DNA of 56,666 nt, the filler included, from Jimgerdemannia flammicorona (taxonomy: Eukaryota): assembly GCA_003990765.1 (NCBI GenBank). It is 3 parts of 3 records of this genome, joined end to end, with 100 filler letters (N's around TTAATTAATTAA, not from the genome) between each part and the next. Parts side by side here need not be neighbours in the genome. Positions count along the whole stretch, not along the records: positions 18,925 to 37,745 come from RBNJ01002102.1; 2 more parts are not named here. One strand, given 5' to 3'. The translations under genes were made by a program, and so were the position numbers. Under the pieces are notes generated by a model that ran no database searches, was not told where the DNA came from, and saw only the letters and a program-made list of their open reading frames with translations. Below, in pieces: positions 1-56,666 of the stretch; position 1 is the stretch's first letter; each line of letters opens with the position of its first letter.

Positions 1-1436
1 TAGACTAACTCAAGTTTGTTATAAGCAAGTTCTTATTGGAGTGCCTTCCCAAGGTCTTATAGTCCTCAAACTTCTTATCTTTAACTGTCTTGTTATCTCT
101 TAGATTGCTTGCAAGGAAGTGTGTATAAGTGAAACTGGAACTTGACTGACTTTATTTCAGAGGAAATAAGAGAGGTATTTATACAAAATATAATTCAATG
201 ATTGCTAAGATATAAAGCTAAATATAAATTCCAATAACTAAAACTACTAAGTTCCAGGGCTGGCATTATTTAGTATTACATCAAAATGCTGGTGCTGGAA
301 TAATTTCACGTCACCTCAGAATACTAGTGCTGGTATTATCCAGTATAACAAAGAACTTAGAGCAGAAAGTTCAGGACTATGGGAGCTTTATCATCATCAT
401 CACTGAAGGAGATGAGGTCTGTGAATTCATCATGTAGGCCGCATGTCTCATGTACTTCATTGTCATGCATTTCATGTACTTTGCATGGTATGTCACGCAG
501 GATGACGTCATCAATGACGTCATCACGTTCAGCTGTGGTGGGAAAATCGGGAACAAGGTCTGAAGCTCTTCAGTCTATGAGATTCTCTTCCACAAAATAA
601 GAAACAAATGTGGGATCTTGAGGAGATCTGACCTGGATGCTTGGGCCTTGGAATACTGAGATCAATCCTTGCAGGAATTGGTCTGGGTTGTCCTGAAGGA
701 TAGGGTGCCAGAAGTCTTCTACTTCTTCGCTGTTGAGGGTGATGGTGGACTGGGCTTCTGTAGCTACCCTGGCTTCTAGTGCATTGATATGGCGGGATGA
801 CAGGTCTCTGAAGTCTGAGACTCTAACATACTCCAAGTTGGAGATTGACCATGGTGTATGCCTGAAGATCTGATGGATCTTCTTTGCTGTCCTTGCCTCA
901 CATAGGTCCATGGAAGTGGCATCTTGTAGCTCTTGAGGGCTTGCCTGTGGGAACTCCTGGCAGAGGAGGTTTCCTATTTCGTATTCCTGCCACATTTGGA
1001 GGCATTCGGTGGCAATAGTGATCCTTGTTTCTATTTCGCAGTAGTAGAGAATGAAGTGATAGGGGTCTGCAGTACCCAGGTTGATACTAGGAGTCCTTTT
1101 TGAGCGGGTCCTCATGGCTCTTCTGATATCTTGGAACATCCTTTTCTCAACTGAGATACCTTGATAATTCCTTGATCTTGAGGTTTGGCAGGCAGCAGAC
1201 ATTTTGTTTGTAGTAAGTCTTTGAGCTATTTTGGTGGTTCTTATTGGTTGCTACTACTGTGGTTCCTTGCCTTCTTTTATATTCTTCAAGATGCTTGTGC
1301 TGTGGTCACAATGACTCACAGTTGGTCATCATTGCTCATCTCGTATGCTGTATGATTTTCTTGTACTTTGATCTGGTGGCTTATAAAGAAAGGCTGTCTC
1401 CTGTGCTGATGTCATCATTCTGGGGTCACTGTTATA
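1..1436 (-). mobile_element. Long LTR of an LTR retrotransposon (left end outside window), inserted near the 3' end of a non-autonomous retroposon; carries an ORF in U3
   Basis: On the minus strand it begins TATAAC at 1436 (probably TGTAAC with G>A), exactly where the retroposon starting at 1437 is cut. A TATA motif GTATAAATACCTCTC lies at 184-170. Layout and ORF match the LTR at 41313-48947. Confidence 0.55.
570..1202 (-). CDS. Hypothetical 210-aa LTR-borne accessory protein
   Basis: Open ORF with ACAAAATG start context and a TATAAAA about 75 nt upstream. The segment YEIGNLL...KKIHQIFRHTPWSISNL...LSSRHINAL aligns by eye to a degenerate frame at ~41750-41980 (YY*ISHLL...KY*ELFYKYSTFILYL...LS*RQIDNI). 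Confidence 0.6.
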   Translation of the reverse strand: MSAACQTSRSRNYQGISVEKRMFQDIRRAMRTRSKRTPSINLGTADPYHFILYYCEIETRITIATECLQMWQEYEIGNLLCQEFPQASPQELQDATSMDLCEARTAKKIHQIFRHTPWSISNLEYVRVSDFRDLSSRHINALEARVATEAQSTITLNSEEVEDFWHPILQDNPDQFLQGLISVFQGPSIQVRSPQDPTFVSYFVEENLID

Positions 1437-2800
1437 CTATATAGATCAAAACCCTCTCTCACTCTAATCTTAAGTACTATATCTTTATGAATCTAGACTA
1501 GCTATTATCTAGTAGCTTAACTATATCAGATACAGTATAGTAGAGTTATCTATATCTCATTCTGTTATTATACTCTTCCTACCATTAGAGAGAAAGTAAC
1601 CATATATTCATAATTGAAAGTATATATCTGAAATTCATATATATATATAAGACTATACTTAAGCTAATTTTTATAGTCTCTATTATCTCAAATAATAGAT
1701 AAAGAAAAATCCTCTAAAAAATACAGAACAGTAGGTAGTATCTAGTTCTTTCTAATGAGATAAGTAGATGACTTCTATATAAAGTAAAAGAAGATCTCTA
1801 ATATCTCACTACTTAAGTTTATAAGTTGATCATATTATCATATCAGCTCTTAGTTATATTTTCAAATAAATCAAATTAAATTGGAGATTTTTCAATTTAA
1901 ATAAAGTTCAAATTAAATCAAATTTGAATCAAATTGAGGGTCTAATTCAAACTCTATTTTTCAAAATATAATAACTTAATAAAAATATGTTCAAATTGAA
2001 TCTTAAATCAAATTAGACCTTTGATTTGATTGAATTAAATTAAATTTGGATTAAATTTGATTCAATTCAATTTATCAAAAGTACTAGCTCTTAGTTCCAG
2101 TTGAGTATAACCAAGATATCTGATCTGAATAGTCTTGAGCTCTCTAATAATTCCCAACAACTGAAGTCTAATCTTATATATCACTGAGAGCTATTGAGAG
2201 TAATATCTACTATATAACTACTCTATATCAATCAGAAGACTCTACTGATATAGTACTAGTATTAGTTCTGATAACTATCATCAGCCTGATACTCTACTAA
2301 TTCACTATAATTACTCTTTCTCTTATCTATAATAGTTATCTCTTCTCTCATCCTAATTCTATCTGAAAAAACAGTTACTTATACTAGAACTATACTTACT
2401 AAGAAGCTCATCAAAGCTCAGAAAGCTCTACTACAGGTACCAGAGACCTGCAGATAACCTATACTGATACTTAACAATTAAGGTTGGCTGACTCTCTATA
2501 GTTTATAATATACTGAGATGATATCTTATTAATAATAGTAAAAGAAAGAAGGCACTACACTAAAACAGATATACTTCAAATATAGCCAGAAGTATCAGAA
2601 ATTATAAAAAAGTAGAGAAAGCACTAATCTGATACTAATAAAGAAACAACTCATTACTATTACCTCTTTCTTATAGCTCTACAATAGATATAGCAAACCA
2701 ATCTAAGGTTGAGAGAAAAATGTTATAGAAAAGAGACTTAAAAGATTACTTATCAAAATCTTGTAACTGATATATATATATAGTAGTAGAGAAAGAAGCT
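1437..2800 (-). mobile_element. Non-autonomous ~1.15-kb retroposon, copy S1 (heavily mutated; interrupted by MITE; 3' end cut by LTR)
   Basis: Colinear with 50365-51522, e.g. atatagatcaaaaccctc vs atataggccaaaactctc and gaaagaagct vs gaaaggagct; differences are mostly C>T/G>A. Confidence 0.85.
1854..2086. mobile_element. hAT-family MITE (~233 bp) with 8-bp TSD
   Basis: GCTCTTAG is duplicated at 1846-1853 and 2087-2094, and the insert is absent from copy S4 (tatcagctcctagttccag). The right end reverse-complemented (TAGTACTTTTGATAAATTGAATTGAATCAAAT) resembles the hAT end at 41143 (TAGTGCTCCAAATAAGTCAATTCGAATCAAAT). Confidence 0.8.
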
Positions 2801-3860
2801 CTGATATTGATTTATTAGTTCTTCTTATATCTAATATCTAATACTATCTTACCTCTACAGATTTCTTTCTATTAATATATAGAAGAAACTAACTCACTCT
2901 ATTGTCAGTAGAATATACTTTATTCTCTCTCTCAGTCCAATCTCATCATGAGTTCAAAATTATTAGTTCTATCATTCTTAACTCTATCTTATTATATTTG
3001 CTTATTGAGAAATCTATCTTTTATATAAGATCTGAATCTCTCACTCTTCTTATATATTCTTAATATATAGAATTAGTCACTAATTAGTACATATCACTTA
3101 TATAATAGTAGTTTGTAGGTTACTCTATTATACAATATTGTTGGAATATAAATAATTACTTATATAGGTTCTATAAAGAGTATAGCTTTGAGTGAGTTGA
3201 GGAGTTTTTAGAGGAGAAATAGTTTATTAATATATTCATCTAGCAGAGTGATAGTACTTTGTAAGTAATAACTATTGGAGTGTTGTTTTGTATAATATCT
3301 CTTAGTATTAATATACTATATTATCTTACTCAATTATAGTAATTACTAAATTCAAATAAAGAATAGTTTATAAGATTAAAGTTAATATTATAATTAAATA
3401 ATATGCTATTTTAAATTTAGATCTCTCTCTCTTACTGATGTTTAATTGGTAATTTAATAAATAGAAATTGATATTACTCTTTAGAGAATATTTTCAAAGA
3501 ATATTAGTTTTTAATATATTCTTTATTACAATCTTCTTGGGCTCTAATTCTCAGTTTATATATTATATAAGTAGTAATAGTTTAAGTCTTTTTTCATTCT
3601 ATACTCTCTGTAGTAACAATTTATACTATTATATTAACTATCTACTCTTAATTAAGCTAAAGTCCAAAAAGATAATTTTGCTGAATTTATTTAATCCTAT
3701 TACTACTAGTACTAGTATAGTATCCTTCTATCAACAAGACTCCACTACAGATGAAACCACTTTGTTGACACCTCTGCTTACTGTTTATTTGATTTAGATT
3801 CAATAACTATTTCATTAATTTTAAAATTATAAAGATTGAAACAGAAGACTTAGTGGCTAT

Positions 3861-5003
3861 ATATATATTCCTTTCTCCACTACTATCTAGTTATAAGATA
3901 TGAGCAACTGTCTGAGTCTCTTTTTCCCTAACTTTATACTCTCTACTCTAGTATGGTTTACTATATTTATAAGAATATAGTGAGAGAAAGATAATGGTGA
4001 TAAGTTACCTCTTTATTAATATCAGATTAGTACTTTTCTACTTTTTTATAGTTTCTGATACCTCTGGCTATATCTAGAATATATCTGTTTTAGTATAGTG
4101 TCTTTTTTTTTTTTATTATCATCAATAAGATATCATCTTAATATATTATAAGCTATATAGATAATTAGCTGATCTTGAGTATCAAGTACTAGTATAGATT
4201 ACCTACAGGTCTTTGATATCTGTAGTGGGGCTCTCTAAGCTTTGGTGAGCTTTCTGGTAAGTACAGTTCTGATATAAGTAACTGTTTTTCAGAAGGAGTC
4301 AGGATGAGAGAGGAGATAGCCATTATAGATAAGAGAAAGGGCAATTATGGTGAACTAATAGAGTATCAGACTGATAATAGTTATTGGGACTAGTACAGAT
4401 GCTGCATCAGTAGGGTCTTCTAATTAGAGCTGGGTAGTTAGATGATAGATATTACTCTTGGTGACTCTCAGTAATATATAAGGTTAGGCTCTAGTTGTTA
4501 GAAATTATTAGGGGGCTCAAGACTATCTAGATTAGATATCTTAACTATTTAACTAAAACTAAAAGCTGATGTAATAACATGATTGAGGCTCACAGACTTC
4601 TCTCATCTTATGTATAAGTTTTCTACTTATCTTATTAGAAAGAACTAGCTCTATCTATCACTTAATGTCTTTTAGAGAGTTTTTCTTTATCTGTCACTCT
4701 ATTTGGAGGAGCAGAGGCTATGCAAATCAGCTCAGGTGTGGCCTTATACATATGTTGGAGTTTTGAGTATATACCTTCAGTCATAGACATATAGTTGCTT
4801 TCCTTCTAATAATAGAAAGAGTATAATATACAGAATGAGATATAGGCTACTATAAGCTCTGCTATATCTAACATGATCAAGCTGCTGGATAATAGCTAGT
4901 CTAGGTTTATGGGGGTATAGTGCTCAGGGTGGGGGTGGGGGAGGGTTTTAGTCTATATCATCTAGATTTTATTTTACAGAACTTGAGTTTGTTAAAAAAA
5001 AGA
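3861..5003 (+). mobile_element. Non-autonomous ~1.15-kb retroposon, copy S2
   Basis: Reverse-complement homologue of S1/S4 with an A-rich tail at ~4994-5003. Imperfect 16-bp TSD: AAGACTTAGTGGCTAT (3845-3860) and AAGACTTGGTGGCCAT (5004-5019). Confidence 0.85.
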
Positions 5004-5170
5004 AAGACTTGGTGGCCATTGCAGATGTCAATGAGTCCTGATGTAGATGGTTTGGATATCCTCAATGCTGATATAGTATGAGATATTATAGATGTGGATT
5101 TCAGATGCTGCAGATGCCTGCCAGACAAGATGTCCAAAAAAAAAAAAAAAATTCGTAATGACCAGAAATG

Positions 5171-5670
5171 AACCCACAATTTTTTGAATTCATTACTAAC
5201 AATTCTATAAAAACAATGGCTTGCTTAATTTATATAACAGGATAAGGACAGTGGTTTTTTCTTTTTCAATATTGGATCAGTTTTATAGTTGTTCCATAGA
5301 GAATTGAAGCCAGTCTGGCCATTCGAGTCCTGGTCCTGGCTAGTCCGCGTCCAGGTGGTCCGATATATCCAGGAAATTTTTGCAGATGTGGGTAGCGATA
5401 ACCCACAATTTTTTGAATTCATTACTAACAATTCTATATAACAATAGTTCATCTAATTCATATGTACAGTTTTCGCAAGGACAGTGGCTTTTTCTTTTTC
5501 AATGTTGGATTAGTTTTGCAGTTGTTCTGTAGGGTCCTGGCCAGTCTGGGCTGGTAACCTACAATTTTTTAAATTCATTACTATCAACTTTATATAACAA
5601 TGATTCATCTAATTTCATACAACAGAGGCAATAATTGCGATTTTTCTTTTTCATCATTGGATCAGTTTTG
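5171..5670. repeat. Three diverged direct repeats (starts ~5171, ~5400, ~5556)
   Basis: Recurrent AACC(C/T)ACAATTTTTT(G/A)AATTCATTACTA...TTTTCTTTTTCA..TTGGAT(C/T)AGTTTT. Confidence 0.85.
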
Positions 5671-6865
5671 GGAATTGAAGCTTAAGATTGGCTGGTTGGG
5701 GAAGAATTAATGTCCAGTGTCATGCAATATTCGCTGAATTATTTTTCGTAGTTTTTTGTCTACTGTTTTCAGTCCACAACCTGCACCCTGGAACCAGCGA
5801 CATTCTCCAATATCAACTCGCTAGTTCCCCTTGCATCCGACATCCAACTCCACCTTATTGCTACAGGTTCCTTGCTGCCAGCACACAGGTGGAGCTGGCT
5901 CACTCCGTCGTCAGCGGAACGTGCTCCTCCAGCTCAATCCGATCACGGACCCAGAATTACCGGTTCCATCATCCTCGACCCAATCTCTTGCCGCACCTGC
6001 TCACCGAGTGGAATCTACCCCTGCGTGGGACCCGGACCTCCGCTCTTCTTGTGCGCCCTCCGCATTCATCCGTGTCACCTGAGATGTAGGCTAGGTGACT
6101 GATTGATGTCACTCGCGCAATGACAGTTTGGGGGGTGCCCTATGGTGCTGGATTGCTGGGATGAAAGTCATCGCTTGACAAGGAATGTGGCTTCGAAAGG
6201 GTTGGGGAGTTTCTGGAGGAGTAAGGTACTTCGTAAGCAATAACTATCAAGATGATAATGTAGTTTAGTATAATATCTCGCGCAACATCATTGAATTCAA
6301 GTGACGAATGGTTCACAAGTTTGAAGCCAACGATGCTCAACATATGTGCTTTTTTTAAATTTGCTCTCCCCCAATGTGAATATACGATTTGATTGGCAAT
6401 TCAATATTTCGCAGTTGAAATTACTCTTCAGTTTTATAATGTTCCTTGCCATGGAGTTTGCTGTGATCTTGTCTTCGACACGTTTTTATTCTTGGCGTCT
6501 TCCTTGGGCCCTGGCTGTCAGCTCACGCACTGACGGTCCCTGTTCCGCGCCCTCTGCAGCGATAATTTATTCCACATCTGCTTCTTAGTCGAGCTTAAAT
6601 CTAGAAAAGGTCAGCAACAACGAGGCAAGCAATCTTATTTGCCAAGAGCATGTCAGTGATACCGTCAGTGCAAAAATATGTATTTTCATGGTTCGTGTGG
6701 CTTGAACACAATATGATTGAAACCGAAATTATGGGTTCGACGTGAATTGTCAGAAACCAATGTCAAAATTGCGCTTGGCAGCATTCCGCAAATGCAAATA
6801 TACACATGTTAAAGTTCAACTTATCCCCTTTTTTATTTTGCCTTTCTCTGGTTGACACCATGCCA

Positions 6866-7450
6866 CATTGTCAAAAAGAATACTACTGTAGTAATAGGGG
6901 ACAATAATGAAGTTGTCTGAAATACAATACATTATCTCGAGTTTGTCCATCAATTGGCTAGATTTCATAAATGTGGGATAACCTGTCAAGTCTATGATCT
7001 TCCACTTTGGTTTGCATTATTGTCGCATTGTCAAAAGAGGTCAGGAAAAAACGAAGACCTCCAGAATATGGCTAAAACACATTATCTCGGGTTGGTTCAC
7101 ATGTTGCTATTCAATTGACTAGATTTTATGAATGTCGGATCACCTGTCAAGTTCACGACCTTTGCTCAGATTTACGCCATTGCTGTATTGTCAAAAAGAG
7201 TACTATGGCTAAATACTTTACCTTGGGTTGGTCATATGTTGCTATTCATTCAGCTAGGTTTTGTAAGTGTGGGATCACCTGTCAAGTCCGCGATCTTCTT
7301 CTCAGGTTTACGCCATTCTCGATAGTTTGACGTGATCAGGAAAAAACAAAATCAAGCTAGATATTATCTAAGATACATTATATTTGGTTGGTTTAATGTT
7401 ACTATTCAAATGATGAGATTACGTGAATGTGGGATTACTTATCAAGTCTG
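6866..7450. repeat. Four diverged ~135-160-bp direct repeats
   Basis: Core (A/G)TGT(G/C)GGAT(A/C/T)AC(C/T)T(G/A)TCAAGT at ~6971, 7131, 7266 and 7426. Confidence 0.85.
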
Positions 7451-7887
7451 AATTTTTGTGTGCACCATTTCTTTCAGGCAGAGTATAGGAATTTAATCCG
7501 AAGTCTATGATTCAACGGGGCACCACGAATTTTGGGCAAATATATTGGCACTCCATGTCACGTCCTTCAGAAGGGGAAAATTAATTTGGGTTTGATTTGC
7601 ACCTAGGAGATCTGGTATGAACATAGTTCTGAGGAAGCGCGTTCTGTATTCCGGCTTGCCGCGGCCACTGAATAGTTTGGATTATTGAAATCCTTTCACA
7701 GTTCCTTGTCACGGAGCAGAAATTGATTGCATGCAGAAAGTCGCCGCGATTAGGTAATCACGCGAACTATGATTACATAAAGCGCAATATTTTTGGAGAG
7801 GATATTGGTGTCCGTGATTAGGTTGAATGTCGGAAAATCGTTTCGTTACAGTTTTGTAAACGGGAGTAATGACATTAAATAAAGCAG

Positions 7888-8260
7888 CTAGCTAAACAAA
7901 TCTAGAGATTCGGCTACTCTGATCCAAACACCTTCCGACGTATTGCCAGCGCCCATTCGCAGCAGCTTTCCTAAGTCGCACCTGCCTTGACATTTGTAAA
8001 GCTCAACCAGATTGATCAGATGTTGCAGTGTGTGGTGCTTTGATCCCAAAACTTTCTCTCGAATCGAAAACGATCGTTTGTACAACAGCTTTTCTACATT
8101 TTACTTTCCCTGGTTTGTTCAGTTGAGCAACAATGTACCGAACGTGTTGAATATGTACTTCGTTTACCTTTCGAAATTGTGAAATATGATATTCTACAGT
8201 GACTATTTCCTTGTCCAGCGCGGCAACAATTGTTTCTAAACATCGAAGATGGTCCCCGCT
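7888..8260 (-). pseudogene. Degenerate kinesin-light-chain-type TPR fragment (as in fungal NB-ARC/NACHT-TPR proteins)
   Basis: LYKRSFSIREKVLGSKHHTLQHLINLVELYKCQG resembles the TPR consensus LYQRALAIREKVLGPEHPDTAxSLNNLAxLYxxQG; frameshifted. Confidence 0.6.
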
Positions 8261-9860
8261 ATAAACCGCACCAGTCTTAACCACTGCAAATGCTCGCTGC
8301 TCTTTGCTGCACAAACGATGAAGCGTTCAAGCCAGCCTGGGCACGCACTGTTCTCCACCGCCTCCTCGGCCTCCTCGTTCTCCTTGGCCCACTCATCCTC
8401 TTCAGCCTCTTTATCCTTTTCGGCCTCCCTTTGGCATCGGCATCTTTTCGCAGCAGCAGCAGCCCGGCAAGTATTGTTATAATTTCTCTTTTTTAAAGAG
8501 ATATTCGGTAATGAAGGGTTGAGATATTCATAGCGCGACCACGAATGGCAGATGGGTCGGAGGAGCGGGGGCACGGCCGCGAGAACGTGGACGGGGGCAG
8601 GTGCAGGGCAGGGAAATCGAGGACGGGAGCAGGGGCGGGGCAGGGGCGGGGACAGGGACGGAAGGAGGAGGGGGCGGGGAGCTACCTTCGCCTATTCGTA
8701 TGTCCGCGACGCCACGACTATCGGAGGGGCCCCCTGTGAAAATGGGCAAGAATAAAGGTATCAGCGAAGATGTCGCAGCAAAATCGAATGAAACAAAGGG
8801 TCGTGGTGAATGGAAGTGGAGCAAAAAAGATAAGAAAAAAATATAAAGTGGTTGGAGGAGGTGTAGCGGAGAAGCTGCTGGCTGGTAAACAGACAAATTG
8901 CGGGAACGCATACGAGGTCCGAGCGGGGGAAAAAATACTTGCGAAATCCGATACGCGGATTTCCTCTCTGTCGCGGAAGCATTTCAGTATGTTGTCGCTC
9001 ATGTTTGTTGGGGGGTGGGTAGGATTGTGTGTGTTGGAGGTTGTGAAGGGAGAATTGGTTTGTGGGTTGGTTTGTTAGAAAGAAGTCATGCGGAGAAAAG
9101 GTTCTTTATATATGCGTACCTAACACGTTGGCATGTACCCACCGCTGTGCCCATACAGCGATGCGATGCTATATACATGTGATGAAAATGGTGAGGCGTT
9201 TTTGCCTGATGAACTTGTTAACCTAGTAGCTCGGGTTCTGGCAGCCTTGTAACACGCGTTCTAAACAGTCTTCCCACAACCATGACGTCTGCGCAATGAT
9301 TCGGAATTTGCATTTTAATTTCCTTGGATGGATTAACGAAACACCACAGCGCAAGATGGTGTAATACTCTCACGTGGCAAGCTTCAGCGGACAAGGGGGT
9401 GGTGTAATGGACGAAAATGAAAAGGTAATGCCTGACTTGTCATATAGCATGGAACCTCCACAATGGAACACTCCATCTCTATGTTGAAACATTGCCAACT
9501 CTGCGGATACGGATAACAGACGATGTTCATTACTTACTGTCGCGACACATCCCTCCTTTTCATGGCTCAAGGCCCCTGAAATATTTTAAGAATCAACTGA
9601 TTGTAGGTTACAATTCATAAACGGTGAATATGTATGTGTTATAAGAAAGGCGTAATGCATCACAAAATCTTGGTACCATACATTGACATTTATGTACATG
9701 TGTACAAGTACGCCACGCATGTGACGTGTTATATGATGTGTGTCTTGATTAAATCTATGCATTGCCTACCATGCATACTGGCATCTATCTAAAACCGTTA
9801 TCCCCAGACATCCTCACTGGCCCTGCTCACCATTCACACACCCGCCCAAACTATCCGTCA

Positions 9861-10780
9861 TCAACTCAAATGCCCTGCGTACATCCCAGCGCCACAGATG
9901 TAAATAATTGCCTTATGCTCGCTGATGAAATTCCAGACGTGGGATGCATTGGCCATGATGTGGTGCTGAACGTATCGCTTGGGGTCATTGCAATGGCGCG
10001 AAAAGGCGGTGTGAAGTGCGGTCAAGTTTCCATCCTCGACAAAGGCCTCCAGCTCATCGCGATAGATAATGTCCTGGTCAATATGACTGCAGCCGAAGAA
10101 AAGGTAGGCGTTCGAGACTCCGCCTTTTGCAGTGGATTTGAGGCCGAGCGCCTGACGTTGCCGGAGGAAGCCGCGGAAGGGCGATAAGCCCGTGCCGGCG
10201 GCGATCATAATGATGGGCGTGGTTGAGTTGCTGGGCAAGGCGAAGGTGGTCTTGGGTCGCTTCACAGATGCGCGGAATGTGGTACCGGCTGGGCTCTTTC
10301 GAGAAAGCCCGAGGCGAGACCTGGGTATGGTTTGTCGTTGACAATATCGTTGGAAATTGGAAAGGTGCAAGAGTCAGTGGGTGGATAGGACACAGATGTA
10401 AATATCGTTGAGATATTTTTACGCGAACTTCGAATCCCGACTATATTTACCAAGTGGACAGCGTTGGGGTTCTTCACCACCATCACAGCGCACAGGAACT
10501 CCTTCAAGCTAAACTCGTTGACCATTGGGTACGCATTTTGGAAATCCAATAGGGTCCGATGCTTGGCAACGAGTTCGTTGTACTTGGCTTGCCCTTTTTC
10601 TCCAGGTTACGTCAGTGACAAAAGGTGGTCCGCAATATATTTGTGACTCTTCTCGAGCCTCGAGGCGAAACTGTTCAGGACGTACTGTGACGGGGGAAAC
10701 AACAAGTTGTAGAAAGTGAGGGCGTTGCGAACTCGAGGGTATGAGATGAGCGACAGGGAGGGTGACGTCAGAAGTGGGCC
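9861..10780 (-). pseudogene. 5'-truncated NADPH-cytochrome P450 reductase FAD/NADPH module (CPR or CYP505/BM3-like reductase half)
   Basis: Motifs YPGLASGFL, PIIMIAAGTGLSPFRGFL, LFFGC...D.IYRDEL, AFSR...KRYVQH and IYICG. One in-frame stop (~10607) and a frameshift (~10290); no FMN or heme domain upstream. Confidence 0.85.
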
Positions 10781-10934
10781 GTGTGACTGCACATTTTTTT
10801 TTTATTGTGCCGCCACCATCGACCCATCGATATAATTACTTATCTCGTCTTTCTTGCACCGCAACTGACCTTACCTTGTCCTTCGACTACTTTGAGCTGT
10901 TATTTGTCGACACTACCGACTACCCTACTGAACA

Positions 10935-12200
10935 ATGCCTCACAAGGGTCACTCCAAAAACACACGCGCCAAGCACGAGTGGAAACGCCTCCAGAATTCC
11001 CGTCGGTACATCGACCACTCCAAGCCCCACAGCCTTCCCGAGGAGATAGCAAGAATCATGCTCGGCTACGTTACGATCGATAACAACTATTGCCGCGACA
11101 TGAGTAACTTCGCTTTGGTCGAGACCTCGTGGTGCAACCCCGCCATGCAATTCCTCTACACTCACCTCAAATTTGGAAGTTACGAAGGCATGATTAACTA
11201 CCTCCACAAAGTTCGCCGCTCTCCAAAATACGGCAGCACTGCCCGCACCATGAGCCTCTCCGGCCTCTCGGGACCCGCAGACCCCGAAATCCACCTCTGC
11301 CGCCTCGTCGAGTCCTGCCCGAATATCATTTCTTTCAAGGCATTCAAGTGCCCTCCGAGCTGGATCACCGACTCCGTCCTCTTTGCCATGGGCACTGGCT
11401 GGCCAAACCTCGTCGATCTCTCCCTCCACTTGCGCGATCGCTGCTACGGCAAAGCGTTTATAACTGCCGTCAAGGGCTGGCCGGGCTTGACCCGCTTGGA
11501 CCTCACCAACGTTTCGGGGATTGATGAACACCAATACTGTGAAATAATCAAGCTCCTCCCGAACCTCCGTAGCCTGCGCCTGTCCCGCCAGGTCTTCGAG
11601 AAATCATTCCGCGACCGCACGACCGACAGTCTCATGCGCGCGATCAGCAATACGAATCGGCTTCTCAAAGTCATCGAGTTCAACAATTGCACGCGCATCA
11701 CCAACTCGCCCGCGTTCAACTGCTTTAAAATGCTCGCCGACACCCTCGAGTGTCTCATCATCACGGGGTGCAAGCAGATCTCGGGTGCCGTTCTCGCCGA
11801 GATCATCGCCACCTGCGACTCGCTTCGCTTCGTCAACGTCTCCCGCTCCTCCTTCAACGACGAGGCCCTCCGCATCCTCTGCGGCACCCGTGCCTCGGAT
11901 AGCAGCCCCGAGGTTGCCCCGCGCATCTGCCAATGGATCGAGCAGTTCGCTATGTCCGACTGCTCCGGCATATCCTTAGCGCAGTTCCGCCTGTTCGCAG
12001 ACGTGCTCGGGTCCCGCGTGCGCGACAAACACGTCAAGAGCTGTATCGTATACATCCAGAATATGGCGATGAATCTGCACAGGGACCGCATGAAGGAGAT
12101 CGAACACTTTAACCCTGGCCTCAAAATCAAGGCGAGTTGCGAGGGGTTCATCCTCGACGAAATCATCGAGTCGATTGTAGGACCAATGGTCGGGTGTTGA
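10935..12200 (+). CDS. F-box / RNI-like leucine-rich-repeat protein (421 aa)
   Basis: N-terminal F-box-like SLPEEIARIMLGYV...FALVETSWCNPAMQFLY, followed by cysteine-containing LRRs (LVESCPNI, WPNLVDLSL, LPNLRSLRL, LECLIITGCKQIS). Uninterrupted, C-ending codon bias, CpG retained. Confidence 0.85.
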   Translation: MPHKGHSKNTRAKHEWKRLQNSRRYIDHSKPHSLPEEIARIMLGYVTIDNNYCRDMSNFALVETSWCNPAMQFLYTHLKFGSYEGMINYLHKVRRSPKYGSTARTMSLSGLSGPADPEIHLCRLVESCPNIISFKAFKCPPSWITDSVLFAMGTGWPNLVDLSLHLRDRCYGKAFITAVKGWPGLTRLDLTNVSGIDEHQYCEIIKLLPNLRSLRLSRQVFEKSFRDRTTDSLMRAISNTNRLLKVIEFNNCTRITNSPAFNCFKMLADTLECLIITGCKQISGAVLAEIIATCDSLRFVNVSRSSFNDEALRILCGTRASDSSPEVAPRICQWIEQFAMSDCSGISLAQFRLFADVLGSRVRDKHVKSCIVYIQNMAMNLHRDRMKEIEHFNPGLKIKASCEGFILDEIIESIVGPMVGC

Positions 12201-13020
12201 TTACACTGGTGGCTAAGCTGGTGGACCATCCAGGCTGGCGCCCTAGGACGAGGCAGAGGCTGAAGGATATGTGTGTTTGCTTGAGAAATGTGTTTGTATA
12301 TATTGAGAGGGTGGCGGTGAGAGGACATCAACAGATATGGCATTTCCGGTTTTGATGGAGGCATATGTTCTATTGGTTGCATTATAATTCGTTCATTCTA
12401 TTTTGAAAACAAAAAGCAAAGGATACCAAGACCCGTGTCCGTATCTGTATCTGTATCTGTAAATAGGTAGCTCGGTTTACTTTCCTCAGAATTATCAACA
12501 CTCTTCTTTGCATAGTCGTGATTCGCCTTAAGAATCTGAGTCCAGCGGTTATGGGCGGCGATTTTTTCTGTCACATGCAATCCCAATACCGGGGCTGATA
12601 GATTTCGTGAGTCGACGCGAGCATTTTGACAATCGTTTTCTTTTGTGACACCTTTGTCCCATACGTCAGCCTGTTTGACTATCATGAACAGAGCGACTCG
12701 CTCGTTGGGACAGACCCTGTTTATTACGCGTCAGAAATCTCTAGATATCTGACAAAATACTTTTGACTATAAACAGGCAATTTTGCCAGGAGCGGGACTG
12801 AATGCGATGGTGGCCTAGCTTGTGGGAGGAGTACGAAAAATACATATATTTGCAAAGAACGACAATTATAGACGACGATTTGCAACCGAGTGACTATTTA
12901 ACCACAGGAGGACGTTATCTGCAGAATGACAATTAAACTGTTGGAGAGACGCACAGCACCGGATGGGGTATGTAATACTACCCTTGCATAGTTGGAATGG
13001 TGGAACTGCTGGTTCTCTCT

Positions 13021-13152
13021 ATAGCCTAAGAACAATGGAGGGGTGACACTCAGAGAGGGTGTGGGGGAGGGTTTTGGCCTATATAGTCTAGGTTCCCTTT
13101 GAATAAAAATCTGCAGGGACTTGATTCCATTAAAAAAAAAAAAAAAAAAAAA
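13021..13152 (+). mobile_element. 5'-truncated copy (S5) of the non-autonomous retroposon
   Basis: gttttggcctatatagtctaggttcccttt.AATAAAAATCTG..GGAC..GA.TCCATT followed by poly(A) matches the 3' end of S4. Confidence 0.8.
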
Positions 13153-13422
13153 GAGTTAAAGGTAACTTTCAGCCCTAAGTTCTGAGTTCTTGAGAAAGCA
13201 CTGAGTTTCTAATTGTCTATTGCAGTAGAGTCTAGATATCACTTATGGATTCTTATATTGGTAGAAGTACCATACTTATATTCCAAGTTGATTAGACTTA
13301 GAATTATTAACAAGTTGGGTCTGAGAGTTCTGTGATTAGGATATTTTTTTTTTTTTTTTTATAGTCCCTTGGACTCCGTCTTTATTACCAGTCTATGAAT
13401 AAATTTACAATATCCCCACCCA

Positions 13423-16400
13423 CTATCCAATTCCCATTGGGTGGCCCCACCCCACCTCATCACGTATAAAGACCACCCTCTCACCGACAACTCCAACTCT
13501 CCCACCACTCTGACTACAGATTTTCACCACCAAGCGGTGCCTCCGACCCCCCTGCAGCCCCCAACCAAGCCACCAGCCTGTCAAGGTATCCTCCATAAGG
13601 AAATGCCACCTCGCTAACTGGCTCCCCGAACTCAAATATTTCTCCTCCTCAAATACAAATAACCAGTGGCTGACCAGCCCAACCCAAATAGCCAATGCCC
13701 AACCTAGAGTAATCCACTCTTCCCCAACCCCTCCTATCAATCGATCCCTCAGGTCCTCCCACCTCCCCTGTACATCATCACCCCTACGCCTTACCCCCAA
13801 GCGGTCCCCAATGGCCTGCCAAAAGTCTCCCAACACCTCACACTCCCCAAGCCAATGTTCTGGCATCTGTACCAATTCCCCTTCCTGCCCTACATTATGG
13901 CACTCCTCGCAGTCAAAGCAGCCCCCTACCACAAGATGTCCTGAGCAGAAGTTAAGCATCACATTCCTCCTCAGAACACGCCACCAGACAACCCAGTACT
14001 TCGGCGGCATCCAAATTTTCACCACAGTACTCCAGGTCCAAACCCCATGCCAGTCCCACTCCTCACCAATTCCAACACCTTGCCAACCACTAGGCCACAG
14101 ATCCTGGCCTGGACCCCTTTGGCATTCGATGCCATCACTAATGTCAAACTCCAGTAAAGGCATGCCTCCCAGAAGAATGCTATCCCATCTCCACATCACC
14201 AGGTCCCAAGCCCTCTCCCCCTCATCCCCTTGCCAGCGAATACCAATGCGGTGTGCCCCCTCGGCTATCCCCCACCAGAACCCTTTGTATCTCAGTCGCG
14301 CAGTGTTCCGAAGCCCAACCAATGAAAGAAGATCACCAGTTAAGCCTCTAGGCGATGTTCGTCTCTCCCATATCTTCTACAGCAGAGGGACCCAGCCCCC
14401 TCCATGCAACTCCGCCGCCCTCCTCAGCCACCAAGCCCTCAAGCAGTGTAGACATTTGGGGAAGTCCACCAGCCCATGACCACCTCTCGCCACTGGTAGG
14501 GACAAAGTCTCCCAACTAATCTGACTCCTTCTGCCCACCCAGATCCATCCCTTGGCCACCTTCACCAATCGCTTCACTACCCAGACTGGGAAGTCCAGAT
14601 GATAGGCCAAATACCACAGCTTCAGCAGCTAGTATACATTCAAAATCGAGATCCTTCCTGCCAGAGAGAAGTGTCGACCCCCCCAATCCCTCAGGTCCTC
14701 CTCCCAAATTCCAATCCTCTGCTCCCACCACAGCCTGGGCAAAACAGACCCATAGACTGACAAATAGATGCCCAAGTACTGCACTGCCTCACCGGTGGGG
14801 ACAATTGTTCCAATAACTTCTCCACCCACCAAGCCATTGCCCAGCACCATTGTTTCACACTTGTACCAATTCAGCTTCGCTCCAGAGTTCTCCTCATACC
14901 ACTCCACTGTCTTCCGGAGCTCCTCGACATCTGCAGTCACACCCAAACCAACCACTATATCATCCGCAAAGGCTCCAACCTTCCAGCCAATGCCATAGAT
15001 AGAGAGCCCCACAATCTTCTGCCAAATTCTGTCCATCAGAGGTTCCAAGGAAAGAGCATACAAAATGGGGGACAGCGGGTCCCCCTGGGGCACTCCCCTA
15101 CCCAGAGGGAAGGCCACTCCATAATGCCCATTGCACACAAGCGCTGCCCTACTCCTTTCCAGTAGGCTGACCATTGCCGCCCGAAATGGGCCCGGAACTC
15201 CAATTCTATCCAATACTTTCGCCAGCCAGACTCGCCGCACCCGGTCATAAGCCTTCTCCTGATCCAAGAAGACGAGACGCCCATCTAGTCCACAGGCTCG
15301 AGCACCTTCAATAACTCCATGTACCCAGGCCGTGCCATCTCTAATAAGCCGACCCCCTATGAAGCCCCTCTGCTCAATACCCACAATTTGCTGGGCCACC
15401 TTCTGTAGCCTTGCAACCACCACCTTAGTCACTAACTTCCTATCCATATCTAGCAACATTATCGGCCACCAGTTCTTCCAATCCTCTCGCCTTCCCTTGT
15501 TCTTATAAAGCAGCGTCACCAGCCCAAGGTCTTGCTCCCCCACCCATCTCCCTGACTGCAATATAGAGTCACACAGTGCTGTCAACTCTCCCAATATGCC
15601 CGGGACTCCAACCATATGCTTCCAGAAGTCCCAAGGGAGGCCATCCTCCCCAGGCGCCATACCCGAGGCTGTCGCGGCAAGAACCTGGTGGATCTCGTCC
15701 TCCTTTACAGGTATCACCAGTTCACCTAGTCCCTCAGCTTGTGGCAGGTGCCAATCTTCTAATGTTCGGTCAATGGCTGTAGTATCCGCCCCACCCTCCT
15801 CCTCACTCCACAATCCACTCTATTGCACTTTCAGTATTCTAAGGATGTCCTGTACACTATGCAATAGCATATCATCGGAGCCAAGTACCCATTCCCACCG
15901 CTGCTGTGCCCTTCTTGCTCGAAGTGTCCTTGTGAGAAACTTGGATGGCCTCTCCCCTTCCTCCAGCCCCTGCCAACGAAGCCGTGCCACTAGGCCTTGC
16001 ACCCTTGACTCTTCCTCTTCCCGCAGTACCTGTTGCAGTTCCCCCACCTCCATTCTCACCCTCTTTAATCTCCAATCCTCTTCTCCCTCCACTGTCATCA
16101 GTCTTGCCCACTCCTCCAGAAGCCTAGCCAATCTAGTAGAAGCCCAATGCACTTTCTGCCTTCGCTATTTCCCAGCCACTCTGCCAGCCTCACTCCAATA
16201 CATCCTGGCCATCTCTTTCATCCTCATCCACCAAACCTCAATCGCGGCCCCTTCCTGCTGCCAATTTGCCACTTTTAGCTGAATGTCATTTGCCCACTCC
16301 TCCCACTGGGCCTCATCATCCAACAACGAGGAATTTAGGTGCCAATGTCCAGGCCCATCCCTACTTCCCCCAAAACACCCCTGTCCCAAGAGGCCCCAGT

Positions 16401-17079
16401 GATCTGACCATGGACACTATTCGACCTCTAGCACCTTCCAAACATCGCGGCCCCAACAGTTGGCTGTCAGAATCCAGTCAATCCTTGTCCCCAGACCTCC
16501 AGTCCAATGCATATATACTCTCCTATTCCCCCAGTGCTCCCTACCAGCATCCACCATTGCTCCTAGCCATTCAACCTCCTCCCATGTTGCTAACCCCCCA
16601 CTCCTGCTCTCTGCACCCCGTCCTCCATCAGTTCTATCCATCCGTACATCCCGAACCATGTTGAAATCTCCTCCAAGCATATCCAATCCAGCTTCAGCAA
16701 TGATCCCACTCTCCAGGAGCCCTTTCACCCAATCCACATGCTCCCCCCGCACAGCAGGGCAGTAACAGGAGCCAACGGTGACCAGCTCCCAATCTGCATG
16801 AATCCACTCACCCCAGACCAGTCTCTCCCCCCAGCTCCTCACATCCTTTATCTCCCCTCTGCCTTTCCACACCAGAATCCTGACCTTGCTGTTCCAAGTT
16901 GCCATACCACTCTATTCCTTAGTCTATTCTATCCTTTCAGCATCATCCTCACACCTGACATCCTGCAAGAGGAAGAGATTGGCCTCCAATCCCTTCAACC
17001 AAATAAAAATGTTCCTGCGTCGAACTGCGCCCCTCAGCCCATTTACATTCATAGAAAAAATGTTGGTTGTACTGTTCAT
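13423..17079 (-). pseudogene. LINE ORF2: APE endonuclease + reverse transcriptase + C-terminal Cys/His finger; single frame with TAG stops
   Basis: Motifs IFSMNVNGL, LLQD, GGDFN, RIDWIL, SDH, APGEDGL, LDQEKAYDRV, GVPQGDPLSP, FADD, YLG and CFDC...HWLGEC; 3657 nt, no net frameshift. Confidence 0.95.
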
Positions 17080-17109
17080 AGTAAAATACTGTTTGTTCGC
17101 AATCAATCT

Positions 17110-18824
17110 CTACTGCTCCATGCTCCTCTCCTCCTGTGCTGTGTCCAGATCATGTTCAGCCATCGCCTCCTCCTCTGCAGCCCTCTGAGTCTCTAGTCCA
17201 GCCAACAGCTCATTCATCTCCTCATCAGCCTTCTCCTCAAACTCCTCTCAGTACTCAATGCAAGCCTCCTGCCAAAGCTGCAACCCATGACGCCTGTTCC
17301 AACAGTACTCAGCCTTCTCCCCAGCGACCACCACCAACTCTGCCTCTCTCGCCTTATTCACCTCATACCCTTCCTCCTCCAGATATACTGCAAGAATTTC
17401 TGCCTTCAGCACTATTGCCACTCCTTCCCCCTGCAAAATTCCCATCCAGTGCTCATCACTCATTGCGCGCAAGTCCACCTCCCCCAGCTCTTCTGCTGCC
17501 AGGTTATTCATCATCCGGCACATCCAAAGTAGGTTCCCCACCTCCTTTCCACCAGGGGTCACCGGCCTCCCTCCATCCAGCATCGTGGTGTCAGCTCCCG
17601 TACTCGCATCCTCATCCCATACCTCCGGAACATCCACCAGTTCCTCCTCCCCTGCTGCCACTACTCGGTCCCCATCCAATACCTCCGGAACGCTGAATTT
17701 CACCTGCTGGGTCCCCAGCATCGTCACGTCCTCCCCAGACTTGTTTCTGGAAGCCGGGCCACGCCTGATAAGAGGGGAAGGGGTGGGGGAATTCTCCCAG
17801 ACTTCATCCCAAACCTCCAAAGTGCCATCGGCATATAGGTTGCTAACCTTCGCCTCCTCAGCCTTCCCTGACTTTGCCCCCTTGTTCCCACTCCTCTCAC
17901 CAGCCCAGACACTCGCTCCGGCCCCTTCTGTACCCGTCTTCATGCTCACCTCCTTCTGTGGTCCTTCCCCCAGCTTAGCCAGTAGATCCTTCTGCCTCTT
18001 CCGCCCCTGAGCCCTTTCCCACTGCACCTTGTCAACTCGAATCCTCTTTCCATCCACCACCTCCAGGAGTGTTGACTCCTTGAAAGCCTTCCAGGCCTTA
18101 GCTTGCCATTCCACAGCCCCATCCAGCTCCTCCAGTGCTTCCAATAGATCTTCCTCCTCTTCTTCACTATCTTTCACCCACGCCACCTTGCACAGGAAAG
18201 CTCCCCAGACCAATACCGAAGGCCAGTCCCTCGTCTTCCCGGTAGCCTCTTTCCCAGCCAGCCGAATCCTCACATCCACATCTCCAGTCATGAGCGTGGT
18301 CCCTTCCCAGACCCTGAATCCGATATCCACCATCTCTCCATACTCCGCCATGACATCCTCCACTCTCTTCCTCGTCTCCATCACCGTCACCGTGGGCACT
18401 CCCTTCACCAGCAGTTGGACCACCCTCGGATCCCATTTCAGACACCTTGCCATCAGAACATACACCTCCCCAACCACCAACCCAACCTTCAGTGCCTCCT
18501 CCAGTGGTTCAACCTCCTCAAACCCCACCTCCACCCCCTCCAGTCCTTTCAGAAACTTCACCGAAGCTGCTCCCACCATCTGCTTAGCGATAAGTCCCAA
18601 TACCATTTTCGCCGTCACCACTAAGCCCCGGAAGCACAGTGTGACTGTGAACGCCGAGATCGACTTCTTGAGTAACGGGGCCACTGCCAGTCCCATCACA
18701 CCATCCGCCAGGTCCCCAGGCCTTGTGCCCTTCCCACTGCTCGGCTCACTATCAGCAGTCCCATCTAGATTTTTTTCCAGATCCCCCATCACACCCCCAT
18801 CAGCAGTCCCTGCCCCAGCCACTA
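17110..18824 (-). pseudogene. LINE ORF1 (RRM-like region, acidic/coiled C-terminus), premature TGA at 17248
   Basis: Long ORF directly upstream of ORF2 and homologous in all four copies (LKKSISAFTVTL..., VQLLVKGVP...EYGEMVDIGF). Confidence 0.8.
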
Positions 18825-18924
18825 NNNNNNNNNNNNNNNNNNNNNNNNNNNNNNNNNNNNNNNNNNNNTTAATTAATTAANNNNNNNNNNNNNNNNNNNN
18901 NNNNNNNNNNNNNNNNNNNNNNNN
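18825..18924. other. Artificial contig linker N44-TTAATTAATTAA-N44
   Basis: Six-frame stop 12-mer centred in exactly 100 nt; repeated identically at 37746-37845. Confidence 0.95.
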
Positions 18925-19110
18925 CTAGACTCGGCTTTACGGCCTGAAGCTATTCCAAATTAAGAAAGCAGTCACTTTGATTAGCTAAGCCTCTCATCGG
19001 GTATAAATACCCCCTTCCCCATTATTTTTTCGTTGCACAAACAAAGGTCACGTGACCCGCGTTTCACAATTTCAAACAAATAAACAAACACACCTTCGCC
19101 TATTTCGGCA

Positions 19111-20613
19111 ATGTCGGCCACCTCCTCCGTCGTCGGCGATGACAGCAATGCCACCCGTCTCTTCGCGCGCTTCGGCGCCTCTCTCCGCTGCGCTGAATGT
19201 CGCGGTGTCGGTCTTCTTTCCATCGGCTTCAGCGAGGGTAGCCTTACGGTGATGTGCAGGTCCGGTCGTGCGGGGATGCACGACCGATATCAGCATATTT
19301 ATCTTCGCTGCACGATGCGGAAGATGACGAAGAGATCGCAATCTCGTCCGAATCGGACCATGACGCCCAGCGCGTCAATTATTCTCCCACGCTCCGCCCT
19401 TCAATCGGAACAAGCGTGGTCGCCCAAACACTAGTTTGGGAATGACCCCGACGGCCGGTCGTGCGGGCCCCTCAGCCGACCCCGATCTGGTCACGGAGAT
19501 GGCCGCGATGAGGAAGCAAATCTCGGATTTGCTGACTCAAGTGGCCGATCTGGCCAAGATCAACGCTCAGCTGATGGCGCAGCATGCTGCGCATCATGCA
19601 CCCACCACCCCCTCGACATCTGGTGCTCCTTCGGGAAGTACCCCGCCGCCCCTTCCACATCCGCCCCCCCCAAGTCCTCGGCCCCCCCTCCTACTGGTCC
19701 TGCTGCGAACACGCGGTCGAAGGCCCAGAAGCGAGCAGACAAGCTGGCCGCTAAAGCCGCCGCATCGCAGTCTGGTGCGCCACCAAAGGAGGTAACTCCC
19801 ACGGCTGTACCTCCAGCCGCTAAAGCCGCGCCCCCTAAAAAGGGCAAGGCCAAGGCTCCCGGGCCAGTGCCCCAGGCTACGCCTGAGGGACCCAGCGCCG
19901 CCGGTCCATCTTCGTTCCATGCTTCGACCCCCGCCCCCTCCAAATCGTATGCCGCCGCCACCAAGAAGGTCTCTATCAAGGATAGGACCCAGGCCTACCC
20001 CGAGATGGAAAGGGCAGCTGCTGCTGCCGCCCTTTCGCGCATGACCCGCAAGCCGACCTCTCATTTGTCGCCGACTGAGAAGGGCGCTAGGCTGTAGCAT
20101 GTTTACGTTGACAGATTCGCCCATCTGAAGATCGGGCAGATCCGGAAGAACTTATACGACGTCTATGTGATGTTGTCAAAAGTTCTCAACATGTCGTACG
20201 TCTCGGCGTCGACAATCGAATTCCTTCTCCACCCTGATTATGTCACGGTGTTCTAAAAGAAGATGAGGGCGCTCGGGTTCTCGGTCCTTTCGGTCTGGGA
20301 CCCCACGCTTCCCCGCAACAAGAACGCCATGGAGGCCGTAAAAACACGGGTCCTCCAGTCATTCCATGCTTGGGTCCGGCAATTGGCAGGCGAAGCCACT
20401 GTAAAGAGGCCCGAGGTGCAGACCTTCTACAGGGCGTGGGCCGCGGAACTCGGCCTCACCCTCCCCTCCACTGCCTCCCCATCCGCTGGCCCTGCTTCGA
20501 AGGCAGGTGGTATTGTTGCTGTGATGTGTGAGATGGCGATGGATTTGGAAGCTGAAGCTTCCGCCTCAGGTGCTTCCCACGCTGTTGGCGCTAGCGCGCC
20601 CGGCCCCCAATGA
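19111..20613 (+). pseudogene. T1 ORF1: CxxC...CxxC zinc ribbon, coiled coil, Pro/Ala linker, RRM-like C-domain (frameshifts and stops)
   Basis: CAEC...CRSC, MRKQISDLLTQVADLAKINAQL, SYAAA and RVYVDG...IEFLL...WDP, reconstructed by comparison with T2. Confidence 0.75.
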
Positions 20614-23600
20614 GAGTCGGGTTCCTCAATGCATATGGACTACCTCAGGACAAGTTCGATGTGCTCAGTCGGTTGATTGGTCCTGCCCTCGACGTTCTTT
20701 TCGTATGTGAAATGTGGCACATCCCGCTGCGTCCCTCTCCGCTCATTCACATGTCCTCCCCTCCGGCGTCGCACAGGATCGTGGGTCACCAGAACGGTGG
20801 TCTCGTGGTCCTTGTGTCAAACCGTTTCGCCCCCCTCATTTCCAGGTCCTCCACCGACCCCTTCCATATCCGGCTCATGTTCCAGGGCCTGGCTTTGGTT
20901 GGGGTTTATGCCCCCCCTCTCTTCCCATTGGTGGCTTCCGTGATCTTGTGTCTGGTCCCTTCCCAGGTAAGGCTCTCCTGATCGGTGACATCAATACCTA
21001 TTTCGGTGCTCGCCTTGGTGACGTCAACTCTGGTCCTCGCGATCGGATGGATGTCGTCGATACCTCCATGATGACGTGGTCGTTGAACCACCTGACCCCG
21101 GTGGCTGGATCCACACGCGTTGATCACGCATTCGCCACTGCGTCCCTCCACACGTCCCTCACCTGCTCCACCCCTCCTGTCGCCACCGACCACCCCTCCC
21201 TCCTCACTGTCACCTTTCCCTTCTCCCCCTCGCCAGTCGCTGCCTTAGCTGGTGTCCGACGCTACTCTGCGAAATACCTGACTGACCTGGTCGTTCAAGC
21301 CCACCTTCGGGAATCGGCGGATATCGTTTGTGATACCGTCATCAGGTCCATTTACTCTGTTAGGGACTACATCGCTGGCTTTCGCTCTGTGGAAGATCGC
21401 CAGCAGTTTGTGGATTCCCTTGACACTCTTTTGACCTCTGGTCTGCAGTCTGTCTGTGAGGACATTCTTGGCTCGTATAACGCAAGAGAAATCAGAGCGG
21501 TGCCGCTCCCTAGGCATGACCTCCTTTGCAGTGCATCGTTGGTCTCCGATGCCATCCGTGGTTTCAAGTGAGCGTATCGCTCCACCCCCTCCGCACTCCT
21601 CCAATCTCGCTCTCCCAATGTCCCTGTATTCGACGATGTGGTTGCTTACTTTACCACTATCTTCGGCCAGCCAGACACCTCCCTCCGCCTCGATGACTCT
21701 GAGGATGTCTTTCCCCTCGGCGTGGGTGCTCTTGGGCTGCAGTCTTGGTTTGACCAACCTGCGGTTTAGAGAGCTATCCGTAGCTACCCCCTCTCTAAGG
21801 CATGTGGTGCCGACTCCTTGCACGTCCGGATCCTTCGGGTGATGGCGGGCGAGAAGGACGCCCCCTGTAGCCTTTCGAAAGCTCTTTCATTCTTCTTCCA
21901 GATGTGCATGGTCTGGGGGCTCACTCCCCGCCGCTGGAACTCAGCCATCATCACCCTGGTCCCCAAGAAGGAGGAATCGCGTACGATTGATGGATTTCGC
22001 CCCATTGCTCTGACTGAAATATTTCGCAGACTCTTCGAGCGGTGTTTGGAAGGATACGTCAAAAGCCGAGGCGGCCTGACAGAAATGTCGCGCTGCCAAG
22101 GCGGCTTCCGAACCCGCTTCTTGTCCCTTTCTCATGTCCTGTTAGCACGAGACGTGGGCTAAGGGATGGGGCCGCCGTGTCTTTTTGGACCTCCGGCAGG
22201 CATATGATCGAGTCCCCCTCAAGTGCATTCTTTCCCGCCTTGAGGCGCGAGGTGCCGATGCGGCCCTCCTTAGCATTATCCGAAGCCTGTTCAATCACTG
22301 TTCTTATCAGGTGGTTGTCAACGGCCTCGTCACCCCTTCAGTCCCCACTGAGCGTGGCCTCTTCCAGGGCTCCCTCCTCTCCCCCTGGCTCTTTGATGTC
22401 TTCATCGATCCCCTCGCCGCCTCCTTTGATGAACAGTTCAAGGAGTACGACTTCCCCCTCGGGCTTTTCTTTGCGGATGATATCGCCCTTACCCCCCGCA
22501 CTACCGCGGAAGGGCAAAGGATGGTTGATTTTTGTGAAGATTGGCTTCGGGTGAATGGTATGGAGCTCAATCCCAAGAAGTGTGGTTATGTTGGCCCTGC
22601 CGACTGTACCGTGCGGATTGGGGGCGAACCCTGCCTGCGACCCACCTCCTATGTATACCTGGGCGTGCCGTACACCAACAAAGGGTTTGACTTTGTCGAC
22701 CTGGTGTTGCAGAATGCGGTGAAGGCGGAACGAACTCTTGGGTTCTGCCGCGCCTGTGGTCCTCTCTGGTCGCCAATGGTCAAGCTGGCCATCGTACGAA
22801 CTTTCATCAGGCCTCAGCTGGAGTATGGCCTCCCCCTTCTACGTGCTTCCTGTCCGGCTACTACCACGGGGCTTCAGGTGTTGAAGCATCCCGAACAGGT
22901 CTTTGATGAAGCTGTCGCTTGGGCGGTTGGATTTTCCGGCTGTCCCTTGCTTGGCAGTTCGATTCTCGGCCTCCCTTCCTTCCTTCGTCATATGTCTGAC
23001 CTCTGCTGCATGTTCCAAGCTCACCTGGATTGGTGTAGCAAGTCGGGTAATAACCCCATTGGCCCCCTTAGCGAGCGCTTTGTCACGCGTCCCCCGGGTT
23101 CTATTATTGACAAGTTCCGGCGTTGGACCTCTTGGCTTGACTTCCTCGACTGGTACTGGGACCTCCGTCCCCAGGTCCGCAAGACTCGCTCGCTCCGCTC
23201 CTTCCTCCAGTCCTTCCTCTGGGATCAGCTGCTGCAGGAATGGGCTTCCTCCTCCCAGGCTCTCATTCGGTATATCACCCCCAAAGGCCGCTTATGGTCA
23301 CGGGGAGCCGATCGCATCCTCTCCTTCCCCCCCCGGCTTGTGCGTTCCGCCCTCGCCTGGCACTATGGCTACTTTGGCCAACCCCGCCCCTGCCCCTGTG
23401 GAGATAAGTTTCATCGTGGCCATCTCCTCAGGTGCGGTCTTCTCGACGGTTCGTATTCTGCTTTCCGAGGTTCTTCAGATGGAGATGAACAGCTCGACTG
23501 GTTTACCAGTGACGAATAGCAGGAGGAACTTCGTATCTACCCTCTTCATGCTCTTCACGAGACAGCCTACCACGCTATCGACGCCATGTGTAATTCTGGT

Positions 23601-23654
23601 GGCCATCTCGCGGTCGGGTTCTGTCTGACCAAGATTACAAAGATGCTTGGGTGA
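20610..23654 (+). pseudogene. T1 ORF2: APE endonuclease, reverse transcriptase, CPC...H...C knuckle
   Basis: Motifs GFLNAYGL, CEMW, GVYAPP, IGDIN, RVDHAF, TDH, FRPIAL, QGGFR, DLRQAYDRV, QGSLLSP, FADD, YLG and CPCGDKFHRGHLLRC. Overlaps the ORF1 stop as ATGA. Confidence 0.95.
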
Positions 23655-24060
23655 TCGAGCGATCGCACATTTTCTTTACTTCTTTCTTTCCCCTCGTTTG
23701 CCCCGGTTGGTCCCCCCGTTGTGGAGAGCGCATTGAGTTATTCATCTCATTTCAGTCATTTGGTGTTTAGTTGTCGATACAGTTCATGTAGTAGGCGCCG
23801 GGCGAATGTGTATTATATCTTAGCCTTTCCTTTCTTTGCTTTTTGCATTTATTATCTCTACGGCCGTAACTAAATGGTTTATCCAGCCTGTCCATAGGGT
23901 GGTCGCCTCTCTGGCCTTTGTTTTGTACTTCTTAGCTAGTTGTTTACTTCGCTGGCCTTGTTTTGCTTTTCTCATCTTAGGAGTCTTGTCTTTTGTTGCT
24001 CCGATGTATCTCATCTTCTCTACAATGAATAAATTCTTACTTGAAGCCTAACCCTAACCC

Positions 24061-27000
24061 ATTCACGTGAATTTTCCCATTTGGCTAGACTCGGCCTTAT
24101 GGCCCGAAGCTATTCCAAAATAAGAAAGCAGTCACTTTGATTAGCTAAGCTTCTCATCAGGTATAAATACCCCCTTTCCCATTATTTTTTTGTTGCACAA
24201 ACAAAGGTCACATGACGTGCGTTTCACAATTTCACAAACACAAACAAACACACCTTTGCCTATTCTGGCAATGTCGGCTACCTCCTCTATCATCGGTGAT
24301 GATGGCAATGCCACCCACCTCTTCGCGCACTTCGGCGCCACTCTCCACTACGCTGAATGTCGCAGCATCGGTCTTCTTTCCCTCGGCTTCGGCGAGGGTA
24401 GCCTTACGGCGATGTGCAGGTCATGCGGGGATGCACGAGTGATATCGTCGTATTTATCTTCCCTGTGCAACATGGAAGATGACGAAGAAATCGCGATTTC
24501 TTCCAATTCGGACCACGATGCCCAGTGCCCCCCCTACTCTCTCATGCTCCCGCCCCTCAATCGGAATAAGCGTGGTTGCCCAAACACTAGTTTGGGAATG
24601 ACCCTGACTGCCGGTCATGCGGGCCCCTCAGCCGACCCTGATCTGGTCACGAAGATGGTCATGATGAGGAAGCAGATCTCAGATCTGCTGACTCAAGTGG
24701 CCGATTTGGCCAAGATCAATGCCCAGCTGATAGCACAGCTTGCTGCACATCATGCGCCCACCACCCCCCGTCATCTGGTGCTCCTTTGGGAAGTACCCCC
24801 GCCGCCCTTTCCACATCCGCCCCCCCCAAGTTCTTGGCCCCCCTCCTACTGGTCCTGCCGCGAACACGCGGACAAAGGTCCAGAAGTGAGCGGACAAGCG
24901 GGCCGCTAAAGCCACTGTATCGCAGTCTGGTGCACCGCCGAAGGAGGCAACTCCCATGGCTGTACCTCTGGCCACTAAAGCCGCGCTCCCTAAAAAGGGC
25001 AAGGCCAAGGCTCCTGGGCCAGTGCCCCAGGTTACACCTGTGGGACCCAGCGCCACCGGTCCATCTTTGTCCTCCGCTTCGACCCCCATCCCCCCTAAAT
25101 CGTATGCCGCCGCTGCCAAAAAGGTCTCTATCAAAGATAGGATGCAGGCCTACCCCGAAACAGAAAGGGCCGCTGCCGCTACCGCCCTTTTACACATGAC
25201 CCACAAGCCGACCTCTCATTTGTCGCCAACTGAGAAGGGCGCTAGGCTGCAGCGTGTTTACGTTGATGGATTTGCCCATCTAAAGATCAGACAGATCCGG
25301 AAGAACCTGTACGACATCCATGTGATGTTGTCAAAGGTTCTCAATATGTCATACATCTCGGCGTCGACCATCGAATTCCTGCTCTGCCCTGATTATGTCA
25401 CAGCATTCCAAAAGAAGATGAAGGCACTTGGGTTCTCAGTGCTGTCAACCTGGGACCCCACTCTCTCATGCAACAAGAACGCCACGGAGGCCGTGAAGAC
25501 ACAGGTACTCCAATCATTCCATGCTCGGGTCCGGCAGTTGGCAGGCGAAGCCACTGCGAAGAGGCCTGAGGTGCAGACCTTCTACAGAGTGTGGGCCGCG
25601 GAACTCGGCCTCACTCTCCCCTCCCCCGCCTCCCCGTTGGCAGGCCCTGCTTCGAAGGCAGGTGGTACTGTGGCCATGATGGGTGACATGGCGATGGATT
25701 TGGAGGCTGAAGCCTCCGCCTCAGGTGCTTCTCACGCTGTTGGTGCTACCACACCCGGCCCGCAATGAGAGTCGGGTTCCTCAATGCATATGGACTACCC
25801 CAGGACAAGTTTGATGTACTCAGTTGGTTGATTGGTCCTGCCTTCGACATTCTTTTTATATGTGAAATATGGCACATTCCGCTGCATCCCTCTCCGATCA
25901 TTCACATGTCCTCTCCCCCGGCGTCGCACAGAATCGTGGGACACCAGAATGGTGGTCTCGTGGTCCTCATGTCAAACCGTTTTGCCCCCCTCATTTCTGG
26001 GTCCTCCGCCGACCCCTTCCATATCTGGCTCATGTTCCAGAGCTTGGCTTTGGTTGGGGTATATGCCCCGCCCTCTCTTCCCATTGGTGGCTTCCGTGAT
26101 CTGGTGTCTGGACCCTTTCCGGGTAAGGCCCTTTTGATTGGTGACATCAATACCCATTTCGGTGCCCGCCTTAGTGACATCAACTCTGGTCCCCGTGATC
26201 GGATGGATGTCGTCGACACCTCTCTGATGACATGGTCGTTGAACCATCTGACCCCGGTGGCTGGATCCACACGCATTGACCACGCGTTCGCCACCGCATC
26301 CCTCCATATGTCCCTCACCTATTCCACCCCTCCTGTCGCTACCGATCACCCCTCCCTCCTTACCATCTCCTTCCCCTTCTCTCCCTCGCCGGTTGCTGCC
26401 TTGGCTGGCATCCGTCGTTACTCTGCGAGATACCTGACCGATCCGGTCATTCAAGCTCACCTCCGGGAATCAGCAGATATCGTTTGCGATACTGTTATCA
26501 GGTCCATCTACTCTGTCAGAGATCACATCGCTGGCTTTCACTCTGTGGAAGATTGCCAGCAGTTTGTGGATTCTCTTGACGCCCTTTTGACCTCTGGTCT
26601 ACAGTCAGTCTGTGAGGACATTCTTGGCTCATATGACGTAAGAGAGATCAGGACAGTGCCGCTCCCTAGGCAGGACCTCCTCCGCAGTGCATCTTCGGTC
26701 TCTGATGCCTTCTGTGGTTTCAAGCGAGCATATCGCTCCACCCCCTCCGTGCCCCTTCAATCCCGCTCCCCCAATGTCCCAGTGTTCGATGATGTGGTTG
26801 CTCACTTTACTACTATCTTCGGCCAGCCGGACACCTCCCTCCATCTTGATGACTCTGAAGACGTCTTCCTCCTTGGCATCGGAGCTCTTGGGCTGTAGTC
26901 TTGGTTTGACCAACCTGCGGTTTGGAGAGCTATCTGTAGCTACCCCCTCTCAAAGGCATGTGGTGCTGACTCCTTGCATGTCCGGATCCTTCGGGTGATG

Positions 27001-29220
27001 GCAGGCGAGGGGGACGCCCCTTGTAGCCTTTCAAAGGCCCTCTCGTTCTTCTTCCAGATGTGCGTGGTCTGTGGGCTCACTCCCCGCTGCTGGAACTCAG
27101 CCATCATCACCCCGGTCCCCAAGAAGGAGGAATCGCGAATGATCAATGGATTTCACCCTATTGCTCTGACTGAAATGTTTTGTAGACTCTTCGAGCGGTG
27201 TTTGGAAGGATACATCAAGAGCCGAAGTGGCCTGACAGAAATGTCACGCTGCCAAGGTGGCTTCCGAACCTGCTTCTCATCCCTTTCTCATGTCTTGCTC
27301 TCGCACGAGACATGGGCCAAGGGATGGGGCCGTCGTGTCTTTCTGGACCTCCGGCAGGCATATGATCGAGTCCCCCTCAAGTGCATTCTTTCTCGCCTTG
27401 AGGCACAAGGTGCCAATGTGGCCCTCCTTAGCATTATTCGAAGCCTGTTCAATCACTGTTCTTACCAGGTGGTTGTTAATGGCCTCGTCACCCCTTCAGT
27501 CCCCACTGAGCATAGCCTCTTCCAGGGCTCCCTCCTCTCCCCTTGGCTGTTTGATATCTTTATCGATCCTCCCGCCGCCTCCTTTGATGAGCAGTTCAAG
27601 GAGTACAACTTCCCCCTAGGGCTTTTCTTTGCTGATGACATCGCCCTTACCCCCTGCACCGCCACGGAAGGGCAAAGGATGGTTGATTTCTGTGAAGATT
27701 GGCTCCAGGTGAACGGTATGGAGCTCAACCCCAAGAAGTGTGGTTATGTTGGCCCGGCTGACTGTACTGTGCTGATTGGGGGCGAACCCTGCCCGTGACC
27801 CACCTCCTACGTGTACCTGGGCATGCCGTACACCAACAAAGGGTTTGATTTTGTTGACCTGGCATTGCAGAATGCGGCAAAGGCGGAACATACTCTTGGT
27901 TTCTGCCATGCCCGTGGTCCCCTCTGGTCGCCAATGGTCAAGTTGGCCATCTTATGTACTTTTATCAGGCCTCAGCTAGAGTATGGCCTCCCCCTTCTAC
28001 GAGCTTCCTGCCCGGCTACTACCACAGGGCTTCAGGTGTTGAAGCATCCCGAGCAGGTCATTGATGACGCTGTCGCCTGGGCGGTTGGATTTTCTGGCCA
28101 TCTCTTGCTTGGCAACTTGATTCTTGGCCTCCCTTCCTTCCTTCGTCATACATCTGATCTCTGCTGCATGTTCCAAGCCTACCTGGATTGGTGCAGTAAG
28201 TCGGGCAACAACCCTATCAGCCCCCTTAGCGAGCGCTTTGTCATGCATCCCCTGGGTTCTATAATTGACAAGTTCCAGCGTTGGACCTCTTGGCTTGACT
28301 TCCTTGACTGGTACTGGGACCTTCGTCCCCAGGTCCGCAAAACTCGCTCGCTCCGCTCCTTCCTCCAGTCCTTCCTTCGGGACCAGCTGCTGCAGGAATG
28401 GGCCTCCTCTTCCCAGGCTCTCGTTCGGTATATCACTCCCAAAGGCCGCTTGCGGTCGAGGGGTGCCGATCGTGTCCTCTCCTTCCCCCCCTGGCTTGTG
28501 CGTTCTGTGCTCACCTGGCGCTATGGCTATTTTGGCCAACCCCGCCCCTGCTCCTGTGAAGATAAGTTTCATCATGGCCATTTCCTCAGGTGCGGTCTTC
28601 TCGATGGCTCTTATTCTGCTTTCCGAGGTTCTTCGGATCGAGCTGAACAGCTCAACTAGTTTACCAATAACGAATGGCAGGAGGAGCTTTGCGCCTACCC
28701 TCTTCACGCTCTTCACGAGACAGCCTACCACACTATCGATGCCATGTATAATTCTGGTGGCCACCTTGCAGTCGGGTTCTGCCTGACCGAGATTACAAAG
28801 ATGCTTGGGTGATCGAGCGATCGCACATTTTCTTTACTTCTTTCTTTTCCCTCATTCGTCTGGTTGGTTCCCTTGTTGTTGAGAGCGCATTGAGTTATTC
28901 ATCTCATTTCAGTCGTTTGGTGTTTAGTTGTCGATATGGTTCATGTAGTTGGTGCTGGGCGAATGTGTATTATTTCTTAGCCTTTCTTTTCCTTGCTTTT
29001 GCATTTATTATCCTTACGGCCATAACAAAATGGTTTTATCCAGCCCGTCCATAGGGTGGTCACCTCTCTGGCCTTTGTTTTGTACTTCCTAGCTAGTTGT
29101 TTACTTCACTGGCCTTGTTCTGCTTTTCTCATCTTAGGAGTCTTTGTCTTTTGTTGCTCCGATGTATCTTATCTTCTCTACAATGAATAAATTCTTACTT
29201 GAAGCCTAACCCTAACCCTA
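24061..29220 (+). mobile_element. Telomere-tailed LINE, copy T2 (apparently full length, head-to-tail with T1, period 5160 bp)
   Basis: Colinear with T1. ORF1 24271-25768; ORF2 25765-28812 is a single frame with stops at 26896 (TAG), 27796 (TGA) and 28657 (TAG); tail CCTAACCCTAACCCTA at 29205-29220. Confidence 0.95.
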
Positions 29221-31920
29221 CCTGTTCATTCACCTAATATGTTTAAACCCTTACATTACCCTACCATGCTCTGCCCATATCTCCTAATGAGTTCATGTTC
29301 TCCAAATCCTCCTATATATCCAGACCACTACTCCTCCTACCTGCATTTCTCTCTCCATCAGTTCTATCCACCTGTGGGTTCCTTACTATATTAAAATCTC
29401 AACATAGAATATCTACTCCGTCCTCCAAGAGAACACTCTCTTCTAGCAGAGTCCTAATTTATATGATCCTCTCACCCCTAACTATATGGCAGTAGCAGAA
29501 GCAAACTCTTACTAATTTCTACATAGGTTGATGCCATTCTCTCCAGACTAACTGGTCACCCTAGCTTCTGATACCTCCTAAATCTTCTCTCTTTTTTCTC
29601 ACTAGAATTATCACTTTGCCATTCTAAGCAGTAACACCACCATTACCCTATTCTCTAGCCCACTCCATCTGATCCTCCTCACCCTTACATCATATATCCT
29701 GCAGTAAAAAGAGATCAGCCTCCAAACTCTTAAGCTAAGAAAAAATGTTCTTACACCACCCAGATCTCTATAACTTATTCATATTTAGAGAGAAAATATT
29801 AGTTGTACTATTCATAAGGAATAATATTGTTTAGTAATTATGCCTTCTACAAATCTGCATTCAACTCCTCCTATACCAAGTCCAAGTTATGTTCTACTAC
29901 CAGCATCTTCGCTTCATCTACCTATGCCTCCAATCTAGTCAAAAATTCAGTCATCACTCTAGCCTCTTTTTCCTCAAAGTCCTCATGGTATTCCAGACAT
30001 ACCTCCTGCCAGAGTTGTAACCCATAACACTCTGCCCAACAGTAAGCAGCTCGCTCACCAGCAACAACTGCTAACCCTGCCTCTCTTACCTTATTAATCT
30101 CATATCTCCCCTCCTCCATGTAAATTGCAAGTATCTCCACCTTCAGTACCTCTACCACCCCATAGCCCTACAAGATCTATGCTCAATACTCCTCAGACAT
30201 TACACATAAGTCTACCTTCTCTAACTCCTCAGTGATAAGGTTATCCATCATCTTGCTTATCTAGAGCAAGTTCCACACCTCTTTCCCTCCTGGTGTCTCT
30301 GTCCTTCTCACAACCAGTATCATAGTATCAACTACTATACTGGTCATCTTATCCTACCTCTCCTCTTGGATATCCACCAACTCATCCTTGCTAACTACTA
30401 CTACTTGTCTGTCTTTTGCTATATCAGGAACCCAAAAGTGAACCCACTGAGTACCTTTCATCAGCACATTCTCTGTCTCCTGACCCCTTGTAGCTGGACC
30501 CCTCTTAATTAAAGGGGGAGTATTATTCAAGATTGGTTTCTAGACTTCAAATGTGCCATCTGCAAAGGGGTCTGTATGTAGTATCTTCTCAGCTCCTTTC
30601 TGATCCTCTGCCACATCTCCTCCTCTCTTACTAGCCCAGACACTCACCTCTATTCCCTCAGACTTTTCTGTACTCCCAGTCTTCATCTTCATTCTACCAT
30701 TCAAGCTTGCTAGCAACTCTCTCTTCCTTCTATATCCTTGAGCCTACTCTCACTGTCTCCTGTTAATATAGATATATTTCCCATCCACAACCTCTAGATA
30801 TATTGACTCTTTATATAGCTTTTAGGCTTTTGCTCTCCTCTCCATAGCACAACTCAACTTCTCCAGAGCCTCCAACAAGTCCTTCTCCTCCTCTTCACTC
30901 TCTTTCATCCTTAATATCTTACAGACAAAAGCCCCCCACATTAGCACTGAGGGCCCATCACCTGTCTTCCCTGTGGTCTCTTTCTCTGCCAGTCAAATCC
31001 TGACATCGATGTCACCTATCCTAAATGTAGTCCCCTCCCACATCTGAAAGCCAATGTCTACAATGTCACCATAATCAACCATCACCTCTGCCACCCTCCT
31101 TCTAGTCTCCTTCTTTGTTACCATAAGCACTCTTCTTACTAGAAACCATACTATCCTGGGGTTCCACCTCAAGCACTACACTATGGGGACCACTACTTTC
31201 CCAACTACTGCTCTAGTCTTCAGGGTCTTGTCCAGTAGACCTGCCTCTTCAAAGCCTACCTCAACCCCCTTCAGACCCTTCAGGAACTTCACTGAGAGTA
31301 CTCCAGTCATCTGCTTTAAAATAAGCCCCAGAACCATCCTTGCCATCACTGCTAAGCCCTGGAAATACAAAGTAGCTGTAAACTCCGAGATTGACTTCTT
31401 GAGCAATGAGGCCCCACCAGCGCCATTACAATATCTATCAGATCCCCCTTCTACATTGGGAACCCCTGCTCCATCTGGCCATCAGCCATCACATCTCTTT
31501 TTTTTTCCTAATTTCCCATCAACAGTCACACCCCCAGCCACAGCCCCTTCAGCCCCTATACTCACATCTTCCACCTGAGGGCTACCCCCCCTCCTGATGC
31601 TAGCCTTACTCTTCTCCTCAGTAGCACCTGCCCTGGTTCTAGCAGGCCATCTACTCACCTTCACCTTGTCAGCAAAACTAGAGAGACCAGGCCTTTTCCT
31701 AGATCCACCCAATATCAGTTCTCCTCCAGAGTCTTTGCCACCCTTCGACTCTTCAAAAGCCCCTATCTCCAATCTATAATCTCTCTCCACATACTATCAA
31801 CTGAAAGCCCCAGGTCTACCCAACCCAGCATACCCATCAGAACTCTTGCTCAATAATATTTTTATAAACCTTTTCTTCAAGTTGTGTTGAAAACAATTGC
31901 TTGAAGTTTATATAATATGA
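29221..31920 (-). mobile_element. L1/Tx1-like LINE, copy D: 5' UTR, ORF1 and start of APE only, cut at the T2 telomeric tail
   Basis: LKKSISEFTATL...VKFLKGL and GLQLWQEVCLEY match ORF1 of copies A and B; homology stops within the endonuclease at 29221. Confidence 0.85.
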
Positions 31921-31942
31921 ATTATATAGGAGAAAGGTTTTA

Positions 31943-33961
31943 GTTTCATAGACTCTTCAAGTAGTGTTTAGAAGGTTATATCAATAGCCAAAGTAGCCTA
32001 ACAGAAATGTCATACTGCCAAGGTGGCTTACAAATCTGCTTCTTATCCCTTTTCTATATCTTGCTCTCACATGAGACATGGGCCAAGAGATGGGACTACT
32101 GTATCTTTCTTGATCTCCAGCAGGCATATAATAAAGTCTCCCTCAAGCTCATTCTTTCTCGACTTGAGGTGCAAGATACTAATGCAGCCCTACTTAGCAT
32201 TATTAGCAATCTCTTCAATTATTGTTTCTATCAAGTGGTTGTCAATAGCCTCATTACCTCTTCAGTCCCCACTGAGCATAGGCTTTTCCAAAACTCTCTC
32301 CTCTCCTCCTGGCTCTTTAATATCTTTATTGACCCCTTCACCATCTCTTTTGATGAACAGTTTAAGGAGTATAACTCTCTCCTTAAGCTCTTCTTTGCTG
32401 ATAATATTGTCCTTACCCCCTATACTGCCATGAAAGCACAAAAGATGATTGACTTCTGTAAGGATTGACTCTTGGTAAATAGTATGGAACTCAATCCCAA
32501 AAAGTGTGGTTATGTTGACCTAGCTGACTATACTGTATAGATTGAGGGTGAGCTATACCTGCAACCCCCCTCCTATATATACTTAGGTGTGCCATATACT
32601 AATAAAGGATTTGACTTTGTCAGTCTAGTTTTACAGAATATAGTAAAGGTGGAATGTTCTACCATGCCCATGGTCCTTTATGGTTGCTAATAATCAAGCT
32701 GGCCATCATATGCACTTTCATTAGGCCTCAGCTAAAATATAGTCTTTTCTTTCTATGAGCTTCCTGTCTGGCTACTACTATGGAGCTTCAGATATTAAAG
32801 CATCTTGAGCAGGTCTTTGATGATACTATTACTTGGGTGGTCAGATTTTCTGGCCTTTCCTTACTTAGCAGTTTGATTCTTGACCTTTTCTTCTTCCTTT
32901 AACATATGTTGGACCTCTACTATATATTCCAATCCTATCTGGATTGATGTAGCAATTCTGACAACAACCCCATCAGCCACCTTAGTGAGCAGTTTATCAT
33001 ACATCTCCTGGATTCTATTATTGATAAGTTCTAGCATTAGATCTCTTGGCTTGACTTCCTCGCTAGTACTGAGACCTTCGTCCCTAGGTCTGCAAGACTT
33101 GCTCACTCCACTCTTTCTTTCAGTCATTCCTCTAGGATTAGCTACTCCAGAAATGGGCCTCCTCCTCTCAGGCACTCATTCAGTACATCACTCCCAAAGG
33201 CTACTTGCAGTCTTGTGATACTGATTACATCCTCTCCTTCCTACACTAGCTTGTATATTCTGTGCTTATCTGGCACTATGGCTACTTTGGCCAGCCCCAC
33301 CTCTGCCTCTATTAAAATAAGTTTCATCATGGCCACCTCCTCAGGTGTGGTCTTCTCAACAATTCCTATTCTACCTTCTGAGATAATTCTGATTATAATG
33401 AACAGCTCAATTGATTTACCAATGATGAATGATAGGAAGAACTTCATACCTACCCTCTTTATGCTCTTTACGTGACAGTCTACAATACTATTGATATAAT
33501 GTGTAATTGGTAGCTATCTCATAGTTGGGTTCTGTCTGACTGAGATTATGAAGATGCTTAGGTAATCAAGCAATTGAATATTTTCTTTATTTCCTTCTTT
33601 CCCCTCATTCACCTTAGTTGGTTTCCTTATTGTTGAGAGCATATTGAGTTATATATCTCATATTAGTCATTTGGTATTTAGGTAACAATATTATTCCTAT
33701 AGTTGATGCTGGGCATTTGTGTATTCTATCTTAGCTTCTCTCTTCTTTGCTTTCGCATTTATTATCTTTATAGCTATAATAAAATAATTTATCTAACCCA
33801 TCCATAGAGTGCTCACCTCTCTGGCCTTTGTTTATTCTTCTTAGCTAGTTGTTTACTTTGCTGGCCTCTTTTGGCTTTTCTCATCTTAGGAGTCTTTACC
33901 ATTTGGTACTCTGATATATCTTATCTTCTCTACAATGAATAAATTCTTACTTGAAGCCTAA
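31943..33961 (+). mobile_element. Telomere-tailed LINE, copy T3 (RT to 3' end, heavily mutated)
   Basis: SHETWAKRW...LDLQQAYNKV...FQNSLLSSW...FADNI; ends AATAAATTCTTACTTGAAGCCTAA. Confidence 0.9.
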
Positions 33962-34934
33962 TAATAACTCTATCAACTCTCTTAGTAAATATTTTATAAT
34001 ATACTCCTCTGATTCTATTTTTGATAGATTCTCTTATTAGATTTCTTATCTTGACTTTCTTAATTAGTACTAGGATTTCTGTCTTTAGATATATAAGATA
34101 TATATATATACTTTACCTCTTTCTCTAGATATTTCTTTAAGACTAACTATTATGGAAATAAATCTCTTTTTCAGTACTTACTTATATAATATATAATAAC
34201 TTATAACTACTTATAGTCATGAGAGATTAATCATATTCTCATCTTTTCTCTTTAACTTATATATTCTATACTTATCTAATACTATAACTACTTTGGCTAT
34301 CTCTATTTCTATCTTTATATAGATCAGTTCTACTATAGCTATCTTTATAAGTATAGTCTCTTGATGATTTATCTGAGATATTTTTAGTTATAAATAACTT
34401 AACTAATTCATCTATATTAAATAGTAGAAAAAACTTTGATCTTTTCTCTTTATACTTTTTATAGATATATATAATTCTGACTGCTATCTTATATTATCTC
34501 TTCAAAATTATAATAATACTTATATGATCAAATAATTAAATATTTTTTTTTATTTTCTTTTTTCTTATATATTTTAATTAATTCTCTTATTATTTAGAGT
34601 ATTTTGAATTATTTATTTTATATAAATCATTAGTATTCAGTTGATAATATATTATTTATAGTTAGTATCAGATATATTTATATTTGATATAGTTTTATTT
34701 ATTTTTAATTATATATTTTTTATTTTCTTTATAACTTGATAAAATAGTTTATTTAATTAATTCCTAAAATAGAATATCTTATTAGTCTTTGTTTAGTTTC
34801 TTCTTTATTAGTTTTTTACTTTACTGACCTCTTTTTACTTTTTATTCTGATAAGTAGTAGTTGTTTTTGATAGTCATATCTGCTATAAGATATTAATATC
34901 TACAGTTATATCATCTTTTCTAAAATAAATAAAC

Positions 34935-36095
34935 TATTATCTCTGCTATCTTACTGGTTACAAAATTGGGTAGGTGATCTTTTGAGTTCTCTTTTTATAA
35001 CTTATACTCTCTCTATCTCAGGTTAGTTTGCTATACCTATTGTAGAGCTATAAGAGTGAGACAATAGTGATAAGTTACTCCTTTATTGATATTATATCAG
35101 TATCTTCTCAACTTTTTTATAGTTTCTAATATCTTCAGCTATATCTGGAATATATCTGTTTTAGTACAGCACTCTTTTTTTTTTACTGTCATTAATAATA
35201 TATCATCTGATATATTTATTACATATAGAGTTGGTCAATCTTAGATATTAAGTACTAGTATAGATTATCTACAGGTCTTCAGTATCTATAATAGGGCTCT
35301 CTGAGCTTTGGTGAGCTTTCTAGTATATATAGTTCTAGTATAAATAACTGCTTTTTGAGTAGAGTTAGATTGGAAGAGGAGATGGTCATCATAGATAAGA
35401 GAAAGATCAATTATAGTAAATCAGTAGAGTATTAGACTGAGAGCAGTCATTAAGGCTAGAGTGGGTACTGTATTGATGGAGCTTTCTGATTGATGCAAGG
35501 TAATTAGATAATAGATATTTTACTTAACTACTTTTAGTGATTTGTAAGATTAGGTCCTGATATTAAAGATAATTGAGAGACCCAAGACTACTTAAATTAG
35601 AAATCTTAGCTATACTTAACAGGAATTGGAAGCTAATATAATAATATGATTAAGGCTTATAAACTTGAGTAGTGGGGTATTAGAAGTCTCTTCTTATCTT
35701 ATATATAAGTTCTCTACTTATCTTATTGAGGCAAGTCAGGTTTTATCTACTATTCTATACTTTGAGAAGGGTTTTTTTTTATCTGTTACTCTCCTTAGAG
35801 TGATAGGGGCTATGTTAATTTTCTTGGTTATAGTCTTATATATATATTGAGATTCTAGGTATATATCTAAAGTTTGCATTTATTACTCTCTTATAGTAGA
35901 TAGAGTATGGTATACAGAATGATTTATGGGCAATTTTGCTCTACTATACTTGATATAGTTGAGCTACTGGACAATAGTTAGCCTAGGTTTAATGAGAGTA
36001 TAGTGCTCAGTAGGTAGTGAGAGAGAATTTTGACCTATATAGTCTAGATTTCCTTTTAATAAAATCTCTGAGACTTTAGATCAGGTAAAAAAAAT
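34935..36095 (+). mobile_element. Non-autonomous ~1.15-kb retroposon, copy S3
   Basis: Starts tctctgctatcttactggttacaaaattgggtagg (same 5' end as S4) and ends AATAAAATCT...AAAAAAAA. Confidence 0.85.
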
Positions 36096-36114
36096 AAAAT
36101 AAAATAAAATATAC

Positions 36115-36284
36115 TATTACTTAAAGCATAACTCTAACTATTACTATAATAAATAAATTATTGTATATAGGGTTGTAGCTACTAGAGTAGTTTATAGGCT
36201 ATATGTTTATTATTAATTAAAAAAAAAAAATAAAAAAAAAAATTAAATAAATTATTACTTAAAGCCTAACTCTAATTCTAACTC
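36115..36284 (+). repeat. Two relic 3' ends of the telomere-tailed LINE family
   Basis: TATTACTTAAAGCATAACTCTAAC (36115-36138) and AATAAATTATTACTTAAAGCCTAACTCTAATTCTAACTC (36246-36284), versus T1 AATAAATTCTTACTTGAAGCCTAACCCTAACCC. Confidence 0.7.
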
Positions 36285-36398
36285 TTAAATATATTATTTT
36301 CTATAAAAGAATATATCTCTGATCTAGATTTTTTCTAAATAGTTTAAGTAAATAATAATCGTGGTGACATTTATATGTATTGATTTTTCCTTCGAATA

Positions 36399-37655
36399 AT
36401 GACAAGCTTTAGTACTGTCTTCATCAATGGTATACCCAATGCTCAGATCGAAGAGCACAGCAACTACATCACCCGCCTGAAGAATGAGACTGACTCCATC
36501 CCCTATGTGGTTGAGATACAGATTCTACTTGCCATGAGCAAGTATAGCAAGATCTATACCAAGTTTGCCCAGGACAGCGTACTACTGCTGGAGTCGCCAG
36601 AGAAGGAATTTGAGGGCACCTTCAACCTCCTCATTGCAATCCTCAAGTCGGCGCCCCTGGACTCGCTCCCCTCGCTCGTCCAGTCCTTCGTCAAGCCTCT
36701 CGTCAACAAGTCCAATAACAAGTACTGCGCCAAGCAGAAGGTTTTCTCGAACCTTTACAACTCTCTTGCCCCGACCTCCTCCCTCTGCTACGATGTCTTC
36801 CTCACCATTGTTGATACCGCCGTGCGCTATGACGAGATCGATGTCATACTGCCTGAGCTGCAGCACCTTGAGAGATGGGTTTGTAAATAGGGCGTTGGTG
36901 TTGAGAAAGAGAGAGAACTGTACCTGAATCTGAGCAAGAAGCTGATAGCGACAGAGGAGAATAAACCCTCCTATGAGCTTCTTCTCAAATATCTGGCCAC
37001 TTCCCCAATGAATATGCCCCTCTCTGCAGATGCAACAACCCAAGCCCATCATGCGATCCTAATTGCAATCTGTCCTGAAAACTTCTTTACCTTTGAGGAC
37101 CTCTTCTCGCTGCACCCGATTCATACTCTCAAGGGTACCCCCCTGCATGATCTGCTTTCAGTCTTCCTCAATGGCGACCTTGTGACCTATATACAGTTCT
37201 ACGCCTCACATACACAATTCTTTGCTGATGAGCCTACTCTTGTCCACAAAGATAACGTGTGGAAGTTGTGTCTTCTCTCCCTCACCTCTCTTGGTTTCTC
37301 CAACATCTCCCGTGAGCTCACTTACAGTGCTATTGCCAAGAAGCTACAGGTCCCCAGTGAGAATGTCAAGATGTGGATCATTGATGTCATCTATACTGGT
37401 CTCGTCGAGGCCAGAATCAACCAGCTCTCGGAGACCATCACAGTCTACAGGAGTATCTACTATGTATTTGAGAGAGAGCAGTGGGAGCAGCTCGGCATGA
37501 AGCTTAATGGATGGAAGCAAAGTTTGGCTGAAATTTTGGCAGTCGTTGGAAATGTAAAGCTGATTGCTGCAAGTAGTCAAGGGGGAGTTGTCATCGGGGC
37601 ATCAGTAGTTATGGTACCAGAGGCGAAGGTTGAAGTGGCAACAGTTGAGGCTTAG
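36399..37655 (+). pseudogene. eIF3m: Eukaryotic translation initiation factor 3 subunit M (PCI domain), intronless, one in-frame TAG at 36888
   Basis: FEGTFNLLIAIL, SNLYNSL, KL(C)LLSLTSL...LTYSAIAKKLQV...MWIIDVI(Y)TGLVEARINQ...VFEREQWEQL..KL..WK. The two ORF pieces are in the same frame; A-rich 3' end at the contig edge. Confidence 0.9.
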
Positions 37656-37745
37656 ATGGGGGGGTTGGTTGGTTGGTTGGTTGGTTGGGATCTATCGAAC
37701 AATGATAAAAAAATAAATTTTTTTTTTTTCCTTATTTAAAAAAAA

Positions 37746-37845
37746 NNNNNNNNNNNNNNNNNNNNNNNNNNNNNNNNNNNNNNNNNNNNTTAATTAATTA
37801 ANNNNNNNNNNNNNNNNNNNNNNNNNNNNNNNNNNNNNNNNNNNN
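37746..37845. other. Artificial contig linker
   Basis: N44-TTAATTAATTAA-N44. Confidence 0.95.
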
Positions 37846-40800
37846 CCCCCGACTGGGACACTTGCAGCTTGGGACTGCCCCTTGCTACCAGCAGAGGGCT
37901 ACAAATTTTGCATGCTCCCTCTGCCAACCCCACACCCACCCACCAACCCACTCACCAACTCAGGTACTGACAGCTTGGGGCTACTCCTTGCTGCTAGTGG
38001 AGGGCCGCAAACATTGCATGCTCTCTCCACCGCTGCTGCCAACCCTGCCAACTGCTGCCCACTTAGGCCACAAACTCTGGGCTGAGTCCTCAGGTTTTTT
38101 TACCTTTTTATTATTTTTGAAAGGTATTAAATATTCCACAAGGCCAACCAACTTATCTGTGAACCCCCAGGACTTACTGAATTTTAGCAGCCTGAGCCTC
38201 ACCAAGACTTCAGACATATATATACCCAGATTGTCTCAGCATTCAGCATATACCTCTTTGGGGCAATGAGGTCCACCCCATCTGAGAACTCCTGCTTGAT
38301 GGGAGTGCTGAAGGCAGGAATCACCAGGTAGTCCTAAGCTATACCACACAGGCTGGAGAAGTCTGTTTGATGCAGCTTCATGCTCTAGTGAGTAGAGCAG
38401 TGGTTAGATTGGTGGGTTAAATTGGCCCAATGTCCACCTAACAACCCACCTTCTACCAGTTGAGCACCTCCATACCCTCTAGCAGCACACAGTCACTGGC
38501 AAAGTAAATGGTAAGTTCATCTATTGATGGCAGCTCTTCTACTGATAGCTCTCTCTTCCTCTTTCTGCTGAAGTAAATGTGAGATAGGAGGAATCTCTCA
38601 GCATATTTATCTGAACTTTGGCCAGAATCTTGTGGCAGTGTATAGTTTTTCCAGTATACTTTGATTATAGCCTGCTTGGTTCTCTCAATGAAGTACTGCT
38701 CTCAGCCCTGATCTTTATGGTATTGTAGCTTTAAGCATGGGTCCAGCACTGTTCAAAGAAAAGAAAAAGTGAGTTTTTATAGAGGTTTCTCTGTTTTGGA
38801 AGGGGCAATGGCCATATACCAATATCGACATACCTGTACTAATTGAGTATATGATGGTATCTGTTTGGGAGTAGTATTTTCTGAGCTTGCTAAGAGTAAC
38901 CTCCATGGCATCTCTCTGATTTAGGCTCAACTGTAAATCACCACAATCCTCCAGCCTGTCCTCAAGCTTGTCCTCTAGCCAGTCAATCAGAAGATTATAT
39001 ACTGATATTGCTGAGCTTATTGTCAGGGTTATTTGTTTGACTATATTCTTTGTACAATTGTTGAAACACTGGCAGTTATATATAATGAGATATTGCATTA
39101 TATGGAGGTAGACAAAATGAGTGTGGAGCCAGAGCAATCACCACTTACTTCTAAAACTCTGACAACATTTCTAACTCACTTTCACCTAGAGCCTTGGTCT
39201 ATATTTCCTTATCAGCAGCTACTGTTGAATCTATTGGCTTTTTTTGTTTTTTTTTTTTTTTAAAAAATAAATCTTCAATCATCTGAAACAAGTTGCTTTA
39301 GCTGACTGAAGAAAAAAAGAATACATACCACAGCAAACTCCAGCGCATGCTGGATCATTGCAAATATTGAGTTCCAATATATACAGACATCCAATATAAG
39401 CTCTTTCAGAACTAAACTGATTGCTCTACACTATACAGCAAATTTGTCTCATCATTGTGGGAATGATCAGACTGATATAACCAGTTTGCATAACTTGGAA
39501 ATTATACTCAGGGCCCCTCCTCTCTTAGATGTTTTATCTACATACATGAATAGTGAGGTTCAGTATATGGGCCTGGCATCACACATAACAGCTTTCTGTA
39601 CCAAAGGCCATATTTTCCTGTTTGAGGCTGGCCACTAAAACTTTGAAAAATATTGAATTATTTGTAGTATTGTCCATCATAATGGCTAAAATCTGTACTT
39701 GAAATATTTGGTTGGTGAATTTATTAACCAATAAAATCTAGTTTGTTTTAGAATCTCTCTCAAAACACCAACCTAACAGCAAGCCCCCCTTTTTTACCTT
39801 GGTTGTGATCCCAAGCTCTCAGATACAACTAATAAAAGCATCTGTGATATTATCTCCAGAATGAGGGCCAGCAAGTTTGACAAAGTCAAGGGTGAGAGAT
39901 TTAAGCTACCAATTGAGGTCAATCTAATGACCAGTAATGCCCAGAAATGAAATTGCATTGGGGGATGTCTATGTGTTGATCATAAATGAAATTTTGCCTG
40001 CTGAATTCTGCTTATTTAATGTGAGGTTAAATTGGTGAGCTCTTTTGTATAATTCAGCTTACAAAGATCATGGTGCTACCCTTATTTTACCTGAAGTATC
40101 TGGTGGAGATTGTTGTGCTCCTTCCTATAGGCCTCCAGGACATCTTTGCAAATAGTATCAGTACTTGGCAAATATAAATCATACTTGAGAAGGCTAAAGA
40201 TACTATGTAATTGATCACTCTCAATGGTTGTGAATAGCTAGTCTGTATATATAATCCAGTGAATGAGCTGATTTCGAAATTCTACTAAAGAGTATGGCTA
40301 AATATTTTTGATTAAATGGTATTGTTAGTACAGAAATAGTCAGGCAATCAGATAAATGTATCCATCACAGCTTAGATATCAATTTTATTTGTCTCCATGT
40401 TCTTTTTGATTTTGTTAGAGTGCTTGTCTTTTATGTATCAATTTATATTTGAAGTCATACTACTAAGCATTTTGAACTTCTGGCTAGTGCAGTTTATAGA
40501 GGTGGATGAAACAATATCATATGTGTGTCAAAACAAAAAGTGTCAATAGGTGCATCTTAATTTTTTACCTGCAATAATTATAAACAACATTATCTCCTAT
40601 CTTAGTACAATGTTGCCAGATTTTGGAGTGAGAATTGTATGGAAGGTGTGGAACTATCAGGGATGTTTGACTTGAAGCATCATCAGTACTGTGGGCTGTT
40701 GGAGGCTGATCTGTCAACATGTGTATTTGTGTGTTTGCATGTGCATGTATATGTATATATATATTGTATATGTGTGTATGTATATTGTGTTGTGAATGTG

Positions 40801-41143
40801 TCCAGCATATGAGTCATGTGGAGGATTTGGATTGGAGGATTCGGTTGAAGGATTAAGATGAGGATTCAGATTGAAGGATTCAAATTGGAAGATTTGAATT
40901 GGAGGATTCGAATTAGAGGATTCAGATTGAGTGATTCAGATTGAGTGATTCAGATTGAGTGATTTGGATTGAGTGATTTGGATTGGAGTAGTTCAGATGG
41001 GTGATTCAGATAGGGTAATTCAGATGGGGCAATTCAGATTAATCTGAGTTGATTCAGATGGCTTTGAATTTGAGATTTGGATCAAACCATCATGTGATGA
41101 ATCAAATCTGGATTTGATTCGAATTGACTTATTTGGAGCACTA
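37846..41143 (-). mobile_element. Degenerate hAT DNA transposon (intron-containing transposase; one terminus at 41143)
   Basis: Minus-strand motifs TSPNAISFLGITGH...LDFVKLAGPHSGDN (~39850-39980), LILDVCIYWNSIFAMI (~39350-39400), KLRKYY...intron GTATGT..AACAG...VLDP (~38740-38890) and the dimerization motif DYLVIPAFSTPIKQEFS (~38280-38335). Terminus TAGTGCTCCAAATAAG. Confidence 0.9.
40819..41060. repeat. Subterminal short tandem repeats of the hAT element (GATTCAGATT-like core)
   Basis: GAGTGATTCAGATT and GGAGGATTCGAATT iterations just inside the terminus. Confidence 0.8.
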
Positions 41144-41312
41144 ATATGACTATTTATTATGAATTTAATATATTAGGCAACTATACTCTGAGCATAATAC
41201 TTTTTGAGAAAAATAGACATTACTGGACTTTTAACTATCCAAATGGTATAATAATACTAGACCAAAATTAGAAGGCCCTGATGAGGATGTTGAAAGCTAA
41301 AAAGGAGAGAGT

Positions 41313-44300
41313 TGTAAGCATACAACCTCTAAGCCACTGAAATCATATATCACCCTCTGAACAAATCTGAAAATCACATACAAGATCATGAAGTTGAGTT
41401 AAACCAAAGTTATAGCATACAAAGCTAAGTTAACTCAAAGTCATAGAATACAAGATTTATATAAATGGAATCTTACCAATCAGGACTGAATGTATATATA
41501 CTGAGTATCAAGATATATTAAAATAGAAAACTATAATAAACCAAACAATAACTCCAACTTTTGAATATATATACAACTATGACCACTAAGATTTACAACT
41601 ATATCTATACTGATATTTGAAATGTCATTATCAACTAAGCCACCCCTCCTCTGTCCCTCATAAATATCCATAGCCTAGTACTTCTCTACTTTATAGAAGT
41701 CTAATGGAATACCTTGAACATGCTTAGCAAGATCTATCAAATTAGACAAATCTCAAGCTACTACTAAATCAGTCACCTTCTAGAAGATATAGTTGAACAC
41801 CACTATGATATAGACATTATCCAGATATCTCAATACCAGAAACTCATTATACACAAATACTGAGAACTCTTCTATAAGTATAGTACCTTTATTCTCTATC
41901 TCTGAGTTACTACTATTGAAATAGTTACCACTTTGTCTTAAAGACAAATTGACAATATAATACAAGAACTCAACTATAAGCAGCTAACATTCACATTACA
42001 CACACTTTACAACATACTTACAAGTCATTTATTGGAGAAAGGTGATAAGGAAATAGTAAACAACAAGTACTCTGGGGTGTGTACTGGGCAGGGCAGCCCT
42101 AGCACATTTGACTGGCAGCAGGTGGGGAGAGGTCCTGGCCTGGGGGGTGATATGTGAGGGCTGTTGGCAGGAGGATGAGGAGGAGGTGGAGGAGGTAGGA
42201 GAGGACAGAAATCTGGGTAGGCGAGCTTTGCAGAGAAGGTGAAGGAGAGGCAACAGATGACAGAGTTGGAGGATTGGCTGAGGAAGGGCAAGGAGATGGA
42301 GATAACAACAGTTCATGGGGGAATAGCACTTGGGGGTGAGGGTGGTAGAGCTGGGGGAGTAGTGGCTGGGGGGGGTATAATAGCTGATGGTGACAGGACT
42401 GCCAATCTGGAAAAAAATCCAGATGTGACAGCTGATGGTGAGGCTGAGCAGATGAGGCTTAGAAGGCAGGGAGACTTGGTGGATGGTGTGACAGGCCTGG
42501 CAGTGGCACCATTACTCAAGAAATCAATCTTGGCATTTGTGGTGACACTGTGCTTCTGGGGCCTGGCGGTGATGGTGAAAATGGTACTGGAGCTTATTGC
42601 TAAGCAGGTGGCTGGAGCGGTATCCATGAAGTTCCTGAAAGGATTGGAGGGAGTTGAGGTGGGTTTTGAGGAGGCGGAGCCCCTGGAGGAGATGCTGAAA
42701 GTTGGATTGATCATTGGAGAGGTGTGTATCCCGATGGTATGTTGTCTGAAATCGGACCCCAGGGTGGTCCAACTTCTGGTGAAAGGAGTGCCCATGGTGA
42801 TGGTGATGGAGACAAGAAAGAGAGTCGAGGAGGTCATGGCAGAGTATGGCAAGGTAGTGGATATTGGGTTCAGGGTCTGAGAAGAGACCTTGCTCAGGAC
42901 TGGGGACGTGGATGTGCAGATTCGGCTAGTAGGGAAAGAAGCTACAGGGAAGATGAGGGACTGGCCTTTGGTGATGGTCTGGGGGGTGATCTCATGCAAG
43001 ATGATGAGGGTAAAGGGGAGCAAGGAGAAGGAAGAGGATTTGCTGGAGGCACTGGAAGAGATGAGTGGAGTGGTGGAGCAGTAGGCAAAGGCTTGGAAGT
43101 CCTATGTAGAGTCAACACACCTGGAGGTGGTGGATGGAAAGAGGATCAGAGTGGATAAGGGGCAATGGGAAGTAGCTCAGAGCCATAAACGTCAGAAGGA
43201 GCTACTGGCTAAGATGGGGAGCCAACCATTGGAAGAGGCTGGTGAAAGAGTGGGACCAGAGAGTACCAAGGTGAGTGTCTGGGCTGGCGAGAAGGATGGA
43301 AGTATAGAGAAAGGAACAGTGGAGGAAAGAAAGGCAGCTAGTGGTGACCCGTTTTCTGATGGTATGCTCGAGGCTGGGAGGAGGACTGGGTGGGATTGCC
43401 TACCCCTACCCCTCTCATCAGGCAAGGACCAGCCTACTGGAGCAGAGCAGGAGAAGATGTACCAATGAAGGGGGCCCAGCGAGTGCAATTTGGCATACCT
43501 GAGGTAGCAAAGAGGGGTCAAGTAGAGGAGAATGGGGAGGAGGAATTGGTGGATGTCCCAGAGGTGTGGGATGAGGCGGCGAGTGCTAGGGCTGATATCA
43601 CAATGTTGGATAGTGGAAGACCAGTGACCCCAGGAGGGAAGGAGGTTGGAAATCTACTTTGGATGTGCAGGATGATGAATAACCTGGCAGCTGAAGAGTT
43701 TGGGGAGGTGGACTTGAGGGTGATGAGTGATGAGCATTGAGTGCAGGTATTGCAGAGTGATAGTGTAGAGTTGGCATTGAAGGCGGAGATCCTTATGGTG
43801 TATCTGGAGGAGGAAGGGTATGAGGTAGATAAGGAGTGAGAGGCTGAATTGGCAGGGGTTGCTGGTGAGAGGGCCAAGTACTGTTGGGCCAAGTAACATG
43901 GATTGCAACTCTGGCAGAAGGCCTGCCAGGAATACCGAGAGGAGTTTGAGGAGAAGGCAGATGGAGAGATGAATGAGCTGTTGGCTGGATTGGAGGCTCA
44001 GAGAGCTGAAGAGGAGGCAGTGACTGTGGAGTATAATCTGGACATAGTGTAGGAAGAGATGAACTTGGAGCAGTAGAGATGGACTGGATTAAAACACTAT
44101 ATGCTAATATGAATAGTACAACCAAAATTTTTTCACTAAATGTAAATGGGTTATGGGGTGCTTCTCAACGAAGGAATATTTTTACTTGGCTGAAGGGATT
44201 GGAGGCCGATCTCTTCCTCTTGCAGGATGTCAGGTGCAACAAAGACTTGGATAAACTGGAATGGATGAAGGAATGGGGAGGTGAGGCAGTTTGGATAGGC

Positions 44301-47300
44301 AAGGTTGGAATTCTGATATGAAAAGGCAGAGGGGAGATAAGAAATATGCAGAGCTGGGGAAATAGACTGGTCTGGGGTGAGTGGATACATACTAGATGGG
44401 GGCCAATTACAGTAGGATCTTGTTACTACCCTACTGTGTGGAGTGAGTGTGTGGACTGGGTAAAGGGTCTTCAAGAGAGCAGGACACTTATAGAGGCTGG
44501 GGTGGATGTACTAGGTGAAGATTTTAATATGGTTCGAGAGGCACTGTTTGACAGAACAGATGGTGGATGAGGAGTTGAGGGTCAGAGTGGAGGACTAGTG
44601 GCATGGGAGGAAGTAGAAAGGCTGAGTGCTCTGGTAGATATGGGTAGGAAGTGCTGGGGGGATAGGAGAGTATATATGCATTGGGCAGGAGGCTTGGAGA
44701 TGAGGATTGATTGGATTCTGACAGCCAGCTGCTAGGGTTTGGATGTTTGGAGATCGCTGGAGGTGGAGTGGTGTCCTTGGTCGAACCACTGGGGGATTTT
44801 TGGACAGGGTCAGTTTGGGGGAAGTGGGGATGGGCCTGGACATTGGTACCTCAATTCCTCCTTGTTAGATGATAGAATCTGGTGGGATGGGTGGGCTGTG
44901 GACATTCAGCTACAGGTAGAGAGTTGGAGGCAGGAAGGTGCCCCGGTTGATATTCAGTAGATGTGCATGAAAGCATTGGCTAAGACATACTAGAGTGAGG
45001 CTGGCAAGGAGGCTGGGGAACAGAGGAGGAGAAAAGTGAGATGGGCCTCTAGTAGACTGTCTAGGCTCTTAGGTGATTGGGCAAGACTGGTGACATTGGA
45101 GGGGGAGGAGGATTGGAGGTCCAGATGAGTGAAAAAGGAGGTTGATGAACTACAACAGGTACTGTGAGAGGAGGAAGAAGCGAGGGTGAAGGGCTTGGTA
45201 GCTAGGTTATGGTGACAGGGATTGGAGAAAGGTGAGAGACCCTCTAAGTTCCTCATGAGGGCTCTGTGGGCAAGGAGGGTGCAACAAAGGTAAGAGAAGG
45301 AGCTCAATTCAGATGGGGTCCTGGTCCATGGTATTCAGGACATTCTTGGATCTTTAAAGGAGTACTGGAGTGGACTGTGGAGTGAGGAGGAGGGTGGTGT
45401 AGATGCCGATACCATTGACCATGCATTAGAAGATTGGCAACCCCCACAGGTAGATGGGAGAAGTGATTTGGTGCTGTCTGTCCAAGCAGAGGAGATCCAC
45501 CAGGTTCTTGCCATGATAACCTCAGGTATGGTGCCTGGTGAAGATGGTCTGCCCTGGGATTTTTGGAAGAAGATGGTCAGGATTCCAGGAGTACTGGGGG
45601 AGATGATGACATTGTATGATCTTATTCTACAGACAGGGAAATGGGTGAGAGAGCAGGATCTGAGATTGGTGACATTGCTCTACAAGAACAAAGGAAGGTG
45701 TGAGGACTGGAAGAATTGGAGGCCAATAATGCTCCTGGATATGGACAGAAAGTTGGTTACTAAGGTGGTAGTTGTGAGGCTACAAAAGGTAGCACAGCAA
45801 ATCTTGGGCATTGAGCAGAGGGGCTTTGTAGGGGGATGGCTCATTAGGGATGGCACAGCCTGGATACATGGAGTTATTGAAGGGGTATGGGCTTGTGGAT
45901 TGGATGGACATCTGGTCTTCTTGGACCAGGAGAAGGCTTATGACCAGGTGAGGTGAGTTTGACTGGCAAAAGTTTTGGATAGAGCTGGAGTTCTGCACCA
46001 GTTCCAGTCAGCAATGGTCAGTCTACTGGAAGGGAGTAGGGCAGCACTTATGTATAATGGACATTGAGGGGTGGCTTTCCCTCTGGGCAGGGGGGTGCCC
46101 CAGGGGGACCCATTGTCCCCCATTTTGTATGCCCTCTCTCTGGAACCACTATTGGATAGAATCAGGTGAAGGATAGTGGAGCTCTCCATCTTTGGCATTG
46201 GGTGGAAGGTGGGGGCCTTTGCAGATGACATGGTGGTTGGATTGGGAGCAATTGTGGATATTGAGGAACTTAAGGAGACAGTGGAGTGGTATGAGAAGAA
46301 TTCTGGGGCACAACTTAATTGGCATAAGTGCAAAACAATAGTACTTAGCAATGGTCTGGTGGGTGGGGAGATTATTGGAACAATTGTCCCTACTGGTGAG
46401 GCAGTGCAGTACTTGGGTATTTATCTTTTGGTGTATGAGTCAGTACTACCCAGGCTTTGGTGGGAGCAGTGGGTTGGCATCTGGGGGGAGGCCCTGCGGA
46501 GCTGGGGGGGCCATCAACTATCTCTGGCAGGGCATGTTATGATTTTGAACATCTACTGGCTGCCGAAGTTATGGTATCTGGTGTACTATCTGGACTTCCC
46601 ATCCTAGGTGGTAAAGAGGCTGTTGAAGCTTGCCAAGGAGTGGATCTGGGCTGGAAGGAGGAGTCAGATAAGCTGGGAGGTCCTGTCTCTATCAGTGGAA
46701 AGTGGCAGACTGGGACTGGTTGACTTTCCAAAGAGGCTATACTGTTTGAGGGCTTGGTGGTTGAAGAGAGCCATGGAATTGAGAGGGGGTGGTTGGGTTC
46801 CCCTACTGCAGAAGGTTTGGGAGAGGCGGTCCATGCCTAGGGGTTCAACTGGTGATCTCCTGTCTTTGGTTGAACTTCAGAACACTGCTCAATTGCAATT
46901 TAAAGGCTTCTGGTGGGAGATAGCAGAGGGGGTATACTGTATCGGGATCCGTTGGCAGAGTAATAAAGGGGAGGAGGATTGGGACCCAGAGATGTGGAGA
47001 TGGGACCGAGTACTACTGGGCAGAGTCTCATTGCTGGAGTTTGACATTAGGGATGGGATAGACTGCCAGAGGGGACCAGGCCAGGATCTGTGGCTCAGTG
47101 GTTGGCAAGGTATAGGAATTGGTGAGGAATGGGACTGGCGGAGTATCTGGGCATGGAGTGCTGAGGTGAAAAGATGGATGCCACCAAAGTATTGGGCGAC
47201 TTGGTGGTGCATGTTGAGAAGGAATGTCATACTCAATTACCACTTGGGTCACCTTGTCAAGGGGGGTTGTTTTGACTGCGAGGAGTGCTATAATGTGGGC

Positions 47301-48947
47301 CAGGAAGGGGGTTTTGTACAGATGCCGGAATATTGGCTAGGGGAGTGTGAGGTACTTAGTGACTATTGGCAATCTGTTGGGGATCATTTGGGGGTGAGGG
47401 GTAGGGTTTCTGGCATGTGGGGGCAGTGGGAGGACTTGAGAGACAGATTGGTGGGAGAGGTGGAAAAGGAATGGCTTATGCTAGGCTGGGCACTGGCCAT
47501 ATGGGTAGGGTTGGCTGGACACTGGTTGTTTGTTTTCGAGAAGAGGAGGAGACTGGGCTTGGAGGTCTGGCTGCGGTAGTGGCAGAATCTTATAGAAGAT
47601 ACCTTGACTGGCTGGTGGCTCGGTTGGGAGATATAGAAGGATCGGAGATGCAATCTGGTAGAGAAAATTTGTAGGCAGAGTGGGGGAAGGGTGGGAGTAG
47701 TTGGGGAGAAGGTGGCCTTTACTTGGGTTGGGGTGGGGCAAGGCCCTCCTATGGGGATTGGATAGTAGGTAGAAGACTGTATATTTAACAATAGACTGAT
47801 AATAAATGGTGGAGTCTAAGTGACTATAAAAAAAAAAAAAAAAAGAACTCAACTATAAGTATATTGAGTACATTCAAACCATAAACAGAACCTTCCCACA
47901 CCCTGATGACCACATCCTGCAAATACTCTAAGTTGGATACACCATGAAGGACATCTATGATATAATTTAGTTCAATAATAATGAAGCAGAGGATAATGAT
48001 CTCTCCAATACTGACATGACCTCCAGCTAAAGATCTCTACCAGCCCTGATCACTCTGTCAGCCTTGTTGATGAACTTATAATAGTTTATAACTACCTATG
48101 AAATCTATTGAGATAATGATCACTGGCATAAATATTAATCTACATTTACTCTCAATTACTTCAATATAATGAAGAGACTGGAGAACACAACCTATACCTC
48201 TAGACAATCCTTGAGATTGAACCAACAACTCTATCACTTAAGTATGAGTGATATGAAGTACAACTGTCAGTATACTACAACTCTGCAACTCATAGTACTG
48301 TAACTTATAGAAGATATGCAGACAGTGAATTTGATGAAAGCAAAGACAATATACCTCTTCTTTGTCCACCAACTCTATATCCAGTATACAAGACAGATAA
48401 TGCTATTCTGTGGGATAGTGACAAAGTCTCAATATATTACTATCTCAGTGAATAGAGAGAAGTAATCCAAGAACCACTCTTCCTAGATGACTACTTCATC
48501 AGAGATAATACTATTGATAGTGATGTTATTGAAGACTACTCAGATAGTATCTAAATCTATAGATAGCCTAGCAGTTATTAGTATAGTTATATGATGTGAC
48601 TGTAAACTGACTTAGTAGTCAGATGATCTTTTGATATATCAGTTCACACTTATACTATATGACTGTATTCTGACTCAGAAAGGTACTAAGTACTATATTC
48701 ATATTTAGCATAGTTTAGATAGCCCCCTATTAGTATAAATACCTCCTCTCTCAGACCTCAGAATCTCAGACTTGAACAGATAAGAACAATCTGAACACAA
48801 CTCCTGAACACTTCTCCACAATATCTTTTCACACAACTACTTCTAGTATAGCAATATTATAAATAGTGAATAAATCTATTTAATAACCCACAAACTACTC
48901 TTAAGTAAATCTGAACTCTATTAGGTTCCACTTCTAACTCTATTACA
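41313..48947 (+). mobile_element. Long (~1.75 kb net) LTR with degenerate U3 ORF, split by LINE copy B
   Basis: A purine tract AAAAAGGAGAGAG directly precedes TGTAA (41313), and the region ends TTACA (48947). TATA GTATAAATACCTCCTCTC at 48733. The ORF relic is similar to 570-1202. Confidence 0.6.
41981..47842 (+). mobile_element. Full-length L1/Tx1-like LINE, copy B, with 17-bp TSD
   Basis: TSD AAGAACTCAACTATAAG at 41964-41980 and 47843-47859, plus poly(A). ORF2 44109-47765 is 3657 nt, the same length as in copy A, with many stops. Confidence 0.95.
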
Positions 48948-49569
48948 AAATTTCCTAATTGGGTATTGTCTGCAGTGATATATCAATTCAATTAAGCTAG
49001 TCTTAGTTTCTTGAACTTTCTAAAATATAGAAAATTCTGAATATCCAGAACTAGTCTGAAAAAAGAACTTTGATTGAGATGTCAAACTGATCTTAAAATT
49101 AATAAGCATAGAGGATATACTCTATATAAAATTAATCTTGACCTAAAGAAAATAGTCTTTTAGAATATCTGGAACTTCTAGAAAACCCTTCTAGAACTAT
49201 GTAATGATTACTCTAATAAGTAACCCTCTTACATAAAAATATAGAGGAAAAAGAACTTCCACTTTTACCTAATGAAATGATAAGTCAATCAGTATTTTAT
49301 AAAAGATAAATAAATGTTTTATAAGAGAAAAAAGATCAATTAGCAGTAGAAGTAGATACTTATCTCAAAGCCTTGAGAGTTGCCAAAGACTAGTATAAAA
49401 GACAGAAGCAAGACTTATTAGATAGAATAAAGAAGTTAGAAGCCAAAGTAGTAAGATTAAAAAAGCTAACTCCTTAAGAATTAGTTAAGGAAATTAATAA
49501 GTTAAAAGCCCAATTAGAGTAATGAAATAGTCAATTCACAACTCAAATTGAGGTTAAAAAGTGATCTTG

Positions 49570-50318
49570 ATCAAAAGTAAATAAGTAAATATTTTTATTT
49601 ATTGATAGTATAAATTGGTTTTGGATAAGTAATATCTTTGAATTTATCTTAAACAAAAGGGCAAATATTGTGATAAAAATATTTCTGGTATTTCAATTCC
49701 ATAGAAAGAGGCACTAGTACTAGAAATGACAAGGTCTTGATTATTTGTATAACTTTTGAAGCCTCAGATTTACTACTTTTTAATAGTTTGAATTCTTGGA
49801 ATAGACTATTGGCAATTTCTTATACTTTAATAATATCTGGATTTGCTCTAATGAAAAGAAAACATTGAAACTTTTATATACTAGACAGCTTCTTGAAGTA
49901 TATTTTGAAACTACTTACAATGTTAAAGTATTGGAAACCATCTCTGCTATTATAATACTGTGCTTTATTTAATCTAGCAATACTAGAACTTTTTATCATA
50001 TCAATGATGTGATCTACACAGTTTACTGTAGTTTTGTGATAAAGTCTTTTAATAAGGCCAAAACTACTATCACATTTAAATTTGGTATTATTCAGAACTA
50101 TGAAGTTCAATTCAATACTTTTATAATACCTGCAAATTATTAAATATAAATAAAATCAAAGAGTAGTATTATTCTTGTTTTGTCTACCTACATTATTATA
50201 AGTACTCTTCATCTTGATTCAATTGCTTAATTCTATCAAAGACTAGACTAAGCATACTATTTAGACCTTTTCCAAGAAGTTCATTTTCATCAAGAATATA
50301 ATTAATTTGCTTGCAGAC

Positions 50319-50367
<49 letters not shown>

Positions 50368-52200
50368 GGACTCATGTCCCACAGATTTTTATTGGAAGGG
50401 AACCTAGACTATATAGGCCAAAACTCTCCCCCACCACCCACCAAACACTGTCCCCCCATTAACCTAGGCTAGCTATTGTCCAGCAGCTTGACCATGCTAG
50501 GTGCAGCAGGGCCTATATTGGCCTGCACCTCATTCTGCACACTATGCTCTCTCTACCACCAGGGGAAACCCAACTATATGCCAATGACCAAAAGCGCATG
50601 CCTGAGAACCCAACGTATGTACAAGGCCATGCCCAAGCTAAATAGAATAGCCCCTGCCACCCAAAGAGAATGACAGGCAAAGAAAAACTCTCATCAAAGC
50701 ACAATATGGTGGGTAGGGCCTGGTTCTCCCAGTTGAGGTGAGTAAAGGACTTACACATGAGGCAGGAGGAAACCCCCAATATCCCACTACTCAAGCCTGC
50801 AGACCTCGATCACATTGCCATATCAGCTCCTAGTTCCAGTTGAGTGCAGCCAAGATGCCTGAAATGGGTAGCCTTGGGCCCCCTGACCCCCTCTGATGAC
50901 TGGGGCCCAATCCTGCTGACCACCAAAAGAAGCCGAGAGTGACACCTATCACCTAACTACACCGCACCTATCAAAAGGCCCCACCAAAGCCAGCTCTGAT
51001 GACCACCCCCAGCCTGGTATCCCACTGGTTCACCATAATCACCCTTTCTTCTATCTGTGATGACCATCTCCCCTCTCATCCCAACATCACTCAAAAAACA
51101 GTCACCTATGCCAGAACCATGCTTGCCAGGAAGCTCACCAAAGCCAGAGGGCCCCACCACAGGTACTGAGGACCTGCAGATAACCTATACTGAGCACTTG
51201 ATGCCCAAGGTTGGCCAACTCTCTACATAGCCTGAGACATACTGAGACAACACCTTGTTGGTGATGACAAAAGGAAGAAGGTGCTGCACCAAAACAGATG
51301 CACTCCAGATGCAGCCAAAGACACCAGAAACTACAAAAAAGTGGAGAAGATACTGATTGGACACTAATAAAGGGGCAACTCATCACCATTGCCCTCCTCC
51401 CACTATACCCATACAAGTATAGTAAACCAACCCGAGGTAGAGGGGATAATAATAGGGGAAAGGAGACTTGGAAGATTGCCTACCAAACCTTGTGACCAGT
51501 AAGGTAGCAGAGAAAGGAGCTATTGCTTGCAGACTACTTTATCTTAGATTCCAAACAAATGTACTTTATAAGTACTAAGATAATATACTTTGCCAATCTA
51601 TTGATCAGAATGAGGCTTATAGACATTTTGAGCTCAGTCATAACTATAATAGGCAACTGCATTAATACTGTAGAATGATATCTTACCTTATAGTATAGAA
51701 TAATTCTGGTCAATAAGTTTCCTTTGTTCTTTTGCCAATTTGATATTTTTGTTATAATAATTTCATTCTAGCTTGGCTTTAGCAAGATGCTCTTTATATC
51801 TCTTGAGCCTCTTCTTCTTTATAAGCTTTGAATTGTAAATCATTCTGCAAATATTAACAGATATCATATAAGTCAGTTTGAGGACTCATAATTTAGATAT
51901 ATAGAGTTAGCTGATGCTACAATTTGCGAAAGGCATCATATTTTAGGGCACATAGAGTACTATCTTCCAGGCTGGCTAAAAAGTCATAATGAATAGATTT
52001 AAAGCTCATTTCTACTGATAATTATTGATTGTCATATGATTAATATTTCTCACTGGACTAGATAGCCTATGAACTTCAGTATAATTTAAAAGAAAATTCT
52101 TAACAGTAGTAGCAATATTCTAGTTGATCACTATTTTAGTTTTTCACTGAGACATTCTTTTGGTATTGCTATGGAGCTGTGATAAAAGGCTATTTTTCAT
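49570..52200 (-). pseudogene. Degenerate Sola-like DDE transposase, split by retroposon S4 and cut by LINE C
   Basis: YSYD*AQNV.KPHSDQ.IGKVYY...KVHLFGI...QINYILDENE..GKG.NS; NN.G.QNKNN; ELNFIVLNNTKFKCDSSFGLIK, matching degenerate DNCxGQNKN and GHTKFxxDxxFG motifs. Superfamily name is from motif recall. Confidence 0.7.
50321..51522 (-). mobile_element. Non-autonomous ~1.15-kb retroposon, copy S4 (best preserved)
   Basis: 44-nt poly(A) seen as T at 50321-50364, with AATAAA. Perfect 14-bp TSD TTGCTTGCAGACTA at 50307-50320 and 51523-51536. No convincing ORF. Confidence 0.92.
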
Positions 52201-55200
52201 TTGAAGTTTGGGAGGAAGTCTGGGAGGATTTACCTTCACCTTCTCCTCTTATTAGGAGGGAACTAGCTACAAGGGCTGGGTGGCAGAGGATATGCCTATG
52301 TGTGGTGCCCAGAAGGTACACTTTGGAGTTCTGGATGTAGAGAAAGGGGAACTGGTGGTGGCTGCTGGTAAAGAGAAATTAGTGGATGCCCTGAAGGAGA
52401 GGTGGAATGAGTCTACAAGTGCAGGGGCTGATACCACAATGCTGGATAGAGGAAGGCCAGTAACTCTAGGGAGAAAGAAGGTAGGGAACCTACTATAGGT
52501 GTATTAGATGATAAATAACTTGGTGGCTGAAGAGTTTGAGGAAGTGGACCTCAGAGTGATAAGTGATGAGCATTGGACAAGGATCCTGCAGGGTGATAGA
52601 GTGGTGGTGGCATTGAAGGCAGAAATACTTACAGTATACTTAGAGGAAGAAGGGTATGAGATTGATAAGGAGAGTGAGGCTGAGCTGGCAGTTGTTGCTG
52701 GTAAGTGAGCCACCTACTGTTAGGCTAAGTATCATGGATTACAGCTCTGGTAGGAGGTCTACCTGGAGTATCATGAAGATTTTGAGGAAAAGGAGGATAG
52801 AGAGTTAACTGAGATACTGGTTGGATTGGAGGCTAAGAGGGCTGAAGAGGAGGAGGTATCTGCTGAACACAATCTTGATATAGTATAGGAGGTGATGAAT
52901 ATAGAGTAGTAGAGGATATACTTGAATTTATATGATATTTCTTATAAACAGTACAACTAATATTTTTTCTTTGAATATGAATAGGCTATGGGATTCATCT
53001 CAGTATAGGAACATTTTTACTTAGCTGAAGGAATTGGAGGCCAATCTCTTTCTGTTGCAGAATATCAGATGTAAGGATAATTTGGATAGGCTGAAATAGA
53101 TGAAGGAATGGGGAGGTGAAGCAGTTTGGGTGAATAAGGTTGGGATTCTGATTTGGAGAGGTAGAGGAGAGATACAAGATGTGAGGAGCTAGAGAGATAG
53201 GCTGGTTTGGAGAGAGTGGATATGAACTAGTTGAGAGCCAGTTATAGTGGAGTCCTGCTACTGCCCTGCTGTATGGAGAGAGTATGTAGATTGAGTAAAG
53301 GGTCTTCAGGAGAGTGGGGCCCTTGTGGAGGCTGGAGTGGATATACTTGGTGGGGGCTTCAATATGGTCAGAGATGTGCAGATAGATAGAACAGATAGAG
53401 GGTGGGGGGTGGAGGGTAGGAGTGGAGAACTGGAGATGTGGGAGGATGTAGAAAGATTAAGTGCTCTGGTGGATACTGGCAGAGGGTACTGGAGTAATAG
53501 AAGAGTGTATACATATTGGGCAGATGGCCTGGAAATGAGGATTAATTGGATACTGATAGCAAGCTGCTGGGGTTTGGATGTTTGGAAGTCACTGGAGGCT
53601 GAGTGGTATCTGTGGTCTAATCATTGAGGGCTTTTAGGACAGGGTCTTCTTGGGGGAAGTAGGGATGGATCTGGATATTGGTGCCTCAATTTCTCATTGT
53701 TGGACAATATGGTGCTGTAGGACAAGTGGGCTGAGGACATTCAGCAAAAGGTAGAGAGCTGGATACAGAAAGGTACCCCAATTGGTGTCTGGTGGATGAG
53801 GATGAAAGAGGCTACTAGGGCCTACTGGAGTGAGGCTAGCAAGATGACTGAAAGATAGAGAAAGTGAAGAGTGAGATGGGCCTCTGCTAGACTGGCCAGT
53901 CTTCTGGAAGTTTGGACAGATTTGATAGCACAGAAGGGGGGGGGAGAACTAGAGACTTATGCAAGTAAAAATAGAGGTTGAGAATTACAACTAGTGTTGT
54001 GGGAAGAGGAGGAGATATGGGTGCAGAGTTTGGCAGCAAGATTACATTGGTAGGGACTGGAAGAAGGAGAAAGGTCTTCTAAGTATCTCACAAGAGCCCT
54101 TCAGGCAAAGAGGGTAAAGCAGAGGTGGGAAGGAGTACTAGATTCTGATGGACTACTAGTATATGACATTCAAGACATTCTTGGATTGTTAAAGGAGAGA
54201 TGGAGTGGACTGTGGAGTGAGGAGGAGAGTGGGGCTGATGCTGCTACCATTGATTATACTTTAGAGGACTGGTACTCACTACAAGTAGAAGAGCTGGGTA
54301 GGTTGGTGATACTAGTATAGAAGGAAGAGATCTGTTGGGTTCTTGCTACAACTATGCTGGGCATAGCACCAGGGAAGGATGGTCTGCTCTGAGACTTCTG
54401 AAAGAAGATGGTGGGGGTCTCTAGAGTTTTGGAAGAGCTGACAGCACTATGTGACTTGATATTACAGTCAAGGAGATGGGTGAAGGAGCAGGATCTGGGG
54501 TTAGTGATACTGCTTTATAAGAATAAGAGAAGGAGGGAAGACTGAAAGAACTGGTAGCTGATCATACTGCTAGATATAGATAGAAAGTTGGTTACTAAAG
54601 TAGTGGTCACAAGACTACAGAAGGTGGCCCAGTAAGTCTGGATGAGGAGCAGTGGGCTTTATAGGAGGCCAGCTTATTAAAGATGACATGGCTTGGGTCC
54701 ATGGAGTTATTGAAGGAGCATGAGTCTGTGGACTGGATGGGTAACTAGTCTTCTTGGATCAGGAGAAGGCATATGATCAGGTATGATAGGTCTGGCTGGT
54801 GAAGGTGTTGGATAGGATTGGCATATCTCATCAGTTCTAGTCAGTGATGGTCAGCTTACTGGAAGGGAGTAGGGCTGCACTCATGTGTAATGGACATAGA
54901 GAGGTGGTGTTCCCCCTGGGCAGGAGTGTGCCCCAGGGGGATCCACTGTCCCTCATCCTGTATACTCTTTCTCTAGAGCCTTTGATGGATTGGATTAGGC
55001 AGAGGATAGTCAGGCTCTCAGTCTTTGATATTGGGTGGAAAGTTGGAGCCTTTGCAGATGATATAGTGGTTGGCTTGGAATTAATTACTGATATAGAGGA
55101 GATCAAGAAGACAGTAGAGTAGTATGAGATACACTCTGTGGCTAAACTTAATTGGTACAAGTGTGAAATGATAGTATTAGACAATGGCCTGGTGGGAGGG

Positions 55201-56666
55201 GACATCATTGGAACAATTGTCCCTACTGGAGAGGTGGTACAGTACTTGGATATCTATCTGTCAGTATATGGGTCAGTTCTACTAAGACCTTGGTAGGAGC
55301 AGAGGGTTGCAATCTGAGAGGAGGCCCTGTGGAGTTGGGGAGGACACCACTTGTCCCTGATGGGATATGTTTTAATTTTGAACACCTACTGGCTACTGAA
55401 GCTGTGGTATTTGATATATTACCTAGACTTCTCAGCCTGAGTGGTGAAGAGACTGATGAAACTGGCCAAGGGGTGGATCTGGGCCAGGAGAAGAGATCAG
55501 ATCAGCTGGGAGGTCTTATCTATACTGGTGACTAGAGGGGGCCTTAGGCTGGTTGATTTTCTGAAGAGACTGTACTGTCTGAGAGCATGGTGGCTGAAGA
55601 GAGTAGTGAAACTACAAGAGAGTAGCTGGGTTCCCCTGATACAGAAGGTCTGGGAGATGAGATCCTCACTAAGAGACTCTACAGGAGATCTACTGTCCTT
55701 GGTTGGGCTTTGGAACACTGAGCACATGCAGTATAGAGGCTTCTGGTGGGGGGTAGCAGATGGGGCTCACTACATTAGAATTCATTGGTGGGAAAATGAA
55801 GGAGAGGTGCCATGGGACCCAGTGATATGGAGATAGGACTGAGTACTATTGGGGGGTATCCCCTTGGTTGAATTTGATATTAGCAAGGGGATTGAGTGCT
55901 AGAGGGGGCTGGGACAGGATCTATGGTCCAGCGAATGGCAGCTGGTGAGTATCAGAGAGGAGTGGGACTGGATCAGAATTTGGGCCTGGAGTGCTGAGGT
56001 ATGATAGTAGATGCCACCAAAGTACTAGGTGGTCTGATGGTATATGCTACAGAGAAATGTCATGCTCAACTTCTGCTCAGGATACCTGGTCAAGGGGGGA
56101 AGTTTCAAATGTGATGAGTGCTATAATGTAGGACAGAAAGGAGGAGTTATTCAGATACCAGAATATTAACTGGGTGAGTGTGAGGTACTTAGTAACTTTT
56201 GGCTAATAGTTGGGGATCAATTGGATATCATACATAGGGGGGATGGTGAGTGAGGTCAGTGGGAGGACTTGAGGGATAGATTGGTGGGGGGGGAGTAGAA
56301 ATGGAGTGGCTTACTTTAGGTTGGGTATTGGTAGTTTGGGTGAGGTTGACAGATTACTGATTATTTGTTTTCAAGGAAAAGAGGAGCATGGGTTTGGAGG
56401 TGAGGCTGTTGTAATGACAAGGGCTAATGGAGAACATTATGATGGGCTGGTGGCTTGGTTAGGGCTTGTAGGGTGGCCAGAGACATTGCTTGATAGAGAA
56501 AATCTATAGGTAGAGTAGAGAGAGGGTTGGGGTAGTGGGTGGTAAAGTGGTCTTCAAATGTGAAAGTGTGGGAGGGGAGTTTCCCTATGGGGATTGGGTA
56601 GTGGGAGGTGATACTGTAACTATATCAATCGACTGATAATAAATGGTAAAGTCCAAATGACTATAA
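52201..56666 (+). mobile_element. L1/Tx1-like LINE, copy C (5'-truncated, heavily mutated; 3' end at window edge)
   Basis: Begins in ORF1 (EVWEEVWE...PLIRR); ORF2 ~52944-56601 includes PQGDPLS and FADD; ends AATAAATGGTAAAGTCCAAATGACTATAA like A and B. Confidence 0.93.

Follow-up and report, generated by a model that had tools for sequence, protein, structure and literature searches.

Two LINE copies standing head to tail in the genome of Jimgerdemannia flammicorona end in a short C-strand telomere repeat, and comparison with related sequences indicates that the repeat at the end of the first copy (T1) is not a local accident but marks a whole clade of reverse transcriptases (RTs). The balance tips slightly towards the following reading, taken as a whole: T1, its neighbour T2 and a third copy, T3, would be dead members of a clade that carries tails of about two to four CCCTAA units and integrates by a tail-primed mechanism. 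More tentatively, as a possibility somewhat short of probable, we propose that these elements represent an undescribed and widespread clade of L1-like APE-type LINEs in early-diverging fungi and their relatives, in which poly(A) would have been exchanged for an RNA-templated C-strand repeat homing to TTAGGG 3' ends, at chromosome ends as well as in nicked older tails.

Architecture of the array

J. flammicorona belongs to the Endogonales (Mucoromycotina). The window, that is, the whole stretch of 56,666 nucleotides that was analysed, contains the following features.

18825..18924, artificial contig joint, N44-TTAATTAATTAA-N44; the middle contig is 18925-37745
18925..24060, + strand, T1, near full-length copy whose 5' end is cut by the contig boundary
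19111, + strand, ATG of T1 ORF1
20607-23447, + strand, T1 ORF2 in pieces, with 1-nt and 2-nt deletions near 20914 and 22141
24028..24060, + strand, T1 3' terminus: AATAAA, 13-nt spacer, tail CCTAACCCTAACCC at 24047-24060
24061..29220, + strand, T2, full unit of ~5.16 kb: leader, ORF1, ORF2, 3' UTR and tail
24271..25768, + strand, T2 ORF1, with one frameshift near 24900
25762..28659, + strand, T2 ORF2, single frame with two internal stops
25762-26481, APE domain of T2 ORF2; ~27115-27750, RT domain (Pfam RVT_1); 28549-28593, CCHC-like motif
29186..29220, + strand, T2 3' terminus: AATAAA, 13-nt spacer, tail CCTAACCCTAACCC(TA) from 29205
29233..31880, - strand, decayed copy of a family B LINE, aligning to the B copy at 42032-44685
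31943..33961, + strand, T3, older 5'-truncated copy that starts inside the RT
37746-37845, second artificial linker, N44-TTAATTAATTAA-N44

Because the window consists of three contigs joined by N linkers, position 18925 is a contig end and not the 5' end of T1. A repeat search of the window recovered 11 co-linear direct-repeat blocks with a T1/T2 spacing of 5155-5160 nt, and blastn aligns T1 (18925-24060) with T2 (24085-29218) at 88.7% identity over 5143 columns. The 24 nt between the T1 tail and the first T1-alignable base (24061-24084), which may be the 5' end of T2, have no corresponding stretch in T1. T2 opens with a leader of 210 nt, which contains a CACGTG palindrome and a TATAAATA box, and its 3' UTR spans ~545 nt between ORF2 and the tail. 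An earlier note on this DNA had described two elements of ~5.16 kb in direct tandem, the second starting immediately after the tail of the first and without poly(A). The tandem, the length of T2 and the lack of poly(A) all stand; the supposed start of T1 is the contig end, the 24 nt precede the first alignable base, and there is a third copy downstream of the pair, T3, which is the counterpart of T2 positions 3117-5149 at ~77.5% identity.

T1 and T2 differ at 566 aligned positions, of which 485 are transitions, 240 falling in CpG context, and the other 81 are transversions; they also differ by 12 small indel runs. The two stops in T2 ORF2, TAG at 26896 and TGA at 27796, read CAG and CGA in T1. 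T1, T2 and T3 are all dead copies, ORF2 of T2 being disabled by just two private stop codons. Copy-to-copy comparison found no disabling ORF2 mutation common to T1 and T2; their divergence dates from a time when ORF2 had not yet been disrupted. On its proximal side the T1-T2 array is flanked by the old copy of family B, a second, poly(A)-tailed LINE family that ends in AATAAA followed by A17. An eIF3m gene lies ~7 kb from the T2 tail, and the T3 tail is followed by AT-rich repeat DNA.

The window contains just two matches to CCTAACCCTAACCC, one starting at 24047 and the other at 29205, each on the + strand; the chance expectation is 0.04 matches, and none of 100 shuffles contained at least two. 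The longer arrangement AATAAA + TTCTTACTTGAAG + CCTAA is found at 24028, 29186 and 33938, the last of these in T3, which keeps AATAAA and the spacer as in T1 and T2 but has a tail of CCTAA only. The succession of AATAAA, spacer and telomere repeat that had been noted earlier thus holds for both T1 and T2, while the additional TA follows the T2 tail only. No A-run comes after the T1 or the T2 tail. For Mucor, a member of the Mucoromycotina, the subphylum of J. flammicorona, the available text gives TTAGGG as the telomere unit (10.1101/706580).

Proteins encoded by the element

ORF2 of T2 has a Pfam RVT_1 match with E 1.7e-20, and its RT matches R2 and L1 ORF2p in the PDB. The A1 profile HMM matches the element over APE and RT, with 3e-80 for T2 25762-26859, and profile positions 3-698 align in one stretch to residues 6-776 of human L1 ORF2p (5e-53). 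Against Pfam Exo_endo_phos, T2 scores weakly (E 0.019), and the relative P0008 exceeds the cut-off (32.2 vs 24.5 bits). An AlphaFold model of T2 residues 1-240 (pLDDT 82) matches APE1, L1 EN and R1 EN with E ~1e-10 and TM ~0.6, R1 EN being one among many APE folds in this structural search. The catalytic residues N/E/D/N/D/H, invariant in 26 relatives, are kept in T2, as are all 13 invariant or nearly invariant A1 columns checked in the APE part, and the APE motif set of T2 is intact.

A C-x-C-x7-H-x3-C motif, which we take to be the C-terminal Cys/His motif expected of APE-type LINEs, is present at 23391-23435 in T1 and 28549-28593 in T2. The ~27 residues between this motif and the stop leave no room for a restriction-like endonuclease (REL) domain, and none is present. 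By its predicted domains (APE, RT and CCHC), the element is a two-ORF, L1-like APE-type LINE, where "L1-like" denotes domain collinearity with human L1 ORF2p, the RT tree described below comprising unnamed relatives. This agrees with the earlier note, which had assigned the element to the two-ORF APE type.

ORF1 of T2 comprises Cys-rich N-terminal stretches, a heptad-like helical stretch (judged by eye to be a candidate coiled coil) and a conserved C-terminal domain at 25241-25627. No match to the ORF1 sequence was found in Pfam or the PDB. The model of the C-terminal domain (pLDDT 89.7) has a beta-alpha-beta-beta-alpha core with two additional helices, and its best structural matches are RRMs, all of them weak (Z 5-6.4; Foldseek E at least 0.019); the domain is modelled as RRM-like.

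Distribution of the tail among relatives

The comparison set consisted of 79 metagenome loci encoding ORF2 relatives. A search of viral contigs with the A1 profile gave no relative, and the ESM Atlas yielded generic APE+RT clusters only. A C-strand repeat of at least 12 nt is present on the sense strand in 9 of the 79 loci and a G-strand repeat in none. In eight of these nine, the tract is found downstream of ORF2, from which a 3' UTR separates it, and tails with readable flanks measure 12-23 nt and then give way to unrelated DNA. None of the 79 loci contains a long (CCCTAA)n array, the longest tract being 23 nt. The tail unit of these relatives is assumed to be the telomere unit of their hosts.

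An automated scan found the tail in eight of the ten nearest loci in which the end of ORF2 lies inside the locus (the tail of L001 is degenerate and L004 has none), compared with none of the next 14 such loci by relatedness, two of which carry poly(A) (A35 in L012 and A11 in L021). In an RT tree of 64 sequences, none dropped, all tailed elements including T2 fall into one clade with SH-like support of 1.0; its sister is a poly(A) group (support 0.956), and the family B LINE lies outside. ORF2 identity across the tailed clade is 26-47%. The clade-wide distribution makes the tail a lineage trait. Its length varies among close copies: L009 has a tail of 21 nt and L010 has tails of 13, 11 and 10 nt, although the copies are 90% identical, which implies that the tail is made or reset at each integration. 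Two tailed loci, L006 and L008, sit 20-30 kb inside contigs of 82-90 kb, and ORF2 is open in relatives including L002, L003 and L008.

Head-to-tail stacks and insertion sites

Six of 17 readable tails, representing five distinct junctions, are followed directly by the same lineage, the 5' sides of stacked copies abutting earlier tails. In L001, a tail precedes a complete 5' leader with ORF1 and ORF2; in L016, copies with differing truncation points begin right at the tails at 5071 and 7865; and in L010, two short copies come after tails. These three loci contain stacks of 5'-truncated copies parted by short telomere-repeat stretches, alongside the head-to-tail array in the window. We propose from these junctions that existing tails attract new copies. 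One junction is common to two stacks (L010 2-to-3 and L016 c-to-d), and a 137-nt copy in L010 shares 96% identity with the 139 nt before it, so that stacking may in part reflect DNA-level duplication or read-through copying. A further candidate stack, L024, was not counted as verified, the 678 nt before its repeat tract matching no other 3' UTR.

Solitary copies yielded no convincing target-site duplication, a k-mer search giving 8-9-mers at chance level (L008, L003 and L005); no telomere hexamer was found near the estimated 5' end of L008, and an ORF1 profile search detected no further copies downstream of solitary tails. In L006, the flank after the tail shares 15-18 nt with an internal ORF2 site preceded by GTTAGGG; this was rejected as a target duplication because the match to ORF2 continues without a break across the site. 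Where the array abuts family B, the paralogous 'empty' sites of other B copies have no telomere motif, so that either the first insertion there needed no pre-existing repeat or the array formed otherwise.

Proposed integration mechanism and its alternatives

In the mechanism that we favour, the RNA template would carry CCCUAA repeats at or near its 3' end, and these would pair with a DNA 3'-OH ending in TTAGGG. Such an end would usually come from a nick that the element's own APE makes in an existing CCCTAA/TTAGGG tract; in most cases this tract would be an earlier copy's tail, and it may also be a true telomere. Target-primed reverse transcription of the RNA by the RT would follow, and the outcome would be same-orientation stacks, each new copy, whether full-length or 5'-truncated, directly following a short tail. 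The tail repeats could instead be target-derived rather than RNA-templated. The data allow two mechanisms, one of them priming on a G-overhang; conservation of the APE speaks rather for insertion primed at nicks within repeat tracts that are already present.

The other mechanism is an endonuclease-free addition to chromosome ends, as in Athena/Coprina or HeT-A, in which the RNA would anneal through its CCCUAA end to the telomeric G-overhang and copies would be added serially; 5' ends would erode, a few telomerase repeats would re-cap them before the next copy joined, and the arrays would mark present or former chromosome ends. The geometry of the stacks fits such a process, the 5' side facing the contig end and the 3' tails pointing inward in the window, L010 and L016. 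The array also meets a truncated LINE that has no telomere motif at paralogous sites, as in the healing of a broken end, and 5'-truncated stacks parted by 10-23 nt of repeat resemble those of telomeric fungal elements in the parts of two accounts that describe them (PMC4522978, PMC12857005). Conservation of the APE and its catalytic residues throughout the clade would, however, be unexpected if the endonuclease were unnecessary. Moreover, no locus of the 79 runs into long (CCCTAA)n, L008 and L006 lie well inside their contigs, and a housekeeping gene (eIF3m) is found ~7 kb from the T2 tail. End addition of this kind is judged unlikely.

A second alternative, which we likewise regard as improbable, is an ordinary dispersed LINE whose microsatellite-like 3' repeat, serving RT recognition or slippage, equals the telomere unit by chance, the tandems having arisen by unequal crossing-over, tandem duplication or read-through of a downstream copy. 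Short-repeat tails are common among LINEs, and the short tails followed by varied unique DNA would be expected of such an element, as would the failure to define a target duplication or a target motif; the shared junction and the 96%-identical duplicate of 139 nt point to DNA-level copying. Against coincidence, the repeat is the exact canonical telomere unit, always on the strand able to pair with TTAGGG-3' (nine loci vs none), and the tail has persisted throughout a deep clade whose members share 26-47% ORF2 identity. Variously truncated copies begin precisely at tails, and crossing-over does not give such starts; nor do T1 and T2 have a disabling ORF2 mutation in common. The prospect, raised in the earlier note, that T1 and T2 are one element written twice by the assembler has next to no probability: although this is a fragmented assembly in which the contig starts within T1, the two copies are separated by 566 substitutions and 12 indel runs and have stop codons and frameshifts of their own, which rules out such a duplication, and tandems recur independently in unrelated contigs.

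Comparison with known telomere-associated elements

MoTeR of Magnaporthe, FoTeR of Fusarium and Cnl1 of Cryptococcus are described in the available text as telomeric, CRE-like elements with a REL downstream of the RT, which cluster with CRE/SLACS and for which location at chromosome ends is documented (PMC12857005). The element of T1 and T2 resembles them, as far as that text goes, in being a fungal non-LTR element that has no poly(A), carries a few TAACCC/CCCTAA units after its 3' end and forms head-to-tail arrays including truncated copies (PMC12857005). It differs from them in its N-terminal APE, its two ORFs and the lack of a REL, and, known here from contigs, it is a candidate for location at chromosome ends.

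In the portion of the literature available on Athena/Coprina and a 3.4-kb subtelomeric family of Zymoseptoria tritici, these elements carry 1-3 reverse-complement telomere units at the 3' end, which points away from the telomere, and include truncated and full copies in tandem (PMC4522978). The arrays in the window, L016, L010 and L001, with their short telomere-repeat stretches, are similar to those of Athena/Coprina. Athena/Coprina and the Zymoseptoria family, however, have no endonuclease, a single ORF and a Penelope/telomerase-like RT, whereas the T1/T2 element has a conserved APE, an ORF1 and an RT matching L1 ORF2p and R2. A model of telomere-end priming for Athena/Coprina was reportedly put forward by Gladyshev and Arkhipova in 2007.

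TRAS1 and SART1 of Bombyx, in the R1 clade, are two-ORF LINEs of the APE type whose association with telomere repeats has a fixed orientation; their tail is poly(A), and the sequence specificity of their endonuclease directs insertion into (TTAGG)n. In the T1/T2 element, by contrast, the repeat itself is the tail, and no A-run follows any tail. The A1 profile matched L1 EN, and no TRAS1 or R1 EN chain was matched at E 1e-3. New copies of Zepp (Chlorella, L1-like), Waldo, Mino, Kibi and Koshi land in older tails or tail-identical repeats and so build nested head-to-tail arrays; the tails of these elements are poly(A) or di-, tri- or tetranucleotide repeats, that of the T1/T2 element being the telomere unit.

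Within the same subphylum, Grem-LINE1 of the Mucorales is an L1-clade two-ORF APE LINE. The available description gives it a poly(A) signal, places it pericentrically and reports it as not found in any Endogonalean genome (10.1101/706580). By that description, the T1/T2 element differs from Grem-LINE1. In the literature surveyed, as represented by the available parts of two papers, fungal telomere-tailed retroelements are either endonuclease-less Penelope-like elements or elements with a restriction-like endonuclease (PMC4522978, PMC12857005). No description of an APE LINE with a telomere-repeat tail was found in full-text literature, consistent with the earlier note, which did not recognise the combination as a described fungal family; subscription journals, Repbase reports or supplements may hold one.

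Implications

For the question of how chromosome ends came to be served by reverse transcriptases, nature offers no better models than retroelements with telomere-repeat tails. A clade of APE LINEs with such a tail would mean that this 3'-end solution evolved again on the commonest LINE chassis. If the tails do home to TTAGGG 3' ends, telomere-repeat-primed retrotransposition would have arisen independently in fungi a third time, following its origins in Penelope-like and in CRE-like elements, and for the first time in an APE LINE; such elements could then form a back-up end-capping system in Endogonales. With a sister group that carries poly(A) and an ORF2 that is intact in relatives such as L002, L003 and L008, such a clade would also offer a clean system for determining what share of LINE targeting is set by pairing between RNA tail and target and what share by the endonuclease. 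The repeat family may also disrupt the short-read assembly of Endogonales genomes and be a source of interstitial telomere-like sequences in them.

The tandem elements and their decay

The middle contig (18925-37745) opens on its left with two head-to-tail LINE copies, T1 and T2. Repeat search and blastn identify them as co-linear units (T1 18925-24060, T2 24085-29218 as aligned) with 88.7% identity over 5143 columns; the opening 24 nt of T2 have no counterpart in T1, solely because the contig begins there. T3 (31943-33961), a third, 5'-truncated copy found by blastn, is ~77.5% identical and equals T2 positions 3117-5149. All three copies share AATAAA followed by an identical 13-nt spacer, after which T1 and T2 carry a 14-nt C-strand telomere repeat (CCCTAA) and T3 only CCTAA; no A-run follows the tail in T1, T2 or T3. 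The sequence CCTAACCCTAACCC occurs in the window only at 24047 and 29205, each time on the + strand, against 0.04 matches expected by chance, and two matches were obtained in 0 of 100 shuffles. The tandem LINE with telomere-repeat tails described in the earlier note is confirmed and extended.

T1 and T2 are dead copies. They are separated by 485 transitions, 81 transversions and 12 indel runs. T2 ORF2 (25762-28659) occupies a single frame interrupted by a TAG at 26896 and a TGA at 27796, where T1 reads CAG and CGA; a 1-nt and a 2-nt deletion are private to T1 ORF2, and no disabling ORF2 change is common to both. These substitutions, indels and separate ORF2 lesions exclude an assembly duplication. 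Half of the transitions across 18925-29220 (240/485) fall in CpG context, a pattern that suggests decay through cytosine-methylation deamination and not through CpA-type RIP.

Coding capacity

T2 matches Pfam RVT_1 (1.7e-20) and, weakly but over the full length of the domain, Exo_endo_phos (E 0.019). Searched by HMMER with the reverse transcriptase (RT) piece, the whole library gave 24,454 proteins with E no higher than 1e-3; among the full-length relatives, the best have ~1000 residues, 46-47% identity and an RT that begins near residue 390-400. Eight relatives were scanned for Exo_endo_phos, seven of ~1000-1360 residues plus P0006 (1996 residues, several RT repeats): six match it at E <= 0.01 (P0007 and P0006 do not), and two score higher than the 24.5-bit Pfam threshold (P0008, 32.2; P0010, 24.8). 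Positions 3-698 of A1, a profile of 26 ORF2 relatives, align in a single stretch to residues 6-776 of human L1 ORF2p (5e-53). A1 also matches L1 EN crystal structures (~1e-9), and the match of R2 proteins to A1 is confined to RT. The AlphaFold model of T2 ORF2 residues 1-240 (pLDDT 82.3) resembles APE1, L1 ORF2p EN and R1 EN (E ~1e-10). T2 keeps all 22 of the invariant or nearly invariant A1 columns checked: 13 in APE, including the endonuclease catalytic set, seven in RT, including the ADD motif, and two C-terminal cysteines.

ORF1 of T2 begins with an ATG at 24271 and contains one frameshift. It has no sequence match in Pfam or PDB; its C-terminal domain is conserved and common to relatives, and the domain model (pLDDT 89.7) has a beta-alpha-beta-beta-alpha core plus two helices, with RRMs as its best structural neighbors at middling Z scores (5-6.4). 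ORF2 contains no restriction-like endonuclease (REL) and ends ~27 residues after a C-x-C-x7-H-x3-C motif. The earlier classification as a two-ORF APE LINE is correct, and the element layout is L1-like.

Genomic setting

Other features of the 56,666-nt window are as follows; none should be read across the linkers, which join three contigs artificially.

Features of the window outside the tailed elements
1433-4976, 34940-36109 and 50342-51513, both orientations: AT-rich repeat family, on all three contigs, 68-77% identity
9864-10373, -: NAD_binding_1 oxidoreductase ORF, host gene fragment
10932-12197, +: weak LRR ORF, host gene fragment
13344-18782 (-), 29233-31880 (-), 42405-47844 (+) and 52200-56666 (+): copies of family B, a second LINE family, ~5.4 kb
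18825-18924 and 37746-37845: artificial linkers N44-TTAATTAATTAA-N44, joints between the three contigs
36384-37652, +: eIF3 subunit M, host gene fragment (PCI and eIF3m C-helix in ORF piece 36891-37652, 98% identical to an NCBI protein of Jimgerdemannia flammicorona)
40819-41040: 14-nt tandem repeat TGGAGGATTCAGAT, 16 copies, 79% matches

A decayed family B copy in opposite orientation starts at 29233, after the T2 tail, and is followed by T3, the AT-rich repeat and the eIF3m gene. Three paralogous family B copies have no telomere motif at the site matching the array boundary. Family B copies are 71-75% identical and carry RVT_1; their sense strand is strongly G-rich, with GC skew reaching +0.48, their 3' end is AATAAA plus A17, and their RT lies outside the telomere-tailed clade. 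The AT-rich family has a GC content of ~25-30%, and AT-rich DNA of its kind adjoins the T3 tail.

The telomere-repeat tail is a clade trait

Scanning metagenomes with A1 yielded 79 loci with ORF2 relatives. Nine have a telomere repeat of at least 12 nt, always C-strand on the ORF2 sense strand; a G-strand repeat on that strand occurs in 0/79. The repeat lies downstream of ORF2, after a 3' UTR, in eight of the nine, several of these tails having an AATAAA-like signal 14-20 nt upstream. Tails with readable flanks measure 12-23 nt, and the DNA beyond them is unrelated. Among the nearest 10 loci with the ORF2 end inside the locus, an automated scan found the tail in eight; of the other two, L001 has a degenerate tail and L004 none. 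The next 14 such loci have none, L012 ending in A35 and L021 in A11. Copies that are 90% identical have tails of 21 nt (L009) and of 13, 11 and 10 nt (L010).

With all 64 sequences retained, an RT tree places every tailed element (T2, L001, L002, L003, L005, L006, L008 and L009) in one clade with SH-like support of 1.0. The clade also includes L004 (no tail), L007 and L011 (both with the 3' end beyond the locus), together with eight proteins; a poly(A) group forms its sister (support 0.956). The telomere-repeat tail is thus a clade trait.

Individual loci have further features. The 3' UTR of L004, the sole clade member without the tail, contains ~13-nt C-rich tandem units (4390-4800), and the untranslated 5' end of L003 a 22-nt tandem unit (1-70). 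A 171-codon ATG ORF in L008 (10414-10929) runs from the 3' UTR across the tail into the flank and is probably spurious. In L006, 17 of the 18 nt after the tail are identical to a site inside the element's own ORF2 (6571-6595 and 10054-10083), and GTTAGGG directly precedes the ORF2 site; a simple target duplication was rejected, as the ORF2 match continues through the site.

Head-to-tail stacks

Of 17 readable tails, the window's included, 6 are directly followed by the same lineage; these make five distinct junctions, since one and the same junction appears as L010 2-to-3 and as L016 c-to-d. The L001 contig is about as long as one unit, and its two ends overlap within ORF2; behind its degenerate tail come a complete leader, bearing CACGTG and TATA boxes like that of T2, then ORF1 and ORF2. 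L016 has at least four copies in a single orientation; copies cut at differing ORF2 positions start at the base after each of two tails, at 5071 and 7865. In L010, short 3' fragments directly follow two of the three tails, and there is a 139-nt duplicate (96% identical). The shared junction and this duplicate suggest that some stacking was copied at the DNA level or through read-through. L024, where a 23-nt repeat stands 25 nt before a 5'-truncated copy, was left out of the count; the sequence before its repeat matches nothing. A ~345-nt unit follows two different tails in L016 (2399-2743 and 8087-8469; same end point, 69% identity); it may represent part of a leader, a non-autonomous partner element or flanking DNA that was duplicated.

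None of the 79 metagenome loci reaches a long telomere array; L008 lies ~28-33 kb inside a 90-kb contig and L006 ~18-23 kb inside an 82-kb contig. The 5' side of the stack faces the contig end in the window as well as in L010 and L016, the polarity expected of terminal arrays.

Known systems and mode of insertion

Jimgerdemannia flammicorona belongs to the Endogonales (Mucoromycotina). Mucor telomeres are reported to be TTAGGG, and Grem-LINE1, an L1-clade element with a poly(A) signal, is given as not found in Endogonales (10.1101/706580). FoTeRs are described as REL-type elements of the CRE/MoTeR clade whose 3' end is followed by 3-7 TAACCC units (PMC12857005), Hebe as an APE element with poly(A) (PMC2861651), and a subtelomeric family of 3.4 kb in Zymoseptoria, whose 3' end bears 1-3 units, is treated by its authors as Penelope-like (PMC4522978). 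Full-text searches of openly accessible papers found no published APE LINE with a telomere-repeat tail.

Addition to chromosome ends without an endonuclease accords with the stack polarity and the broken-LINE flank but is at odds with the conserved APE, and we consider it unlikely. A microsatellite tail unrelated to telomeres, combined with DNA-level duplication, is similarly improbable: it accords with the absence of target duplications but conflicts with the strict strand choice of the tails, their deep conservation and the way truncated copies begin at tails.

The reading that we favor, with slightly better than even confidence, is target-primed reverse transcription. A template ending in CCCUAA would pair with TTAGGG-ending 3'-OH groups, most of them exposed where the conserved APE had nicked the tail of an older copy or another repeat tract, and reverse transcription would be primed from the paired 3'-OH.
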